A stretch of DNA of 64,000 nt from a virus. The stretch is from IMG/VR virus record IMGVR_UViG_3300021373_002787, positions 1 to 64,000 of that record; one strand, 5' to 3'. Every line of letters starts with the position of its first letter. The stretch's first letter is position 1. A model generated the notes under the pieces. That model made no database searches. It was not told where the DNA came from and worked only from the letters and a program-made list of their open reading frames with translations. Shown piece after piece: positions 1-64,000 of this stretch. The position numbers and the translations under genes are program-made.

Positions 1-1
1 C

Positions 2-1582
2 TGTCTCTTCATCAGTTATATCGATCCTATTAGTTTTATATAACTTAGCAAAATTCTGACAGAAGATTGTTTTGTTGTCTGCTTTTAATTTAATTCCGGG
101 CTTCAATGATCTACTATCATGCCTGTGCTTAAATCTAAGAATCATTTCATCCTCAAAGTCATTTTTCTGAGGAAATACTGTTCTTAAATACTGAAATAGT
201 GTTGTTCCATACGTATTGTATTCAACGATCATTTTCACATTCTCATTATAAAAAACATCGACTGCTAGCGTATATAAGACCTTTGCAAAATCTTCAATGA
301 TGTGTTCATTGCTTCTGAATCGTGCAACTTGCTTTAATTTAAAGAAGTCATACATTGCTCCTGGATTATTTACATTCTCTATTTCTTTTAAATCCATTGG
401 AGAAACCTGGAACACATTAATTACTGAATAGTCTCCACCATTTCCTTCTGCAATATCAACGTCAAATAGCCAATAGTTTTCACTATATCTGGCATCTTCA
501 ACATCAAAGTCAGGATCCCAAGCTAAGAACCCTTCGACATCAATTCCAATATTATCAAATTCTTCAAGATCGTGATAGACATACTTCTTCATCCTCTTTC
601 TCATCCTCTTCATATCGACAGGATCCATTAACAGATTTGAAGAACTTACGAATTCATTACCATATTGCTTATTGAATGCTTCAATTGAACAAAGGTTTGC
701 AAGTTCTCGTTGATACCATGCATCATCGCGCTCTGGATGTTCCCACCAATCAATTCGCATTGACTTATACTCATTATCACCGCGTTCCGCAGCAGCATAG
801 ATTTCATAGAACTTATTAAAACCATTCGGAGTTGAGGTAATCGTTAGCCTTGATACTTTCGAAGCTGAAAGTGTAGGATAAACATTTTCATAAAAAGAAT
901 CGGCAATCGATGGGTGAATGTGTGCGAACTCATCAATGTATAGGTTATGAATGGTAAAACCAATACCTGCCTTTGCCGTTGTAGATTGTCCAATTAAACG
1001 ACAACCATTATCACAACGAACATTCATTACATCATACTTAATAATACCTGGCTTCATAAAGAATGGAAGGTTCTCAAGTACAACCTTTGCCTTATCAATG
1101 ATTTCTTTTGTCGTATCACTTTTGTTTGCAAGAAGCAGTGTATTCTTATCAGTATTAAACGTAACGTACCATGCATTATAAATTGATGCTGTTACTGTTT
1201 TACCCATCTGACGAGAGGCTAGTACGATATTAAATCTTTCATGTTGAAAGTTACGTAGCATCCTTTTTTGGTATTCGCGAAGTTTTACTCTCTTGATACC
1301 ATCATCAGTCATTACCACCGCATACTTTTCGGCAAAATATACAATATCAGTCGCACATCTTGCCAGTTCCGCTATCTCTTCATCAGTGTACTCAAAGACT
1401 ATATTACCCTTTCTCAAGAATTGTTTTCCCTCGTAAAAGGGCATCTTGACCTTTGGTCTGTAACCCTGGTCAAGCGCAAGTAGGAGGTCATTGATTTGTC
1501 GAGAAGACCAAACAATTCTTGATGATTCAACGTCACTTTCCTCTTTCGGAATCCATCTATTATCTCCTACGTAATCACTCAT
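2..1582 (-). CDS. terL: Terminase large subunit (T4 gp17-like), runs off the window start
   Basis: Missing from the ORF track because no stop lies in the window. Manual translation from ATG at 1582: MSDYVGDNRW...LREYQKRMLRNFQHERFNIVLASRQMGKT (Walker A), LYIDEFAHI (Walker B), ITSTPNG, FDVDIAEGNGGDYS (nuclease). ATGA overlap with the upstream gene. Confidence 0.95.
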   Translation of the reverse strand, partial: MSDYVGDNRWIPKEESDVESSRIVWSSRQINDLLLALDQGYRPKVKMPFYEGKQFLRKGNIVFEYTDEEIAELARCATDIVYFAEKYAVVMTDDGIKRVKLREYQKRMLRNFQHERFNIVLASRQMGKTVTASIYNAWYVTFNTDKNTLLLANKSDTTKEIIDKAKVVLENLPFFMKPGIIKYDVMNVRCDNGCRLIGQSTTAKAGIGFTIHNLYIDEFAHIHPSIADSFYENVYPTLSASKVSRLTITSTPNGFNKFYEIYAAAERGDNEYKSMRIDWWEHPERDDAWYQRELANLCSIEAFNKQYGNEFVSSSNLLMDPVDMKRMRKRMKKYVYHDLEEFDNIGIDVEGFLAWDPDFDVEDARYSENYWLFDVDIAEGNGGDYSVINVFQVSPMDLKEIENVNNPGAMYDFFKLKQVARFRSNEHIIEDFAKVLYTLAVDVFYNENVKMIVEYNTYGTTLFQYLRTVFPQKNDFEDEMILRFKHRHDSRSLKPGIKLKADNKTIFCQNFAKLYKTNRIDITDEET

Positions 1583-2247
1583 TCTTCAGTCTCGTCTATT
1601 TCAACATCTGTAATGTCATCGTCTTCTTCAGATCCATTCTTAATTCCTGCTTGAATTGCAGCCATTAAGTCTTTTGTACCTCTCTGAATATTACCATCCT
1701 TAGAATCTCCACCGCTTGCTTCGATTTCTCGAGTGTCGTCTCTCTTTTTATAGAGTTCAATGTCTCTTGCAATTCTCTTGGTAGATTCTTCAGCTGCCAT
1801 TAAATACATTGTTTGAGATTTGATAATGTCTAACATTGACTTTTGTAATGTCGCAAGTACCTCGAACATTCTTGGCGCAAGTTCTCCAGCCTCAATTGTT
1901 TCTAATAAAGTTGTAAGTGCTCTTTCACCGGCCTGTAATTGATAGATGAGAGAACTCATTGTCATCTCATCCATCTTTTTCTTAGCTTGAATATATTCGT
2001 CCTTCTCGATAATATCTGCATCAAGATAGAATTTCATCAAACTGGTAATGGTCTTCTTAGCCTTATTGGTTGAAGTTGACTTTATATCGGCATAATTAAC
2101 TGGAGGCAAAGAAGTAGGCTGCTGGACTAGACCCGCATCTTTCGGATCCTGTTCAACTTCTAATCTTTCATCATCTCCAATTAAATTATCAAGCTCTCTA
2201 CGGATTTCGTCGGCCTGATCTTTTATTGTTCTCTTGTTTTCGCTCAT
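1579..2247 (-). CDS. terS: Terminase small subunit (gp16-like)
   Basis: Segment PRMFEVLATLQKSMLDI resembles the gp16 'PR..EV.ATL' core; translationally coupled directly upstream of terL. Confidence 0.75.
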   Translation of the reverse strand: MSENKRTIKDQADEIRRELDNLIGDDERLEVEQDPKDAGLVQQPTSLPPVNYADIKSTSTNKAKKTITSLMKFYLDADIIEKDEYIQAKKKMDEMTMSSLIYQLQAGERALTTLLETIEAGELAPRMFEVLATLQKSMLDIIKSQTMYLMAAEESTKRIARDIELYKKRDDTREIEASGGDSKDGNIQRGTKDLMAAIQAGIKNGSEEDDDITDVEIDETEE

Positions 2248-2278
2248 AAAATGTTCTTTAACAAGTTATGTATCTAAA

Positions 2279-4237
2279 TTATTTGGGATTGCTATATCTT
2301 CTTAACCTAATTGATGGAATCGCATTATCAGTAATTATTGCTAGATCTGAGTCTCTAACTACATATTGTTGAATTACGTTTATTTGCTGCTCCTCTTCAA
2401 TTACCCTTTCAAAGACTCTAAAATTACTAAAGTTAATTGGCGCTGCAGAAAGGCTCCATCCTTTTTCAGCGTCCCATTCTTGCGATCCGTTTAGTGTAAA
2501 TGTCTGGTCAACAACACTAGCAAGAGTTTCCATCTTTTTATGTGGAAGTCCTCTATTGGAATCTGGATCGAGTCTGTAAAGAGCGACTCCAAGATCGTTT
2601 GATTCATTATTTAAGTTAACTACTAGACCATACCAGACGTCTTTTTCAAGTGGAGTGTCATATGTTATTAATTTAGTGACTCCATTAACCTTGATTTCCA
2701 TTGCGGTCTTGCTAGTTGCAATTGATATTCCAGAATTAGGGTTTGCCTCCGCGGTACCGTCAATAAATACGTAACTTGAATTGTCGGTTTCAGTAAACTG
2801 TGGTCTAATCCAACCTGTAACTGCTAAGTTCTGGGATGTTGTTAATTTTGAATGCGCCTTATACGTTAATGCAAATCTTTCACCTACTGTAACCTGGTCA
2901 AGTGCATAGTGATTCTTTGTAATCATCGTCCACTTGTTTCTGATCTCAGCATCTACGATAGTCAAGCTAGAATGCTTACTAAATCTAACATTATCCTCAA
3001 GCTCTTGATATGTTGTCTTATATTGGTCAGGCTTGGTAACTTTTTCAAATTCTTGTTGGATCTCTTCACCAAAGATTTCTTCAACTCCAACCGTCAAATC
3101 ATCTACCTCTTGTTCGATCACAGTATCTGTATGAATTGAGCTTGTTCTGTCTTCCCATTTTCTCAATTGAACTCTCCAATATGTCATTTGAAGATTAAAT
3201 TCATCGGCAAGAGCAACTGTACTCACCTCATACATTCTATTAATTAATGGAAAATAAAGATAGTCTCTATTTCTTGGTTCTTTGTTTAATCCAAACTTAT
3301 TTGTGAACTCATCTCCTGTGATATGAACCTCAAACTCTTCAAAGTCCATACCAAAAATATCGAAGTTAAATTCTCTGGTAGGGAAGGAATTATCAGGAAC
3401 CATAATTTTTAAAGTATTCTCTGCAACAACATTATAGAGTGAGTATTCTTTCAGGATTACATCCCTGCTTCTTTGATCTGGCTCGACTCTAAAATATTTT
3501 ACGTCATGTCCCCACATTTGATTTGTTAAAGCACTTAACTGGCGATAAATAGCCGTCGGCTTTCTTAAGTTATATGGGTTCCAAACCTCATCTGTACAAT
3601 CAATTATGATGTTTGCACAGCCGTCCATCGCATATGGATCTGAGCAATCCTCGCACCAGTTAGGACAAGATTCAATAATACCATCACTAGTCTCAAGTTC
3701 AAATGTAATACTAAGTAGAGAAATTGAGTGTCCATCAGACAATCTATCGACTTCTAGGCGAATATCTAACCAAAGCGGTAAATTATCATCAAATGTCTTT
3801 CCAAATAAATCGCTTGGGTCACTATTCTTATTTAAGTCTCTAAATTCACTAAACTCTCCTCCATCTGGAAGTTCGCTTTGAGAATATCTGTACTTATATG
3901 TAAAATAATTGTTTGGATTTTCTGAAAGATAGAAGTTAAAGTCTCCACCTACTGGAGCCTCTTCTGTAATTGTAAATTGCGTAGCACTAATTACTTGGTC
4001 TACGGTAAATGTCAAGTTACCGACAATAAATTTGTCTCCCGATGTAAGGTTAAGATTTGTTCCTATTCCAGTTACGGTAGTATCTCCAAGTACAAGCCTT
4101 AACTTACCGACGGTATTGGCATTACTCACACCAACCACAATGGTCCAGTCAGTTACTCTAACTACCCTTTCATATGGATCTTTTAACCTGGCAATAAAAC
4201 TATCGCCTATCTGAGTTGCTGTGAAATTATTTACCAT
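2279..4237 (-). CDS. gp14-like neck/head-closure protein with N- and C-terminal extensions
   Basis: Central WGHDVKYF...FDIFGMDF...PRNRDYLYFPLINRMYEV matches the gp14 pattern. The C-terminal beta-rich region (WYGLVVN...FSNFRVF) looks LamG/ConA-like. Confidence 0.65.
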   Translation of the reverse strand: MVNNFTATQIGDSFIARLKDPYERVVRVTDWTIVVGVSNANTVGKLRLVLGDTTVTGIGTNLNLTSGDKFIVGNLTFTVDQVISATQFTITEEAPVGGDFNFYLSENPNNYFTYKYRYSQSELPDGGEFSEFRDLNKNSDPSDLFGKTFDDNLPLWLDIRLEVDRLSDGHSISLLSITFELETSDGIIESCPNWCEDCSDPYAMDGCANIIIDCTDEVWNPYNLRKPTAIYRQLSALTNQMWGHDVKYFRVEPDQRSRDVILKEYSLYNVVAENTLKIMVPDNSFPTREFNFDIFGMDFEEFEVHITGDEFTNKFGLNKEPRNRDYLYFPLINRMYEVSTVALADEFNLQMTYWRVQLRKWEDRTSSIHTDTVIEQEVDDLTVGVEEIFGEEIQQEFEKVTKPDQYKTTYQELEDNVRFSKHSSLTIVDAEIRNKWTMITKNHYALDQVTVGERFALTYKAHSKLTTSQNLAVTGWIRPQFTETDNSSYVFIDGTAEANPNSGISIATSKTAMEIKVNGVTKLITYDTPLEKDVWYGLVVNLNNESNDLGVALYRLDPDSNRGLPHKKMETLASVVDQTFTLNGSQEWDAEKGWSLSAAPINFSNFRVFERVIEEEQQINVIQQYVVRDSDLAIITDNAIPSIRLRRYSNPK

Positions 4238-4623
4238 TATGCTTTAATCTTATCTTGTGGCGTATAAACCTCTCCAGCCAACCAACTAGCTACAAAACCA
4301 GTTAATGAAACAAAGTAAACCGCCAGGTCAGTAAGACTTGAACCAAACCAAATCGCTACTCCACCTGCAATGGCCCATAGACCGACAACAGCATAGATCA
4401 TTACCTCTCTTCTAGAGTTTGGACCCTTTTTCATGATACCTGTCTTTCCAGAAGGTCTTTTTGATTCTCCCCAAATATATGTTGCTACGTATGCAGTTAG
4501 GGATCCAAAATAAACTGCAAGTTCTTTTAGGTCAGCGCCTTTTAGAGCTCCTAGAATTCCCATCACTACCCATAAAAATACTGTGATGTAAACTAGTCCC
4601 TCTCTTTTTCCGAGATTTGACAT
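4237..4623 (-). CDS. Small multi-pass membrane protein with an internal duplication (holin candidate)
   Basis: Four hydrophobic segments in two related halves (RE...LW...G...L.LAVYF.SLT..VA....GE); preceded by a GATATATA late motif. Confidence 0.5.
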   Translation of the reverse strand: MSNLGKREGLVYITVFLWVVMGILGALKGADLKELAVYFGSLTAYVATYIWGESKRPSGKTGIMKKGPNSRREVMIYAVVGLWAIAGGVAIWFGSSLTDLAVYFVSLTGFVASWLAGEVYTPQDKIKA

Positions 4624-4644
4624 AATGATTCAAGATCTTTTTCT

Positions 4645-5295
4645 TTATATATCTGAATCATAATCTGTAATCACCAATACTTCAGGATCATCGTTTTCAT
4701 ATGCTTCTAATACTTCAATGATTCTCATTATCACCGTTGCATTTTCACTAGTATTGTGTTCGCTCAAAAAGATGTCAAGTGAGCGTAGCATTGATTGTAA
4801 TTTAATTACATTATAATGTTTATTGTCCTTTAAGATTCCTGATCTAAGAAGAATCATATTAACATGGGGTAGTTGTTGTGTTGAAAAATAGTCAAACGTT
4901 CTAAAAGTACCTCTAATTATCTTGATTGAAAATTTAATGGTCTTCATCTCGTCGACTGAAACGATTCTCGAATAACCAGCGTTTCTAATATAGTCGATTT
5001 TAATCCATTTCAGGTTCGGCATGTCCTCCAACATTCTCCATATAAAATAGGTTGAAGTTGCCTCTTTGTAGATCATCGCAGTTTCAATTGCTTGAAACTT
5101 ATTGATTTCTTTTCTGAAATTATTTAGGAGTATAGATCTTACAGCAGACGCTTCTACAAGAATTGAGTCACTATCAAGATTTCTAAAACTATTTGTTTTT
5201 CTGATAAGTGCCCAAATCTTTGAATCTACAGAATTATACCGGTAAAGTACAATGTCTGTAATTTCTGAAAAAGTATCTCTATTCTGTGTAAACAT
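4645..5295 (-). CDS. Hypothetical protein
   Basis: 216-aa ORF tightly packed in the minus-strand operon; no recognised motif. Confidence 0.8.
   Translation of the reverse strand: MFTQNRDTFSEITDIVLYRYNSVDSKIWALIRKTNSFRNLDSDSILVEASAVRSILLNNFRKEINKFQAIETAMIYKEATSTYFIWRMLEDMPNLKWIKIDYIRNAGYSRIVSVDEMKTIKFSIKIIRGTFRTFDYFSTQQLPHVNMILLRSGILKDNKHYNVIKLQSMLRSLDIFLSEHNTSENATVIMRIIEVLEAYENDDPEVLVITDYDSDI
4646..4653 (-). promoter_or_regulatory. Putative late promoter GATATATA
   Basis: Recurrent motif upstream of structural genes; here formed by the Asp-Ile-stop codons of the upstream gene. Confidence 0.6.
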
Positions 5296-5707
5296 TAATT
5301 TGCTTCTCTATTTTCTGTAAGTCTTGATAAAGATCTTCCTTCGCGAATTTTTTCATTTCTTCAAACTCGCGATTTCCGATCTCATTACGGTCCATGTATA
5401 TTTGAACTGCAGATTGGTCGGGAATATATTTATCCTTTTCATTCTTTGCAGCCCGCTTGGTCTTTGTGTAGATCCAACCTGGAACGCTTTTAAATCGAGA
5501 AGCAACTAGTGACCAACATTCAACAACATTTCCACCATCAATTCCATTGATATTAAATGCCTCAGCATTTGCTGGATATTTAATAGCAAAGAAACGATTA
5601 ATCATAAAGTGGTGGCGCTTCTTGTTAACCTGTTTAATCTTTTTATAGTCTGATGGCCTCGTGAACATAATCTTCACGAAGTCAAATAGTTTAGTTTCGT
5701 CTAACAT
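5279..5707 (-). CDS. Clamp loader small subunit (gp62-like)
   Basis: FMINRFF...NAEAFN and later WIYTKTK resemble gp62 motifs; size and neighbourhood (gp44, RNase H) fit. Confidence 0.65.
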   Translation of the reverse strand: MLDETKLFDFVKIMFTRPSDYKKIKQVNKKRHHFMINRFFAIKYPANAEAFNINGIDGGNVVECWSLVASRFKSVPGWIYTKTKRAAKNEKDKYIPDQSAVQIYMDRNEIGNREFEEMKKFAKEDLYQDLQKIEKQINVYTE

Positions 5708-5720
5708 GTTATTTAACTTA

Positions 5721-6986
5721 TTAGAATAAGTTGTTTAGATTTTTAGTCTTTGGCTTTGCTTTTGTTTCAACCTTCTTTTTTCCAACCGTCTTTATTGGCT
5801 TTGGATCTTCAGGAATGTCCATGCCTGCAAAAGGATCCGAACCTGCTGGAGCATCTGAGCCCTTAAGCCATTGCGTTCCTTCAAGTATTTTATCTTTATC
5901 GAATAAAACATTCATATTATCAACGGCTCCTTCCCATTCCTGATCAATCTCCTTATAAATTGCCTTTTGAATAGCCTCTGGGATAATTCTATTATGAAGA
6001 ACCATTAATGCCATATTATTATTAAGACTAGACTTAATTAGGTTTTTAGAACTCTTTCCAACTACTCGATAAATTACCTCTGATAGAATATTTTTTTGTT
6101 CATCTGAGAAAAGATATTCGATTGAGAAGTTATCAAACTCCTTGATATATTGTTCCCATATTTTTGAAGCCATCTTATCAGTAATTGAATAGTTGCGAAG
6201 CTTTCCATTCTTCATTTCTTTTTGCCAAGTAACTACCGATGGGATATTATCGCTGCTATCTCCTGTTAGAACCTTCTTAAAGATAAACTCATCACAATTA
6301 ACCTCATTTACTTCAATTTTATACTTATTGATCCAGTTAAGAATATTGTGCTGATATTCATCGCGACCCATGTGTTCGCCACCCATATTGAATAATAGAT
6401 CGTCGGTACTTAACTGTTCTGAAGCCATTAATTCCATGTCAGCTTTAAAACCTTCATAAACATAGAGAGACTTTTTGGTATTCCAATACCAAATTGTGTG
6501 TGCATCATTTGGCTTTGAGTGATTGACTAATTGAATCAAGTCACGATCACCTGTCCAAACAATACATGATTTACCACGACCGTTTAGCGCAACTGACCAA
6601 CCAAAGATAACATCATCTGCTTCGGCACCTGATGTTTGCTGTACCGTTACTCCTCTTGTTTTTAGAATCTTTTGAAACTCTCCGTATACCTCATAAACAT
6701 TTGCCCAATCAACACTACTATCACTCTTTCTTGTTCCCTTATAGTCTGCTTCTGGATAGAGATCTTTTCTCCATGATTTTGAATCTACTGCGATAACGAC
6801 ATCATCGACAAAATCTTGCAACTTTCTTAATTCTGATGCAAGATCAATCGACAACTTACGCATAAATTGTGCTTTTTGTTTTTCGTCTCCTAATAACTTA
6901 CCAGTTTTTGGTCTAGGCATAACGAAAAGTCTACTATATACAAAATAGTTACCGTCTATTAATAGTGTATGTTTTCCCACTTTCAT
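5721..6986 (-). CDS. rnh: 5'-3' exonuclease / T4 RNase H-like flap nuclease
   Basis: LLIDGN, SWRKDLYPEADYKGTR, EADDVI, TGDRDLIQL, LTGDSSDNIP: the full FEN/5'-nuclease motif set. Confidence 0.92.
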   Translation of the reverse strand: MKVGKHTLLIDGNYFVYSRLFVMPRPKTGKLLGDEKQKAQFMRKLSIDLASELRKLQDFVDDVVIAVDSKSWRKDLYPEADYKGTRKSDSSVDWANVYEVYGEFQKILKTRGVTVQQTSGAEADDVIFGWSVALNGRGKSCIVWTGDRDLIQLVNHSKPNDAHTIWYWNTKKSLYVYEGFKADMELMASEQLSTDDLLFNMGGEHMGRDEYQHNILNWINKYKIEVNEVNCDEFIFKKVLTGDSSDNIPSVVTWQKEMKNGKLRNYSITDKMASKIWEQYIKEFDNFSIEYLFSDEQKNILSEVIYRVVGKSSKNLIKSSLNNNMALMVLHNRIIPEAIQKAIYKEIDQEWEGAVDNMNVLFDKDKILEGTQWLKGSDAPAGSDPFAGMDIPEDPKPIKTVGKKKVETKAKPKTKNLNNLF

Positions 6987-7006
6987 TTTAATCTTGTTTT
7001 ACAGAT

Positions 7007-7036
7007 CTAATATAATCATTTTTCATGACATAAAAA
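7007..7036 (-). promoter_or_regulatory. Putative early promoter TTTTTATGTCA-N11-TATATTAG
   Basis: Same bipartite motif with identical 11-nt spacing at 33869-33898 and 41023-41052. Confidence 0.6.
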
Positions 7037-7052
7037 AATCTGGCTAATATTT

Positions 7053-8009
7053 TTATGACCTTATAATTGTCTGTAAAGAATAAACACAACTCAACATTGT
7101 TATTACAGGATCAATTACATGAACTCTTTGTGCTTGGTGTTGAGCTACTGTAATAATAATTTGAGGAATGTGTTGTACATTCTTTTGTTTTTCCTGTTGT
7201 ATGTATTCTATAAATTCTGCGCCAAGTGCCGCAAGAACCTCATCAATTCTATTTGAATAGTTACTTACCAACATTTGATAATTCTTTGCAGGATCAGTTT
7301 CATTAAATATCAATTCAAATACATCTTTGAAGACTGAATTGAATCGCTTAACGTCATTGATTGTAATGTTTGATGTTCCTTGCGTCTTAAATCCTTGAAG
7401 TTTATTTAAGGTATTTCGAAGATCAGGAAAGTTTCTTCGTACAAATTCAACAAGCGCATCTTTTTCAATACTTAGTCCTTCATTCTTACAAACTTGATAA
7501 ACTCTCTTAATATACTTTTTTGTAAGTTCACTCTCTTCCTCTTTATCGAAATCAAAATTAATTACTTCGAATCGTGAAAGTACTGGATCCGGTATTTTAT
7601 TGATGTAATTACAAGTCGCGATAAATCGAGAGTTGCTTGCAAATTGTTCCATTGTAGCACGAAGTGCTTTAAAAAACTGATCACTTACACCATCAACCTC
7701 ATCTAAAATTACCACCTTAAAAGCTCCAGGTTTATCCATGATCGAAACAGTAGAACAAAAGTCAATGATTCGGGTTCTAATCACGTCAACCGAAGTATCG
7801 GTAGATGCATTAATATAAAGATATGGAAGTTCAAATTGATTTACAATAGCCTTTGCCGTCGATGTTTTACCAGTACCTGGGCTACCAGCAAATAACATGT
7901 TCTGGACCAAACCATCATTAAACTTCTTCATAACTCGATCCGGTAGGATCAATTCGTCTAAATTTTTTGGACGATACTTCTCTGTGAAAAGTTGATTTAT
8001 TGATTGCAT
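7053..8009 (-). CDS. Clamp loader large subunit (gp44 / RFC-like AAA+)
   Basis: LFTEKYRPKNLDE, GSPGTGKT, ILDEVD, FIATCNY, SRF. Start moved to the ATG at 8009 (MQSINQLF), which lies just downstream of a promoter motif. Confidence 0.95.
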   Translation of the reverse strand: MQSINQLFTEKYRPKNLDELILPDRVMKKFNDGLVQNMLFAGSPGTGKTSTAKAIVNQFELPYLYINASTDTSVDVIRTRIIDFCSTVSIMDKPGAFKVVILDEVDGVSDQFFKALRATMEQFASNSRFIATCNYINKIPDPVLSRFEVINFDFDKEEESELTKKYIKRVYQVCKNEGLSIEKDALVEFVRRNFPDLRNTLNKLQGFKTQGTSNITINDVKRFNSVFKDVFELIFNETDPAKNYQMLVSNYSNRIDEVLAALGAEFIEYIQQEKQKNVQHIPQIIITVAQHQAQRVHVIDPVITMLSCVYSLQTIIRS

Positions 8010-8026
8010 ACAAAAGTCTTTGATAA

Positions 8027-8054
8027 TTATATTAAGAGATGTTGCTCTTGTTTC
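8027..8054 (-). promoter_or_regulatory. Putative middle promoter GAAAC-N18-TATAA
   Basis: Member of the GAAAC-N17-TATAA family (18-nt spacer here), upstream of gp44. Confidence 0.5.
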
Positions 8055-8071
8055 TAAAATAAATATAGAAT

Positions 8072-8584
8072 ATGGCGATAAATTACTCAAAGATCACGAT
8101 TAAAAGAACTAACAATCCAAGAGGTGGGTGTAGGTTTGGAGTCGTGCTGAAGCACTTGCCAAAATCATTTCGCCAATTTTTAATTAAGAACAAGAATATG
8201 TCAAGATGGGCAGAGAGCGACCAATGGGTTGAGTGCGCCTTGAAAATCCAGAGACCTAGGATAAAAGATTCTTCGGCATTAAAGATATATTGGGACTGGG
8301 AAAGCAGTTCCGTCGTGGATAAGCAGACACTTGAAAGCAACTACAATACAATAGATTGGATTTGTGCCGTATCTGGTAAACCAATCAGGTCTAAATTTAT
8401 GAACTTTGACCTTGAGAATTTTATTCACTCAGAATATCTTGATGTTTTAAAAGCTCCGATGGTCGATAGCCGAATCTTAAAGAGTTCGATAGAATTTCGC
8501 AAGAAATGCAAAGAACTCCTGCTCAATGAGAGGCAGGAGTTCCTTAATATGGCCCGTAAGAATGCTAAAAAGAGGTTAGACTAA
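8072..8584 (+). CDS. Hypothetical basic protein, the only plus-strand gene
   Basis: 170-aa ATG ORF fills a gap with no long minus-strand ORF; AATAAATA (late-motif variant) at 8058-8065 just upstream. Confidence 0.75.
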   Translation: MAINYSKITIKRTNNPRGGCRFGVVLKHLPKSFRQFLIKNKNMSRWAESDQWVECALKIQRPRIKDSSALKIYWDWESSSVVDKQTLESNYNTIDWICAVSGKPIRSKFMNFDLENFIHSEYLDVLKAPMVDSRILKSSIEFRKKCKELLLNERQEFLNMARKNAKKRLD

Positions 8585-9997
8585 ATCTAATTCTAATTCT
8601 AGTATTGATATTTGATTTTCAAAAATCATTACGTCAAAATCATAAAGGTTCCAAGATTCTTTTGCACTAATTTTATCTTTTAATGCTTTGGCTTTTTTGA
8701 TTTTATCTTCATTTCCGCTCTCTTCTGCTTTTTTGATAATATCGTCAATTCTTTTGAGTTGATCCTCTTTAGAATTTTTCTTAGTAGAATTAGTATCTTC
8801 ATTATCTTTTTTAGAAGTTAATCCCTCTTTATCGGCTAATTCTTCACGTTCTTTCTTTAACCCATCTAGTTTTTTCTGAGCCTGTTCGATCTTTTCAGAG
8901 TCTCCGGATGCTTGTTCCTTTTTCAATTCAGCGGCAGCAACCGCAATTTCATATCCTTTAATCACAGACGGAGAGTTTGTATCGTCTTTCTTTGCGTTTT
9001 CGAGCTTTTGTTTATTAGTTTCAATTTGCTTATCTAGCTTATCGATCTTTCCTTTAGTTTGATCTCCCTTCTCTTCTTTCTTTCCTTGAGTTCCAAGTGC
9101 TTGCTGAAGTTCTTCATCATTCTTAACTGTCTCTTCATGATTTGCAATCTCTTGTTGAGTTTTTTCTGGGGATCCTTTCTTTGCCGCCTCAGCTTCTTTT
9201 TTCGCCTTTTCAACTTCTTCGGCATATTTGGCGTCCGCTTCAACTGCATTATTATACATCTGTTCATATCTTTCTTTCTCAGATGGCGTAAGTCCTTTTT
9301 CATTATCAAGCATCAATTTTGCAATTTGCATGTTTGACTCTGCATTAAGGGCTGCAATTATATCCTTATCTTTTGGATATTTTGAAGAAAGGGCAGTTGC
9401 ATAATCTTCGGCCGACTTTTTTAACTTTTCTATCTTTTGTTTATATTGGTCAACCTTGCTTTTACGTGAGGCTGCTTTTTTCTGTGCAATTGCCTTAGTT
9501 TTATCTTGTTTTACCGAAGGTGCTTTTTTAGGAGTTGCCTTTGGCGCTGCTACCTCAGCCTCTGTCAAATTATCCATTGCTATTTCCATCTTAGCAGCTT
9601 GTAACTTTGGCTTTCGTACATTCTTTTCAAAGTTCTTTCTAATCTTTGCTCTCCTAATAGCCTTCTTGATTAAGACTCCAATTCCGACTGCTGATCCACC
9701 AACAACCCCTGCTGCAATAAGTGGGATCATATATAATTCAGCAGACATCATTGAGGAAACTGCACCGTCAGCCTCTGTAATTAAGGCAGACTCGTTAGCC
9801 TCTTCTTCTTGACCAATTCCTCTTGCAAGATCTTCTAACTTGCTAATAATTGAATCAACATCGCTTACAATATCTGTTCTAACAGAATCAGTTGGTTGAG
9901 AAACTTGTGTCGTTGTATCAATAGCTACTTCGGTTGCAACTTCAGTTCCCGTTTGAGTAAACTCTTCAAACAACATTAATTTTTTAGATAACTTCAT
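8576..9997 (-). CDS. Putative internal head protein (capsid-targeting-like N-terminus, one hydrophobic segment, K/E-rich coiled coil)
   Basis: N-terminus MKLSKKLMLFEEF; hydrophobic YMIPLIAAGVVGGSAVGIGVLI; late motif at 10025-10032; immediately downstream of MCP. Confidence 0.6.
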   Translation of the reverse strand: MKLSKKLMLFEEFTQTGTEVATEVAIDTTTQVSQPTDSVRTDIVSDVDSIISKLEDLARGIGQEEEANESALITEADGAVSSMMSAELYMIPLIAAGVVGGSAVGIGVLIKKAIRRAKIRKNFEKNVRKPKLQAAKMEIAMDNLTEAEVAAPKATPKKAPSVKQDKTKAIAQKKAASRKSKVDQYKQKIEKLKKSAEDYATALSSKYPKDKDIIAALNAESNMQIAKLMLDNEKGLTPSEKERYEQMYNNAVEADAKYAEEVEKAKKEAEAAKKGSPEKTQQEIANHEETVKNDEELQQALGTQGKKEEKGDQTKGKIDKLDKQIETNKQKLENAKKDDTNSPSVIKGYEIAVAAAELKKEQASGDSEKIEQAQKKLDGLKKEREELADKEGLTSKKDNEDTNSTKKNSKEDQLKRIDDIIKKAEESGNEDKIKKAKALKDKISAKESWNLYDFDVMIFENQISILELELDLV

Positions 9998-10024
9998 TAC
10001 TGTGTATTTGTGTTTATTATAGTC

Positions 10025-10032
10025 TATATATC
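10025..10032 (-). promoter_or_regulatory. Putative late promoter GATATATA
   Basis: Intergenic, just after the MCP terminator. Confidence 0.6.
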
Positions 10033-10047
10033 CATAAAACTTAGGGC

Positions 10048-10078
10048 AAAAAGAAAGGGACCCCTTACGGAGTCCCTT
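10048..10078 (-). terminator. Intrinsic terminator after the major capsid gene
   Basis: AAGGGACTCC-GTAA-GGGGTCCCTT hairpin followed by TCTTTTT. Confidence 0.85.
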
Positions 10079-10103
10079 AATATCTAAAGTCTTGGACTAT
10101 TTA

Positions 10104-11591
10104 TTATAGTTCTAGACCTGTTACCTCGAATGAGTAGTACATAGTCTCTGGGTGGAAACCTGCTTCAACTAGAGCGAATCTAGATTTAACAGCTACCTTA
10201 GGAGCCATTGTACCTTCAGCGATAGCTTGTACGCTTTCAGCCATTAGGTAAGGCATGAATACAAGACCAGCACCATTTCCATCACCTTTTCTACCAACGA
10301 TAACTCTGTGAGTTTCAACTGCTGGTGAACCAGCTTGGTAACCTGAGAATGGAATTCTTGGGTCAGTGTAAACATTGATACCAGCTACAGAACCTACTGG
10401 GTAGATTGCACCTGCAACTTGTGATACAGTGTTTGCCATTGGGTTAGGAACGAATCCTGCAACTCCTTGTAGAGCTGAAGCTACTTTAGCATCAACAACT
10501 GCGAAGTTACCAGCACCTCTTCTACCTCTGTTAGCGATTAGGTTAGCAGAAGCTAAGATGTGAGTAAGGATTCTTCTGTTTACGTCACCGTAAGTGTTAC
10601 CACCAGCGCCGTAAGTTAGAGCTAGATCTAGAGAAGTGTTAGCAGCTGCTTTGTTCTCTAATGCTAGTTCGTTGATTCTTCCTAGGATGAAGTCGTTGAT
10701 TGACTGAGTTAATTCGTTAGTTAATACAGCCTCTACTTGAGCTACTGCGTCAACTCCGAATTGCTTAAGATCCTGAACCTGCTCTCTAGTTACTGCAGCA
10801 GCAACTTGGAAAGTTTCAGCCTCTACAGACTTGCTGAATAGAGATAGACCCATTAGCTTGTCAGCAGTTCTTTCACCACCTTCTCTTGAGAAAGGCTTAG
10901 CGAAAGTTGCGTAAGGATCGTTACCAGTGTTAACTCCATCACCAGAGAATCCTGGGATGTGGTCTTCTAGAGCCTTCACTAATTCAACTGCTGCTGAATT
11001 GTTACCTGAAGCCGCTCTGAAGTCAGCTAGTACGTTAGCCTCAACTAGATCACCAGTTACAGAGTAGATAGCGTATCCATCAATTCTTGAGTAACCTACT
11101 CTTGTGTAAGTTGCTGAAGTTGCTGGAGAACCTGGACCGAAAGATGCAGCGTCCTCATCAGACTTGATGTAAGTAGGAGCAGTTGCACCTAATTCGATAG
11201 TACCTCCTTCGTAAGTGAAGTCTAGGTAAGAAAGTAATCCCATAGGACCTGCCATTGGAATAACTGGTACAAGGTCAAGAGCGATAGTTTGAGCTGCAAC
11301 TTGCATCGCTAGTGGAAGTAAAGTTGGAGCCTTATCACCAGAACCTACAGCACCAGAAGTATCACCGTTCTGTGCAGTCTGTGTTGGGAAAGAAACCGCG
11401 CCCATACCTGTTAGGTTCATTGGGCCAGGGTTGTTGCTTAATGACATGATGTTAGCATCTTCATAAAGCTTGTGATTGTGACAGTAAGTTGACATCCATG
11501 CCAGCTTTTCAGAATCGTTAATACCTGTAGCCTCCTCGATAATTGGAGCCCAAGTTGTTCTGATTTCTGCCTCGTTAATTAAATTAGCCAT
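10104..11591 (-). CDS. gp23: Major capsid protein (gp23-like)
   Basis: WAPIIE, DLVPVIPMAGPMG, EQVQDLKQFGVDA, RGRRGAGNF, GLVFMPY, PKVAVKSRFAL; strongly biased codon use. Confidence 0.96.
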   Translation of the reverse strand: MANLINEAEIRTTWAPIIEEATGINDSEKLAWMSTYCHNHKLYEDANIMSLSNNPGPMNLTGMGAVSFPTQTAQNGDTSGAVGSGDKAPTLLPLAMQVAAQTIALDLVPVIPMAGPMGLLSYLDFTYEGGTIELGATAPTYIKSDEDAASFGPGSPATSATYTRVGYSRIDGYAIYSVTGDLVEANVLADFRAASGNNSAAVELVKALEDHIPGFSGDGVNTGNDPYATFAKPFSREGGERTADKLMGLSLFSKSVEAETFQVAAAVTREQVQDLKQFGVDAVAQVEAVLTNELTQSINDFILGRINELALENKAAANTSLDLALTYGAGGNTYGDVNRRILTHILASANLIANRGRRGAGNFAVVDAKVASALQGVAGFVPNPMANTVSQVAGAIYPVGSVAGINVYTDPRIPFSGYQAGSPAVETHRVIVGRKGDGNGAGLVFMPYLMAESVQAIAEGTMAPKVAVKSRFALVEAGFHPETMYYSFEVTGLEL

Positions 11592-11673
11592 TTTTTCAGT
11601 TTATTTTTTTTAATGGTTATTTTCGACATTATCGGGGCTTTCTGCTTCTGTCGCCCTTATCGTCGATATTCTT

Positions 11674-11681
11674 TATATATT
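11674..11681 (-). promoter_or_regulatory. Putative late promoter AATATATA (MCP)
   Basis: Motif variant immediately after the scaffold stop, ahead of a structured MCP leader. Confidence 0.6.
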
Positions 11682-13606
11682 TACTTGTTAAATCTTTTCT
11701 TTAACTCTGTAGCGTAGTTAGAAACATCATAACCAAGTCCGTTAGCTTCTTCTTTCTTAGATTCTGTTACCATTTCGATTTTTTCCATCTTTGGTGCAGT
11801 TTCTCTAAGATCTCTAGTTTGCCAGAAGTCTCTTACTTGATATTCTGTCTCTAGTCTGCGGTAATTAGCCTGAGCCTTGATTTGATTTTGTTTTCCTTCA
11901 GAAAGAGCTTCCCAAGTTTCTTTATATTCAGTTGGCATAACTTCAATAAAGTAAGGGGTTGCGTTTCTGTTTTCTACGATTAGAGTTGAGCTCTCGATAA
12001 GTGATTCGATTTGAGATTCAGTCATAAAGCCTCTCTTAGAAACATTATATCTAACCTCTTTCTTAGCATCTTCGTTAAGAGCATTGTATTTCTCTTGTAC
12101 TTTAGAAGAAACAACTTTAAAGAATGAAGGATTTTCATTCTCCTTTTTCGTAGCAGCTTCTACTAGGGTGTTAAGTTTTTCAGAGATTTCATTTTTGTAT
12201 GCGTCAGCTGCTGAAACTTCTTCAGCCTCTGCTACTTCTTTACCAGCACCATCAGCTCCACCTTCTAGATCTGCTTCTAGTTCGTCTGACTTATCTTCAG
12301 CGTCATCTCCTTCTGGAGCAACTTCTTGTTTGCTGTTATCTAGTTCAGAATCCATATCTTCTGTAGGGGTTGCTGCTTCTTCGCCTTCAACATCTCCTTC
12401 TTTAGAGTTATCACCAACTTCAACATCTTTTTCAAGATCTTCAACTTCTACACCAGCTTCAACTCCTTCTTCTTCAACTACTAGATTTTCATTGATAGAT
12501 TCAGCAATATACTCAGCATATTCAGTAACTGATTGTAAGTTCTCTTTCAAGTAGTTAGTGTACTCGATAAGTTTTTCAGCTGACTCAGTGTTTTCGTTGT
12601 GCGCTTCTGCTAAATAATTAGCATATTCCTTAACCTTTGATAGTGATTCAGCAACGTGCTCGCTGTATTGAATTGATTGATCTAGTTTTTCAGCAACGTG
12701 CTCGCTGTATTGAATTGACTGATCTAGTTTTTCAGCAACTGATTCACTGTACTGGATTCCTTGATCTGCTTTTTCAGCAACGTGCTCGCTGTATTGAATT
12801 GATTGATCTAATTTTTCAGCAAGATACTCAACGTATTCTGAAATGTTATTTACGTTTTCAACGATGTGGTCATTGTGAGCTTTGATTCCATCTAGCTCAT
12901 TGTTTTCATTTGCTTCGGTCTCTTTAGTATCTAACGTCTCTTTTAATGATTTAATCTCATTAGCAAGATATTCTGTGTACTTATTAAAGTCTTCAGCTTT
13001 TACAAAATCTGCCATGTCTTTATTTTCTATGATTTGTGTTTGTTCGTTATTTGATTTATTTATCTCATAAATATAGAGACCGTTCTCGTTATTGAATCCA
13101 TAAGATTCATTAACTCTTTTCAGCTCTGCATTTTCGAATCCAGGGTCTGCAACTAAGTCATAAGTAAATAGCTGCTTAATTTTTACTTTACCATTTGATT
13201 CAACAGCACCAGCTGCTCTAGAAGAAATTTGTAGAGGAACTCCAGCGTCAACAAGAGCTTTCGCCTGTCTACCTGCATCAGTATCTAATAGTCTGATACG
13301 TCCCTTTACCTGCTTGGTTTCTTTCTCATAAAATAAATCTTCAATGATGTGTGAGACGTTCTTCAGAGATACGTCAAACTGCGATGGGTGATCTAACTCC
13401 CCTAAAAGCTTTCCAGACTTAATCTTATTCTGAAGTGCTTCGATTTGTGGAACGTATTCATCCTCGCTGTAAATTCTTTGATTCTTATTCTTTACATCGA
13501 TTTCTCCGAAAATACCTTCCAAAACATATTCTTTTGTTCCACCGTCAGCCACCGAAAGAGTTTTCGAAGACATCTCGACGATCAAAAGATCCTTTATATT
13601 TTCCAT
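11681..13606 (-). CDS. gp21: Prohead protease (gp21) fused to prohead core scaffold (gp22-like)
   Basis: N-terminal LEGIF...KNKNQRIY...LGELDHP...VSHII...ISSRAAG...TYDLVADPGF (gp21 catalytic His/Ser). C-terminal acidic coiled coil with YxEYLAE-type scaffold repeats. Confidence 0.9.
   Translation of the reverse strand: MENIKDLLIVEMSSKTLSVADGGTKEYVLEGIFGEIDVKNKNQRIYSEDEYVPQIEALQNKIKSGKLLGELDHPSQFDVSLKNVSHIIEDLFYEKETKQVKGRIRLLDTDAGRQAKALVDAGVPLQISSRAAGAVESNGKVKIKQLFTYDLVADPGFENAELKRVNESYGFNNENGLYIYEINKSNNEQTQIIENKDMADFVKAEDFNKYTEYLANEIKSLKETLDTKETEANENNELDGIKAHNDHIVENVNNISEYVEYLAEKLDQSIQYSEHVAEKADQGIQYSESVAEKLDQSIQYSEHVAEKLDQSIQYSEHVAESLSKVKEYANYLAEAHNENTESAEKLIEYTNYLKENLQSVTEYAEYIAESINENLVVEEEGVEAGVEVEDLEKDVEVGDNSKEGDVEGEEAATPTEDMDSELDNSKQEVAPEGDDAEDKSDELEADLEGGADGAGKEVAEAEEVSAADAYKNEISEKLNTLVEAATKKENENPSFFKVVSSKVQEKYNALNEDAKKEVRYNVSKRGFMTESQIESLIESSTLIVENRNATPYFIEVMPTEYKETWEALSEGKQNQIKAQANYRRLETEYQVRDFWQTRDLRETAPKMEKIEMVTESKKEEANGLGYDVSNYATELKKRFNK
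12648..12820 (-). repeat. ~4 tandem 42-bp repeats (EKLDQSIQYSEHVA) in the scaffold region
   Basis: Repeated TCAGCAACGTGCTCGCTGTATTGAATTGA(T/C)TGATCTA unit with a 42-nt period. Confidence 0.9.
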
Positions 13607-13628
13607 ATTTGTGGTTTATTTGTTTCTT

Positions 13629-13636
13629 TATATATC
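13629..13636 (-). promoter_or_regulatory. Putative late promoter GATATATA
   Basis: Intergenic, upstream of the gp21-22 fusion. Confidence 0.6.
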
Positions 13637-13657
13637 TAATGACAATTCTAAAGTTTT

Positions 13658-14050
13658 TTACATGTTTTCAAGGTCTGCTAATTCACTTTCGATATCATCT
13701 CCGCCCTCTTCAGAATCTTCAGCTCCCGCCTCTGCTTCAGCTCCGGCAGGTGCCTCTTCTTCTTTCTCTGCGTCGGCCTCTTCCTCTTTCTGTTCAGCAT
13801 ACCATTCGTTCCACTTTTGCTTGATTTCAGCAAGTTCGCCCTGTTTAAATGCATTTTGACCATATTTGTCGAAGAAGTAGTCTTCCAATTGCTTTTCATT
13901 CTCAGAATTAACAATTGCTCCAACTATCTCCGCAGATGGTATTGTTTTACCGTCCTCTAGTGTGATGTCGTCTACTGTAACCTCAGATTCTTCTCCAGGT
14001 TTCATAGTGTCTTCCTTAATGAATTGTTCAAATAATTTTACGTATTTCAT
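13658..14050 (-). CDS. Acidic prohead core protein (gp67/gp68-position) with capsid-targeting-like N-terminus
   Basis: MKYVKLFEQFIKE start; very acidic; lies between portal and protease as T4 67/68 do. Confidence 0.6.
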   Translation of the reverse strand: MKYVKLFEQFIKEDTMKPGEESEVTVDDITLEDGKTIPSAEIVGAIVNSENEKQLEDYFFDKYGQNAFKQGELAEIKQKWNEWYAEQKEEEADAEKEEEAPAGAEAEAGAEDSEEGGDDIESELADLENM

Positions 14051-14069
14051 TTTGTATTTATCTTTTTAT

Positions 14070-15668
14070 TTACATCATTCCACCCATCATATCCATTGCA
14101 TCTGGTTCGTCTGCGCTTTCGGCGTCATCTTTAGCCTTAGCCGCTGCATTTGCTGCCAAGTCATCATCAGATACTTTAAGATATTTTTTAACAAGGAAGT
14201 CCATGTCAAAGAAGTATTCTTCTTCCATCGTCGCTGGGTTTGTTGTCATTAAGCTGTCTCTCATCTGTCCAATAAAGTCTAATCTACGCTCCATGATTTC
14301 GTAGTTCTTTAATTCTGCAAATACATTTTCTTCATTAAATCGAAGTGCAACTTGCGTTTTGAATTGTGGATCGTTCTCGAACTCAGGGTATTTAAGACAC
14401 ATTTGTAAGTAGAGTGGCTTTACCAATACCTCTTGGAAAACTGATCTAAGTCTATTAATAAACTTAGAGAATTTAATTTCATCTCTAATCATTCCATCAG
14501 CAGCAAGGTTAAAATCACCACCACCATCTTCATATAGGAAACGTGAGTAAGGAATTTTAGAAACGTGTTTTAATTTATCACTAAAGTATTTAAGTGCTTC
14601 TGTGTCTGAAAGGTCAGGTCCATCGCCTCCAAGCGTTTCAATTTCTGGCTGTTCACCATCTTTTGAAGGTAACCAATATTCTTTATTGAATTGTAACATT
14701 GGTTTTCCATCAGTTTGAAGCGAAGCACTTTCCCAGTCAAAATCAACATTTTCTTTATATGAGTGCATCAGTTGAGCAAGAGATTGTTTTGCTCTTGTCT
14801 TTGATTTACCACCAACCGGAATAATGAACTTCATTCTAAAGCTCGAGTTTGTTGTTGCCCAAATAACTCGAGTGTGTTCCATAATTCTCAATAGGTTAAA
14901 TGCTCTAACAAGTCTTTCAATATATGAAACTCTACTTGCAGTCGTGATTGAAGAATATGAAATATAGATGATTTGAGAGTCGTATAATTTTCTCTCTTTT
15001 ACTGGATCGTCTTTATATTGTACCCAAACTTTTTTACCGTCTTCGTGATTATATCCAGGAATAAGTGTAATTGGATCAAGTTCTTTAAAACCAATAATCT
15101 CCTTTTGATCTGGAGAATATACAATTTCGAATGCAAGATAACCATCAACTAAGAATTTTCTATAGTAATACCAAGCTGATTGATCTTGTGTAAATCCAAA
15201 GTACTGATAAAGTTGCTTATAATATTTGTTAAGATCTTTTTCAACTTCATCGCTAACTTCCATTCCAATGATTTCAGGTTGAGCAAAGAAATTTCTTTCA
15301 TCATAAACTACAGTCTCATCACACATAATATCGAGAATATCCTCGATCTCGTCGTTAAGTGAAAATCTTCTTAGTTCATCTCTTTTACCTTCATAATCCT
15401 TATCAAAGAATGGGATGTTTTTCTTTAGGTTGACATCAGTCATCGACAGAGCGGCAAACGCTCCATAGATGTCATCATTATCAAGACCCATCGGATTCAT
15501 TTGACCATAGCCAAGTTGATCCTCCATCGGCCCAATTGCTTGAGACTGTCGAAGAACCAAGTCATCGTATCTCATTCCAAACGATGATAGATTTTTCAAT
15601 GCGGTAGAGATCCTAAATGGTCTCTTTCCCGTACTTAATGGTCCATTTCTATCAGTAAATCCTGCCAT
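14070..15668 (-). CDS. gp20: Portal protein (gp20-like)
   Basis: RKFLVDG, SYIERLVRAFNLLRIME, EYWLPSKDG...EIETLGG, RDEIKFSKFINRLR, FAELKNYEIMERR. Confidence 0.95.
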   Translation of the reverse strand: MAGFTDRNGPLSTGKRPFRISTALKNLSSFGMRYDDLVLRQSQAIGPMEDQLGYGQMNPMGLDNDDIYGAFAALSMTDVNLKKNIPFFDKDYEGKRDELRRFSLNDEIEDILDIMCDETVVYDERNFFAQPEIIGMEVSDEVEKDLNKYYKQLYQYFGFTQDQSAWYYYRKFLVDGYLAFEIVYSPDQKEIIGFKELDPITLIPGYNHEDGKKVWVQYKDDPVKERKLYDSQIIYISYSSITTASRVSYIERLVRAFNLLRIMEHTRVIWATTNSSFRMKFIIPVGGKSKTRAKQSLAQLMHSYKENVDFDWESASLQTDGKPMLQFNKEYWLPSKDGEQPEIETLGGDGPDLSDTEALKYFSDKLKHVSKIPYSRFLYEDGGGDFNLAADGMIRDEIKFSKFINRLRSVFQEVLVKPLYLQMCLKYPEFENDPQFKTQVALRFNEENVFAELKNYEIMERRLDFIGQMRDSLMTTNPATMEEEYFFDMDFLVKKYLKVSDDDLAANAAAKAKDDAESADEPDAMDMMGGMM

Positions 15669-15690
15669 TTTTTTACTATTATATTCTGTT

Positions 15691-15698
15691 TATATATT
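15691..15698 (-). promoter_or_regulatory. Putative late promoter AATATATA
   Basis: Intergenic, upstream of portal. Confidence 0.55.
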
Positions 15699-15699
15699 C

Positions 15700-16302
15700 T
15701 TAATTACCTATGTGCTTTCTAAATTGTCTTCTGACCTTTCCGACTGTAGATCCATTTAGATCTATAAAGTCACAAAGTGCTATTGTACTCCAATTCTCAT
15801 ATGAAATCACTGCTTGTCCGCTCTTTAAATTTGGTATATATTGTCTAATTGCAAAGTCAAATCCAAATCTACCCAAGAACTTTTTTGCTCCAGAATATGA
15901 AAGGTTTATTTGTCCTTGTCTTATTGCATCTCCAGACTTACGGCCTTTCATTTGGTTTTTAATTTGGTTTTGCATAATTGTATAGACATAATCAAGAAGT
16001 TCTTCCTTTACTTTAACTGGAAGTAAATTAAGATTAATACCCACGTCATTTCCATTATATGGGTCGAGAGCCAATACCACTGGATTTTTATCCCACCATT
16101 CCAATTTATCTGCCCATTTCGGTGAGGTGTACTCAAAGACATATATCTTTCCAGGTCTAAATCTCTTTCCGGTAGCGGCAACTGACTTTTCATTCATCAT
16201 CTTTTTGCCATTCTCAAACCAAGCATGTGCCTTTACTCTAGCAAGTCTTTTACCACCAGCCTCTTTACTAAGTTTTCTAATTTCAGTCTTAATAACTCCC
16301 AT
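15700..16302 (-). CDS. DNA end protector (gp2-like)
   Basis: PGKIYVFEY...WWDKNPVVL...GINLNLLP pattern; adjacent to gp4. Confidence 0.75.
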   Translation of the reverse strand: MGVIKTEIRKLSKEAGGKRLARVKAHAWFENGKKMMNEKSVAATGKRFRPGKIYVFEYTSPKWADKLEWWDKNPVVLALDPYNGNDVGINLNLLPVKVKEELLDYVYTIMQNQIKNQMKGRKSGDAIRQGQINLSYSGAKKFLGRFGFDFAIRQYIPNLKSGQAVISYENWSTIALCDFIDLNGSTVGKVRRQFRKHIGN

Positions 16303-16775
16303 TATTTAAGAGATTTTTCAGTTAGGACTACGAATCTCCAGCCTCTCTCTTCGGCCCATTTTTTAGCATATGCATATTTATCTCTATTTTTAACAAACTG
16401 CTCTGCTAGAAACTTATATGATGCAAGTGCCTTCTTTGAGTTCTTTTTTGGAGGCTGTGGCTTCTTGATTTGTTCAGAAGGTTTAATCTCAACTAAGAAC
16501 TCTTCATAACTATCCCCTTTTTGGACTTTCATATAAAAGTCAGGATAATATTTGCGCTCTTTTTTATCGAGAGTAGACCAGTACTTAATTTCTACCGGTT
16601 CAGATGACCAATGAATAACATCATCTCTATTGTCACATAAAACCATAAACTTTCGCTCCCATGAGGAACGAAAGATAATTGGGGTCTTTCCTAAATATTT
16701 GTTTGGATATTTTGGTTCGAAATAACCTTGTATAAACCCTGAATTTTTGGTTGGCTTTACGTTTTTTATTGACAT
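16302..16775 (-). CDS. gp4: Head completion nuclease (gp4, TnsA-like)
   Basis: FEPKYPNKYLG, FRSSWERKFM, WSSEP, YYPDF, LVEIKP, F..LTEK. Confidence 0.9.
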   Translation of the reverse strand: MSIKNVKPTKNSGFIQGYFEPKYPNKYLGKTPIIFRSSWERKFMVLCDNRDDVIHWSSEPVEIKYWSTLDKKERKYYPDFYMKVQKGDSYEEFLVEIKPSEQIKKPQPPKKNSKKALASYKFLAEQFVKNRDKYAYAKKWAEERGWRFVVLTEKSLK

Positions 16776-17149
16776 TAAATATTGAACAGTCCTCCCTCTT
16801 CTCCATAGGATCCGCTTGATTTATCAAGACTTAGGGTTGACTTGTATTTTTTAGGGTGGATTTTATTCCAACCTTTTGCATATCCACGTTTAGCAATTTC
16901 AGTAAAATATGCGAATGCATTAGTATACTTAGGATTAAAGTTTCTCCAGTATTTAAGAAGATCCAATAGAGCAAATTGTAAACAGTCCTGTCGATCGTCC
17001 TCGTTTACATAAGACAATTTTCTAATAGCCCGCTCAGCTAGGAGAACCAACATCTTTTCTGCGTCTGGTGTTAATTTGTCCTGTTCTTTTGATAAAACTA
17101 TTTGATCGTACAGGTCTCTATTATTTAGATAATTCTTCTTTCTTGCCAC
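16775..17149 (-). CDS. gp55: Late-transcription sigma factor (gp55-like), unusually short
   Basis: NYLNNRDL, DCLQFALLDLLKYWRNFNPKYTNAFAYFTEIAKRG; GTG start. Confidence 0.85.
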   Translation of the reverse strand: MARKKNYLNNRDLYDQIVLSKEQDKLTPDAEKMLVLLAERAIRKLSYVNEDDRQDCLQFALLDLLKYWRNFNPKYTNAFAYFTEIAKRGYAKGWNKIHPKKYKSTLSLDKSSGSYGEEGGLFNI

Positions 17150-17170
17150 GGTTGGATTATTATTTTAATT

Positions 17171-17197
17171 TTATATACAAAAAAGGCCAATTGTTTC
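17171..17197 (-). promoter_or_regulatory. Putative middle promoter GAAAC-N17-TATAA overlapping a terminator
   Basis: Exact 17-nt spacing, but GAAA is also the terminator loop, so it could be coincidental. Confidence 0.45.
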
Positions 17198-17208
17198 CAA
17201 TTGGCCTC
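17179..17208 (-). terminator. Intrinsic terminator
   Basis: AGGCCAATTG-GAAA-CAATTGGCCT followed by a T run. Confidence 0.85.
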
Positions 17209-17231
17209 TAGATATTATGTATGTGAATCAA

Positions 17232-18434
17232 TTAGATTGAATCGTCAACCATAAGGTCAACGTGTCTCTTAACAACCTTCATTGGTTTGTCTTCTACAAT
17301 CACCGTAATCATATCATCTTTTGCGGCTGATGTATAGTCAAGGGCATCGACTTTAATTGATGTACCTTCTGGGGCTCCGTCATATCCAGATCCTAAAGTA
17401 GCATCCATATAACCGTCATTCTTAGTTAACTCATCATTTTCTAAAATAGAAACGACTGCCTCGAACTTTTTAATCTCATCATTAATTAGCTTATCCGCCT
17501 CTTTAATTTCAGTGATGTTTTTATTTGCTCCGGCAAGAATATTTCTCTGGTCCTTTAAGAATGCAATTAACTCATAGGTCTCTTCTAACTTCGCATCTAT
17601 TCTTGACTTTAAGTCTTCATTTGATTGAAGAACATCTTCGAACATGAATGATACATCCTCTCCTGTTTTTTCAGCAACATAATTAATCGTTGCAAGTGGA
17701 GAAAATTCATTAAATTCTTCTAGTCTAGTTTCTGTGTTATTTCTAAAAGCGTATCCTTTATTTCCAACTCTAAAAGTAGAATAAGATACACCTCCTTCCT
17801 TAACCTCTACTAGGTTTTCTACAACTGAAAAGCTATTAAAGTTTTTAGCAGCTATTTCAAAAGCAGATAGAATAGATTTGTTCTTAAGATTTACATATCC
17901 TGTAGCATATGCTTCATCTGCAAATCCTTCAAGAACCACCTCTCTATTATTAACGTATACTTTGTTTTCTTCTGCGATATATGAATATTTTACGTATGTC
18001 GCGCTCTTCTTTAATTCTTCGATCTTTTTAGTTAGATCTTCGATGATCGTTACTGCTTCAGAAACTGCAACTTCATTGTTTGCCAATTTATGTGTCTTTC
18101 TTAAGGCCTCAACTTCAATAAGTCTCTCATTTAATTCGAATAGTTCGAAATGAGCCTCTACTGATTCATTTAATTTATCATTTTGAAGGTCAGTTGAAAT
18201 GCTTTCAACCACATGTTTGATGCTATTTGCCTTAATATCGTAATAGAATTCGATTCCAGACCCAGTAACGTTGAAGTTTTCTAGTGTCCATGCTAGCGTT
18301 GATTCTAACTGTGTAGGGTTTGTTAGAATTACCCCATTTTCGTTAACTTCAAAGAATCTACCAGCAGAATAAACTCTACTAATTGAATCTTCATTAACAC
18401 AAACCGTAAAGACATTTTTATTTAATGCTGTCAT
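17232..18434 (-). CDS. Putative virion protein, function unknown
   Basis: 400-aa ORF with its own GATATATA motif (18458-18465) and terminator. Confidence 0.55.
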   Translation of the reverse strand: MTALNKNVFTVCVNEDSISRVYSAGRFFEVNENGVILTNPTQLESTLAWTLENFNVTGSGIEFYYDIKANSIKHVVESISTDLQNDKLNESVEAHFELFELNERLIEVEALRKTHKLANNEVAVSEAVTIIEDLTKKIEELKKSATYVKYSYIAEENKVYVNNREVVLEGFADEAYATGYVNLKNKSILSAFEIAAKNFNSFSVVENLVEVKEGGVSYSTFRVGNKGYAFRNNTETRLEEFNEFSPLATINYVAEKTGEDVSFMFEDVLQSNEDLKSRIDAKLEETYELIAFLKDQRNILAGANKNITEIKEADKLINDEIKKFEAVVSILENDELTKNDGYMDATLGSGYDGAPEGTSIKVDALDYTSAAKDDMITVIVEDKPMKVVKRHVDLMVDDSI

Positions 18435-18471
18435 TTTATCGTTTTTTTGATTTTTTTTATATATCTCAATG

Positions 18472-19278
18472 CTATTCCTTAAATGGAAGCTCTCTTCCGA
18501 TCACGTTATAGTTATCTCCAAGTACAGACTCGCTAGTCTTACCTGATCCGCTATTTCCAACACTTCCAATTTGATACATTCTATTTCCAGCATGTCTCTC
18601 CGTACTAAAGTCGAAAGAAGGAATGAATGAATTAATTTCAAGAGGGAAAGTTACCCTAAAGTCCTCTTTTTCACCAAATCCAAATTCAACCGGTCTTTCC
18701 ATCGAGTAATCGTCAGGTACTGCATATTCGGATGATATTCTATATAGCCCTTCTTCAAGATGTCCAACCTCTACATTATAATAATTAGAGCGATACATCT
18801 TTTTGATGATTCCTTCGGTTACTTTAAATACGTCTAACTGGCTTGAAAGTACAATTACAACATCAACTCCTATCACGATTGGTATCATATCAAATTCTGC
18901 CATATAGCTCTGCATCGTACCGTTTTCGTCTAGTTTAGCATAGAATCCCTCATTTCTTTTGTTGACCAATTTTGAAGGGTCAACATTAAGTGACGTAACG
19001 TTAATCACACCTCTTGGGATTTGGTCATAGTTTCCGTCTGCCTTTCCAACACCAGGAACACAATTTACTCCCTGTGCTGTCGAGAATAAGAAGTTGTCTC
19101 TTAAAAAGTTCTCATCTCCTGTAATAGAATAATAAAAAGGTACATCAACTTCAACCCTCTGGTCATTAGAGACCTGACGATAAAAGCTCATCTTTTCATT
19201 CAGGTCTGCAAGCAGCCCGATAATTAAGTGACGAACTACGCTATCGTCTTTGTTAAATTTAAGGTTATAAGTTGCCAT
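18472..19278 (-). CDS. Tail completion / sheath stabiliser (gp15-like)
   Basis: VPFYY...FL, IPRGVINVTSLNVDPSKLVNK, IPIVIGVDVVI..SQLDVFKVTEGI; late motif at 19303-19310. Confidence 0.7.
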   Translation of the reverse strand: MATYNLKFNKDDSVVRHLIIGLLADLNEKMSFYRQVSNDQRVEVDVPFYYSITGDENFLRDNFLFSTAQGVNCVPGVGKADGNYDQIPRGVINVTSLNVDPSKLVNKRNEGFYAKLDENGTMQSYMAEFDMIPIVIGVDVVIVLSSQLDVFKVTEGIIKKMYRSNYYNVEVGHLEEGLYRISSEYAVPDDYSMERPVEFGFGEKEDFRVTFPLEINSFIPSFDFSTERHAGNRMYQIGSVGNSGSGKTSESVLGDNYNVIGRELPFKE

Positions 19279-19310
19279 CTAATATAGAATATTTCTACTA
19301 GGTATATATC

Positions 19311-20981
19311 CTATTCAATTCTTTCTATTTCGAGCTTTGAGAATCCATTTTCTCTATAGATCTGGATCTTTTTATCAAATATCTCATGCGGTAGGACTGA
19401 GTGATTAATAACAAACGTATTAATTCTGTTTTCTTTAATTACCTGAGAAAGAATCTTTAAAATGTTATGAACTCCATCATTATCAACTGAACTCAATAAC
19501 TCGTCCAAAAAGAGCAAGTTTAATTGTGGGAATCTCAACTTCAATATCTTAATAATCGCAATAATGATAATAAAGTCGGCCTTTTTACGTTCACCTGTTG
19601 AAAGAGTCATTGGATTGATCTCTTCTCCAAGGTGATTAATAATACAATTGAACTTTTCGTCAAATTTAATATGAAATGATAGATGCATCGTTTGAGTCAT
19701 TGCTGCAATATTAGTATTAAGTCCAGGCAGGATAGTTTTAACCGCCAAATTCTTAACGCCATCTTCTCCCAAAATATTTTCAACCATTTCGGTGAATTGA
19801 TATTCGTTCGAAAGTTTACTAGACTCTGCAGACTTATCAGCCTCTTTCTCTTCAAAATCAGAAATAAGTTTATTCAGATGCTCGAACTGATCCCCATCTG
19901 CAGTCTCCTTAATTTTAATCAATTCGTTCTTCAAAGATTGCATATCATACTTAATTTGAGAAATCTTTGACTCGATTTCTCTTTTACTATTATTAAGTTG
20001 ATCAGTTTTTTCTTTTGCGACATCCATCAATTCTTTTTGCTGCTTGATTTGATCAGCACTATCTTTGAGTTTATCGTTATATGTGTCTAGTTTTTGATTA
20101 TGCCATTCACTATCAAGTTTAGTCTCACAGGTTGGACAGTGGCCCTCTTCATAAAGATTAATCTTTTTCTTTAAGTACTCAATCTCATGCTTAAGTGTAC
20201 TAGCCTCGCTTCTAGAGTTTTCATACTCTTCCTTTGAAGTTCCTATCTGAGCAACTAAACCGTCTCGGTCAGCATTTAGACCTTTTACAGTATCATTTAG
20301 TTCTGTCAACTCCTCTTTTAATTGCTTAATTCTCTCCTTATTCTTTTGTGAAGATTCTTCGAGCAATGTATTTAGTTTAGATCTAACTGATTGGATTGAC
20401 TCCATTATTTGATTGAGTTCACTATCATATGCACTAATCTCAAGTTTAATATTTCGCCTTTCCTCTTTAATTTTTTGTTGCATTTCATTCAGGACAGAGA
20501 ATCCAAACATCTTATCGATAATTTGTTTCTTATCACTATTATTCATTGTCAAGAAAGACTTAAAGTCATTAATTGATAGGATGATAATGTTCTTAAATAC
20601 ATGGTACGGAATTCCATACACCTCTTCTTCAAGATACTCCTGTACGCTCTTTTTACCAGCCTTGTCAAATTCAACTCCGTTTAATTTAACCGTAAAAATA
20701 CCTGGATCTAGACCCCTTTCAATATCTACATCAATTGATCCACATCTTAATTTGATGTTAACCCAAAGTTCACGATTAATTCTATTTGGAAGATCGCCGA
20801 GCTTTACACCTTCTACCTTTCCGTATAGAGCAAATATGATGGCGTTTGCGATAGTTGTCTTTCCATCTCCGTTTTTACCAAGCGTTAAGAACAGCTCAGA
20901 ATGGTCCTGTTCGAACTCAATAGTCTGAAGTTTGTTTCCGTAGCTTGCAAAATTCTTAAATGTTATCGAATCTATTCTCAT
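19311..20981 (-). CDS. gp46: Recombination endonuclease ATPase subunit (gp46 / SbcC-Rad50)
   Basis: FKNFASYGN, GKNGDGKTT, CPTC zinc hook, LSTGE signature, FLDELLSSVD. Confidence 0.95.
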   Translation of the reverse strand: MRIDSITFKNFASYGNKLQTIEFEQDHSELFLTLGKNGDGKTTIANAIIFALYGKVEGVKLGDLPNRINRELWVNIKLRCGSIDVDIERGLDPGIFTVKLNGVEFDKAGKKSVQEYLEEEVYGIPYHVFKNIIILSINDFKSFLTMNNSDKKQIIDKMFGFSVLNEMQQKIKEERRNIKLEISAYDSELNQIMESIQSVRSKLNTLLEESSQKNKERIKQLKEELTELNDTVKGLNADRDGLVAQIGTSKEEYENSRSEASTLKHEIEYLKKKINLYEEGHCPTCETKLDSEWHNQKLDTYNDKLKDSADQIKQQKELMDVAKEKTDQLNNSKREIESKISQIKYDMQSLKNELIKIKETADGDQFEHLNKLISDFEEKEADKSAESSKLSNEYQFTEMVENILGEDGVKNLAVKTILPGLNTNIAAMTQTMHLSFHIKFDEKFNCIINHLGEEINPMTLSTGERKKADFIIIIAIIKILKLRFPQLNLLFLDELLSSVDNDGVHNILKILSQVIKENRINTFVINHSVLPHEIFDKKIQIYRENGFSKLEIERIE

Positions 20982-22084
20982 TGGTCAATATCGTGGTTAT
21001 ATGCGCAAAGATCGTGCAGTTGTTTTAACTTATGCTTTAGTTGTTCTTTCGTATCATCGTCATAGTTTAGATTATCAACGTAACTATCGCACAGGCTAAG
21101 TATATTATAGTTCTTATAGATTTCCTCGTCAAGGTCATGAAAGTCCTTGTCAATTATATCATCGTCCTGGTAAATGTTTGGTTCAAGTCTTCGGCCTATG
21201 TTCTGAATTTTATTAATTAATTGGCCAAGAGAATTTGATGCTGCAATTTTACTAGGAACAAATAGGTCAACAAAGTTATTCTTTATCTTTTCTTTAAAAA
21301 CACCCAGAGGAACATCGTACAATTTGGTTATGTTATACTTTAAGAATTTTGGTGATATATTGTTGGGGAAGAAAGTTTCTTCCATATTGTCTAAATCAAC
21401 TAGGTCAAATCCTTTTTGATTCCCTCTATCCGAACGAGTTAATTCATATGGTGTTCCAACCATTAAGAGCTTTTCTTTTTCTTGGCGATAGTGAATATGT
21501 CCGCTATAGACTCGAGTGTATTTGCGATATGTTGAAGGTCTGGTACCATGTTCATTCTTAACCTTTTCGTTTAGATAGAGTCCACTTACTTCAGAATGAC
21601 AAAACACTATCTCAGCATTTGGAAATTCTGCAAGAGTCTCGATTTCATGGTCAACATCACGTCTCCAAGGCATTAAGAGTACCTTTCTTCCGTTCCAGTC
21701 TAATTGTTTTGGTTCTTTATATACCTGTACGTTTGGGATCCATTTCAAAGAGTCAATTGAACTTACGTCATTACTTTTCTTTGCCCATATATCGTGGTTT
21801 CCGACAATAACATGAACTGGTAAAATCTCACCAAGTCTTTCAAATACTTCAACTGCATAGTTTAGTACTTTAATATTGATTGATTGTCTATTATCAAAGG
21901 TATCTCCGACTTGGACTAAAATATCTCCAGGTCTTACATTCTTTTTGAGTGTTGGAATAAAAAGGTTCTCAAAGAAGTCTTTTTGAATCTCGAGCCATTC
22001 TTGGGAATTTGCCCGCACTCCAAAGTGTAGATCACCAAGAATCCACACTCTTTTTACCCCTTCACTTAAATTTCCCTCAATCAT
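20978..22084 (-). CDS. gp47: Recombination endonuclease nuclease subunit (gp47 / SbcD-Mre11)
   Basis: GDLHFG, GDTFDNR, GNHD, SGHIH metallophosphoesterase motifs. Confidence 0.95.
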   Translation of the reverse strand: MIEGNLSEGVKRVWILGDLHFGVRANSQEWLEIQKDFFENLFIPTLKKNVRPGDILVQVGDTFDNRQSINIKVLNYAVEVFERLGEILPVHVIVGNHDIWAKKSNDVSSIDSLKWIPNVQVYKEPKQLDWNGRKVLLMPWRRDVDHEIETLAEFPNAEIVFCHSEVSGLYLNEKVKNEHGTRPSTYRKYTRVYSGHIHYRQEKEKLLMVGTPYELTRSDRGNQKGFDLVDLDNMEETFFPNNISPKFLKYNITKLYDVPLGVFKEKIKNNFVDLFVPSKIAASNSLGQLINKIQNIGRRLEPNIYQDDDIIDKDFHDLDEEIYKNYNILSLCDSYVDNLNYDDDTKEQLKHKLKQLHDLCAYNHDIDQ

Positions 22085-22524
22085 TAGAATAATTTATTGA
22101 TGTTTTTGCGGTCTAATATTCCCGTCTTTCTATCAAGTTCTTCAATTAAATCCTCTTTGTATACATTTGAAAGAGAATTGTAGAACTTGGTTGGATTAAT
22201 ATCGAAGTATGTGCACATCTCACTAAAGATATCGATTCGGCTATAGTTCTTAACCATCTCTCCGACAACGTACCCGTATACATCGTTAATCTCGACCTTC
22301 TTTAACTTTGTGTTTCTTCCATGTTCATCGATCTCATTAAACTTCTTAAATCTAGAGTTGATGACTAATTCGTGAATTGTTGTTGATATTAATTGGTAGT
22401 GAATCTTCTCCTCTTCTGACTTTGAATCAGTCCAGCTAGGATCCAGATTAAATGAGAAGTTTGGAATTATCTCAAAATCTGGTGAATCAAAATTATTATC
22501 AAATATTTTATCTCTGTTTTCCAT
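22084..22524 (-). CDS. Possible late-transcription co-activator (gp33-like)
   Basis: C-terminal IDIFSEMCTYFDINPTKFYNSLSNVYKEDLIEEL loosely follows the gp33 helical pattern; recognised by eye only. Confidence 0.4.
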   Translation of the reverse strand: MENRDKIFDNNFDSPDFEIIPNFSFNLDPSWTDSKSEEEKIHYQLISTTIHELVINSRFKKFNEIDEHGRNTKLKKVEINDVYGYVVGEMVKNYSRIDIFSEMCTYFDINPTKFYNSLSNVYKEDLIEELDRKTGILDRKNINKLF

Positions 22525-23840
22525 TATATTCCGTGTAGATTGCTGTTTGTTATTTCGTCTGTTTCAATTAGACGCATATAATTCCAGTTTATATTTAACT
22601 TACATTTGGTGCCTTTGCCTTCACCGTCTCTCATCTTTAAGATTTTAAGCCAGTACTCTTCACTTGCTCGCATTAAATCGTCTTGAATAATACCAAGCAT
22701 AACATCTGCCGTGTGTGAAAGACCTGCGGATTCAGCAATATCGCCCATCGTTATATCGCTTGAATTATAACCATTTCTAGTAATTTGTGTTGCCGTTACA
22801 ATTAACCAATCATGTCTTTGACCCATTGCTCTTAAATCTTCAGCAATTTGCTTAATCTTTAAGTACATGTTTTCACTATTTGGGTTTCGATAATTTGCTA
22901 AGATATTAATGTAATCAATTACAACTGCTCCGATCTTAATTTGCTTTTCTTCTTCAAGTTGTGTAAGATATGCATCAATATCAAGTACAGTTGCCTGTGA
23001 AGTTGGCATTTGCTTAATAAAAAGCTGACCGGGAGGAGTAAATCCGTCGCCAACGGTTTCAAGTCTTCTCTTAACATATTCATAGTTCTTTGCTTTCTCT
23101 GCATAATCATTGATGTCAATACTTAAAAGATTAGAACCAATTCTCTTTACAAATTTATGAGCTGCCATCTCCGCTGTAATGACGACGGTATTAACTCCCA
23201 TCTTTACAAAATTAGCAGCATCATTTGCTAAATAAATTGATTTACCAATATTTTGCTCTCCAGCATATACAACTAAATTACCACCCTTATCATAACCGCC
23301 ATTAAGTACTCGATTAATAAAATTATATCCTGAGTCTATTTTTTCGGTTTCTTTCTGGTCATGATCTTCTGCGTTAAAGAAGTCAAGTCCCAGGTCTGAG
23401 TTAAAGGTAATGTTGTTTCTATCATTAATAAGACCTTTTACCTTCTGGATAATACTATCAGCATTCTCAGGTGTAACCTGTGTTGTTTTAATAAATTCAA
23501 TAGTATCAATCAAAGAAGTATCGAAGGTTCTCCATTTGATCCATGATTCAGCTGTCGATGTCAACCATTCTTCATCGTATTGTGCAAGGTCAACGTCAAA
23601 GATGACATCAAGAATTCCGTCGGTAATCTTTTCTTTTGCCTTCTTGTAATTTTGTATTAGGAGTTTAAGTTGATCCTTTCCAGGAGTCTCGTTAAACTTA
23701 ACATAGAATTTATTCGCAAGATAGCTTAAGACATCAATCTCTTCCGAAGTATAATATCCGGTTTTAATTGATTGAAGATACTTTGGCTTTTCTAATGATA
23801 GACGAAAGAATATTTTTTCGAAGTCTTGTCCGAACTGCAT
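22524..23840 (-). CDS. gp41: Replicative helicase (gp41 / DnaB-like)
   Basis: AGEQNIGKS, ITAEM, VIDYINIL, IAEDLRA, TATQITR, IAESAGL, LKMRDG. Confidence 0.95.
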   Translation of the reverse strand: MQFGQDFEKIFFRLSLEKPKYLQSIKTGYYTSEEIDVLSYLANKFYVKFNETPGKDQLKLLIQNYKKAKEKITDGILDVIFDVDLAQYDEEWLTSTAESWIKWRTFDTSLIDTIEFIKTTQVTPENADSIIQKVKGLINDRNNITFNSDLGLDFFNAEDHDQKETEKIDSGYNFINRVLNGGYDKGGNLVVYAGEQNIGKSIYLANDAANFVKMGVNTVVITAEMAAHKFVKRIGSNLLSIDINDYAEKAKNYEYVKRRLETVGDGFTPPGQLFIKQMPTSQATVLDIDAYLTQLEEEKQIKIGAVVIDYINILANYRNPNSENMYLKIKQIAEDLRAMGQRHDWLIVTATQITRNGYNSSDITMGDIAESAGLSHTADVMLGIIQDDLMRASEEYWLKILKMRDGEGKGTKCKLNINWNYMRLIETDEITNSNLHGI

Positions 23841-23858
23841 ATTAATCTTATTTAAAGG

Positions 23859-23885
23859 TTATAGAGCGGACTAGTCCTCTGTTTC
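23859..23885 (-). promoter_or_regulatory. Putative middle promoter GAAAC-N17-TATAA
   Basis: Exact spacing; GAAAC lies in the last codons of uvsX, upstream of the helicase. Confidence 0.6.
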
Positions 23886-24980
23886 TTCCATCAATTCTTC
23901 ATAATCAAATTCAACTTCAGTGCTGTAGTTAAATATTGGTTTGATTTTCTCTTCTATTTTTTCAAGAACTTCTTGTGTAAATACCTTCTCTGTAAAGAAT
24001 TCACTGTTTGGTACTGTGTGGTCAAGGTGCTTACAGATCCAATTACGTGCTGTTTTCTTAGGAACATATTCACCCTTTTCAATTGTACCTTTAGTTATAC
24101 CAATATCTTCCCAGTCGATATAGTTTTCAAGCCCAACAAAACGGTTCATACCCTCACTAAAGTGTAAGTGGAATTTAATTGGCTGTGGTTTTGCAAAACG
24201 ATTCTTATTTGGTCTTGCTGTAACAATAATACCAGCCTTTTCTCCGCTTGAATCTTTAAGCTGTGCCTTATTAAGGAATAAAACGATAGATGCTGCGTAT
24301 TCAGGACCGGTACCACCGCCCGCAACTTGACGACTAATAAAGTCCTGTGTTTGGTATGTGTGATTTGTAAAAATAAAAGGTACCTTAAGATCTGCAAGTG
24401 GAGTCATAATAATACGGAAGATTGACTTAAGAATCTTTGAACGTGTCATATCTGCCTTTTCAGAACCACTAACTGCGTCATCAATTTCTTTTTGAGTTGC
24501 AAGGTTACCAGCAGAATCAAGGATAATCATCATCTTTGGAAGATCAGCTCCACCTCTCTTTGCCTCTTGCATTCTCTTTGTAATTGTAGTCACAGAAGAT
24601 CTAAACTCTTGAACAGTATTGATCGGCTGATAGTTAACTTTATCGGTATCGATTCCAAATTTTTTCATTAAGGTTTTATCAACTGCCGCTTCTGAATCAT
24701 AGAAGATCACGTTGTAACCCATATCAATTGCTCTGCGGATAGAATTTAAAACTAGATAAGTCTTACCGGTACCTGAAGGTCCAGCAATTGAACATGATCT
24801 GTTATTTGGCCATCCACCAAATAGACTTCCCGATACACATGCATTTAGATGATAATTACCAGTGTCGATCCATTCTGTAACATCGCTAAATGTTGAATTA
24901 GACATAACTGAACCTAGCGGGTTTAATGTAGCCAGCTCTGCATTAATGTCGTCAAAACTAAATTGTTTACTTTTTGCCAT
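23871..24980 (-). CDS. uvsX: RecA-like recombinase
   Basis: WIDTGNYHLNACVSG, AGPSGTGKT, YDSE, ILDSAGNL, KADMTRSK, TNHTY, GGGTG. Confidence 0.95.
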   Translation of the reverse strand: MAKSKQFSFDDINAELATLNPLGSVMSNSTFSDVTEWIDTGNYHLNACVSGSLFGGWPNNRSCSIAGPSGTGKTYLVLNSIRRAIDMGYNVIFYDSEAAVDKTLMKKFGIDTDKVNYQPINTVQEFRSSVTTITKRMQEAKRGGADLPKMMIILDSAGNLATQKEIDDAVSGSEKADMTRSKILKSIFRIIMTPLADLKVPFIFTNHTYQTQDFISRQVAGGGTGPEYAASIVLFLNKAQLKDSSGEKAGIIVTARPNKNRFAKPQPIKFHLHFSEGMNRFVGLENYIDWEDIGITKGTIEKGEYVPKKTARNWICKHLDHTVPNSEFFTEKVFTQEVLEKIEEKIKPIFNYSTEVEFDYEELMEETED

Positions 24981-25158
24981 TTTTTTCGTTTATTTTTTTA
25001 TCTTTTTCTCGAAGAGCTTCAAGCTTTCCGATTAGGTCTTTTGCCTCCGCGCTTAACTCTGACATCTGAGACTCCAGATCCTGTAGTCGAGAATGAATTT
25101 GTTGGTATTCATTAACGATTTGTTTTTGTTCTTCTGTGAGCTGATTAAAATCTATCAT
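24967..25158 (-). CDS. Small coiled-coil hypothetical protein
   Basis: 63-aa ORF overlapping both neighbours in the operon. Confidence 0.7.
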   Translation of the reverse strand: MIDFNQLTEEQKQIVNEYQQIHSRLQDLESQMSELSAEAKDLIGKLEALREKDKKINEKNGKK

Positions 25159-25322
25159 CTCTTTATCGAATCCATTTCTTTATTTAGAAAGATCGTAGGT
25201 TGGTTTGGGTCTACTTCTTGTTTTTCAAGAGACCATGCAATTTTTCTTACTTCTTCACCAAACTTAAAATTATTTGGATATTGCTTGTGTAGCTCTAAGA
25301 TAAGTTGTTCTAAGTTTTCCAT
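25155..25322 (-). CDS. Small hypothetical protein (55 aa, below the ORF-track cutoff)
   Basis: Manual translation MENLEQLILELHKQYPNNFKFGEEVRKIAWSLEKQEVDPNQPTIFLNKEMDSIKR*. It fills the gap exactly, with an ATGA overlap to the next gene. Confidence 0.7.
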   Translation of the reverse strand: MENLEQLILELHKQYPNNFKFGEEVRKIAWSLEKQEVDPNQPTIFLNKEMDSIKR

Positions 25323-25324
25323 AA

Positions 25325-26527
25325 TTAAAATAGTGCTGAAGCATAAATCAAATTAGTATCGAGAGTTTGAAGTCCAATTGCCTTTAAGACTCGATTAAGT
25401 GGATCAATCATTGACTTTTCAAATTGAGTGTCATAATCTACGGGTGGTGCAAATTCATAAGGATGCTCACTTGGCATATAGGCGAACATATCGCTAATAT
25501 TACCTTTTACATGATAGATTTTTAACTTCTCTCCATTACCAATTAATTTATACTTGTTCTTGTATTTTTTATTGTTATTCAATAGGTAATTATAAAATCC
25601 TGCCGCCTTTACATTTGGAGGACATTTAGATCCGAATTGTAGTTCGATCTGGTCATCAACAATATATTTTTCAATATTGTTTGTTCTCTTGTTAAATGCG
25701 ATGTCATCAACATCTGCTAATTTAAACTCTTTCTTTGCCTGTTTCATGAAATTAACCAACTCTTGTAAATCTTCTGCAGTCGGCTTTTCATGTTTCTTAA
25801 ATAGAATCTTAAGTGCATCTACAAGTTTTGCTCTCGCGAAAGAAGGAGTAGAAGACTGAATTGTATCAAATCCGATTGTCTTAACTTTCTTTAGAGATGG
25901 ATGTCTATCAGTAACCTCAAGTTTATCATCCCATGCGATGTTTTGAATGTACTTCTTTTTACTCATCCAAATACCACTATATGCTATCGTCTCAAGTTCA
26001 AACATTAGGTAGTTATCAGTATTTCTCTTCTCAGCATACTTTTCCATCGCTTTAACGATGTATTCTCTAAGTCTAAGTGCATATAATTCTATGATAAAAG
26101 TATCGATGCTTAATTTTTCATCGAGCCATTCAATAGAATTATACATTTCTTCAAACTGAACATAACAAGAATCCGTATCAATATAGATTACTGATGGTCT
26201 TTCAAGCTTGTGCTTTACTTTAATATTAAAGTGCTCATGTACAGCTGTGTCTTTATGAAAGAATTCTTGGAAGTATTTGTTTAAGATAGCTTCAGAATAG
26301 AGGATGGCATCTTGACCCTGTAGTGTGATCGATTCAGCCATGTCAATATTAAAGAAGTGAAACCACTTGTTACCAAATGCACCATAGATAGAGTTCAAAG
26401 TTACTTTTACCGCCTGTTCATAAGCCGTATACTTAGCAGAGAGCTCCTCATAATGCTTAATGAGGAGTTCTGCTTCGTCTTTGGTTAATTGATCAGTTGG
26501 TTTATTCTTTAACTCTTCTAGAATCAT
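25325..26527 (-). CDS. DNA polymerase B, C-terminal half (gp43B-like)
   Basis: Motif B KVTLNSIYGAFG, motif C YIDTDS, KKKY, G.DTIQSSTP; lacks exonuclease and motif A. Confidence 0.92.
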   Translation of the reverse strand: MILEELKNKPTDQLTKDEAELLIKHYEELSAKYTAYEQAVKVTLNSIYGAFGNKWFHFFNIDMAESITLQGQDAILYSEAILNKYFQEFFHKDTAVHEHFNIKVKHKLERPSVIYIDTDSCYVQFEEMYNSIEWLDEKLSIDTFIIELYALRLREYIVKAMEKYAEKRNTDNYLMFELETIAYSGIWMSKKKYIQNIAWDDKLEVTDRHPSLKKVKTIGFDTIQSSTPSFARAKLVDALKILFKKHEKPTAEDLQELVNFMKQAKKEFKLADVDDIAFNKRTNNIEKYIVDDQIELQFGSKCPPNVKAAGFYNYLLNNNKKYKNKYKLIGNGEKLKIYHVKGNISDMFAYMPSEHPYEFAPPVDYDTQFEKSMIDPLNRVLKAIGLQTLDTNLIYASALF

Positions 26528-26528
26528 A

Positions 26529-27272
26529 TTAGGCAGTTTGGCAAGTAGATACGGTTAGAAGTGTTTCGCTATCTTTTGATGCGAATAGTACCTTTGAAGA
26601 AGAGATAAAAACATTTTGCTCTTCCTTATCAAGTAGATTCAAGTACTTCTTGTAAACCGTTACATCACCACTACCATTACTTTCTGGATTAATTACAACA
26701 TTAAAAGATTTACCTTTAACGTTTACTCCACTTCCATTTGCTTTGATTGCAAATGTTTCATCTTTATCAAGTGAGAAAAGATTCTTAACTTTGCTAATTG
26801 AATAAGTATCAAGTTCAAAGTTAAATTCGCTACCATCTTTAGAGAAGATTCCTTCAATTTGGTCTTGTGTAAGATCTTTGAATCCAAGAGAAGGCTCTGA
26901 ACATGCAAGAGTAATTTCAAGCTCGTCGTTATGTAGACGAAGTGTTGAAGCTACTAGATCTTCATCATTCTCGATAAATTCAATTTCACCTTTAATAGCA
27001 TCAGTATCAAAGTGCTTAATTGCATCAATAACTTTTGCGCCGTCAAAAAATGCAATCTTCATCTCTTTGTCAGTCTCTGGGGCCGCGTTTAACTTAAAGA
27101 TAGCATCAGTGTTAACAGCATGGTACTTAACGGCATCTCTCTGTGGGAGATAAACTGCCGATGTGATGCGATTCGGATCCATCTTCATGTAGATGAATGA
27201 ATCGATTAGCTTTACTCGATTGATAAAATCAGTCAAAGCATGTTGGTCAACTCGATCAATTACTAGTTTCAT
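26529..27272 (-). CDS. Sliding clamp (gp45-like)
   Basis: ~247-aa acidic alpha/beta protein next to the polymerase gene, with its own replication-type promoter. Start reassigned to the ATG at 27272. Assignment rests mainly on size and context. Confidence 0.6.
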   Translation of the reverse strand: MKLVIDRVDQHALTDFINRVKLIDSFIYMKMDPNRITSAVYLPQRDAVKYHAVNTDAIFKLNAAPETDKEMKIAFFDGAKVIDAIKHFDTDAIKGEIEFIENDEDLVASTLRLHNDELEITLACSEPSLGFKDLTQDQIEGIFSKDGSEFNFELDTYSISKVKNLFSLDKDETFAIKANGSGVNVKGKSFNVVINPESNGSGDVTVYKKYLNLLDKEEQNVFISSSKVLFASKDSETLLTVSTCQTA

Positions 27273-27301
27273 ATTTTTTATTTGTTTAAAGAATTTGATT
27301 A

Positions 27302-27328
27302 TTATATGAGGGCTAGCCAAACTGTTTC
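27302..27328 (-). promoter_or_regulatory. Putative middle promoter GAAAC-N17-TATAA
   Basis: Exact spacing, directly after a terminator and upstream of the clamp/polB-C operon. Confidence 0.65.
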
Positions 27329-27331
27329 ACA

Positions 27332-27363
27332 TAAAAAAGCCAGGGAATAGTGAATTCCCTGGC
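27332..27363 (-). terminator. Intrinsic terminator (copy A)
   Basis: GCCAGGGAA-TTCACTA-TTCCCTGGC-TTTTTT. Confidence 0.85.
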
Positions 27364-27388
27364 ACGCTCTTTAAAAAATAAAAATAAC

Positions 27389-27799
27389 TTATTTTATTGT
27401 TGAATAGGCTTCAAACCATTCAGGTGTTGAAATAATCTCGCTTATTACGCTTTTGTCATCGACATTGATTTGAATTAATCCACCTTGTTTTTGGATAGAT
27501 TTCCAAAACTTCTTTACAACTCCGATTTTTTTATATTGATTTTCATCAAATTCAAGAACTTCAATTCCAGTAATTTTTAAGACATCGGTCGGCCTAACAA
27601 AGGAATGCATTCCAGATCCAACTGCATTTGTTTTTTCATCTCGACCCATTATTGTTCTTGAGTGAATAACTCCAAAATAGTTTAGTCTTACAAGGTCTGC
27701 TGGTTGAAAGGTTTTAGCATTCTTATATTTGCTTACAAAATCTTCTACCGACATATTTGCCTCGTTTACAAACTGTTCGAATAATTTTACGTGTTTCAT
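27389..27799 (-). CDS. Capsid-targeting-motif protein, stand-alone cassette
   Basis: MKHVKLFEQFVNE start; own AATATATA motif (27828-27835); flanked by twin terminators. Confidence 0.75.
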   Translation of the reverse strand: MKHVKLFEQFVNEANMSVEDFVSKYKNAKTFQPADLVRLNYFGVIHSRTIMGRDEKTNAVGSGMHSFVRPTDVLKITGIEVLEFDENQYKKIGVVKKFWKSIQKQGGLIQINVDDKSVISEIISTPEWFEAYSTIK

Positions 27800-27846
27800 G
27801 CTGTTACTTTTTATTTCTAACTTTATCTATATATTCTTAATCTAAA

Positions 27847-27879
27847 TAAAAAAGCCAGGAAGTAGCGAATCTTCCTGGC
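27847..27879 (-). terminator. Intrinsic terminator (copy B) after nrdA
   Basis: GCCAGGAAG-ATTCGCTA-CTTCCTGGC-TTTTTT. Confidence 0.85.
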
Positions 27880-27932
27880 AAAATCCGTGAACTTTCACGG
27901 TCCTAAGACGAGGTCTTCAAACCTCACCATCT

Positions 27933-29831
27933 TTATCCATCACATGATAAACAATCGGGATCCATTGCTCTTGTTGCAATATCTCCACGTAGAACGCTCT
28001 CCGTTCTCATGTAATAGAGTGTCTTAATACCTTGGTCATATGCTTCGAGATGAACTTGGTTAATAAACTTAGGTTCAGCCTCTTTTGGAAATGCCAAGTT
28101 TAATGATACTGATTGGTCAACATATTGTTGTCTAACTCCTGCCTGTCTCACCAATTCCATTTGATTGATTTCTTTAAATGTTCTAAAAACATCTTTCATT
28201 GGAATAAAGTTATCTTGATCTGCTGTTAGTTTTGATAACTCTTTTTTATGAATAGGTGTACCAAGACCGTTATTATCATTATATAATGTTCCGTGATGTA
28301 CAAAGTAATCATCCATCCAGGCAATTCCCTGAACGCTTCCTCCGTCCTCTAGTATCTTATTCCAAGTTGTTTTTGTATTCTTACCAATTGCCTCGAGTGC
28401 CGTTTCAAGTGTTGGGTTCTTGCGAATGAATGTTCCTTTTGCCGTTTGCTCAGTAAATACGTTTGCTGCCCATGGCTCTACTCCTGGAGAAACATTACCA
28501 CTCAACTTTGAATTAGAAACTGTTGGAGCAACTGCTCGTAAGTGAGTGTTGCGCATTCCAGTACCAACACACCATAGAGGTTCTCCGTACTCTTTTGCCA
28601 TATCACGACTTGCTTTCTCGCTTTCGGTCTTTAATTCACTAAAGATCTTACGGGTTTCAAATTGAGCTGATAAGCCTTCAAATGGAATGTTACGATCTTG
28701 TAGGTATGTGTGCCATCCTAGGACTCCAAGTCCTAATGCTCTTCCTTTTTCTGCTGAACGAATAGAGTTCTCAAACCCTCGCATGTATTTTGCCTTTTGA
28801 ATAAACTCTTCAAGAACTCCATCAAGGAACCAAGTTGCTGTGTAAATTAGATCAGTATCTTTCCACTCATCATATTTAGTCAAGTTGAGTGATGATAGAC
28901 AACATACAAAAGAATGGTTCTCGTCAGTATGGAGAGCAATTTCAGAACAGATGTTTGTCATAAATACTTTTAGACCATTATTCTTATATGCATCTGGGTT
29001 TGCATTATTTACATTACCCTTAAACATAATGTATGGTTCTCCAGTAGCTCTTCTTTTTCTAAGAAGAGCTGCCCATCTCTTGCGAGCCTCTTTGTCTCCC
29101 TCTTTGATTCTTTGCATAAACCCATCAGGAACAATAACACATTGATGAAGGTTAAGTGATTGTCTGTTTACGTCTCCTTTCGGTTCACGAATTTCTAACC
29201 ATTCCCAAAAGTCTTTGTGTTCAATATCAATATTTACCGATGCTGCTCCTCTACGAACTGAGCCCTGATTTGTCGCAAGAATCGTTGAATCATAAATCTT
29301 ACAAAACGGGACAACACCATCACTGGTACCGTTTCCTCTAATTGTGGCTCCGGCTGGTCTGATTTGGTTGATTCCAATACCAACTCCACCTCCATGTTTT
29401 GCCAACAACATCATCTCTAGATTTTTTGCACCGATATCATGAATTGAATCGGCGACATCAATTCCAAAACAAGAGATTGGCAACCCTCGCTCGGTTCCAG
29501 TATTTGATAAAACTGGAGAAGCAAGGTTTAACCATCCCTTCCAAATATAATCAAAGAATTTACTTGCCATTTCAGGTCTTTGAAGTCTTTTTGCGACTGT
29601 TGTCGCTACTCTCCAATAGGCATCTTTCGGGGTCTCACCTTCTAATAGGTAACCCTTACTTATGGTCTTAACATAAACTTCTGTATTTGCCCATGTTGGA
29701 AAATCAACTCCTAGCTCCCAATCAAGATGAGAACCCTGGTTTTTTTCTGATTGTTCTGAGAAACTGTTGCTAACTGCTTTTTTTTGTATTTCTTTTAATT
29801 CTTTTGAATATGCTTTATCTTGTCTTTGCAT
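27933..29831 (-). CDS. nrdA: Class I ribonucleotide reductase alpha subunit
   Basis: LPISCF, GGGVG, QGSVRRGA, TNICSEI, CCLSSLNL, AVAPT, KTLYYMR, C-terminal CLSC. Confidence 0.97.
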   Translation of the reverse strand: MQRQDKAYSKELKEIQKKAVSNSFSEQSEKNQGSHLDWELGVDFPTWANTEVYVKTISKGYLLEGETPKDAYWRVATTVAKRLQRPEMASKFFDYIWKGWLNLASPVLSNTGTERGLPISCFGIDVADSIHDIGAKNLEMMLLAKHGGGVGIGINQIRPAGATIRGNGTSDGVVPFCKIYDSTILATNQGSVRRGAASVNIDIEHKDFWEWLEIREPKGDVNRQSLNLHQCVIVPDGFMQRIKEGDKEARKRWAALLRKRRATGEPYIMFKGNVNNANPDAYKNNGLKVFMTNICSEIALHTDENHSFVCCLSSLNLTKYDEWKDTDLIYTATWFLDGVLEEFIQKAKYMRGFENSIRSAEKGRALGLGVLGWHTYLQDRNIPFEGLSAQFETRKIFSELKTESEKASRDMAKEYGEPLWCVGTGMRNTHLRAVAPTVSNSKLSGNVSPGVEPWAANVFTEQTAKGTFIRKNPTLETALEAIGKNTKTTWNKILEDGGSVQGIAWMDDYFVHHGTLYNDNNGLGTPIHKKELSKLTADQDNFIPMKDVFRTFKEINQMELVRQAGVRQQYVDQSVSLNLAFPKEAEPKFINQVHLEAYDQGIKTLYYMRTESVLRGDIATRAMDPDCLSCDG

Positions 29832-29848
29832 TTTTAAACATTTTAATT

Positions 29849-30280
29849 TTATATAAACATCAAGAAGACTGTTCTCTTGCCTTCATGTGAAGTAACCATA
29901 TGCCATTCATCTGATGTATGCGCACATAGGTCGCCGATTGATCTTTCCTGCTTGACAACGTTGGTTTTTCCTTCATCATCAGCATAATATGTTTCTCCTC
30001 CTGTAAAAGATCCATTTAATAAGATAGAAACTCCTACCTGGCACCACAACATATGATTATTGTCACCAGTGTCTTTGTGCCATCCATGTCCTTGTGGCAT
30101 TGTTTCTATTCTCCAATAAGATTCGTCCTTAATTTCAAAGTTAAAATGTTCTCTTAACCTATCAATAACCTTACCGGCTATAGGATTCTGAACCTTATTA
30201 ATCTTATAGGAACCAGGTTTTGTCCCTAATAAGAGGGATATTTCATCCATTGTTAAAAAATCTTTCTCGAATATTCTCAT
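29849..30280 (-). CDS. 2OG-Fe(II) oxygenase superfamily protein
   Basis: HxD (WHKDTG), SILLN..FTGGET, distal His (WHMVT) and Arg (GKRTV). Likely start at ATG 30280. Confidence 0.8.
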   Translation of the reverse strand: MRIFEKDFLTMDEISLLLGTKPGSYKINKVQNPIAGKVIDRLREHFNFEIKDESYWRIETMPQGHGWHKDTGDNNHMLWCQVGVSILLNGSFTGGETYYADDEGKTNVVKQERSIGDLCAHTSDEWHMVTSHEGKRTVFLMFI

Positions 30281-30282
30281 TG

Positions 30283-31287
30283 TTAAAACAAATCGTCTTC
30301 GTCCCAATTTTCATCTTCTCCAGCCTTTGAGTAGTCAGTCGGCCTAATCGCAAAAAAGTCAGTGTGTGTTGTTCCTCCAGTCAAATGATAAAACCAATCT
30401 AATTCAGAGGCTTTTTCTTCATCAAACTCCATAAACGGCCCTTCAACATATCCAAGCTCCGCGATCTTTTCATTTGCCCTCTTTATGATAAAATGCTTTA
30501 GGTCATCTGCTTTAAGATTCTCTAGATCGCCCATTTCGAACATCTTTTCGATAAACTTGTGTTCCATTTCGACCATTAACTCAGCGGCTCTGATAACATC
30601 ATCTCGCACCTCATCTTTTAGTTCAGGGTATTCTTCACACATATGACGGAATAGTTGACATCCCATTCTGCTGTGTAATGATTCATCTCGAACTGACCAT
30701 TTCATTTGTTGACCAATACCTTTCAATAAGTTTCTCATTTGGAAAGAGTATAAAACAGCAAATGAACTGTAGAGAGAAACTCCCTCTGCAAATGCCGAAA
30801 AAATAGCAAGACTTCTTGCAACTTGTTTTCTGGCTTCTGAACTTTTTGCTAGGTCTTCGTGTGTCCAGTCTGCTTCAACTGATGTTAAGTGCTCGAATTT
30901 ATCGGCTGTAGCTGGCTCATGTAGAAATGCGGTGAAATCTTCAAGTCCCAGTGTTTCGTTTAAATATGAGTAAGCAGTAGCATGGATCGTTTCTTGTGAC
31001 CCGAACATCATTGCCATTTGTTTTATTTCATGTTTTGGAAACCAATTTGTAACCATTCCAGTCCAATAGTCTGAAACCGCACATTCTGTTTGTGCAAATC
31101 CTAAAAGAATGTTACCTACCAGATTTTTCTCATGTGGTTCCATTCTTTCATTCCAATCTTTTACATCTCCTTGCATAGAGATTTCTGTATGCAGCCAAAA
31201 TGCTTGTGCTTGTTTAAGCCAACCCTCCGTATAATAGATTGGATATTCAAATGGCTTAAATTCTATTCTTTCATGAAATAATGACAT
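30283..31287 (-). CDS. nrdB: Class I ribonucleotide reductase beta subunit
   Basis: FKPFEYP, FWLHTEI, ETIHATAYS, EGVSLYSSF, RDESLH, HTDFFAIRPTDYSK. Confidence 0.97.
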   Translation of the reverse strand: MSLFHERIEFKPFEYPIYYTEGWLKQAQAFWLHTEISMQGDVKDWNERMEPHEKNLVGNILLGFAQTECAVSDYWTGMVTNWFPKHEIKQMAMMFGSQETIHATAYSYLNETLGLEDFTAFLHEPATADKFEHLTSVEADWTHEDLAKSSEARKQVARSLAIFSAFAEGVSLYSSFAVLYSFQMRNLLKGIGQQMKWSVRDESLHSRMGCQLFRHMCEEYPELKDEVRDDVIRAAELMVEMEHKFIEKMFEMGDLENLKADDLKHFIIKRANEKIAELGYVEGPFMEFDEEKASELDWFYHLTGGTTHTDFFAIRPTDYSKAGEDENWDEDDLF

Positions 31288-31319
31288 AATATTCTTATAA
31301 TACCTTATTTTTTAGACTA

Positions 31320-31351
31320 CAAAGGGTCTAAATAGAGATTTAGACCCTTTG
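31320..31351. other. Perfect 14-bp hairpin in the polB-N/nrdB intergenic region
   Basis: CAAAGGGTCTAAAT-AGAG-ATTTAGACCCTTTG; weak U-tract. Confidence 0.7.
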
Positions 31352-31367
31352 GTTGTTGGTTGTTTTT

Positions 31368-31375
31368 TATATATC
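31368..31375 (-). promoter_or_regulatory. Putative late promoter GATATATA (nrdB)
   Basis: Intergenic motif upstream of nrdB. Confidence 0.5.
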
Positions 31376-31403
31376 AAACTCTCCAAAGGGATGATGCACT
31401 TTT

Positions 31404-32804
31404 CTACTTAAATTTTTTTTTAAGTTCATGTGCTTTTTCGTAGTATTCATATGAGGTCTTTTTATAGTCTTTACGTTGAGCATATAGATCACTCAGGATT
31501 CTTTTAAGAATTGAGTCCTCTTTTGAATAGACTACACCATTTTCACAGACAATTTCATCAGGATTCTTCCTACGTTCTTCGATTTGATCCTTTGGTATCA
31601 TATCGATATATGCATCAGGAGAAATGTTAAACTGTCTCATAACTGACGGATATAGGGATGCGAAGTCAAATGCACTTACTCCAGAATAATAACCGACGAT
31701 TGGTTGTTTTACAAATGCTCCAGCATATTTACCGTCCTTCTTGCCTTCTTCTCGATTGTAATCAACTCCAATCTTATGATTTGTTTCAGTAAGCTTTCTA
31801 GCCATTAGAGCCTCGGTAACTGCCACTGGAGAAGCTGCTTTGTAAAGTGGCATCTGTGTAATTGTTGCAAGAGTCAAGAGTACTTCCATTGACTTTAACT
31901 TTTGGTCAATGTAATATACGAGTATTGAATCGACAACATTATAATAAACATACTTTTGAAAGTCGTTTTCATAAAGGTCCTGTAGACCTCCAGTATATTT
32001 AATCTTTGCGACATCAAGTACTTGACCTGAAACAAAATCGAGTTTATTTGACTCTTTTACTTTTACACTTCGATCATACTTATCATAAAGTTGCATATAA
32101 TCGAGAATGCCCATATGGAGAGGACGACTATCATTATTATCAAGAGAACCGGTAACTGCAACATCCGTTAAGTCAATTTGAAGTCTCTTACAACGATTAA
32201 CAATATACTGCCAGTCATAATTGATAAAGTTCCAGCCTGTCATCATTGGAAACTTAGGAAGGAATTTATGTAAGAACGTATACAACATATTGTATTCGTC
32301 TTTAAACTTATAATAACTAAACTCCCAGTCCTGATCGTACTTTTTAAAGTGCTTAAGTGTATCGTCTTCGATCTTTTTAATTTGTTCAGCTGACAAATCT
32401 TCAAGACCCAGCACGATTGCCTTTCTCTCAGGTGTGATTATTGAGAATGTTAAGATTCTACTCTTAGCCTCTTCTGCTCTTGGAAAACCATCGAGGATTT
32501 CAGTTTCAATATCGACAAAGTATGTTCGTGGAATATTAAACTCAAATATTTCTTCGCGATCGCGTTCTGGTAGAGAATCCATAAAATAAACAAGCGAGAA
32601 CTTATTAAATGATCTCGCTCGCTGTCTTTTAATAGGTCTTCCGTCCCAATTTGTGAAACTTCCGTCTTTCCACTTATCTTTTTCTTCTGTAACTACCCAA
32701 TTCTCGAATTGACTGACTGGGTACCTCTTAAATGCTACTTTACCCTCTTTGTTATAATATGATACGATTACCTCTTGGTCTTTTTGTTCTATATCTAATA
32801 GCAT
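31404..32804 (-). CDS. DNA polymerase B, N-terminal half (3'-5' exonuclease + motif A; gp43A-like)
   Basis: ExoI FVDIETE, ExoII TGWNFINYDWQYI, ExoIII YNVVDS, YAGAFVK, motif A FDFASLYPSVM; ends within the fingers helix. Confidence 0.93.
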   Translation of the reverse strand: MLLDIEQKDQEVIVSYYNKEGKVAFKRYPVSQFENWVVTEEKDKWKDGSFTNWDGRPIKRQRARSFNKFSLVYFMDSLPERDREEIFEFNIPRTYFVDIETEILDGFPRAEEAKSRILTFSIITPERKAIVLGLEDLSAEQIKKIEDDTLKHFKKYDQDWEFSYYKFKDEYNMLYTFLHKFLPKFPMMTGWNFINYDWQYIVNRCKRLQIDLTDVAVTGSLDNNDSRPLHMGILDYMQLYDKYDRSVKVKESNKLDFVSGQVLDVAKIKYTGGLQDLYENDFQKYVYYNVVDSILVYYIDQKLKSMEVLLTLATITQMPLYKAASPVAVTEALMARKLTETNHKIGVDYNREEGKKDGKYAGAFVKQPIVGYYSGVSAFDFASLYPSVMRQFNISPDAYIDMIPKDQIEERRKNPDEIVCENGVVYSKEDSILKRILSDLYAQRKDYKKTSYEYYEKAHELKKKFK

Positions 32805-32827
32805 TCAACTTATATTTTAATTAGTGT

Positions 32828-32854
32828 TTATATACGAGAATCGTGAGATGTTTC
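32828..32854 (-). promoter_or_regulatory. Putative middle promoter GAAAC-N17-TATAA within the mgsA 3' end
   Basis: Exact spacing, upstream of polB-N. Confidence 0.6.
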
Positions 32855-33229
32855 CACCCGGCTACTTAAATATTTAGCAATAATATGGGCTGCTTTATAA
32901 TTTGTTGCAAGCGGTACATTATGAACATCACATAGCCGCATTAGCATTGAAATATCTACATCATGTGGGTGTTTGTCGAGTGGGTCTCTAAAAAAGATAA
33001 CTGCATCCATTTCTTTTCGGGCAACCATTGCTCCGATTTCTGCATCTCCTCCAAGAGGACCACTGTTGACGCGCTCTACCTTTTCCACTCCAGCGTGCAA
33101 GATGCTGGATCCTGTTGTTCCCGTTGCTACAAGTTCTACGTCTTCCCGGTTGAAAAAGTCTAGTCTCTTCATAACAAAGGCAACCATGTCGGCCTTTTTG
33201 CCATCGTGTGCTATTAGTGCTATTTTCAT
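32828..33229 (-). CDS. mgsA: Methylglyoxal synthase
   Basis: IALIAHDGKK, ATGTTG, SGPLGGDAEIG, IFFRDPL..HPHDVDISML.RLCDVHNVPLATN: all canonical motifs. Confidence 0.96.
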   Translation of the reverse strand: MKIALIAHDGKKADMVAFVMKRLDFFNREDVELVATGTTGSSILHAGVEKVERVNSGPLGGDAEIGAMVARKEMDAVIFFRDPLDKHPHDVDISMLMRLCDVHNVPLATNYKAAHIIAKYLSSRVETSHDSRI

Positions 33230-33831
33230 TTATTATCATTTAAAAATTTAAGTATTTTATCCTTTATGCCGGACTGCTTAATTCCTTCGTTAGATCTTGG
33301 AGTATGTACAAAATTGATTAAACCTGGCTTATTATCCGAGCCATCTTTTGCCGCAAACCTATCTCCTAAGAATTCAACTCCCATATCTAAATCATCAATT
33401 GCAACCCAGTCCGTAACCTCGTTGTTATCTAACCAGTGTTGAATTTCCATACTGCGCTCTAATTCAAGATCTGCCCTAGATCTCAACCTCGACCATTCAC
33501 TTGGAAATAAGTCTTTAAACATTCCAGTAGCGTCAATCGGTCTCTTTATAATACCCTGAGACTCGTAGTAATCTCCCAATTCTTCCAGGTTTGCATGAAA
33601 TCTCCAATCTGATGATACTACTATCTCCGCTCCTGTTTCTTCTAGGATTGAGTTAAGTAATTTGACTGCTTTCTTGTCAAAGTTATCGAAACGCACTTCA
33701 ACTGGCCCATTAGCACCAAAGCCTCTACGGGGGTTATCTTCGGTAAAGAATGCCCTCTGTTTTTTAAAGCGAGTGCCCCAGTTATTTGAGAGGCAGATTA
33801 CACCATCATTGTCCAAAAAGATTACCTTCAT
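33226..33831 (-). CDS. HAD-superfamily phosphatase (type found in RNA-repair 'Swiss Army knife' proteins)
   Basis: MKVIFLDNDGV (motif I), IVVSSDWR, WVAIDDL. True start probably ATG 33831. Confidence 0.8.
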   Translation of the reverse strand: MKVIFLDNDGVICLSNNWGTRFKKQRAFFTEDNPRRGFGANGPVEVRFDNFDKKAVKLLNSILEETGAEIVVSSDWRFHANLEELGDYYESQGIIKRPIDATGMFKDLFPSEWSRLRSRADLELERSMEIQHWLDNNEVTDWVAIDDLDMGVEFLGDRFAAKDGSDNKPGLINFVHTPRSNEGIKQSGIKDKILKFLNDNK

Positions 33832-33836
33832 ATCGT

Positions 33837-33863
33837 TTATATAGGCAGGTTTACACTTGTTTC
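33837..33863 (-). promoter_or_regulatory. Putative middle promoter GAAAC-N17-TATAA
   Basis: Exact spacing, just upstream of the HAD ATG. Confidence 0.6.
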
Positions 33864-33868
33864 CTATG

Positions 33869-33908
33869 CTAATATAAACAAAAAGCCTGACATAAAAAAT
33901 GTCAGGCC
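33869..33908 (-). promoter_or_regulatory. Combined terminator hairpin and early-type promoter
   Basis: GGCCTGACAT-TTTTT-ATGTCAGGCT-TTTT hairpin whose loop and 3' arm form TTTTTATGTCA, followed 11 nt later by TATATTAG. Confidence 0.6.
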
Positions 33909-33943
33909 AATTATTTTGCAAAAGTGAGTGTTTTATTTATATC

Positions 33944-34264
33944 TTAATAAAGATCATCAAGTAGTGTTTGTAGACGATACACTAACTCACCCCACATATC
34001 AGAACCTGTTGAGACAGGTTCTAACCCAAGTTTATCAAAGCGTTTTGTTTTAGGTTTATATTTTCTCTTAATATTTTTTAGAGATTGTTCTAAATCTTTT
34101 TTTGCATCTGTTACTAAAGATTCATATTCATCTACAAGGCTATTGTAATCATCAACCCATTTATTTATGTCTTCTGCATCACTTTCTACAAGATCTTGAA
34201 GCGACATGGCCTCATTAACGAAGTCATTGCTTAAAAAGCTCTCAAATGTTTTTAAATGTTTCAT
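33944..34264 (-). CDS. Capsid-targeting-motif small protein
   Basis: MKHLKTFESFL...FVNE start. Confidence 0.75.
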   Translation of the reverse strand: MKHLKTFESFLSNDFVNEAMSLQDLVESDAEDINKWVDDYNSLVDEYESLVTDAKKDLEQSLKNIKRKYKPKTKRFDKLGLEPVSTGSDMWGELVYRLQTLLDDLY

Positions 34265-34316
34265 TTTTCTACGTTTTTTTTCAGTGCCGCTAGTTTAATA
34301 AAGTAAAGTGAGTATT

Positions 34317-34868
34317 TTATCTAAAGTCCGCTCTAACTTTAAACTTTCTATCTTTAATAATGTTATTCATCTCGTTAGAAAGGTAGGCTAAGATTTCCAT
34401 CTGAGCATTCTTAGCAGCTTCATCAACAGAATCTTCGGACATATATCTTGAAAAATCTTCCCAATTATTTGCAGTTTCTTTATACCAATCTTTAAACTCT
34501 TCAATTAGGTTCGTTGCTGGTACATCAAAACTCGGTAGTTCAATATATTCTTCATTGACTTTAGATTCATTAACTGTAAGTTCGTATCTGTACTTAAATG
34601 CTTTATCTGCTGTAGACTTTGACATCGTTTTAGCTTTGATGCCCATCTTTTTAAGTTTAGCTTCAGTTTCTTTGCGATCGTAATTATCTTCAAATCTTAA
34701 AACTAATTGATTACCCCAGTTTTCACTTTCGACATACTCAACAGAGTTTGCACCTATGCCATATGGGTTGTCTTTATACTTATTTACAAGATCTTGAAAT
34801 GTGATTGCCTCATTTGTAAGTTCACTAGCTTCATTTACAAATGATTCAAAGTTATTTAAGTGTTTCAT
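34317..34868 (-). CDS. Capsid-targeting-motif modular protein
   Basis: MKHLNNFESFVNE start; further LTNE and VNESKVNE junctions. Confidence 0.75.
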   Translation of the reverse strand: MKHLNNFESFVNEASELTNEAITFQDLVNKYKDNPYGIGANSVEYVESENWGNQLVLRFEDNYDRKETEAKLKKMGIKAKTMSKSTADKAFKYRYELTVNESKVNEEYIELPSFDVPATNLIEEFKDWYKETANNWEDFSRYMSEDSVDEAAKNAQMEILAYLSNEMNNIIKDRKFKVRADFR

Positions 34869-34879
34869 AATTATTTAAT

Positions 34880-35485
34880 TTATTTTACTTTAATTTCAGT
34901 TCTAATCTGTAAGGTCGATCTTCCTCCATAAATACCGATAACAAATGAAGGTATAATTTTATTTATGTCAAGCAAATATTGAAATGGAACAGCAGTTACC
35001 GGCAATTCTATAAACCAGACCCCATAATTATTATTAGCACTCATTTGATATTTTTTGAATGGTAATATTTTCACCAATTCGTTAATGATGTTTTCAACCT
35101 CTTGAGGGTATTCTCCAGTTTTGGCTTCATTTACAAAGGATTCAAAGTTATTTAAGTGTTTCATTTTTCTTTTCTTTTTTTTGTATTCCTCTTCTGCATC
35201 GCCTTGGCCTGCAGGAACATCACCAGAACCGTTCTCTGTAGATGTTGGAAGCTTGACTGGTCCGATTCCTCCGACGCTATCAATTGAGATATTTTCAACA
35301 ACCTCTGGGAGGCCTTCGTGTTTTGTTTCTGCAAAACCTTTTAATTGTTTTAGAGTCATACCACTGACAAGATCTTTTACTTTGTCTCTATAATCTGAAT
35401 CGACGTCCGAAATCTGCATATCGCCCTTTTTAACAGCGTATGCTACTCCCATTAATCTTTGCTGTGTTTTACTTTGACTTGGCAT
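34880..35485 (-). CDS. DUF3008-like domain fused to an internal capsid-targeting-motif module
   Basis: MPSQSKTQQRLMG.A.A.K.G...MTLKQLKGFAETKHEGLP (DUF3008-like by recall), then an internal MKHLNNFESFVNE starting at 35164. Confidence 0.65.
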   Translation of the reverse strand: MPSQSKTQQRLMGVAYAVKKGDMQISDVDSDYRDKVKDLVSGMTLKQLKGFAETKHEGLPEVVENISIDSVGGIGPVKLPTSTENGSGDVPAGQGDAEEEYKKKKRKMKHLNNFESFVNEAKTGEYPQEVENIINELVKILPFKKYQMSANNNYGVWFIELPVTAVPFQYLLDINKIIPSFVIGIYGGRSTLQIRTEIKVK

Positions 35486-35531
35486 TTACGAAATCTTCAT
35501 ATAGTTTTACGTGCTCTATTGTTTAAATATT

Positions 35532-35897
35532 TTATAGCTTTAGCCCTATCGAAATTGCAGTTACATATTCTTTGGCGTAAGCAGGTGATCTTTTAGATTT
35601 ACTTACAAATGGTAATTTCTTAATGCTTGATATGGCCCGCTTTACATCAAACTTATCTAATACATGGTTTCGTTCTGCTAGGTCTGTTGCCGTTGCCGTT
35701 AAATTATATCCACCAATTTTATTATCATAACTTGGCAAAGCTTGTATTTTCCAGTACATGTGTCCTGTTGCTTTATAAAGATCATCTTTGATTTCCTTTT
35801 TGTGGGCGTCTACTGCATCGACAACTTTTTTGTAATCTTCTCTGCTCATAGATTCATTTACGATTAAGAATTCTTCAAATAATTTTACGTGTTTCAT
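35532..35897 (-). CDS. Capsid-targeting-motif small protein
   Basis: MKHVKLFEEFLIVNE start. Confidence 0.75.
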   Translation of the reverse strand: MKHVKLFEEFLIVNESMSREDYKKVVDAVDAHKKEIKDDLYKATGHMYWKIQALPSYDNKIGGYNLTATATDLAERNHVLDKFDVKRAISSIKKLPFVSKSKRSPAYAKEYVTAISIGLKL

Positions 35898-35908
35898 TTT
35901 TATTTTGA

Positions 35909-36103
35909 TTAGAATTTTTGATATTTTGATGTAAAATCTATCATTTGGGGTCCCATTTTCCTAATAAAATCAATAGTTTGTTGAGATATATCTGAAGTGT
36001 TTTCTAAATAATCACAAGCTTCTTCAATTTCTTTCTTTAATGCTGATGTAGAGATTACCTTTGCTTCATTTACGAAATGTTCAAGTAATTTTACGTGTTT
36101 CAT
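35909..36103 (-). CDS. Capsid-targeting-motif small protein
   Basis: MKHVKLLEHFVNE start. Confidence 0.7.
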   Translation of the reverse strand: MKHVKLLEHFVNEAKVISTSALKKEIEEACDYLENTSDISQQTIDFIRKMGPQMIDFTSKYQKF

Positions 36104-36124
36104 TTTTATTAGTATAGTTTTTAA

Positions 36125-38221
36125 TTACCAAACGTAATCCATTTTTTTAATCTTAGAGATTCTGTCTTTAATTGACTTAGCGTAGTTCTTCACTTCTCTT
36201 GAATAGTAATTGCTACTATATCCTTCTTCTTCTTCACGCTTTGCTTGATTTGTATAGTCTACATATCTGTTAAAATCATCTAGAAGATTTTGCATTGCGT
36301 TTGAAGCATCTCTTAGTTTAACCTCACGGCCTTTAGGATCCTTTCCGATGATAACATCTCCCCATTTTCCTTTAGCACCAGTAGCTAAACCATCTTTAAT
36401 TTGAGAGGTAACTACATCAATTGCATTTAAGACTTCTTTATCGATAGGCATTTTAGCAGCTCTATCTGCTAGGATCATGTGGTATCTGTCAAGATTTTCT
36501 TTCTTAAAGTCTTTATCATTTTTAAACGCGATTGCTCCTTTTCTTGCAGTAGTTCTTTCATCACGTTTTGCCGAGGTAGAATATCTTGCTTTTAAAATGT
36601 CAAGATCAAGAACATATGCTCTATCAGCAAGTTCAGCTACTTTAGTAATACTTGAGATTCCAGATCCCCATGAGTCTCTAGCGTTAGATTTATTAAACCC
36701 AACAGCATCTTCTTTTTTAGATGTTTTTAATGTTCTATCTCTTGATCCTCCTAGTCTCCTTTGATATCCACTGGCAAGCCATTCATTTTTTCCATTAGTT
36801 GCACCTAATAGTGTGTTTGCGGGAATAGTTTTGTGCCAGGAGTCCGCTGCATATGGGTTCTCCTTTTCATTGGTTGTAAAATACAGATAAACCGCATTGT
36901 TTCTCTTTTCTTTTCTTGCTTCAACTGGATCCATTTCGATAATATCTACATCTTGGATTTTATCAAGTTGAATCTTTGCCATACCGTAGAACACTTTAGC
37001 AAAATCTTTTTGCATAGAGCTTGCGCCCGTTAAGATTGACTGTAACTTCATTGATTGAAATGCTTCTGCAATCATCTCTTCAGATTCATTAACTGACTCT
37101 TTTAGTGTTTCAACGAATTCATTAAATGATTCGTATATAAAATTATTTTTCATTTCTTTATTATTTTTATTATTTTTTGATTCAAATGTTCCTGTTGATG
37201 CTAGGTTGTAAAGGTGGTCGGCAATCTTTTTAGCTTTTGAACCTTTATGTCCATAAGTTGCAACTGTTTCTTCAGCCTCTTCGGGCATCATCTCTGTTAA
37301 TTCCCACGGATCAAACTCATCCATTAAATCATTTAAGATTTGTTTAGCCTCTTTTTCAAATTTATCAGCTTCGTTAACAAAAGATTCATCGAAGTTCCAT
37401 CCTGTAATTTCTTCTTCAGGGATATCAATGTAATCCATTAAATACTCTGCAAACTCTTCTGCATCATCTCTATTCTTAAATTCGAATGTATTGGCAGAAG
37501 TCATCTTACCCATTTTAGAGTAATCAACTCTAAATGCTTCACCAGCTTCTCTAGCGTATCTTACAGACACTTCAATTGCTGGCTTTTTGGATTTAGATAG
37601 GTGGGTAGGTTTTTTATGTTTTTTTAACCAATCGGTCTCGTGAAGTTGATCATCATCTTCTTCGTCTTCAACACCATCGCCGTCCTCATCATCGATTACG
37701 CTAGCATCAAGGCCAGTTCCTCTAGGTACACCAATTGTATCTGCTAGGGCTCCTGTAAGTCCTGGAGCCAGCTTTTTAGCTAGGTTTGGAGCTTTTTCCT
37801 CTAACTCTTCTTCTAGCTCTTCTGAGTTTTCTTTAATTGTAACTGGGAAAGTTTCTCCGTCAAATTCAAATTCTTCTTTACCTTCGTCTTTTGCTTTCTT
37901 AGCGGCAGCTACAAACGCTCTTCCTTCTTCAATGATTGCAATTTGCGAAAGCGCTCTTTTTCCAAATGTAGAAAGCGAGATACCTTCTTCCGAAACGTTA
38001 AAGTATTTTGTATTTCTTCTGATCCACTTTGAAGAATCTTTAGAATATTCTTTTAAGATTGCATCAAATTCTTCCTGCGTAATTTTTCCGTCGGCAATTG
38101 CTTCAAGCATTTTATTTCTAACTCTAGCGCTTTTTCCAACTTGTACTGCAGGGTGATTTTCAGTGTATCTTCTCTTAAGGGTTATTTTACTTCCCTCATT
38201 TAAAAAATCTTGAAAATTCAT
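36125..38221 (-). CDS. Large modular putative internal head polyprotein
   Basis: MNFQDFLNE start; internal FDESFVNE and YESFNEFVE junctions; late motif at 38245-38252. Confidence 0.7.
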   Translation of the reverse strand: MNFQDFLNEGSKITLKRRYTENHPAVQVGKSARVRNKMLEAIADGKITQEEFDAILKEYSKDSSKWIRRNTKYFNVSEEGISLSTFGKRALSQIAIIEEGRAFVAAAKKAKDEGKEEFEFDGETFPVTIKENSEELEEELEEKAPNLAKKLAPGLTGALADTIGVPRGTGLDASVIDDEDGDGVEDEEDDDQLHETDWLKKHKKPTHLSKSKKPAIEVSVRYAREAGEAFRVDYSKMGKMTSANTFEFKNRDDAEEFAEYLMDYIDIPEEEITGWNFDESFVNEADKFEKEAKQILNDLMDEFDPWELTEMMPEEAEETVATYGHKGSKAKKIADHLYNLASTGTFESKNNKNNKEMKNNFIYESFNEFVETLKESVNESEEMIAEAFQSMKLQSILTGASSMQKDFAKVFYGMAKIQLDKIQDVDIIEMDPVEARKEKRNNAVYLYFTTNEKENPYAADSWHKTIPANTLLGATNGKNEWLASGYQRRLGGSRDRTLKTSKKEDAVGFNKSNARDSWGSGISSITKVAELADRAYVLDLDILKARYSTSAKRDERTTARKGAIAFKNDKDFKKENLDRYHMILADRAAKMPIDKEVLNAIDVVTSQIKDGLATGAKGKWGDVIIGKDPKGREVKLRDASNAMQNLLDDFNRYVDYTNQAKREEEEGYSSNYYSREVKNYAKSIKDRISKIKKMDYVW

Positions 38222-38243
38222 ATTTAATTGTTTCTTTGTTTTT

Positions 38244-39509
38244 TTATATATCTTTCTTAACTAAGAACTGAGAAAACGTAAGAAGATTCGACTCATCGAT
38301 AGGACTCTCTTGTGTTTTTAACTTTTGATGGTTCAAATAAGTCTTAAAAGGCATTACGCTTGATTCGTTACTCTTTAACATAACAATTGCCTCAATTTTA
38401 TCGACAATTGTATTGATTTGCTCCATTAAGTCTGCATTTATAATATCAGTCTCTTTTGCTCTTTTCTTTCTAAATGAACCAATTGCAATCTTATATAGTT
38501 CTGAAAGAACCCTATTGTTTACGTATTCAATTGTCTTTTCGTTCTTGATAAATTTAGTATTCAATTCAAATTCAGGTCGATCACTAAAGTCTGCGGAATC
38601 AAAACTAACACCAACATATTTTGCTGCATTCTCATTAACATATGCGTTAAATACATTTGAAATTAGTTCAATGTATCTCTCGTCTGCTTGGTCTGATTCA
38701 AGTTGAATATTATCAACATCATATTCAGAAAAGAACTCAACTAGGTCTAATAGTGAAATTTGATATGTGTCGCTTGGTTTTCTAGACTCACTAACCTCAG
38801 TTTTTGTTCCACTAAGTTTAAAGTTTTTTACCGTCTTGCCATCAAAGAAATTAATAACTAAAGAATCAATATCTCCATCAAGATCTTCATTAAGAGCCGT
38901 CTTACTTAACGAATTATTAAAAATGTTATATGCTCTTCTGGTAAAACTTAACGCTTCATATGCTTGATTTCTTTCGGCATCACTCATTTCTAATAGTTTT
39001 ACTAGCTCATCTTTCTGATGAGAACTCAATACTCCTTTAAAAACAACCTGTGGTCTTTGAACATCTAATTTATCTGCCCATTCAAAAAGAACCTTTGGGT
39101 CTCTAATAACCTTCTTTATTAGTGTATTGTCTAGAGGGTTCATTACCTGAATATGTGTTAAGATAAGCCCGTTCTTTGGTGTTTGATCGTATTTAATGTC
39201 AATTGTTTGACTGTCTGTCATGTAGTCAAAACCAAACTTCCAGTCAAGCGGCATTTCAGCCTTTGTCACGTCGTCAACCGATTCAAAATATTTAATTGCA
39301 TTCTCATAATATTTAGCGATTGTGCGATCTACTTTATCCAACGGCTTCTTTTTACCACTCTTAAAATAGGTGTAACCAACTGAATCGTTTTGAACGTGAA
39401 ACGAAGATGCCTGTACTTTTTCAGTAACAACACATGGAGACTTTAGCATCTCCATAAAATCTTCTCTATTCGTTGATTCAAAATATGTATGTAAGCTTTG
39501 TAGTGCCAT
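38244..39509 (-). CDS. Degenerate ATP-dependent ligase-fold (Rnl-like) protein
   Basis: TEKVQAS (motif I with Lys kept), FGFDY, LILTHI, PQVVFKG, IDSLVI, FKL align in order with ligase motifs I-V. Confidence 0.5.
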   Translation of the reverse strand: MALQSLHTYFESTNREDFMEMLKSPCVVTEKVQASSFHVQNDSVGYTYFKSGKKKPLDKVDRTIAKYYENAIKYFESVDDVTKAEMPLDWKFGFDYMTDSQTIDIKYDQTPKNGLILTHIQVMNPLDNTLIKKVIRDPKVLFEWADKLDVQRPQVVFKGVLSSHQKDELVKLLEMSDAERNQAYEALSFTRRAYNIFNNSLSKTALNEDLDGDIDSLVINFFDGKTVKNFKLSGTKTEVSESRKPSDTYQISLLDLVEFFSEYDVDNIQLESDQADERYIELISNVFNAYVNENAAKYVGVSFDSADFSDRPEFELNTKFIKNEKTIEYVNNRVLSELYKIAIGSFRKKRAKETDIINADLMEQINTIVDKIEAIVMLKSNESSVMPFKTYLNHQKLKTQESPIDESNLLTFSQFLVKKDI

Positions 39510-39516
39510 AGTTTTA

Positions 39517-40632
39517 TTATTTAGCGATGTCTTCTGGTAGAGGCAGACCTGACATTCCTAGTTTAACTTCAAATTCTTTAAAGATCTCATCTCTCTTTTT
39601 AGGAAACTTAAACATTGATGAGTTAATTAAATCTCTTAAACTCTCATATGTCATTAAATCACTTACTTTTGCGCCATCGAAGAGAAGGTCTGCTATCTCT
39701 TCTGGTAGTCTTGTAATTTCTTTATCGAATTCTTTTAGTAACTTTGCGTTTTTAACCAATCCTCTCTTACCAACAAATGATTTACGAACCTTTACAACTC
39801 CTTGATTCAAGCGAATTACATATGCTTCGTACTCTTTTGTTTCTCCCTCTTCTGTTTGATCTATAATCTCAACAAATGATTTACCAATTGCCGACATTAG
39901 GAGGATGTTTCTATATGCACCTTTATATTTTGACTCGTCTTTTGTAAAGTCTGGAGAGTGGTACATAAATCTACTCCAATTAATATCTCTTGATAACATT
40001 AGGTCGACTTGACCTACTCCATTATTTGATTTACCCTCAATAGGAGCAGCGATTGATACCTGCTGGAATCCTACAGCCATTGAGGTGTCTAACCCTTTTT
40101 CTTTCAATAAATCATTCATATCGAAAAGAACTTTAGCCAGTGAAGTGTCTAAGTGTCCTGCAATCTTATCGGCAGAAACAGCAATATCAATATCTCCGCT
40201 AGTCTCTCCTGGATTCTTTTTTCCAGCGCTTCCAATAACTGCAGCATCCTCTCCGATACCAGCAATTCCAATATGAGGAAAAACATTTTTCTCGATCCAT
40301 TCTAGAGTTGCTGCAACTTCATGTTGTTCAAATGGTCTGGACTGTGCAATTGCATTACCACTTTCACTTACAAACTGTTCAAACGCAGCTGCAACATATT
40401 TACGACCGTGTTTATTATGTAATATGTCTGAGATTAGACCTTCTTTGTCAATCCCTTTAGGGTTACCAATTTTATAACTTAGCGACCACATCTTTCTTAA
40501 TTCAGCAGTTGACGTCTTTTTAAGTTTTTTGTACTCTCTGCGGATTGATTCAGGATCCCTCTTTGAAGAAAAGTTTGATCGCGGAATCTTATCTTCACTT
40601 ACAAACTGTTCAAATAATTTAACGTATTTCAT
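39517..40632 (-). CDS. Pol-beta-superfamily nucleotidyltransferase with capsid-targeting N-terminus
   Basis: IGSAGKK...SGDIDIAV (GS...DxD) plus a third Asp in QVDLM; MKYVKLFEQFVSE start. Confidence 0.75.
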   Translation of the reverse strand: MKYVKLFEQFVSEDKIPRSNFSSKRDPESIRREYKKLKKTSTAELRKMWSLSYKIGNPKGIDKEGLISDILHNKHGRKYVAAAFEQFVSESGNAIAQSRPFEQHEVAATLEWIEKNVFPHIGIAGIGEDAAVIGSAGKKNPGETSGDIDIAVSADKIAGHLDTSLAKVLFDMNDLLKEKGLDTSMAVGFQQVSIAAPIEGKSNNGVGQVDLMLSRDINWSRFMYHSPDFTKDESKYKGAYRNILLMSAIGKSFVEIIDQTEEGETKEYEAYVIRLNQGVVKVRKSFVGKRGLVKNAKLLKEFDKEITRLPEEIADLLFDGAKVSDLMTYESLRDLINSSMFKFPKKRDEIFKEFEVKLGMSGLPLPEDIAK

Positions 40633-40640
40633 CTCTATTT

Positions 40641-40994
40641 TTACTTATTATGATATTCTATTTGGTCTTTTAAAAATTCCTTAATTGTTGGAATTACATC
40701 ATCTTCAGAATTAATTTCATCAGCCCAGTTGTCATCACCAAAAACCTCTCCATTTCTAAAAAATCGAATAGATCCGTAATCACGATCATTATCTTTGTAT
40801 TTAGGTCCAGTCAGAATATAATCCATTCTATTTGCCAGAATTCCCTCTTTTTCAATAGTTGCCGGATACCCAGCCTTTTTAAGTATCTTAGCCGCTTTTC
40901 TCAGGTTTAATTTTACACCTCTATCTCTTCCTACTTCTTTAGCAGTTATCGTGTATTCACCTATAAACTGCTCAAATAATTTAACGTATCTCAT
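40641..40994 (-). CDS. Capsid-targeting-motif small protein
   Basis: MRYVKLFEQFIGE start. Confidence 0.75.
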   Translation of the reverse strand: MRYVKLFEQFIGEYTITAKEVGRDRGVKLNLRKAAKILKKAGYPATIEKEGILANRMDYILTGPKYKDNDRDYGSIRFFRNGEVFGDDNWADEINSEDDVIPTIKEFLKDQIEYHNK

Positions 40995-41022
40995 TATTAG
41001 TTGTTTGTTTTTAATTACAGTA

Positions 41023-41052
41023 CTAATATAATTAAAAAGTCTGACATAAAAA
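41023..41052 (-). promoter_or_regulatory. Putative early promoter TTTTTATGTCA-N11-TATATTAG
   Basis: Third copy with identical spacing, inside the array. Confidence 0.6.
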
Positions 41053-41060
41053 ATTCTGGC

Positions 41061-41666
41061 TTATTTTATTATGTGTTTTCTTAATTTGTCATAGTATTTA
41101 TAAAGATATTTCGGCACCATCTTTTCGAATGCTTCTCTATCATCATTTGCAAGTGCTTCTCTAGTCTTTGTACCGCTAGGTCCTCCTTCTGCTCTTGCAT
41201 CTACCATTTCTAGTTTAAAATCCGGATGTACAACCGTATCGGTCTTTGGTCCAGTAACATATTTAATCTGTGGTGTGTATGCCTTGATTCTGTCGCTTCC
41301 AGCACCTACACCAACAGTCTCATATCCTTGCTCTCTTAAGAATCTAACAAACCAAGGAATTACTGTTCTACCATAGCTATTTGGGTAAATAAAGAAATCT
41401 GCGATCTCCTTCTCGTTCTTTGCAACCTCTTGTCCAATTTGAAGTAGAAGGCTTTCTGGGAATGGAGACTCTTCACGCTTTGAAACTATTTGCATCGCAA
41501 CTACTGGCTTACCAAACATTTTGGCAGCATTTTTAAGGGCTGCGATATGTCCATTATGAAATGGCTGGAATCTACCAGGCATTACCACGACTTCAGTACC
41601 CTCAATTGGTTGAGTGGTGTCTACCGCCTCACTAATAAACTGCTCGAATAGTTTTACGTGTTTCAT
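41061..41666 (-). CDS. HxGH (cytidylyl/adenylyltransferase-like) nucleotidyltransferase with capsid-targeting N-terminus
   Basis: PGRFQPFHNGH, GAGSDR, SGTKTREAL...F..MVP; MKHVKLFEQFISE start. Confidence 0.85.
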   Translation of the reverse strand: MKHVKLFEQFISEAVDTTQPIEGTEVVVMPGRFQPFHNGHIAALKNAAKMFGKPVVAMQIVSKREESPFPESLLLQIGQEVAKNEKEIADFFIYPNSYGRTVIPWFVRFLREQGYETVGVGAGSDRIKAYTPQIKYVTGPKTDTVVHPDFKLEMVDARAEGGPSGTKTREALANDDREAFEKMVPKYLYKYYDKLRKHIIK

Positions 41667-41685
41667 CTTTTTCTTTATTTTTTGC

Positions 41686-42132
41686 TTAGCCTATATAATA
41701 GCTACTAGATTTATCTATATTAAGTTCTTTACCATAGTCATCAGTAAATGCATTGTATGGTTTTTTAGCACTTAGTGAAAATGAATTTGCGTCAATTTCT
41801 TGGATTAAGAAATGTAAAGATTCTACTCTAGCCATTCTTTCTAAACCTGGTCTAATAGTTTCTATAGCTTGGTCAATATCAAACCCATCTTTGGCGTTAA
41901 ATGTCATAAATGTTTTAGAACCTGGTTTAATTGTAACTCTACTAGTTGATAAAGATTGAATATCACTAGGTTTTACGAATTTTTTAACCGATGAAACAAA
42001 ACCCTTTGAATTTTTCCATGGCATATAATTAGTAGATGCTCCTATTCCACCTGCTCTCATTTCAGTATCGCGGTCTACTCCATAGTACTCGGCTTCATTT
42101 ACAAATTGTTCAAATAGTTTTACGTGTTTCAT
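41686..42132 (-). CDS. Capsid-targeting-motif small protein
   Basis: MKHVKLFEQFVNE start. Confidence 0.75.
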   Translation of the reverse strand: MKHVKLFEQFVNEAEYYGVDRDTEMRAGGIGASTNYMPWKNSKGFVSSVKKFVKPSDIQSLSTSRVTIKPGSKTFMTFNAKDGFDIDQAIETIRPGLERMARVESLHFLIQEIDANSFSLSAKKPYNAFTDDYGKELNIDKSSSYYIG

Positions 42133-42174
42133 TTTGATGCTATATTTTATTTAAATTAGATGTTTTCCAGCTTT

Positions 42175-42432
42175 CTAACATCTGCACATCGCATAACCTA
42201 GAACGTTTTCAACATATGATTCTAATTCTTCTATAGTAGCATATATTTCATCTGGATCTGTATTTGGATCGTAAAGACCTTTATCCATTAAATAGTCAAT
42301 AAACATGTCCATGTCTTCGTTATCCCAAACATCTCTTCCTTTCATTGTTTTAGCCCACCATTTTTTAGCCTCTTTCTCGATTTTCTTATCGGCTTCATTT
42401 ACAAATTGTTCGAATAGTTTTATGTGTTTCAT
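42175..42432 (-). CDS. Capsid-targeting-motif small protein (paralog of 42775..43023)
   Basis: MKHIKLFEQFVNE start; near-identical to the paralog. Confidence 0.8.
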   Translation of the reverse strand: MKHIKLFEQFVNEADKKIEKEAKKWWAKTMKGRDVWDNEDMDMFIDYLMDKGLYDPNTDPDEIYATIEELESYVENVLGYAMCRC

Positions 42433-42441
42433 TGCTTCTTT

Positions 42442-42756
42442 TTATCTTTTAATTTCTATATTATAATAATGTTCATTATCACCATTTTCTTTAACAACCT
42501 GTAGAGCTTTTGCACCAAAATCTTTAATAGCCTCTCTAATATCTTTTGCAATAGATTGGCCCTTCATACCTCTATATGTTATGAAAATATTTTTTGTGTC
42601 TTTAGGTCCTTTTGGAAAAGCATAAGGAACAAATTTACTTTTCATTTCTTGAGCAGTGCCATGATTCCAATCAAGTTCATTTTCAAGGTGCTTGATTAAT
42701 TCATCAACGTTTACAGATTCATTAATATATTGTTCGAATAGTTTTATGTGTTTCAT
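42442..42756 (-). CDS. Capsid-targeting-motif small protein
   Basis: MKHIKLFEQYINE start. Confidence 0.75.
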   Translation of the reverse strand: MKHIKLFEQYINESVNVDELIKHLENELDWNHGTAQEMKSKFVPYAFPKGPKDTKNIFITYRGMKGQSIAKDIREAIKDFGAKALQVVKENGDNEHYYNIEIKR

Positions 42757-42774
42757 CTTGGTGTTATATTTTAT

Positions 42775-43023
42775 TTAATAGTCAAACTCATAACCTAGAA
42801 CGTTATCAACATATGATTCTAGTTCTTCTCTAGTATCACTTAGTTCATCTGAATTTGGATCTACTAGACCTTTATCCATTAAATAGTCGATGAACATGTC
42901 CATGTCTTCGGCATCCCAAGAATCTCTTCCCTTCATTGTTTTAGCCCACCATGTTTTAGCCTCTTTCTCGATTTTCTTATCGGCTTCATTTACAAATTGT
43001 TCAAATAGCTTTACGTGTTTCAT
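42775..43023 (-). CDS. Capsid-targeting-motif small protein (paralog of 42175..42432)
   Basis: MKHVKLFEQFVNE start. Confidence 0.8.
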   Translation of the reverse strand: MKHVKLFEQFVNEADKKIEKEAKTWWAKTMKGRDSWDAEDMDMFIDYLMDKGLVDPNSDELSDTREELESYVDNVLGYEFDY

Positions 43024-43031
43024 TTTACTCC

Positions 43032-44321
43032 TTATTTTTTGTATGCTAAGATACTTCTAATTTGATGGATTGGTGCAAAAATACCAGTGTACTTATAGAC
43101 TTTACCTTTATAAACAAATGTAATACCTTCGGTAGGTACAATGTTCTCTAATCCTCCAACTGCTGCAACTCTACTTAATTCATGTTCAAGTTTTTCAACA
43201 TCTGTCGCATCTCCATTTTTTCTAATAGTATTAATAGCAGTCTCGATCTCTTTGCGCATCTGCTCTCCAGCCTGTGTTGGGTTTGCGGATAAGAAAGCCT
43301 CCATATGTTGCATCATCTCTGTACCAACCTCTAGGAAAAGATTTTCAAGAGGAGCATAGATTTGCTTCTTAATCATCTTTTCATTCTTTTTCTCGAAATC
43401 ACTGTACTCCTTTGTTAAATCGGGACCCATGTCCTTTTTCATTTTAGCAACACTATATGATTTGTTGATCCCTCCAAGTCGATTAGCAATTCCTTCAATT
43501 GACTCTTCTGGAATATCTATGTCAAGTCCTCTAACGACGTTAACCGCTCTACCAACGACAAAATCCTGTACTGTTGAATTTAAGTTAATACCTGCATCCT
43601 GCATGATACCTTTTAGTTTGTCATTATAATACTTTGCTCTCGCTTTGGTATTCTTAAATGGCTTGATAGGAATATCCTGTGGTCCACGAACATAGAACAT
43701 CTCTTGTGCTGCAGCGTTTGCGTCTGCTATCATCTTACCAAGATCTCTACCGGCTTGTTTATCTTCTCCAACTACTTTTCCATCAATGTCGTATTCTACA
43801 ATACCATGAAATACTAGAAGGTCTTGACCATAAGGAACTGTGTTCTGTGTTACTGGAGTCATAATTTCGACGCTTGCGAATTTTGTACCTTCACCAAACA
43901 TCTTTTCTTTATCACCAGGAGAAAGGGCTCCAATTGAAGCACTTAGATCGCGCATTGCTGTGTTGTATGCAATTTCAATGTCTCCTCTGTCTTTGAATTT
44001 TGCGGCAAGATCGGCTGCTGTCATTGCGTTTTCACCAGCATTCTTAAGATGACTCTTATTTCTTGCAGCAATTAGTTGACCATTCTTCCATGAAATTGAA
44101 AGCTGCTGTCCGTCAGTTTTTTCTTGAACGAAGTTTTCTGGACCAAATGCTCCTTGAACTGTAGCATCAATCATATCTTTTACATCCGCCATTGTTAAAC
44201 CTAAGTCTTCAAACGGATGGGTAAGGTGGCCATATGCTCCACCTTCAAATAACGGTTCGAGGTCAGTATTTCTGACCTCTCTTTCCGTTAAAAATTCTTC
44301 GTATGTATATAATTTATTCAT
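43032..44321 (-). CDS. ATP-dependent ligase-fold (KxDG) protein with capsid-targeting-like N-terminus
   Basis: EKTDG (I), SVEIM (III), LVFHG (IIIa), EGITF (IV), YKYTG (V); EGGAYGHLTHPFED leader; MNKLYTYEEFLTE start. Confidence 0.65.
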   Translation of the reverse strand: MNKLYTYEEFLTEREVRNTDLEPLFEGGAYGHLTHPFEDLGLTMADVKDMIDATVQGAFGPENFVQEKTDGQQLSISWKNGQLIAARNKSHLKNAGENAMTAADLAAKFKDRGDIEIAYNTAMRDLSASIGALSPGDKEKMFGEGTKFASVEIMTPVTQNTVPYGQDLLVFHGIVEYDIDGKVVGEDKQAGRDLGKMIADANAAAQEMFYVRGPQDIPIKPFKNTKARAKYYNDKLKGIMQDAGINLNSTVQDFVVGRAVNVVRGLDIDIPEESIEGIANRLGGINKSYSVAKMKKDMGPDLTKEYSDFEKKNEKMIKKQIYAPLENLFLEVGTEMMQHMEAFLSANPTQAGEQMRKEIETAINTIRKNGDATDVEKLEHELSRVAAVGGLENIVPTEGITFVYKGKVYKYTGIFAPIHQIRSILAYKK

Positions 44322-46271
44322 TTATCCTAGTGAAGATTGTAAAGCTCCTACCATAGAACCATAATCTCCTTTATGTTTTGAAATTAAACCATCGACTATT
44401 TCTTGTGCTTTTTCTTCGTCAAATTTATCTCCAAATGCTTTTTGAAGTACTGCAAAAGCATATTCTTTGAAGTCATCATCTGATTTTACTTCAGCTTCGG
44501 TAACTGCTGATTCTTTAATATCAAATGAATGAACTCCACCACCTGACATAATATCTCTCCACTCAACGTGATTTAACTCTACTTCTGGATATAGTGTCTT
44601 TACTTGATCGATTACATAGTCTGGATTTACTTTAAATCCGTATCTAACCTCTAGTTTTTTCTTATCAAGTTTTGTAACTTTTGGTGGTGTATTACCACTA
44701 TACGCTATGCGAAGTTGATATTGTACATCGCTCTTATTTAGACCTTCGCTTACTTCAACATCCGCTGATTCCATTGGCTCAAACATTTTAACCATCATTT
44801 CAAAGTCTTTCTTAAAATAACTTCTTAGGTAACCTCTAACCGCATCGTCAATTAAACCATCTCTATCTCTTTTGTATTCTGGCCAATCATCCCAGTGCCA
44901 ATCAACTGCATTTTCCGCAGCATCTCTTAGTTTTCTATCAAAAGGTGATGGCATTTTCTTAGGACTACCAGCATCTTTATGGATTTGTTGATTCATGATG
45001 CTTTGATCTGAAGAACCCCATTCGTTGACTACTGATTCTCCTGCAAAGTCTTCTGCATTCTCTTTGTCCTCTTTATCTACTGAAGTTACTTTGTACGTTT
45101 CACCGTCAACCTCAAATTCATCTTCACCGTCTGCGATTGCCTTTGCTCTTGCAGCTCCAAACTCATTTCCTTCAAGAATTCTAGCCTCTAGTACTTCTTT
45201 ACTTTCGAATTGAGCGTGAAAATCAGCGATTAATTTTGCGGCCATTGTTTTCTCTCCAATAGAATCTAGGTATAGTGCAGTTCCTTCAACGATTCCTTGT
45301 CCTCCCCAGCCAGCGGCATTTGAAATTCTAGAAGCTTCATTATATAATGCGACTTTAATTCTATCCGCTGAAACTTTAACTTCAATATTACCAAGTCCGC
45401 TTGGTTTTGTTACGATCGGAGAAAGTGCTCCTTTGATATTTTTAGCAATTGCATTTCCCTCTCTAGAAAAATTAGCGTCCTCCATTGCAGCTTGGAAAAT
45501 AACTTTAACTGCCCCAAGTTGCATATTTTTACCATCTACTAAACTTGTGTACATCTTACCAAATAGGTGATTGTATTGAGTTACTACCTTCTTAGCATCT
45601 CTCTTATATTCGATTGGAAAACTTCCAGTTGCTTCAAAAACAAACTTTTCAAAACGAGTAGTTTCAACTGTTTCAAATGCAGGTTTTAGGTCATTATCTT
45701 CATAAGTATCTGCCATATACCATTTTCCGTCTCTTTCATCATATAGATAGATGAATTCTGCCCATGACTGTTTAGCATCTCCAATAAAGTCTCTAATGTA
45801 GCCTGCGTTTCCTGACATTGTCTCCGTATCGTCGTTATAATAATTAATCTTCTTTGGATCAGCCTCTAAACCAGATCCTGCTCCATTTTGAATAACAACG
45901 TCGATGTTTTTTCTCTTAGATCCTGAGTAACCCTTCTTGATTAGTGGTAACATATTTTCTGGATAACCGTCATAATGCATATAAACAGCTTGAATGTCTC
46001 CCTTTTTATTAATTTTACCAAAGAATGAACGTGTTCCCTCTTCAATTAGAGAAAGTGATTCATTAAGATCAGTACCTTCTAATCTTGAAAAGAACTCTCC
46101 TCTCTTTTCTTCGTCTAGTTCAGATACTTTTGTTACTCCGTATTCTGCCAATAGATCTTTGAAACTGCGTGCAGTTTCTTCTCTAGCCTCTGTTTGTTTT
46201 TGTGCTTCCTCTTCAGCTAATCTTTGTGATCTAGCCTTTGTGAAGTCTTCAAATGAATTTAATCCAGCCAT
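44322..46271 (-). CDS. Large modular putative internal head polyprotein
   Basis: MAGLNSFEDF start; modules separated by LNE/IEE/ILE/VNE/VSE/VTE; includes a TRS...YMHYDGYP domain; late motif at 46309-46316. Confidence 0.7.
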   Translation of the reverse strand: MAGLNSFEDFTKARSQRLAEEEAQKQTEAREETARSFKDLLAEYGVTKVSELDEEKRGEFFSRLEGTDLNESLSLIEEGTRSFFGKINKKGDIQAVYMHYDGYPENMLPLIKKGYSGSKRKNIDVVIQNGAGSGLEADPKKINYYNDDTETMSGNAGYIRDFIGDAKQSWAEFIYLYDERDGKWYMADTYEDNDLKPAFETVETTRFEKFVFEATGSFPIEYKRDAKKVVTQYNHLFGKMYTSLVDGKNMQLGAVKVIFQAAMEDANFSREGNAIAKNIKGALSPIVTKPSGLGNIEVKVSADRIKVALYNEASRISNAAGWGGQGIVEGTALYLDSIGEKTMAAKLIADFHAQFESKEVLEARILEGNEFGAARAKAIADGEDEFEVDGETYKVTSVDKEDKENAEDFAGESVVNEWGSSDQSIMNQQIHKDAGSPKKMPSPFDRKLRDAAENAVDWHWDDWPEYKRDRDGLIDDAVRGYLRSYFKKDFEMMVKMFEPMESADVEVSEGLNKSDVQYQLRIAYSGNTPPKVTKLDKKKLEVRYGFKVNPDYVIDQVKTLYPEVELNHVEWRDIMSGGGVHSFDIKESAVTEAEVKSDDDFKEYAFAVLQKAFGDKFDEEKAQEIVDGLISKHKGDYGSMVGALQSSLG

Positions 46272-46307
46272 TGTATTATTTTATTTTTTGATTATGTCTG
46301 TACTTTT

Positions 46308-47816
46308 TTATATATCTCCGTCAAACTTTACCTTTTTAATGTCATACTGAAACTTCTGCTCCTTGTATATCTTACGCCTAGCTTTCGAGTGTCTCATTAA
46401 ATAGTTGTCCCAGTCTGGTGAGCTAATGTCATCTACAAAGTCAACGATCGTTACACTATCTTTTGACTCATGTTGTCTTAATCCACGACCAATTGATTGT
46501 CGAATTATCACCTCTGATTTAAAAGATTCTGTGAAGAATATATTGTGAATTTTCTTAATTGAAATACCAGTAGAGAAGGTACCATAGCTTGCTACGATAA
46601 CGACCTCTTCTCCGATCTCCATTTTCTTTTTGTATTCTTCGCGAATGTCCTTATCGGTACCGCCGTCAACATAGTAAACGGTCTTGTCGCTATCATTGCG
46701 AAGTTTTTCATATATCTTCTGGCCATGTTCAATCCTGTGGAAAAGTACAAGGGAATTGCCGCGTACTCTGGAAATGATGTTACAAATAAAATTGAGCCTG
46801 CCCTCCGAATTAATGATATAGTTTTGTTCAAATTTGAAAACGTCTTTACTTTCATATTTATTAAATGCCATTTCTCTGAAAGCCTCTTTTGCTTTTTCAG
46901 GTGCATAGTCCATCTCAATAACTTTTACGCGACAGTTTGCAATGTAACCCTCAGTTTGAAGGAAATTTGCGCTTACCTCGGTAATTAGTGGACCAGTATA
47001 GGCCATTAGTGTTAGTCGATCCAGTGTTCCAGACTTTGGTATAGTACCGGAAAGGCCATATCGATAGTCGGCATTTTTACACTTCGATAGGATCGTTTTA
47101 ATTGACTGTGATTTTGCTTTGTGAGTTTCATCAATGATCACAGCATCAAATTGGTCAAAGTATTCAGCTTTCTTCTTAATTAATGATTGATATGTACCGA
47201 TCACTACGTTTCTGCCAGCTCTGATCTTTTGACCACTATAAATTTGCTGAATCTTGATGTTTACCTGGTTTCGATAGTTATAGTCCATAAAGTCCTCACT
47301 TGCTTGAATTACAAGTGAAACGTTTGGTACGATAAACAGGATCTTTTCAGCCTTTTGTTTCTCTAAAATATATGCAACTGTTAGGAATGAGATTAGTGTC
47401 TTACCAGCAGATGTTGCAAGCTCTGAAAGACACTTTCTAAATTTTAATATGTTATATGCAGCGTCGATTTGATAGTCGCGGGGTGTTATCTCTGAATCAT
47501 CAAAGAAATCTAATGCCCATTTTTCAAAAGACTCGGCACTAATGTCCCTATCGAAAAGTTCGGTAATTCCATTAATCTTTAGCTCGTACTTGTATTCCTT
47601 ACAAATGTCAACCACCTCTTTCCAAAGACCAGATGGAATCCATTTATCGTCCTTGACATAGGAAATGTAGCCGTCCCATACCCCCTTTTTGACAAGTGGA
47701 TTGAATCTCCACGAGTCAATTCTTTTGGTAAGTGATATATTCAGCTGCTCGAGTTCTAATGAAGTCGCATCATCGATTCTAAGCAACTGTTTATTTTCAG
47801 TTAAACTGAGCTCCAT
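46308..47816 (-). CDS. uvsW: SF2 DNA helicase
   Basis: PRDYQ, LATSAGKT, IIDETH, GLSGT, ASYGTFSTGISI, QSIGRGLR. Confidence 0.95.
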   Translation of the reverse strand: MELSLTENKQLLRIDDATSLELEQLNISLTKRIDSWRFNPLVKKGVWDGYISYVKDDKWIPSGLWKEVVDICKEYKYELKINGITELFDRDISAESFEKWALDFFDDSEITPRDYQIDAAYNILKFRKCLSELATSAGKTLISFLTVAYILEKQKAEKILFIVPNVSLVIQASEDFMDYNYRNQVNIKIQQIYSGQKIRAGRNVVIGTYQSLIKKKAEYFDQFDAVIIDETHKAKSQSIKTILSKCKNADYRYGLSGTIPKSGTLDRLTLMAYTGPLITEVSANFLQTEGYIANCRVKVIEMDYAPEKAKEAFREMAFNKYESKDVFKFEQNYIINSEGRLNFICNIISRVRGNSLVLFHRIEHGQKIYEKLRNDSDKTVYYVDGGTDKDIREEYKKKMEIGEEVVIVASYGTFSTGISIKKIHNIFFTESFKSEVIIRQSIGRGLRQHESKDSVTIVDFVDDISSPDWDNYLMRHSKARRKIYKEQKFQYDIKKVKFDGDI

Positions 47817-47841
47817 TCATGATAGAGTCTTTTTATTCTCC

Positions 47842-48267
47842 TTACAGGTCTTTAATGGCTAACCTGTTTCGGATGGCAAAGCCCATATTATCTAGGGTTT
47901 TTACCGACTCCTTGAAAAAGTCTAATTGATTTTCAAGGTGTGAGAGTATGGCATTTTCGTCAGCTAGGTCGGCCTCGATGAATCGCTCTTTTTGCTTTTC
48001 ACCAAGTTTGTAGTCATACTCATAGTAACGTAGATATGCTTCTCTATAACGATCTGCTATCTTACGCTTCTGATCTTTAATCTTCACATTGATATATGCG
48101 ATGTGATCGATCATCTTTTGGCGATTGGAGAGAACCATTGCAATAGTGTCCTCCATGCCATTTATGTATCTTAGTGATTTTGCTAGGTCCTGGATCTTTA
48201 AAGTCCATTCTTCTCGCTGTTCACTTAATTTCTTATCCAGTGCTAGGATCTTTTCTCTATTTGACAT
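47842..48267 (-). CDS. uvsY: Recombination mediator (UvsY-like)
   Basis: Helical ~140-aa protein next to uvsW; ends ...FFKESVKTLDNMGFAIRNRL. Confidence 0.7.
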   Translation of the reverse strand: MSNREKILALDKKLSEQREEWTLKIQDLAKSLRYINGMEDTIAMVLSNRQKMIDHIAYINVKIKDQKRKIADRYREAYLRYYEYDYKLGEKQKERFIEADLADENAILSHLENQLDFFKESVKTLDNMGFAIRNRLAIKDL

Positions 48268-48278
48268 CAATATTATTA

Positions 48279-48500
48279 TTAAAACAGTCCCTTGTCCTTG
48301 TTATTCTTTCTTATAAACTCCGATACCCTTAATTTCTTTTTAAACTTCGGCTTCTCAATATCGATCTTTGGAGCATCATGGTCATAATTGGCGGAAGTAA
48401 AGCCAAGCATGGCTTTCATCCCTTTAAACCTGTCTCGGTCCCTGTAAAAATCATCAAGATCCTTGTCTACCATCTCTGTAATTCCTTCTATACGTACCAT
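48279..48500 (-). CDS. Hypothetical protein
   Basis: 73-aa ORF within the operon. Confidence 0.6.
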   Translation of the reverse strand: MVRIEGITEMVDKDLDDFYRDRDRFKGMKAMLGFTSANYDHDAPKIDIEKPKFKKKLRVSEFIRKNNKDKGLF

Positions 48501-49564
48501 AGATCTAATTGACTTGAAGTGAAATAATCATCCAGTTTTTTAATTGCTGGGTTCTTTAGCTCGAAACACTTAATAACCAAATCGTTCAGATCTTTTATAT
48601 CATATGTATCTAATTTATTTTCTTTTAAAAATTTAGACCACATAAATACAGATCTGCCCTTCTTTAATTTTTCAGCCATCTTTTTCTTACCAGTTTTGTC
48701 ATTATCAAACATATAACGAACAGTTGCCATTTGGTCGAACTCTTCAGTGTTACGACCAGCCGTTGCAAGTGCAAGGCTATTAGTCATAAACTTAGAGTCG
48801 ATTGGACCCTCAAAAATCGTAACTGGTCGTTGGAAATTTATTTGCATAATTCCAAACAGAGTCGATAGTTTTGTTATCTTTTCAAGTTCTTCTTGACTGA
48901 CTTCTAATTCCTTACCTAGCTCTTCATATAATTTTGGAAGGTCATATGTTAGGTATCTTTGTCCCTTTCCTTTCATTCTTCGACTTTGTGCCGACATAAT
49001 CTTACCATCTCCAGTAAAATTAAGAATCCAAAGGCGATTGTCTCTTGGGCTAAATAGGAACTCTTCACTCTTTTTATGAAGCAGTCTCTTTTTTAGATAG
49101 AGCCAAATCCAGTCTCCAGGTTCTATTTCTCTCGCAGCAAATCCACGCTTAAACTCTTCAACTGATATTGCTAAGTCACTTACACTTTGAAATACAGAAT
49201 GTGTTAGGGTATCTGCCTGTGATGTTACTGACCTATTGTGTTTGATATAGTCAATAATAGTAAATGAATCCTCTGAACTGGGAAGTCTTACCTCGTTCTC
49301 GCGAAGAAGTGTCTTAAGATCGGTGTGATAACCACAGTTGTAACAATGATATTGGAGGGTGTCCCAGTACATGTTACCCCTCTTCTTTGTATCGTCATTA
49401 TGCGAATCCCCACAATAAGGACACGCCATAGTAATTCTACCAGGCATGTCCTTTAGCATTTGCTTGTTGGGATTTGAATGCGCCGTTAGACATACGTCCT
49501 TCAGCGCTTTCATAATCTTTAATCTAAGCTCTTCAGTAAGCTGTGGATTAGATGTCGAGGTCAT
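48488..49564 (-). CDS. gp61: DNA primase (gp61-like)
   Basis: Zinc finger CPYCGDS...HCYNCG; TOPRIM IFEGPIDS, FDND..G, KDLND. Confidence 0.93.
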   Translation of the reverse strand: MTSTSNPQLTEELRLKIMKALKDVCLTAHSNPNKQMLKDMPGRITMACPYCGDSHNDDTKKRGNMYWDTLQYHCYNCGYHTDLKTLLRENEVRLPSSEDSFTIIDYIKHNRSVTSQADTLTHSVFQSVSDLAISVEEFKRGFAAREIEPGDWIWLYLKKRLLHKKSEEFLFSPRDNRLWILNFTGDGKIMSAQSRRMKGKGQRYLTYDLPKLYEELGKELEVSQEELEKITKLSTLFGIMQINFQRPVTIFEGPIDSKFMTNSLALATAGRNTEEFDQMATVRYMFDNDKTGKKKMAEKLKKGRSVFMWSKFLKENKLDTYDIKDLNDLVIKCFELKNPAIKKLDDYFTSSQLDLWYV

Positions 49565-50456
49565 CTAGGAAAGAGTCTAGATCGTCATCACTTGAAACTT
49601 CAGTGGTTGAAGATTCTGTACCCGCAGTTTCTGCAACTTTTTCTTTCTTAGGAGCAGCTTTCTTAGCCTCTTTTTTAGGAGCTGAAGAAGTTACTTCAGA
49701 AATTGCATCACCTGGATTTAGGTACATCTTCAATACACCATTTACAAAGTCTCTTGTTTCACCGTCCCATGCTTTGTATTCATAAGATGTGAGTGAAGGT
49801 GCGTTTTCTAGCTCTTCTTTGATCGCTGCCATCGATTCCTTTGTGCGTTCTGCTGGAGAACCCGAAACATCGATTGCTGAACGAGATGAAGAGAACTTCG
49901 ACTTGTCATAGTTATTGTATTCACCTTGACGGGTAATGATTAACTCAAAGTTCTTTCCTTCAAATAGATCGAATACTTGAGTTGGTTCGCCAAAGTCTGG
50001 TTTTAGTTCTGCGTCAATCTTCTCTTTGATCTTGTAACCGAACTTGTAAATCATGTAAGTTCCTTCCAAGTCTGGATTTTGTGGATCCTTAATAATCTTG
50101 ATTAGAGAATAGTATTGTTGACGTCTCTTAAGTTTTTCTGATGCTTTACGGTCAACTGCTGAATCAGAGTTGCGAAGCTTCCAGAATACGTCTGCGATTG
50201 GGCATTTTTCACCAATTGAAGATGGTGAGTCAACCAATTTACCGTCACCGTTTGAGTCTGTCAACCAGTGAACGTATTTTTGAACTAGAGAATTACGAGG
50301 ATTCTCAGGGTTTGGAACGAAGCGGATTAGCGCTTTGTAAGTTCCGTCTTTTCCATCGTCAGCTGTTGGTTTGTAAACCTCACTAACGGAGTTTGTTGTG
50401 GGCTGATGCGTTTCTACGTCTTCTACGCCCAAATTAAAAATGTCAAAATCTGCCAT
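49548..50456 (-). CDS. gp32: Single-stranded DNA-binding protein (gp32-like)
   Basis: ALIRFVP, CPI, IIKDPQNPDLEG, FGYKIKEKI, FDLFEGKNF, NYDKSKF, acidic tail DDDLDSFLDDL. Confidence 0.93.
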   Translation of the reverse strand: MADFDIFNLGVEDVETHQPTTNSVSEVYKPTADDGKDGTYKALIRFVPNPENPRNSLVQKYVHWLTDSNGDGKLVDSPSSIGEKCPIADVFWKLRNSDSAVDRKASEKLKRRQQYYSLIKIIKDPQNPDLEGTYMIYKFGYKIKEKIDAELKPDFGEPTQVFDLFEGKNFELIITRQGEYNNYDKSKFSSSRSAIDVSGSPAERTKESMAAIKEELENAPSLTSYEYKAWDGETRDFVNGVLKMYLNPGDAISEVTSSAPKKEAKKAAPKKEKVAETAGTESSTTEVSSDDDLDSFLDDLDI

Positions 50457-50498
50457 GTCTTTAATTTACCTTTAATTTTTGTTAAACTTTAATAGTAC

Positions 50499-50525
50499 TT
50501 ATATTACTTAAAATGACAATGTTTC
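50499..50525 (-). promoter_or_regulatory. Putative middle promoter GAAAC-N17-TATAA (gp32 proximal)
   Basis: Exact spacing. Confidence 0.65.
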
Positions 50526-50648
50526 AAATTCAGCTAAAACATCCTACTAATTCTATGTTACCTACGCGGTCGACGTTACTCCTAATTGAGTCTACTTTGT
50601 GATTAGTAAGAATGAATTAAGACAAAATAAGTTATCCATCATCATAGT

Positions 50649-50675
50649 TTATATATCTCACGTAACATAAGTTTC
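50649..50675 (-). promoter_or_regulatory. Overlapping middle (GAAAC-N17-TATAA) and late (GATATATA) promoters, gp32 distal
   Basis: Both motifs share the TATA core at 50649-50657. Confidence 0.6.
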
Positions 50676-50763
50676 AATGTTGCTTGAAAACTTTTTTACT
50701 TATTTTTGAAACAAAATAGAGATGCTTGCATAAAACCTTTAAGTTCTTGAAGGAGAGATAAGG

Positions 50764-51417
50764 TTACTTGGACTGCGGAAGGGAAATCATGGCTGCGAGG
50801 AAAAAAGCGTCTACCAAATCATCAATAGGCTTAGGAATCTTTTTCCCAAAGTCCTGACTCTTGATCCACTCATAAAAAGGACTCTTCTCTAGATTTTCGT
50901 CCCCTATCCCATTATTAAAAAAGACCTCAAAGAGCTGACTCTTGTTCATGTTACCTTTCCCAGCGAATTTCTTAATCGTAGTAGGCGCGACTGTCATTAG
51001 GTCTTCTGGCATGAGAGTCTTTAAAAGTTTTAGCTTAAGGATAGCGGCACCAGCCGCCATATCGATCATATTATTAGTGCCCATCTTAGATCCATAGCTG
51101 GTCCCCTCAAAGGCAATTGTAAATCCATCACCTTTAAAACTTTCCTGTAAAACTAAATTGATAATGTCATCAGCCATTCGATCATATCTCTTGATCTTTG
51201 CTAATTCAACACTTGAGAATTCCTCCTCTTTACTAAAATCAGGTTGGCTAACAAGAGTCACGTCTTTTAATAGACTCATCTCTTCTTGAAGTTTTTGATC
51301 CTTCTTTGTACCGGTACCCGGCTTCATATATGAAATGAAGTGGTACTTTTTACTCTTATCATTATAGAGACAAACTCCTGGAGAATTTAAAGAAAAGTCA
51401 ACTGCTAGGTAATTCAT
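50764..51417 (-). CDS. RuvC-like Holliday junction resolvase
   Basis: LAVDFSLNSPG, FEGTSYG, VAPTTIKKFAG.GN..K, DDLVDAF. Confidence 0.8.
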   Translation of the reverse strand: MNYLAVDFSLNSPGVCLYNDKSKKYHFISYMKPGTGTKKDQKLQEEMSLLKDVTLVSQPDFSKEEEFSSVELAKIKRYDRMADDIINLVLQESFKGDGFTIAFEGTSYGSKMGTNNMIDMAAGAAILKLKLLKTLMPEDLMTVAPTTIKKFAGKGNMNKSQLFEVFFNNGIGDENLEKSPFYEWIKSQDFGKKIPKPIDDLVDAFFLAAMISLPQSK

Positions 51418-51798
51418 TTAGATTCTTTTACCAAGTGCAGATCCCAATGCGGCACCTACTAACCTTGAAGTTAATAAATCATATAGAATTCCCTTTTGAA
51501 TCCCAAGAACTTTAGCGACCATCTTACCTACTGTTTTACCAAGTGCAAATCCAGCTAAACCACCAAAAATAGAACCTAACATACCTTCATTAGTTACCTC
51601 TTCATTAAATCTATTAATGTCTAGTTCTCCATTCTCGTTTGAGTATTCTATTATAAATTCTTCTAGAGCTGCATCTACCTTAGCCTCTAACTCGTCGGTC
51701 CATTCCTCTTGTAAACCTTCTGTCAAGATTCTCAAATCTTCTTCTGTAACATGCTGTTCAGTAAGGTACTCGTTAAATGTTTTAATTGTATTGCTCAT
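51418..51798 (-). CDS. Capsid-targeting-motif protein with glycine-zipper C-terminus
   Basis: IKTFNEYLTE; after VTNE a hydrophobic GMLGSIFGGLAGFALG...LVGAALGSALG. Confidence 0.65.
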   Translation of the reverse strand: MSNTIKTFNEYLTEQHVTEEDLRILTEGLQEEWTDELEAKVDAALEEFIIEYSNENGELDINRFNEEVTNEGMLGSIFGGLAGFALGKTVGKMVAKVLGIQKGILYDLLTSRLVGAALGSALGKRI

Positions 51799-51805
51799 AA
51801 TTTAG

Positions 51806-52357
51806 TTATTGTATTTCTAACTCTATATTTATCTTATTATAAAAGAACGTTACTTCAAACGTACTAAAATCTGCGACATTCTCACTCATGTTAAGGTTTA
51901 ACTCATTGATCGAGTTCATGATTGGGTTCTCAAACTTAAAATATGCAACACTTGCGCCTTCAGCATCTAAAACCCTTAGAGTCAAGTCCTGTGTATATGG
52001 CTCTTCAGTTGATCTTGCGTAATAATACAAGAGAGTGTCTTGCATAATCCAATAATTAATGAAGCCATCGAGAAGTTGCATCGTTACGGTAAACTGTCTC
52101 TCTACCGTGTTTTGGATTGGAATAGCACCTCTATGGTATCTAATCGTACCATCACTATCTTGTTGGGTTACAGGGTCGAAACTCATTCCAGGTACATTTA
52201 GTCCTTGGATTGAATAATTTATAAAGTCAATCGGTTCTGCAAGAAGATTACCTGGAATTTTTTCCAAATATTTCTTATACTTGTTTGCAACCTCTTCCGG
52301 AATAAACTTTCTTGGAAACCTAAAGTCGTATGTATTATTTCTACTATTTAAAATCAT
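51806..52357 (-). CDS. Tail tube terminator / tube-fold protein (gp3/gp19 family)
   Basis: SIQGLNVPGMS...FTVTMQLLDGFINY...DLTLRVLD...FEVTFFY pattern. Confidence 0.65.
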   Translation of the reverse strand: MILNSRNNTYDFRFPRKFIPEEVANKYKKYLEKIPGNLLAEPIDFINYSIQGLNVPGMSFDPVTQQDSDGTIRYHRGAIPIQNTVERQFTVTMQLLDGFINYWIMQDTLLYYYARSTEEPYTQDLTLRVLDAEGASVAYFKFENPIMNSINELNLNMSENVADFSTFEVTFFYNKINIELEIQ

Positions 52358-54441
52358 TACTCAACTGTAAAGTTACCTTTGATGACCGCGGTTTCTTCGC
52401 TACCATTATCAAGTCCGATATAGAATTTTCTTGCTGTCATTCCTCTAACTTCAGCCGCATTTCCCTCATCGACTCTAAACAGAATTTCTCCTGCGCTCAT
52501 ATCAATATCTTTATTCGGAATATGATTAAACCTTTTACGAACTTTTCCATCTACAAAGTTGAGCGTCATATTTTCTGCTGAAGTAAAGTCAAGCATTTCA
52601 AAGTCGTCTCCATTCTTTTTAGCGATTTTAAACTTAAAGTATGTTGTCATTGGATAGATTCCAATTTCTAACTTGTCTGAAGTTAAAAAGTTAGGACTAT
52701 CAAAATATCTATCGTTTACTGCAGCAAGGTCACCAATGTCATTTACTGAACTTTCAGCAGGGTTAGCGACTGCAACTACATTATATCTTTCAACAAAAGT
52801 CTTAACATTCTTAGTTGTTCTTGGAATAGTTGCAGCAATTGCGTCTCTAACGCTTCTATTTCCAGACAGGTTTGGTAGAGTATTGAATACCTCGGTAATT
52901 GTATTACTACCTGAAATATTTACACCTCCTAAGAATTTTCCGTATTTTGGAGCCTGGTTTACGGTTAAACTTGCTCTTTTAACGATTTGTGTATTATCAG
53001 TCTCATTATAAATTCTCATCGTTACATCGATTGAGAAGTTAACTGCAACATTTGCATTTTGAATTACTGGACGGTATAAAATTGGTGTGTCAAAATCTTC
53101 TGCTTGCGTAAATGTAGTATCAAACGTCTTGATTTGATTTAAACCAACTTGCTCATACGTCTCAACCTCATATAAAACGACAATATCGTCAGAACTTGTA
53201 TTGATTCTATTTAAGATATATGCCTCAAATGCACTTGCACTTCCATCTCTTTCTCCATAAATTTTAAAGTAATCTCCATCTTCAGCATCTTCTACAACAA
53301 CAGTAAAGTCTTGGAATTCATCTTCTCTTGCGATTGTAAACGCATTTTCTTCTCCTAAATGAATATAGTCAAATCCTGATTCAGTCGATATTCTATCAAT
53401 CAGTGTAAATCTAATCCCATAGTTAGATGTTGGGTCAAGATTGGAACTTCCTGCGGTCCCATCGCCAAAAAAGAAATCATTAAATTCAGGGTTCTGATTG
53501 CCAATAACCGTTGGAACTTTAATTTCAATAAATTTAGCAAAAAGAGTTTCACCCAAAACAAATGGCTTTGGATTTGAAATCTCATAATTACTTTGATTTA
53601 AGTAGACTAATTGAGTTAAATTATTCTGAACACCACCGGTTCTATCAGCTAGAACTTGGAATAAAAATCCTTCATATCCTCTAGCAGCAAAATTATAACC
53701 GCTTCTTAAATGTAGTCTTATTTTATCGTATCGAATAAAGTTAATCGCAGTATATGCAGCAGCTTGCGATGTTATTAAATCAGCCTCATCTCCACCCGTC
53801 CAACTATCATTATTGTTTATATAGTTGAATTGGTCATATGCTCCAGTAGAATCATATCCAAGTAGTGCCCATTTTGTAGCGTCTGCTGGTGTTTTTACCG
53901 CATGAAATCTACCTCTTAATTGGTTAATGTCGTTTCCAGTGTCCTCATCTGGTGTAGAAAAAAGTGGATTTGCCTTCTCAGAAACATTTATAACTCCTCC
54001 TTTCAGTAATATCGAAGTATCATTATATTCATATGCTACTGTACCGACACCATTAGGGATAAACGTACATACTTGAGTGGCTGGAGAATACGTACATATT
54101 CCAAGATTCCCAGTAATTACAAATTTAGTTGGATCTGGAAGAGCACTTAAATCAAACTTATATGATTTTCCAACCTGTAAAAGTAACTTTCTAGCCGCAA
54201 AACCTTCAATTGCTAAATATCCAGCGCTATAGGTAACGTCAAAGTTAACTACATCTCCACCAAGCTCGTGAATTAGATGCCTCTTCGAAAACGAATCACC
54301 ATCGACAGTATCAAGAACTTTGATCTCGCTGCCGTTATCGTCAACCTCAATATCGTATAGAGTTGGGTTTGACTGATCGTGATAGATGAATTCTAAAAGA
54401 ACATCTTCATCGATTCTAAAGTATGTTGATGATTGCGCCAT
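52357..54441 (-). CDS. Putative virion structural protein
   Basis: 694-aa beta-rich ORF within the tail gene block. Confidence 0.55.
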   Translation of the reverse strand: MAQSSTYFRIDEDVLLEFIYHDQSNPTLYDIEVDDNGSEIKVLDTVDGDSFSKRHLIHELGGDVVNFDVTYSAGYLAIEGFAARKLLLQVGKSYKFDLSALPDPTKFVITGNLGICTYSPATQVCTFIPNGVGTVAYEYNDTSILLKGGVINVSEKANPLFSTPDEDTGNDINQLRGRFHAVKTPADATKWALLGYDSTGAYDQFNYINNNDSWTGGDEADLITSQAAAYTAINFIRYDKIRLHLRSGYNFAARGYEGFLFQVLADRTGGVQNNLTQLVYLNQSNYEISNPKPFVLGETLFAKFIEIKVPTVIGNQNPEFNDFFFGDGTAGSSNLDPTSNYGIRFTLIDRISTESGFDYIHLGEENAFTIAREDEFQDFTVVVEDAEDGDYFKIYGERDGSASAFEAYILNRINTSSDDIVVLYEVETYEQVGLNQIKTFDTTFTQAEDFDTPILYRPVIQNANVAVNFSIDVTMRIYNETDNTQIVKRASLTVNQAPKYGKFLGGVNISGSNTITEVFNTLPNLSGNRSVRDAIAATIPRTTKNVKTFVERYNVVAVANPAESSVNDIGDLAAVNDRYFDSPNFLTSDKLEIGIYPMTTYFKFKIAKKNGDDFEMLDFTSAENMTLNFVDGKVRKRFNHIPNKDIDMSAGEILFRVDEGNAAEVRGMTARKFYIGLDNGSEETAVIKGNFTVE

Positions 54442-54442
54442 A

Positions 54443-55276
54443 TTAAAATCTTAACCATTTTGGAGACCAATATAGACCAACATTAATTGATGGTCCAAAG
54501 ACAACATTTGAAGATGATGGATCATAATTTAAACCATATCCAATCCCCATTCCAATGTTGAATCCTCCTGTTTTATCTATCTTATTTTCTTTATTCAACC
54601 TATCGTTAATCAAATTAATATTCTCAATCCCAGTAATGGTCATTCCTGGATAAGAACTTGAAATTTTAAGCACGTCTCTTCCTTCACTTTCAGCAATCGC
54701 CGCTCTTAGTGATAGAGTTTGAGCGATTGATAAATTTACTGGAGAACTATAAAATCCTTTCGATACCGTGTCATAAGTTACCGTTAGGTCTCCAATAACA
54801 CTGCGAGTATTTCCAGAACCAAAGTCGTCCTTTTTCGTAAAGTCAATTTTACTAGTTAAATCGTTAATTGATGTAACTGATGTAAGAGCCAATAAACTGT
54901 CTTTAACCTTTATCTCTGCAGAAAGAAGTGAGTTAACTCCAATTAAGTCTCTATTTAGTCCAAGTACTCGAACGTATTTATTATTGATGTCAATATTTGT
55001 CTTCTCTAAATCGCTCAACTGAAATTCAAAGCTTGAGATTTTAGCAACTTTATCACCGAGTTCGTTTTCAAAGTATTCAATAGAATCTTTTGCTGCCAGG
55101 TAATTATTAAAATTGGTTGCTGAAACCTCTTTCTGAAATTGTAAGTCCTCTTTTAGATTCGAGATAGTATTACATTGTCTCATCATAAAGAGCATAAGAA
55201 TTGCTCCTCCGATAAAAGCAAGTGTCTTTGTATCAAGATTCTTTAGAAAGCTGTATATTTTAAGTAAATAGTTCAT
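54443..55276 (-). CDS. Membrane-anchored coiled-coil protein (spanin-like)
   Basis: N-terminal TM, heptad coiled coil, C-terminal alternating G/aromatic beta strands (GFNIGMGIGYG...GPSINVGLYW). Confidence 0.45.
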   Translation of the reverse strand: MNYLLKIYSFLKNLDTKTLAFIGGAILMLFMMRQCNTISNLKEDLQFQKEVSATNFNNYLAAKDSIEYFENELGDKVAKISSFEFQLSDLEKTNIDINNKYVRVLGLNRDLIGVNSLLSAEIKVKDSLLALTSVTSINDLTSKIDFTKKDDFGSGNTRSVIGDLTVTYDTVSKGFYSSPVNLSIAQTLSLRAAIAESEGRDVLKISSSYPGMTITGIENINLINDRLNKENKIDKTGGFNIGMGIGYGLNYDPSSSNVVFGPSINVGLYWSPKWLRF

Positions 55277-55290
55277 TTATTTAGTTTATA

Positions 55291-57177
55291 TTAAGCGCCT
55301 TGAAATTGCTGTACTCCACCTCCGGTAGAATATGTTGTTCTACCAGTATTAACTATCGTTGGCATATTAAAGCTAAACGCTATCTCCATCGGCGTTGCTG
55401 TTGTACTAGCAAGTCTATTAATTTGACCAGGAGAAAGAGACTTTTTCCTCATTTCTAAGTCTGTTGCAGTACCACTAGTTGCTACATTTTGTTGTATAAA
55501 ATATAGTTTAATAAAGCCTTTACCAGGCGGAATCAGTCCAAATATTTCAACATTTTGATATTCTTTAACATGTTGAGTAGCCGAAGTGTGTGTATTTATA
55601 TCAACTCCCCATATTTTAACATCAACTAAAATATCTGAGTCGCTACTATTTATGAATGGGAATTGAGATGCATTTGAACTATCTCCACCGTTTTCTCCTA
55701 AGCCAATAATCAAAGTATCGTTAGTATCATCTGCGTTTGCATTATTAGGAAAAGTTGCAGGTAGCTGAATTTGATAATAACCATTGACAAACACCTGATG
55801 TCCTATCTTAGTATATGTTACTTTAGTATCGCTCTCTTTTACAAATTCCCCGGAACCTGTTCCTTGATTAAACCAAATTGGAGTTAATCCATCAGCATTA
55901 GCATATCCAAAAACCCAAGCATCTCCACTGGTTGCGGCTGGAGAATAAGAATCCATATAGAAGTAGTCGTTCAAGTTCCTCGTTGATTCAGCCGAATTAT
56001 AACTTGGAGAAGAATATTGAGCTTGATTATTTGGTGGAAGAGAATTTGGTTGTAAACTTCCAGCAGGATAAATTACCCCTTCATCATTTCCAAGAATATA
56101 AATATCATGTCCGCTATCTACTCTAACATCTTGATACACATCAACCGCCGTATTACTCGTCTTAATTACATCACTTCCAGTAGTGTCCTTAATCTTTACC
56201 TCAGTACTTGAAACACTGACCATCTTATTTCCTTGAGTAACAAGGTTAATTTTAAGCCCCTCACTATCCGCATAGTCATTATCTTGCTCTACTGAAACAT
56301 AGACTGTCTTTTGTGCATTTGAAAGTCTTTGAAAATCTCTCCAAGTTCCAGTATAACCTTCAAATTTACCAGTCGTACTGTTATATCTCATCATCCCAGT
56401 TGCTGGGGTAAATATTGATGGATCTCTCTGTGCTGTTGTTCCAACTGGAGCCTTTAAATAACTAGTTGAATTAACGGAAACATAATCAGCAAAATTAGCA
56501 GCTCCTGTCACATCAAGATAACCTGAAATGTCAGCTCCATCGTTATGTATGTTAGTAACTCCATTTCCAGTAACTTCCACGTCACCAGCTGCATCGATAT
56601 TAACATTTCCATCTGATGAAATACTGATTAGTTTTGCATTTATTAGAATTTCAGTATCTGTTGCTTGACCCTCTGGTTGAATAATCCACTTAGTTGCAGG
56701 GCTTTGGCCAACTCCAGCCTCTCCTCTAATCGATAGATTATCAGTACCTGACGAAGGAATCCATTTTTGATTGTAAAAGTATGAATCAGCATATACGGTC
56801 AACTGTGCTGAAGGGTCTAATTCTCCATCAGCATTACCTTCATCATACGCAATATCGCCAATAATAACCGCAGCCTGATCGTCTCCTGTGTTATTTTTAG
56901 GTTTTATAACCCATGAAGTTATACCCTGTGTTGTGCTTGAATATCTTTCCCAGTAATTTGTTGAGGTTCCAGTAGCTCCTTTTTCACCAAGGTCTCCCTT
57001 TTCTCCTTTATCTCCTGTTGTTCCAACAATTCCAGTTGGACCAACAGATCCCTTATCACCTTTAGGACCCTCTTTACCGCCAGTCGCGATAATTTGGTCA
57101 AAGTTATAATTAACCTTTTCCCATTTGATCGAATCACTGTCACTTGGATATAGTATTTCTTGAATATTAATCGGCAT
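55291..57177 (-). CDS. Tail-fibre-like protein with a short collagen-like segment
   Basis: K.NYNFDQI head, about 12 G-X-Y triplets (GPKGDKG...GEKGATG), PVGTTAQR...GMMRYNSTTGKFEGY motif, YTKIG..V.V C-terminal domain. Confidence 0.7.
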   Translation of the reverse strand: MPINIQEILYPSDSDSIKWEKVNYNFDQIIATGGKEGPKGDKGSVGPTGIVGTTGDKGEKGDLGEKGATGTSTNYWERYSSTTQGITSWVIKPKNNTGDDQAAVIIGDIAYDEGNADGELDPSAQLTVYADSYFYNQKWIPSSGTDNLSIRGEAGVGQSPATKWIIQPEGQATDTEILINAKLISISSDGNVNIDAAGDVEVTGNGVTNIHNDGADISGYLDVTGAANFADYVSVNSTSYLKAPVGTTAQRDPSIFTPATGMMRYNSTTGKFEGYTGTWRDFQRLSNAQKTVYVSVEQDNDYADSEGLKINLVTQGNKMVSVSSTEVKIKDTTGSDVIKTSNTAVDVYQDVRVDSGHDIYILGNDEGVIYPAGSLQPNSLPPNNQAQYSSPSYNSAESTRNLNDYFYMDSYSPAATSGDAWVFGYANADGLTPIWFNQGTGSGEFVKESDTKVTYTKIGHQVFVNGYYQIQLPATFPNNANADDTNDTLIIGLGENGGDSSNASQFPFINSSDSDILVDVKIWGVDINTHTSATQHVKEYQNVEIFGLIPPGKGFIKLYFIQQNVATSGTATDLEMRKKSLSPGQINRLASTTATPMEIAFSFNMPTIVNTGRTTYSTGGGVQQFQGA

Positions 57178-57178
57178 T

Positions 57179-60100
57179 TTACGATTGTATTTTTATCAGG
57201 GCTCTTATGCTATAAGAATAACCTAGCTTTTTGTTATATATTAACCTAAAATTAAGTGACTTTTTACCATGAACCTCATATGTGAAGTTATTGTCATTTT
57301 CATACCCACCATTATCGATTAAATCAATTGACGCTGATGAAACGACCTCAGAACCCGATCCCTTAAATTTGTTTGTGTAAATATCGATGCTATCAATATT
57401 ATAGAGAGGAACCATATTATCAAGAGCATACAATATCGCATCGTCTTCAACCGTTTCTTTGTCTCCGGCTGAATTAGCAGGGTCAACAAATTTTTCTATT
57501 GTCGCGCTTAATCCGTCCTCTCCAATTATCTTTGCAATTAAGTCATCCAAATAGAAGTCAGCAAGTATTACATCTTTATCCTCGAAGAACACTACGTCTG
57601 TTGTATTGTTTGACTTAAGCTTGATTCCATCGAGCGTAGTCTCAGAATTAACAGAAGATGTTGTAAATTCATAGATTGCGTAAGAAGGTTTCGTCTTTAC
57701 AGCAGAAGAACCTAAGTAAGATTTCTCTTCAAGAGTTGATATTGTTCCTGGAACGCTTTCAACTCCTCCACCATTTAGAGATCTTGTATAATATCCAGCC
57801 TCCCATGAAGACTTAAAGACGTTTACATCTTTCTTATCAATCGCAACCTCTCCAATTAGAGGGTACTGCGGAAGATACTCACTACTTTCTGACAATTTAG
57901 TTACTGAAAGAGTATTAATCTCATTAACCTTGTGGTAGAAGTGATTCTTAATCATTCCCCAATCTTTATCATGTTCTCCTCCATCACTAATAAATCCAAG
58001 ATTGAAAGCAACTCCAAGTCTATTAAATTTATTATAGAACGCAAGAGACTTATAAATATCATAGGTTGAAGAAATTCTCATTTTATAGTAGGGCTCTTTC
58101 AGCGATCTATTAAATGGCTCATAGTCCTTTTGGTTTCTTAAAACCTTGTTAAAACTATAGATGTCGGTAAATGTAACAACTGGTTTTAAACCAACCGTGT
58201 AATTTCCGTTATGTCTAATTAGGAAAGGATAGTATGGATTTTGGCTTACAATATCATATCCAATTGTTTGTTTGCTAAGCTTAAACGACTTTGGTCTGTT
58301 TACATCATCAACTGCAACCAACGTAGATTCTTTAACAATTTCATTACCATCGTCTAAGCCTACTGCATACTGGTTAGTTAGACTTGTTCCATTCTCAGAA
58401 ATAGTAGTAAATGTTACCTCTCCAGGGTTATTATTAACTAAATTGCTAAAGTAATTAGCCGAAAGCTGGTTAAATAGAACCTCATATGCGTTAACACCAC
58501 CTCCAATATATGTGTATGTTGCTGCTGTCTGAACAGAGTAAGGTATTGCTAATGGGTTTAGGTTAACTTTTAACCCAGTGTTTGCATCTGTATAATATGG
58601 CGGGCCTGAAATTTGTAGTTGCTCATTCCCTAAGACACTTACAACATCAATAAAGACATCTTCACCATTTGGCGTATAGTTTTGACCATAATCTATCTTA
58701 ATTCTTCCAAATGTACCATCTCTTCCTGGGGCTATTTGTTGGTCAAATCTAGATACCGTTCCGTTATTGTGGGGTATTCCAGTAGCAACATAAGGACCCG
58801 GTTGGTTAAATTGAATATTTGTTACATCAATCGCACCATCAATTTCAACATCAGCATATACATAAATTGGGTTACCACTTGTATCAAATGAGCTTACAAT
58901 TCTATGTTGAAGCTCGTACATGTATTTTCTATTAATATAATTAACAAACGAATCATCAATATTAATATCAATCATCAAGATTATAAACTTAAACTTATCG
59001 TTCTTGATAAACTCATAATCTATTGAATTGGTTCCAGAGTTAGTTCTTGTCTTAGCTAGAACCGAGAATCTATAACCATTAAAATCAGAGTTCTTCACAA
59101 ACTCTGTTGCAACTATAGACTGGTCCTCTTTTCTCTTTTTAAACGTGAATTTTAACCCTTTAAATATTGTAGAACTAAAATCAACATCAGAACCTCCATC
59201 AATTAGAGTATATTTCTTGGTTAGATTTGCTTTAGACCAGAAAATTGGATTGTATAAAACTCCTCCATCATTAATAAATGTTGAAGTTTCCGTTCCTTCT
59301 CCAACCATGAATCTATCAAAGTAATCATATTGAGTTGATTCAAATAGAGACTTTGTTATTTCAAAATCATTAACAAAATTAATGTAGCTGAATCCTTTGT
59401 TAAAGTCGTCTGAATACGCACCAATGTTTCCAGAATTTACAGTATCTGGCATAAAGTAAGTCGGCCAATTATCAATATAGAACCACTCATGTGTAAATGA
59501 CCCAGGTTCTCTTCCCTCTTTTGTTATATCAGGAGAGAAATTAGTTCTACCAAAGGCCTCGTTTGTGTTCAAATGATATGGTTCTTCTCTAACTGTAGTT
59601 CCATCTTTTAGAACCCATTTATTAATCGTAGGAACAACTCTTGAATCGGTTGATTTTTCCTTTGTGTAATTTTCTTTAAGTCTATCATACTCACTGTAGA
59701 TCTTCTCAGTCTCAACTGTTTTAGAGTCTTCATTCTTTAACAGTGGTAATAGATTTCCAAAATAGTCTATTGGATCGTTTCCAAATTCAGGAGATATAAT
59801 TTCATTCTTAGAGTCCTCAAGAGTTCCAACACCAAGAGTTACGGCTGGATCATTTGAATCTACCTGTGGCTGATATGTCACATTGGTTGAATTCTCAAGA
59901 TCTAGCTCTTTTAGGTCTGAATTTGAAGTACTATAAAAGTCAAAGTCCATATCATACATATCATATGCTGAGAATAGACCTAATGTAACTCTATTGTTTG
60001 CAAAGATATTATAGTCTCTGGTTTTTAGAGCATTCTTATCTTTCAATACTAATTTTTTATATGTTCCATTTCTATTGGTCGTGTCATCGGAAATGTGTAT

Positions 60101-63100
60101 CACTTGATTGTAAACTCCAGTGTAGTTTGTTGGAATAAAGTCTCCAGCCTCAATAACGCCAACTGTCTCAGAAGGAACAAATACTGATTTTCCAGCTGAA
60201 TTACCTCCTGTAAAGAAGTGAGCATTAAATAACGAAAGTATGTCGCCTCCAAGATTTAATTTATTTGAAGTGTCTACATTTTCAGCTTGAATAAACTGGG
60301 TTAGATTAGAACTTCTAATTAATAGAGTCGCATTTTTTAAGTCATATCCATTTACCTTGCTCTTAACATATACTGCATCTCCGATACTATATGAATCGAA
60401 GTCACTATTATTTCTTATAGCACTTGATAGAGCAAACGCAATATCATTATAAGATCCAAGTCCAGAAAAACTATCGCTAGTAAATCTTTTTCTTCCAAGA
60501 CCTCCTGAAATATCGGCAAAGAAATTACCAATTGTTGGATTAACGTTTGTGTAAATCTCATCAGCTGCAATAATTGTAGAACCGGTTGAAGTAACAACTA
60601 GCTCATTGTCTACTAAGTTTGATTTTCTCTCGACAAATACGACCGAATTGTTTTGGTTTGTTATTTCGAGGCTTAAATCATATCTATTGTAAAATGCATG
60701 TTCTGCTGCTGAATAGATTCCCGTGTTGTTTTCAATATCATATTCAACCTCACTCCATTTTAAAGATAGATTGTTCCAAGTATCGTTTCCAGTAGCTCCT
60801 GTAGAAAACTCAACGTAATTACCCGCAAAATCAGTTATCGTAATTGTTTCACCGTTTACGTTCTTAATAACTTTAAACCTTACCGCCTCTTTTTTAATCA
60901 TTGAAACCTTGATCGAGTCATTTAACCCGGGAGTTCCAACAATTTTAAACTTAATATAATCAGCATCTGCGTTTGGATTATTAATCAATTCGGCGCTAAC
61001 TTCTTTACTTGTAATTCCAAGCCTAGACTTTACAACCTCGTCATTTGCCCCAATAGAAACATTAAACCTTTTAGCATCATATGTTTTTAGAGGATCAAGC
61101 GTATAAAAATCATCTCTTATTTTTGCATATGCTAGAAGACCAGTATCTCTTAATAGCCTGTGTTCTGGAATAGCAAATGTTGGATCTCCTCCTTGTAAAT
61201 ATGAGTCAATGCTTTTAAATTTAATTATCCTATCCTGTACATAAGAAACCTCACCAATTCCTGAATCAAAATCATCAACGTATAGACCAAAGTATCTGTT
61301 AACTGAATATTCTCCAGCAGTTGGATCGTCAAACATAAACTCTAGGTTAACTAAATTAGCACATGCAACCTTGTTTCTTCTAAATCCATCAGTAATAAAG
61401 TCATTCGCATCGGTCATCGAAAGATCCGACTTTACATAATCATCATAAATGTATTCTCCTTTTTGAACAAATCCACCTTTAATCAAGTCAATCCCATTGA
61501 ATGTTGATTTTTCACCTTCTTCCATCGTCACTGTGATTGGAGAACTTGGGAAAAACTCATCTTGAACATATGACCTTAAGTATTTACCAATTGAACTTTG
61601 TTTTGAAAGATCAAATACCTTTACAATTTCTGAATTTGCAACTGCTTTTAAGATTCTGCTCTTTTTACCAACTGCACCATCTCCTAAATCCAAATCAGGG
61701 TTAGGATTGTTCAATCGGTAAATTACAAACTTTTTAGGTACATTTAAGTCTAACCAAATAGGAGCAAGAATTCTGTACTCTTCGTCATATAACTTAGACT
61801 TGTTTATTTTTGTACCATATTGATACATTTCTTCGATTTGTTTTCTATATTGATCTAATACAGAAAAGTCTGAGTATTCTCTAAATACATCGAAAGTTGA
61901 ATCAATCGGTGTTTTATTATCACTGTAGAATCTAGAAACATCATATGCATAACTAGAATCTGCGCTAATTTCGTATCTCTTATATTTTGAATCTGCTAAA
62001 TTTTGATTAGCATCGAAAGAATCCATATAGATGTTATCTAAACCATCAACGACAACCTTAACATTGGTGCTGAGTTTTGGATTAGTTCTTAAAAGAGGCT
62101 TTGATACATTATCTAGCTCATAGTTCTTCTCAATATCCATATTTGGACCAGGAACTATTGGGGCAGGAGTCTCATACTCTGCCATCGTATAGAGCAATGG
62201 ATTATTTGCAATTGCACAGTTTCCACAGTCTGGGAATAATGAAACAACCTCTAAGCTTCCTATTCCAATTTCAGTTGGAGAAACATCAACCACGTTTGGA
62301 TAGTAATTTTCCAATAACAACTTAGCGCTATCAATATCTTCAGAACGGAGCGTATGTGCGTATTCTAAACACTGACATACCCCGTTCACAGCACTTGAAA
62401 GTACAAGCTTATTCTGAACCTTCATATAATCAATAAGATCAGATATCGGACTTGTCTCTCCAATTCTGTGTAAACCATCTACGACATACATTGTATGTGC
62501 ATCAAAACTGGTTGGTGAGGACTGGTTTATTGCGGTAGGATTACATCCATAAAACACATAGAATACATTATATCCTCCATCATCTAATAATTCTGACTCA
62601 CTAATTGAAGGACTTACAACCAAGGGGCATGTAAGTCCATTTGTCATACCTGTATTTGGTATTTGCTGGTATGTAGTTTGTACATTCCCAGAAGAATCTC
62701 TACCGATATAATACCCTCCAGTAAATTGCAAATATTCGTCACTTACAATACTACCATCTGCCGCCATTAATAACACGTCGCTTCCCTCACCAACAATTAA
62801 ATTGTAGTCGCTATTAATTGCAGCCTGTTCTGTCGTATATAGGTAAATATTGTATTGCGCTAGCGTTATTAAGTCAACTGTAGCGGCTGACATATAATAA
62901 AGAGTGGTTGTCTCTTTTGGATAGTGACAAATTGATAAGACGTTATTGCTTGTATCACATTTCGCTAAATTAACATCAATTGACCTAGGGGTAAGATTTC
63001 CACCTAAAATACAATTACCCGTAGTTCCCCATCCACTTGCACCTATAAACTGTGTATAAAATATGGTGTTTTCTCCATAATACCCTAGTGGTGCAAATCC

Positions 63101-64000
63101 ACTTGTTAATGTCTGAGGGCAATAATAAAATCCAACCGCATCTTCTAGGTTTGTAAATAACGGAATGTTATAATCACTAACTATTTCATCATATGTTAAA
63201 GTTTCACCGCCATAGTAGTAGTAAAATGTAGTTTGCGTGGCAGAACTACAATAGTCAGTAGCGTCGTTAGAATAGTATAGGCTTATTTCTGTACCCGCAC
63301 TTGGAATATTATTTGCACATTTAAAAGGAAGATATGCGTTTAGTGCAACTCCACCTAAAGAATCAAAGTTTTCATAATCAAATGGATCACCATCCGCGTG
63401 ATGCCAATCACCATTAGTATCAAATAGATAAAACTCATTAATATCATCACCATAGTAACCTGCAAAGCTACCATCAAATGGTCGCATTCCAGGAGTGGTA
63501 GCTAAATCAGAAATCGAAACAGTCTCCGGTGGAGGACATGTTTCAAATATGTAAAGAGTCTCTGGAGTACCTGCGTTTTCTTGATTGTATATTAATTCTT
63601 CAATTGAAGAAAATTCAGTACCGCTCAGGTAATAAAAAGTTACCTGACCCTTTTCAATACAATATTCGCCATTTGGACTATTAGGATCGGTCAGAGAAAA
63701 GTATGCCGTCAATGACCTTATTTCAGGATAACCTAAACCATCAAAAACACATGGAGTTGGATATTGACCATCGACCCTTCCTCCGTTTTGTAATCTCCAA
63801 GGGGCTATTGAACCGGCAACTGTGTTATCAAACGCTACTTCTGAAATCCATCCATTTTCAGGAGGTTCACCAAACGAACCTGGAGTATCAGTTATAAATG
63901 TCGGTATATTAGCGCTATTAAGCTGTGTTAACGTCATTCCTAACTGTGCACCTGGGCTAGAAGGAGAATAATATAACCTATATTGACCGCTCAGTGCACC
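57179..64000 (-). CDS. Very large virion structural protein (>2270 aa), 5' end beyond the window
   Basis: The frame stays open from 63937 to the window end (GALSGQYRLYYSPSSPGAQLG-M...). Cys/Tyr/Gly-rich N-terminal repeats and a large beta-rich body, located in the tail block. Confidence 0.75.
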   Translation of the reverse strand, partial: GALSGQYRLYYSPSSPGAQLGMTLTQLNSANIPTFITDTPGSFGEPPENGWISEVAFDNTVAGSIAPWRLQNGGRVDGQYPTPCVFDGLGYPEIRSLTAYFSLTDPNSPNGEYCIEKGQVTFYYLSGTEFSSIEELIYNQENAGTPETLYIFETCPPPETVSISDLATTPGMRPFDGSFAGYYGDDINEFYLFDTNGDWHHADGDPFDYENFDSLGGVALNAYLPFKCANNIPSAGTEISLYYSNDATDYCSSATQTTFYYYYGGETLTYDEIVSDYNIPLFTNLEDAVGFYYCPQTLTSGFAPLGYYGENTIFYTQFIGASGWGTTGNCILGGNLTPRSIDVNLAKCDTSNNVLSICHYPKETTTLYYMSAATVDLITLAQYNIYLYTTEQAAINSDYNLIVGEGSDVLLMAADGSIVSDEYLQFTGGYYIGRDSSGNVQTTYQQIPNTGMTNGLTCPLVVSPSISESELLDDGGYNVFYVFYGCNPTAINQSSPTSFDAHTMYVVDGLHRIGETSPISDLIDYMKVQNKLVLSSAVNGVCQCLEYAHTLRSEDIDSAKLLLENYYPNVVDVSPTEIGIGSLEVVSLFPDCGNCAIANNPLLYTMAEYETPAPIVPGPNMDIEKNYELDNVSKPLLRTNPKLSTNVKVVVDGLDNIYMDSFDANQNLADSKYKRYEISADSSYAYDVSRFYSDNKTPIDSTFDVFREYSDFSVLDQYRKQIEEMYQYGTKINKSKLYDEEYRILAPIWLDLNVPKKFVIYRLNNPNPDLDLGDGAVGKKSRILKAVANSEIVKVFDLSKQSSIGKYLRSYVQDEFFPSSPITVTMEEGEKSTFNGIDLIKGGFVQKGEYIYDDYVKSDLSMTDANDFITDGFRRNKVACANLVNLEFMFDDPTAGEYSVNRYFGLYVDDFDSGIGEVSYVQDRIIKFKSIDSYLQGGDPTFAIPEHRLLRDTGLLAYAKIRDDFYTLDPLKTYDAKRFNVSIGANDEVVKSRLGITSKEVSAELINNPNADADYIKFKIVGTPGLNDSIKVSMIKKEAVRFKVIKNVNGETITITDFAGNYVEFSTGATGNDTWNNLSLKWSEVEYDIENNTGIYSAAEHAFYNRYDLSLEITNQNNSVVFVERKSNLVDNELVVTSTGSTIIAADEIYTNVNPTIGNFFADISGGLGRKRFTSDSFSGLGSYNDIAFALSSAIRNNSDFDSYSIGDAVYVKSKVNGYDLKNATLLIRSSNLTQFIQAENVDTSNKLNLGGDILSLFNAHFFTGGNSAGKSVFVPSETVGVIEAGDFIPTNYTGVYNQVIHISDDTTNRNGTYKKLVLKDKNALKTRDYNIFANNRVTLGLFSAYDMYDMDFDFYSTSNSDLKELDLENSTNVTYQPQVDSNDPAVTLGVGTLEDSKNEIISPEFGNDPIDYFGNLLPLLKNEDSKTVETEKIYSEYDRLKENYTKEKSTDSRVVPTINKWVLKDGTTVREEPYHLNTNEAFGRTNFSPDITKEGREPGSFTHEWFYIDNWPTYFMPDTVNSGNIGAYSDDFNKGFSYINFVNDFEITKSLFESTQYDYFDRFMVGEGTETSTFINDGGVLYNPIFWSKANLTKKYTLIDGGSDVDFSSTIFKGLKFTFKKRKEDQSIVATEFVKNSDFNGYRFSVLAKTRTNSGTNSIDYEFIKNDKFKFIILMIDINIDDSFVNYINRKYMYELQHRIVSSFDTSGNPIYVYADVEIDGAIDVTNIQFNQPGPYVATGIPHNNGTVSRFDQQIAPGRDGTFGRIKIDYGQNYTPNGEDVFIDVVSVLGNEQLQISGPPYYTDANTGLKVNLNPLAIPYSVQTAATYTYIGGGVNAYEVLFNQLSANYFSNLVNNNPGEVTFTTISENGTSLTNQYAVGLDDGNEIVKESTLVAVDDVNRPKSFKLSKQTIGYDIVSQNPYYPFLIRHNGNYTVGLKPVVTFTDIYSFNKVLRNQKDYEPFNRSLKEPYYKMRISSTYDIYKSLAFYNKFNRLGVAFNLGFISDGGEHDKDWGMIKNHFYHKVNEINTLSVTKLSESSEYLPQYPLIGEVAIDKKDVNVFKSSWEAGYYTRSLNGGGVESVPGTISTLEEKSYLGSSAVKTKPSYAIYEFTTSSVNSETTLDGIKLKSNNTTDVVFFEDKDVILADFYLDDLIAKIIGEDGLSATIEKFVDPANSAGDKETVEDDAILYALDNMVPLYNIDSIDIYTNKFKGSGSEVVSSASIDLIDNGGYENDNNFTYEVHGKKSLNFRLIYNKKLGYSYSIRALIKIQS

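Follow-up and report, generated by a model that had tools for sequence, protein, structure and literature searches.

A leader shared by candidate head-targeted cargo of a large marine phage, and its coding DNA as a probable recombination joint

Results

The sequence analysed here is a 64-kb window of an 86-kb record that is approximately 28% complete; "the window" refers to this whole stretch throughout. The phage it comes from is large, marine and uncultured. Its head module is of the T4 type and includes a gp23-type major capsid protein (10104–11591, minus strand; Gp23 family PF07068, 151.7 bits), a gp21-like S77 prohead protease with a long fused C-terminal part (11681–13606, minus strand; PF03420, 49.9 bits against a Pfam cut-off of 27) and a gp20 portal protein (PF07230, 228.8 bits), the portal and Gp23 matches likewise lying above their Pfam cut-offs. 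Between portal and protease there is an acidic 130-aa ORF (13658–14050, minus strand) that begins with the leader peptide described below. A tagged ORF was found in this interval, in which T4 has gp67/gp68, in all nine full-length head modules inspected among the 12 loci listed in our survey of relatives, as well as in the window. The capsid protein begins with MANLINE-A, and I-N-E-A is also the motif that ends the leader; the S77 protease is the presumed leader-removing enzyme. Recombination functions encoded by the phage comprise a UvsX-like recombinase (23871–24980, minus strand), gp46/47-like genes (19311–22084), gp32 and a RuvC-like resolvase.

A regular-expression scan of the window returned 14 minus-strand sites with MKHVKLFEQFVNE-like leaders, corresponding to 13 ORF starts and one internal copy (35164). 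Only two of these sites, at 14050 and 27799, lie outside the array described below, and the pattern was not found in the remaining 22 kb of the contig; a repeat search independently gave a leader-DNA family of 12 copies within 33000–45000. The leader is 13–14 residues long, with the consensus MKHxKLFEQFxNE followed by A. When different cargo proteins are compared, M1 and E13 never vary and K2, L6, F7, E8 and F10 hardly do. The motif [VIL]-x-E occupies residues 11–13 in 12 of the 14 window leaders, the other two having V-N-E a few residues later. The same leader is carried by 34 unrelated cargo clusters (76 unique tagged proteins from 81 sources), 32 of which have no Pfam family, and its exact DNA pattern occurs in at least 117 IMG/VR stretches. 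Ending as it does in a gp21-type x-x-E motif, the leader is probably a capsid-targeting tag.

Most of the tagged genes belong to a hyperplastic array (33944–46271, minus strand) situated between a helicase gene (46308–47816) and the HAD/polB-N genes, in which variable leader-tagged cassettes alternate with conserved backbone genes (44322–46271, 43032–44321, 38244–39509, 36125–38221 and the DUF3008 part of 34880–35485). The spacers are 8–66 nt long and poorly conserved, though an A-rich upstream spacer of about 20 nt belongs to the repeat in some copies. The array shows no excess of promoter-like sites (35 vs 42.6 ± 6.4) or of terminator-like sites (10 vs 6.1 ± 2.8).

Within the array, minus-strand leader DNA opens an 82-aa gene (MKHVKLFEQFVNEA; 42982–43023), a 104-aa gene (MKHIKLFEQYINES; 42715–42756), an 85-aa gene (42391–42432) that is a paralogue of the 82-aa gene (91% over 178 nt), and a 148-aa gene (42091–42132). 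A degenerate 42-nt string that the initial annotation had reported at three of these leaders does match the window exactly three times (42091–42132, 42391–42432 and 42982–43023), and matched none of 100 shuffled sequences; the copies are the first 14 codons of minus-strand genes 41686–42132, 42175–42432 and 42775–43023. On the same strand follow the leaders of a cytidylyltransferase-like gene (41061–41666; leader 41625–41666), a 117-aa gene (MRYVKLFEQFIGE; 40953–40994), a 371-aa putative NTase gene (40591–40632), a 64-aa gene (36062–36103), a 121-aa gene (35856–35897), a 183-aa gene (34827–34868) and a 106-aa gene (MKHLKTFESFLSND; 34223–34264). Both the 121-aa and the 106-aa genes are missing from the related locus L081. 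Outside the array, a leader at 27758–27799 (minus strand) opens a 136-aa gene with an orthologue in L081, whereas in relatives L082 and L084 that position is occupied by another gene, one without a tag.

Within the 371-aa ORF (39517–40632), an exact 21-nt repeat, TTCACTTACAAACTGTTCAAA, occurs at 40363–40383 and 40594–40614, 231 nt apart, so that FEQFVSE appears twice in the protein, as had been noted from the sequence. One copy is part of the leader; the other (minus strand) is internal and is preceded by K-Y-V-A-A-A, the decayed rest of a full leader. The body of the intervening 77-codon module spans 40384–40593 (minus strand), and the indel unit is 231 nt, with a placement that is ambiguous by the 21-nt repeat. 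The window and L081 have the module, L082, L084 and L119/L041 do not, and L083 and L153 have other modules at the same joint, with linkers ESFVVE or IEEFVNE+ESFISE. The label "NTase" derives from a G-S...D-I-D motif recognised by eye and a weak Atlas lead (PF01909 on 33% of a rank-26 cluster), and no sequence support for it was found in Pfam, PHROG or PDB.

A second internal joint lies in ORF 34880–35485. The stretches 34827–34868 and 35123–35164 differ at two of 42 nt, which corresponds to the 40 of 41 matches originally reported, and the second of them is, as claimed, inside a gene: it encodes a full internal leader (MKHLNNFESFVNEA; minus strand) that joins DUF3008 to a 94-aa cargo. This cargo with its stop codon and spacer (34869–35122, minus strand) makes up, together with one leader copy, a 296-nt unit that is lacking from both L081 and L082. 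The leader of the 183-aa gene matches the single L081 copy at clearly fewer positions than it does the copy at 35123–35164. The interval that separates the 121-aa gene from the start codon of DUF3008 also holds a decayed, non-coding leader copy (IEHVKLYEDFVNA; 35481–35519, minus strand), with a weight-matrix score of 23.4 compared with a maximum of 20.0 in 20 shuffles; it falls in a repeat copy (35481–35541) and is missing from L081.

The relatives are IMG/VR metagenome assemblies. DNA identity between the window and L081 is 97.7%, and all indels of ≥90 nt between the two are confined to 33.9–44.9 kb; the adjacent 4.9 kb of polB/RNR showed no structural differences. The prediction that indels among relatives would have breakpoints in the repeat was borne out for the 231-nt module, the 296-nt segment and a block of four cassettes, each with the leader repeat at both ends. 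The last of these, 1.3 kb long, is missing from L153, whose single spacer and leader (61 nt) aligns to both ends of the block in the window. In all three cases, one phage has a lone repeat where a relative has repeat-insert-repeat.

A family-wide scan, in which events in related loci are not fully independent, gave 71 unique insertion events. The junction of 28 of them fell on a strict leader or linker motif, for which the background rate is 0.041 (binomial p ~1e-20); after the inserted segments had been clustered, the same held for 17 of 47 clusters. Flank overlaps of the 28 events range from -8 to 316 nt and are mostly 7 to 86 nt. The strict motif is missing at the other 43 events (30 clusters), some of which have junctions in spacers. 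Neither the 121-aa nor the 106-aa gene has an intact leader at its downstream junction: the former insertion ends, relative to L081, in the decayed leader, out of frame at the DUF3008 ATG and with at most a few nucleotides of shared sequence, and the junction of the latter difference is in spacer DNA.

Leader and cargo have also been reassorted among close relatives. The leader of the 148-aa gene is identical at 39 of 39 positions to that of an unrelated 119-aa gene in L081; the 104-aa gene shares 38 of 39 with an unrelated 147-aa gene in L083, and the 117-aa gene 38 of 39 with the 294-aa homologue of ORF 39517–40632 in L082. Identity at ≥37 of 39 nt between leaders on unrelated cargo was seen within loci in 5 of 169 pairs and between loci in 20 of 5006, typical leader pairs being 70–79% identical.

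Silent sites in the window leaders are identical at a frequency of 0.676, compared with 0.505–0.537 expected from codon usage, and most of this excess sits in codons 2–6 (AAA CAC GTA AAA). The corresponding value is 0.63 for N-terminal leaders family-wide and 0.62–0.78 for diverged orthologues, while codons 2–13 of non-leader genes in the same phages give 0.58–0.67. The initial annotation held that the DNA of the tag is kept as a homology arm; for the N-terminal tag we see no sign of this, since silent-site identity of ~0.63–0.68 matches that of codons 2–13 of ordinary genes. There is no general homogenisation of leaders within genomes either (0.636 vs 0.632). For internal ESVVTEA-type linkers, however, the same-codon fraction is 0.734 (7481/10196) against 0.472 expected, and within loci it is 0.803 (147/183).

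Discussion

We consider it probable that the tag-coding DNA is a repeat at which phage recombination reshuffles head-targeted cargo modules. The N-terminal leader of 13–14 residues would mark proteins for the prohead core, and because this peptide is conserved, its 39–42 nt of coding DNA are a dispersed direct repeat, with the ~21-nt ESVVxEA-type linkers forming a similar repeat inside two large polyprotein-like genes. During infection, UvsX, gp46/47, gp32 and the resolvase may occasionally pair such short repeats, whether these lie in the same genome or in the genomes of relatives infecting the same cell. Deletion, insertion, replacement or fusion of cargo modules could then take place in frame, with a product that keeps its tag or cut site. 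In-frame shuffling of cargo at the tag by UvsX-type recombination had already been proposed in the initial annotation. Repeat-bounded indels, leader swaps and the set of UvsX, gp46/47, gp32 and resolvase genes speak for that proposal, while the lack of a silent-site excess in leaders and the many junctions without a strict motif count against it. The role of the repeat as a joint is most likely a side effect of the peptide being conserved, the N-terminal leader DNA not being selected for joining. A more far-reaching version, which we regard as possible but doubtful, is that the DNA of tag and cut site is maintained as a portable joint for in-frame recombination, comparable at the protein level to an integron and widespread in a clade of marine and huge phages. 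Conserved at silent sites, linker and leader DNA would allow general phage recombination to plug any module into a string of proteins, which would be automatically loaded into the capsid, released by the protease and rapidly re-assorted as an injected set.

The repeats concerned are only 21–42 nt long and usually imperfect. The repeat might be passive, the footprint of peptide conservation, with illegitimate, microhomology or other recombination occurring anywhere and selection keeping whole tagged modules, so that junctions merely seem to lie at it. Several observations sit well with this: the silent-site identity of N-terminal leaders, which is that of ordinary 5' gene ends, the 30 of 47 event clusters without the strict motif, the junction of the 121-aa gene in a decayed leader and that of the 106-aa gene in a spacer. 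But precise in-frame joints should arise far more rarely by random breakage than via repeats of 21–86 nt, and a passive repeat fits poorly with unrelated cargo whose leaders agree at 38–39 of 39 nt. It fits no better with internal linkers whose silent sites are far above the codon-usage expectation, which peptide selection alone does not explain. We judge a purely passive repeat unlikely.

It is less likely still that the leader is something other than a capsid tag, namely a 5' translation or mRNA element or a signal for another destination (secretion, membrane or another assembly), which would make the array a collection of ordinary accessory genes. The concentration of silent-site excess in codons 2–6 is what a translation-start effect would produce, and the predominance of cargo clusters without a Pfam family is compatible with such a role. 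Against this, conservation of the tag holds at the peptide level over different cargo, and the tag terminates in the cut motif of the protease family found in this phage. It also stands on the ORF in the core position between portal and protease in every full-length head module inspected, and recurs inside proteins; a translation-start role makes no sense for these internal copies because the tag there joins modules within proteins. Assembly artefacts, that is, chimeric or collapsed contigs that jump between strains or copies at words of 21–42 nt, also deserve mention given that every locus is a metagenome contig and that assemblers are known to have difficulty with short exact repeats. We nevertheless think an artefact very improbable, as three contigs that are diverged from one another and stem from different samples (L082, L084 and L119) have ORF 39517–40632 without the module and two (the window and L081) have it with the module, the 296-nt unit is lacking from L081 as well as from L082, each of which has its own diverged leader, and reading frames are intact in all variants.

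The leader may resemble the CTS of T4 IPIII/IPII. At T-even IP loci, Repoila et al. 1994 (EMBO J 13:4181) reportedly described leader-tagged ORFs that differ between close relatives in how many there are, how they are ordered and what they encode, and are said to have proposed conserved short sequences at ORF borders as mediators of shuffling, the proposed arms being intergenic promoter/palindrome sequences of ~70 bp. The content of leader-tagged ORFs likewise varies between close relatives in the present family, but here the coding leader itself is the repeat and the short spacers are poorly conserved; exchanges could therefore be in frame and create fusions.

Integrons are one-orientation arrays of promoterless, mostly ORFan cassettes with a recurring joint, and they rely on attC hairpins and an attI end. 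The initial annotation had likened the array to an integron without an integrase. The resemblance holds for the single orientation, the promoterless, mostly ORFan cassettes and the recurring joint, whereas the joint here is a direct coding repeat rather than an attC hairpin and insertions are not limited to one attI end. No match to tyrosine integrase PF00589 was found in the 86-kb record, a search in which 14 of 14 control genomes were positive; this part of the comparison is qualified by the record being only about 28% complete.

According to PMC9026906, T4 gp21 cuts after the E of an L/I-X-E motif and a 10-residue CTS is enough for packaging. The T4 internal proteins IPI-III and Alt carry a CTS that prohead protease gp21 removes (PMC9026906 and PMC3012670), and diverse T-even IPs are described, with citation of Repoila et al. 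1994, as having only the leader in common (PMC3012670, PMC9026906 and PMC12373910). Judging by its sequence, the present system would be similar in combining a short N-terminal propeptide on unrelated, fast-evolving proteins, an x-x-E end and a gp20/gp21/gp23 module, and also in that the core proteins gp67/gp68 are processed there and the portal-protease ORF is tagged here. It differs in its distant host and lineage and in its far larger scale: 64 kb carry 14 tags, and there are also polyprotein-like genes in which tag-like linkers connect the modules. By analogy with T4 CTS fusions, as treated in PMC9026906, a captured ORF might be packaged automatically, as the initial annotation had suggested.

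Shuffling at repeats within phages has a precedent in the PeSL cassettes and mini-circles of the T4-type phages RB49 and phi1 (Arbiol et al. 2010, PMC2839356). There, the repeats flank non-essential ORFs in hyperplastic regions, phage recombination at homology patches of <50 bp is invoked, and PeSL is an intergenic sigma-70 promoter plus terminator. Both systems have short dispersed repeats in a hyperplastic region and one repeat in place of repeat-ORF-repeat in a relative, and neither needs a dedicated recombinase; in contrast to PeSL, the repeats described here are protein-coding and come without an excess of promoter or terminator sites. In giant phages, ejection or inner-body proteins of phiKZ-like phages and SPN3US are cut at S/A-X-E (PMC9026906; see also PMC5694885 and PMC10052503). 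These phages are alike in having many head-internal proteins, multiple x-x-E sites and a T4-related prohead protease, but the relevant sections of PMC9026906 describe neither a portable shared N-terminal tag nor a DNA repeat at module joints.

If this interpretation is correct, the head-packaged, probably injected proteins of an abundant group of uncultured marine phages form a set that is much larger than that of T4 and also more modular, and cargo turnover would follow a simple rule, with joints at tag and cut-site DNA, so that cargo could easily be catalogued from metagenomes through a leader search. Tagged cargo would point to candidate anti-defence or host-takeover proteins, and the leader offers a model from nature for how foreign proteins might be loaded into the capsids of non-model phages. 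The system would also illustrate clearly how a conserved peptide signal at the same time fixes where recombination gives viable products, and would carry the idea developed for PeSL and IP loci beyond intergenic regulatory repeats to joints that are coding and in frame. Contigs with the exact leader DNA pattern are up to 675 kb long, and the closest GenBank phages are an uncultured huge phage (51% in the major capsid protein) followed by Lak phages (36–41%), with LR756500 showing the same synteny.

Results

Phage record and conserved backbone

The window (GC 35.7%, every long ORF on the minus strand) forms the first 64 kb of a record of 86,216 nt. Its head module is, judging from Pfam matches, of the T4 type, with a portal (PF07230; 14070-15668, minus strand), a gp21-like prohead protease of the S77 family carrying a long fused C-terminal region (11681-13606, minus strand) and a gp23-type capsid protein (10104-11591, minus strand). 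Recombination and replication genes in the record include UvsX, gp46/47-like nuclease subunits, gp32, a RuvC-like resolvase and a DnaB-like helicase, accompanied by ribonucleotide reductase and a split family-B polymerase. By capsid protein, the closest GenBank phages are LR756500, a published 462-kb uncultured genome (51%), followed by the Lak phages of Prevotella (36-41%). A blastn search of window positions 38000-45900 against GenBank phages returned zero matches. IMG/VR contains many relatives, the longest contigs reaching about 210 kb; at least 117 of its stretches carry an exact match to the leader DNA pattern, on contigs as long as 675 kb.

Backbone genes in the relatives follow the order helicase, a large 'MAGLNSFEDF' protein, a 429-aa 'MNKLYTYEEFLTE' protein, a 421-aa protein, a large 'MNFQDFLNE' protein, a DUF3008 protein and HAD/polB-N. 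Cassettes with the MKH leader lie between these genes at variable positions and are absent from these positions in more distant relatives. The corresponding segment of LR756500.1 (251782-282903; locus L192) runs from helicase through backbone proteins and DUF3008 to polB-N in the same order as the window, and its N-termini are tag-like, for example MEYVKLFEEFVND and MEFVKTYLEFINE.

Leader repeats and their presumed role as a capsid tag

The repeats on which the initial annotation was built were all recovered: the degenerate 42-mer has three exact matches, at 42091, 42391 and 42982 (0 of 100 shuffles matched), exact copies of the 21-mer stand at 40363 and 40594, and 34827-34868 differs from 35123-35164 at 2 of 42 nt. 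Read on the minus strand, these repeats are the opening 13-14 codons of genes and encode the leader, an N-terminal peptide with the consensus MKHxKLFEQFxNE. By regular expression, 14 leader sites were located in the window, 11 of them at ORF starts inside the array of tagged cassettes (33944-43023), two at ORF starts beyond it (14050 and 27799) and one internal and in frame (35164), with none found in the other 22 kb of the record. A weight-matrix scan recovered all 14, together with one decayed non-coding copy (35481-35519, minus strand; ATA GAG CAC ..., IEHVKLYEDFVNA) in the spacer behind a 121-aa gene, scoring 23.4 against a maximum of 20.0 in 20 shuffles. The end of this decayed copy overlaps the DUF3008 ATG out of frame, and the related locus L081 has neither the 121-aa gene nor the remnant. 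A second repeat, a 32-nt word, is shared at 91% identity between 33869-33908 and 41023-41054; the former copy holds the sole strong terminator-like hairpin of the array (33884-33908), and the latter sits in a 66-nt spacer missing from L081.

Across 34 unrelated cargo clusters, an alignment of the peptide shows no variation at M1 and E13 and very little at K2, L6, F7, E8 and F10; 12 of the 14 window copies carry [VIL]-x-E at residues 11-13. T4 gp21 cleaves after L/I-X-E (PMC9026906), and the 10-residue CTS of IPIII is enough to carry foreign proteins into the T4 head (PMC9026906, PMC3012670). The window's capsid protein begins MANLINE-A and its protease MENIKDLLIVE, both fitting an x-x-E motif. 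Between portal and protease, where T4 has gp67/gp68, a small acidic ORF is leader-tagged in the window and in 9/9 of the full-length head modules inspected among 12 listed loci of relatives, protease identity being only 56-64% in some of those with this tagged core-position ORF. The fit of the motif to T4 gp21, the core-position ORF and the capsid and protease starts lead us to read the leader, from sequence and synteny, as a putative capsid-targeting tag that would be removed by the protease.

The MANL(I/L)NEA start is kept in 6 of 10 listed capsid genes of relatives. Leader-tagged cassettes also occur inside the head modules of two related loci, between protease and capsid gene in L164 (4538-5116) and between portal and core-position ORF in L168 (1842-2102). 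The cargo itself is nearly all ORFan, with Pfam matches for 2 of 34 cluster representatives (CTP_transf_like and DUF5661). The NTase label initially given to ORF 39517-40632 drew one weak Atlas lead and no match in Pfam, PHROGs, PDB phmmer or PDB profile searches.

Leader DNA bounds several differences between relatives

The initial annotation had proposed that cargo is inserted, deleted or swapped in frame at the leader-encoding repeat, and comparison with relatives bears out breakpoints in the repeat for three indels, of 231 nt, 296 nt and four cassettes, alongside counter-examples. Between the window and L081 (97.7% DNA identity), all indels of at least 90 nt fall within the array, and the adjacent 4.9 kb has zero.

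ORF 39517-40632 is arranged in both the window and L081 as leader, 77-codon module, FEQFVSE and conserved body, whereas its homologues in the related loci L082, L084 and L119 carry the leader directly on the body; the indel is 231 nt between exact copies of the 21-nt repeat. Other modules occupy this joint in L083 and L153, with the linker ESFVVE or the pair IEEFVNE and ESFISE. The internal 21-nt copy is preceded by K-Y-V-A-A-A where the true leader has K-Y-V-K-L, so that the internal FEQFVSE looks like a former full leader.

In L081 and L082, DUF3008 is fused via a full leader directly to a homologue of a 183-aa cargo. The window has, in the region of ORF 34880-35485, an extra 296 nt between two leader copies, made up of a 94-aa cargo with its stop codon, followed by spacer and leader. 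The two copies are identical to each other at 40/41 positions, and both mismatch the single L081 copy at several positions, the flanks being about 95% identical. The four cassettes at 42979..41684 are an insertion relative to L153, in which one 61-nt stretch of spacer and leader can be aligned with either end of the inserted segment. Leaders also match across unrelated cargo: that of the window's 148-aa gene is identical (39/39) to the leader of an unrelated 119-aa gene of L081, that of the 117-aa gene matches at 38/39 the one on the homologue of ORF 39517-40632 in L082, and that of the 104-aa gene matches at 38/39 the leader of an unrelated 147-aa gene of L083. The counter-examples are the 121-aa and 106-aa genes, both missing from L081, for each of which at least one junction is not an intact leader.

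In the two large array proteins (36125-38221 and 44322-46271), entire modules of 200-540 nt distinguish the window, L081 and L082 from one another, with ESVVTEA, ESFVNEAD and KESVNE at the joints, a pattern that suggests protease-processed polyproteins. Upstream of the array, genes inserted in the related loci L099 (~1400-1448), L139 (~1199) and L140 (~1195) end in a leader-like remnant and stop (...LLLFEQFINKA*, ...LLFEQFINKH*), a possible footprint of leader-bounded transfer.

Silent-site conservation of leaders and internal linkers

Among window leaders, codons for the same residue are identical in 0.676 of comparisons (506/748), against 0.505 expected from genome codon usage and 0.537 from 5'-end usage, the excess lying mostly in codons 2-6 and 11. 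In diverged orthologues (40-80% identity) the fraction is 0.62-0.78 for leaders and 0.50-0.61 for their cargo. Non-leader genes (30-80% identity; 2,500 pairs sampled out of 17,772) give 0.58-0.67 over codons 2-13 and 0.38-0.57 over codons 14-90. Since codons 2-13 of ordinary genes are equally conserved, special silent-site conservation of the N-terminal leader was rejected; the modest excess is no more than at any 5' gene end and lends no support to the proposal that a role as homology arm preserves the leader DNA. Such 5'-end synonymous constraint is general in this phage family.

Concerted evolution of leaders within a genome was likewise rejected as a general effect, the same-codon fraction on unrelated cargo being 0.636 within loci (595/936) and 0.632 between loci (13631/21564). 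Even so, unrelated cargo shares near-identical leaders (at least 37/39 nt) about 7 times more often within loci than between them (5/169 vs 20/5006 pairs).

The internal linkers, comprising 68 unique ES[VAKTI][VIT][NT]E[AS] sites of which the window holds one (44513), reach a same-codon fraction of 0.734 where both flanks are unrelated (7481/10196; expected 0.472) and 0.803 in within-locus pairs (147/183; expected 0.469). A 5' effect cannot account for this excess, which is consistent with copying or recombination having spread the linkers, or with selection acting on the DNA.

Family-wide distribution of insertion junctions

We compared 81 sources (the window and the related loci L081-L159 and L067), counting insertions of at least 90 nt flanked by blocks of at least 150 nt at 85% identity or more. 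The 189 pairwise events reduce to 71 unique inserted segments. In 28 of these, the shorter allele has a strict motif touching its junction, be it the leader core [FLYIM][EDNQ]x[FY][VILTF]x[ED] or the linker E[SA]x[VILTEK]xE, against a background of 4.1% of equal-size windows. The segments cluster to 47, and the strict motif is found in at least one member of 17 clusters and in all members of 15. Flank overlaps in motif-class events are mostly between 7 and 86 nt, with extremes of -8 and 316 nt. Judged by eye, many non-motif junctions lie at looser x-E-[AG] joints in the large proteins, and others in spacers.

Discussion

The most economical reading of these data is as follows. Because a tag or cut-site peptide is conserved, its coding DNA would become a dispersed short repeat; the phage recombination system may occasionally pair copies of this repeat, within a genome or between co-infecting ones; and the products would survive because they are in frame and keep the tag.

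The main rival is random breakage followed by selection, in which junctions would come to lie at motifs through survival of the products. The motif excess at junctions has a binomial p of about 1e-20, to be read with the 71 events being not fully independent and with selection for intact modules biasing in the same direction. We consider random breakage a less likely but plausible explanation. Assembly artefacts, which would create apparent rearrangements at repeats, are unlikely: every alternative arrangement is seen repeatedly, with frames intact, in contigs that are diverged and come from different samples.

Parts of this reading have precedents. Variable internal-protein loci sharing a leader were reportedly described in T-even phages by Repoila in 1994. 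The tag concept is the same as in the T4 CTS, and the T-even IPs have just the leader in common (PMC3012670, PMC9026906, PMC12373910). PeSL cassettes, as presented by Arbiol et al. 2010 (PMC2839356), shuffle via repeats without a dedicated recombinase, and the phage recombination machinery invoked there, acting on homology patches of <50 bp, is the same as in our reading. In comparison with these CTS, IP and PeSL systems, the present case concerns another lineage and another scale, and its joint is coding DNA, so that exchanges occur in frame, giving fusions and polyprotein-like strings; silent-site conservation of the internal linkers further sets the window's family apart. The strings KLFEQF, KLFEEF, LFEQFVNE and LFEQFINE had no match in the literature text searched. 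PeSL-type regulatory repeats found no support in the array. In keeping with the integron-like array without an integrase initially envisaged, no integrase was found in the record, which CheckV places at ~28% completeness.

Two further features of the window lie apart from the cassettes of the array. The family-B DNA polymerase is encoded by two genes about 5 kb apart, for the C-terminal (25325-26527) and N-terminal (31404-32804) parts, with ribonucleotide reductase genes and a leader-tagged ORF (27389-27799) between them. A 2,252-aa ORF (57179-63937) adjoins tail-fibre-like genes.
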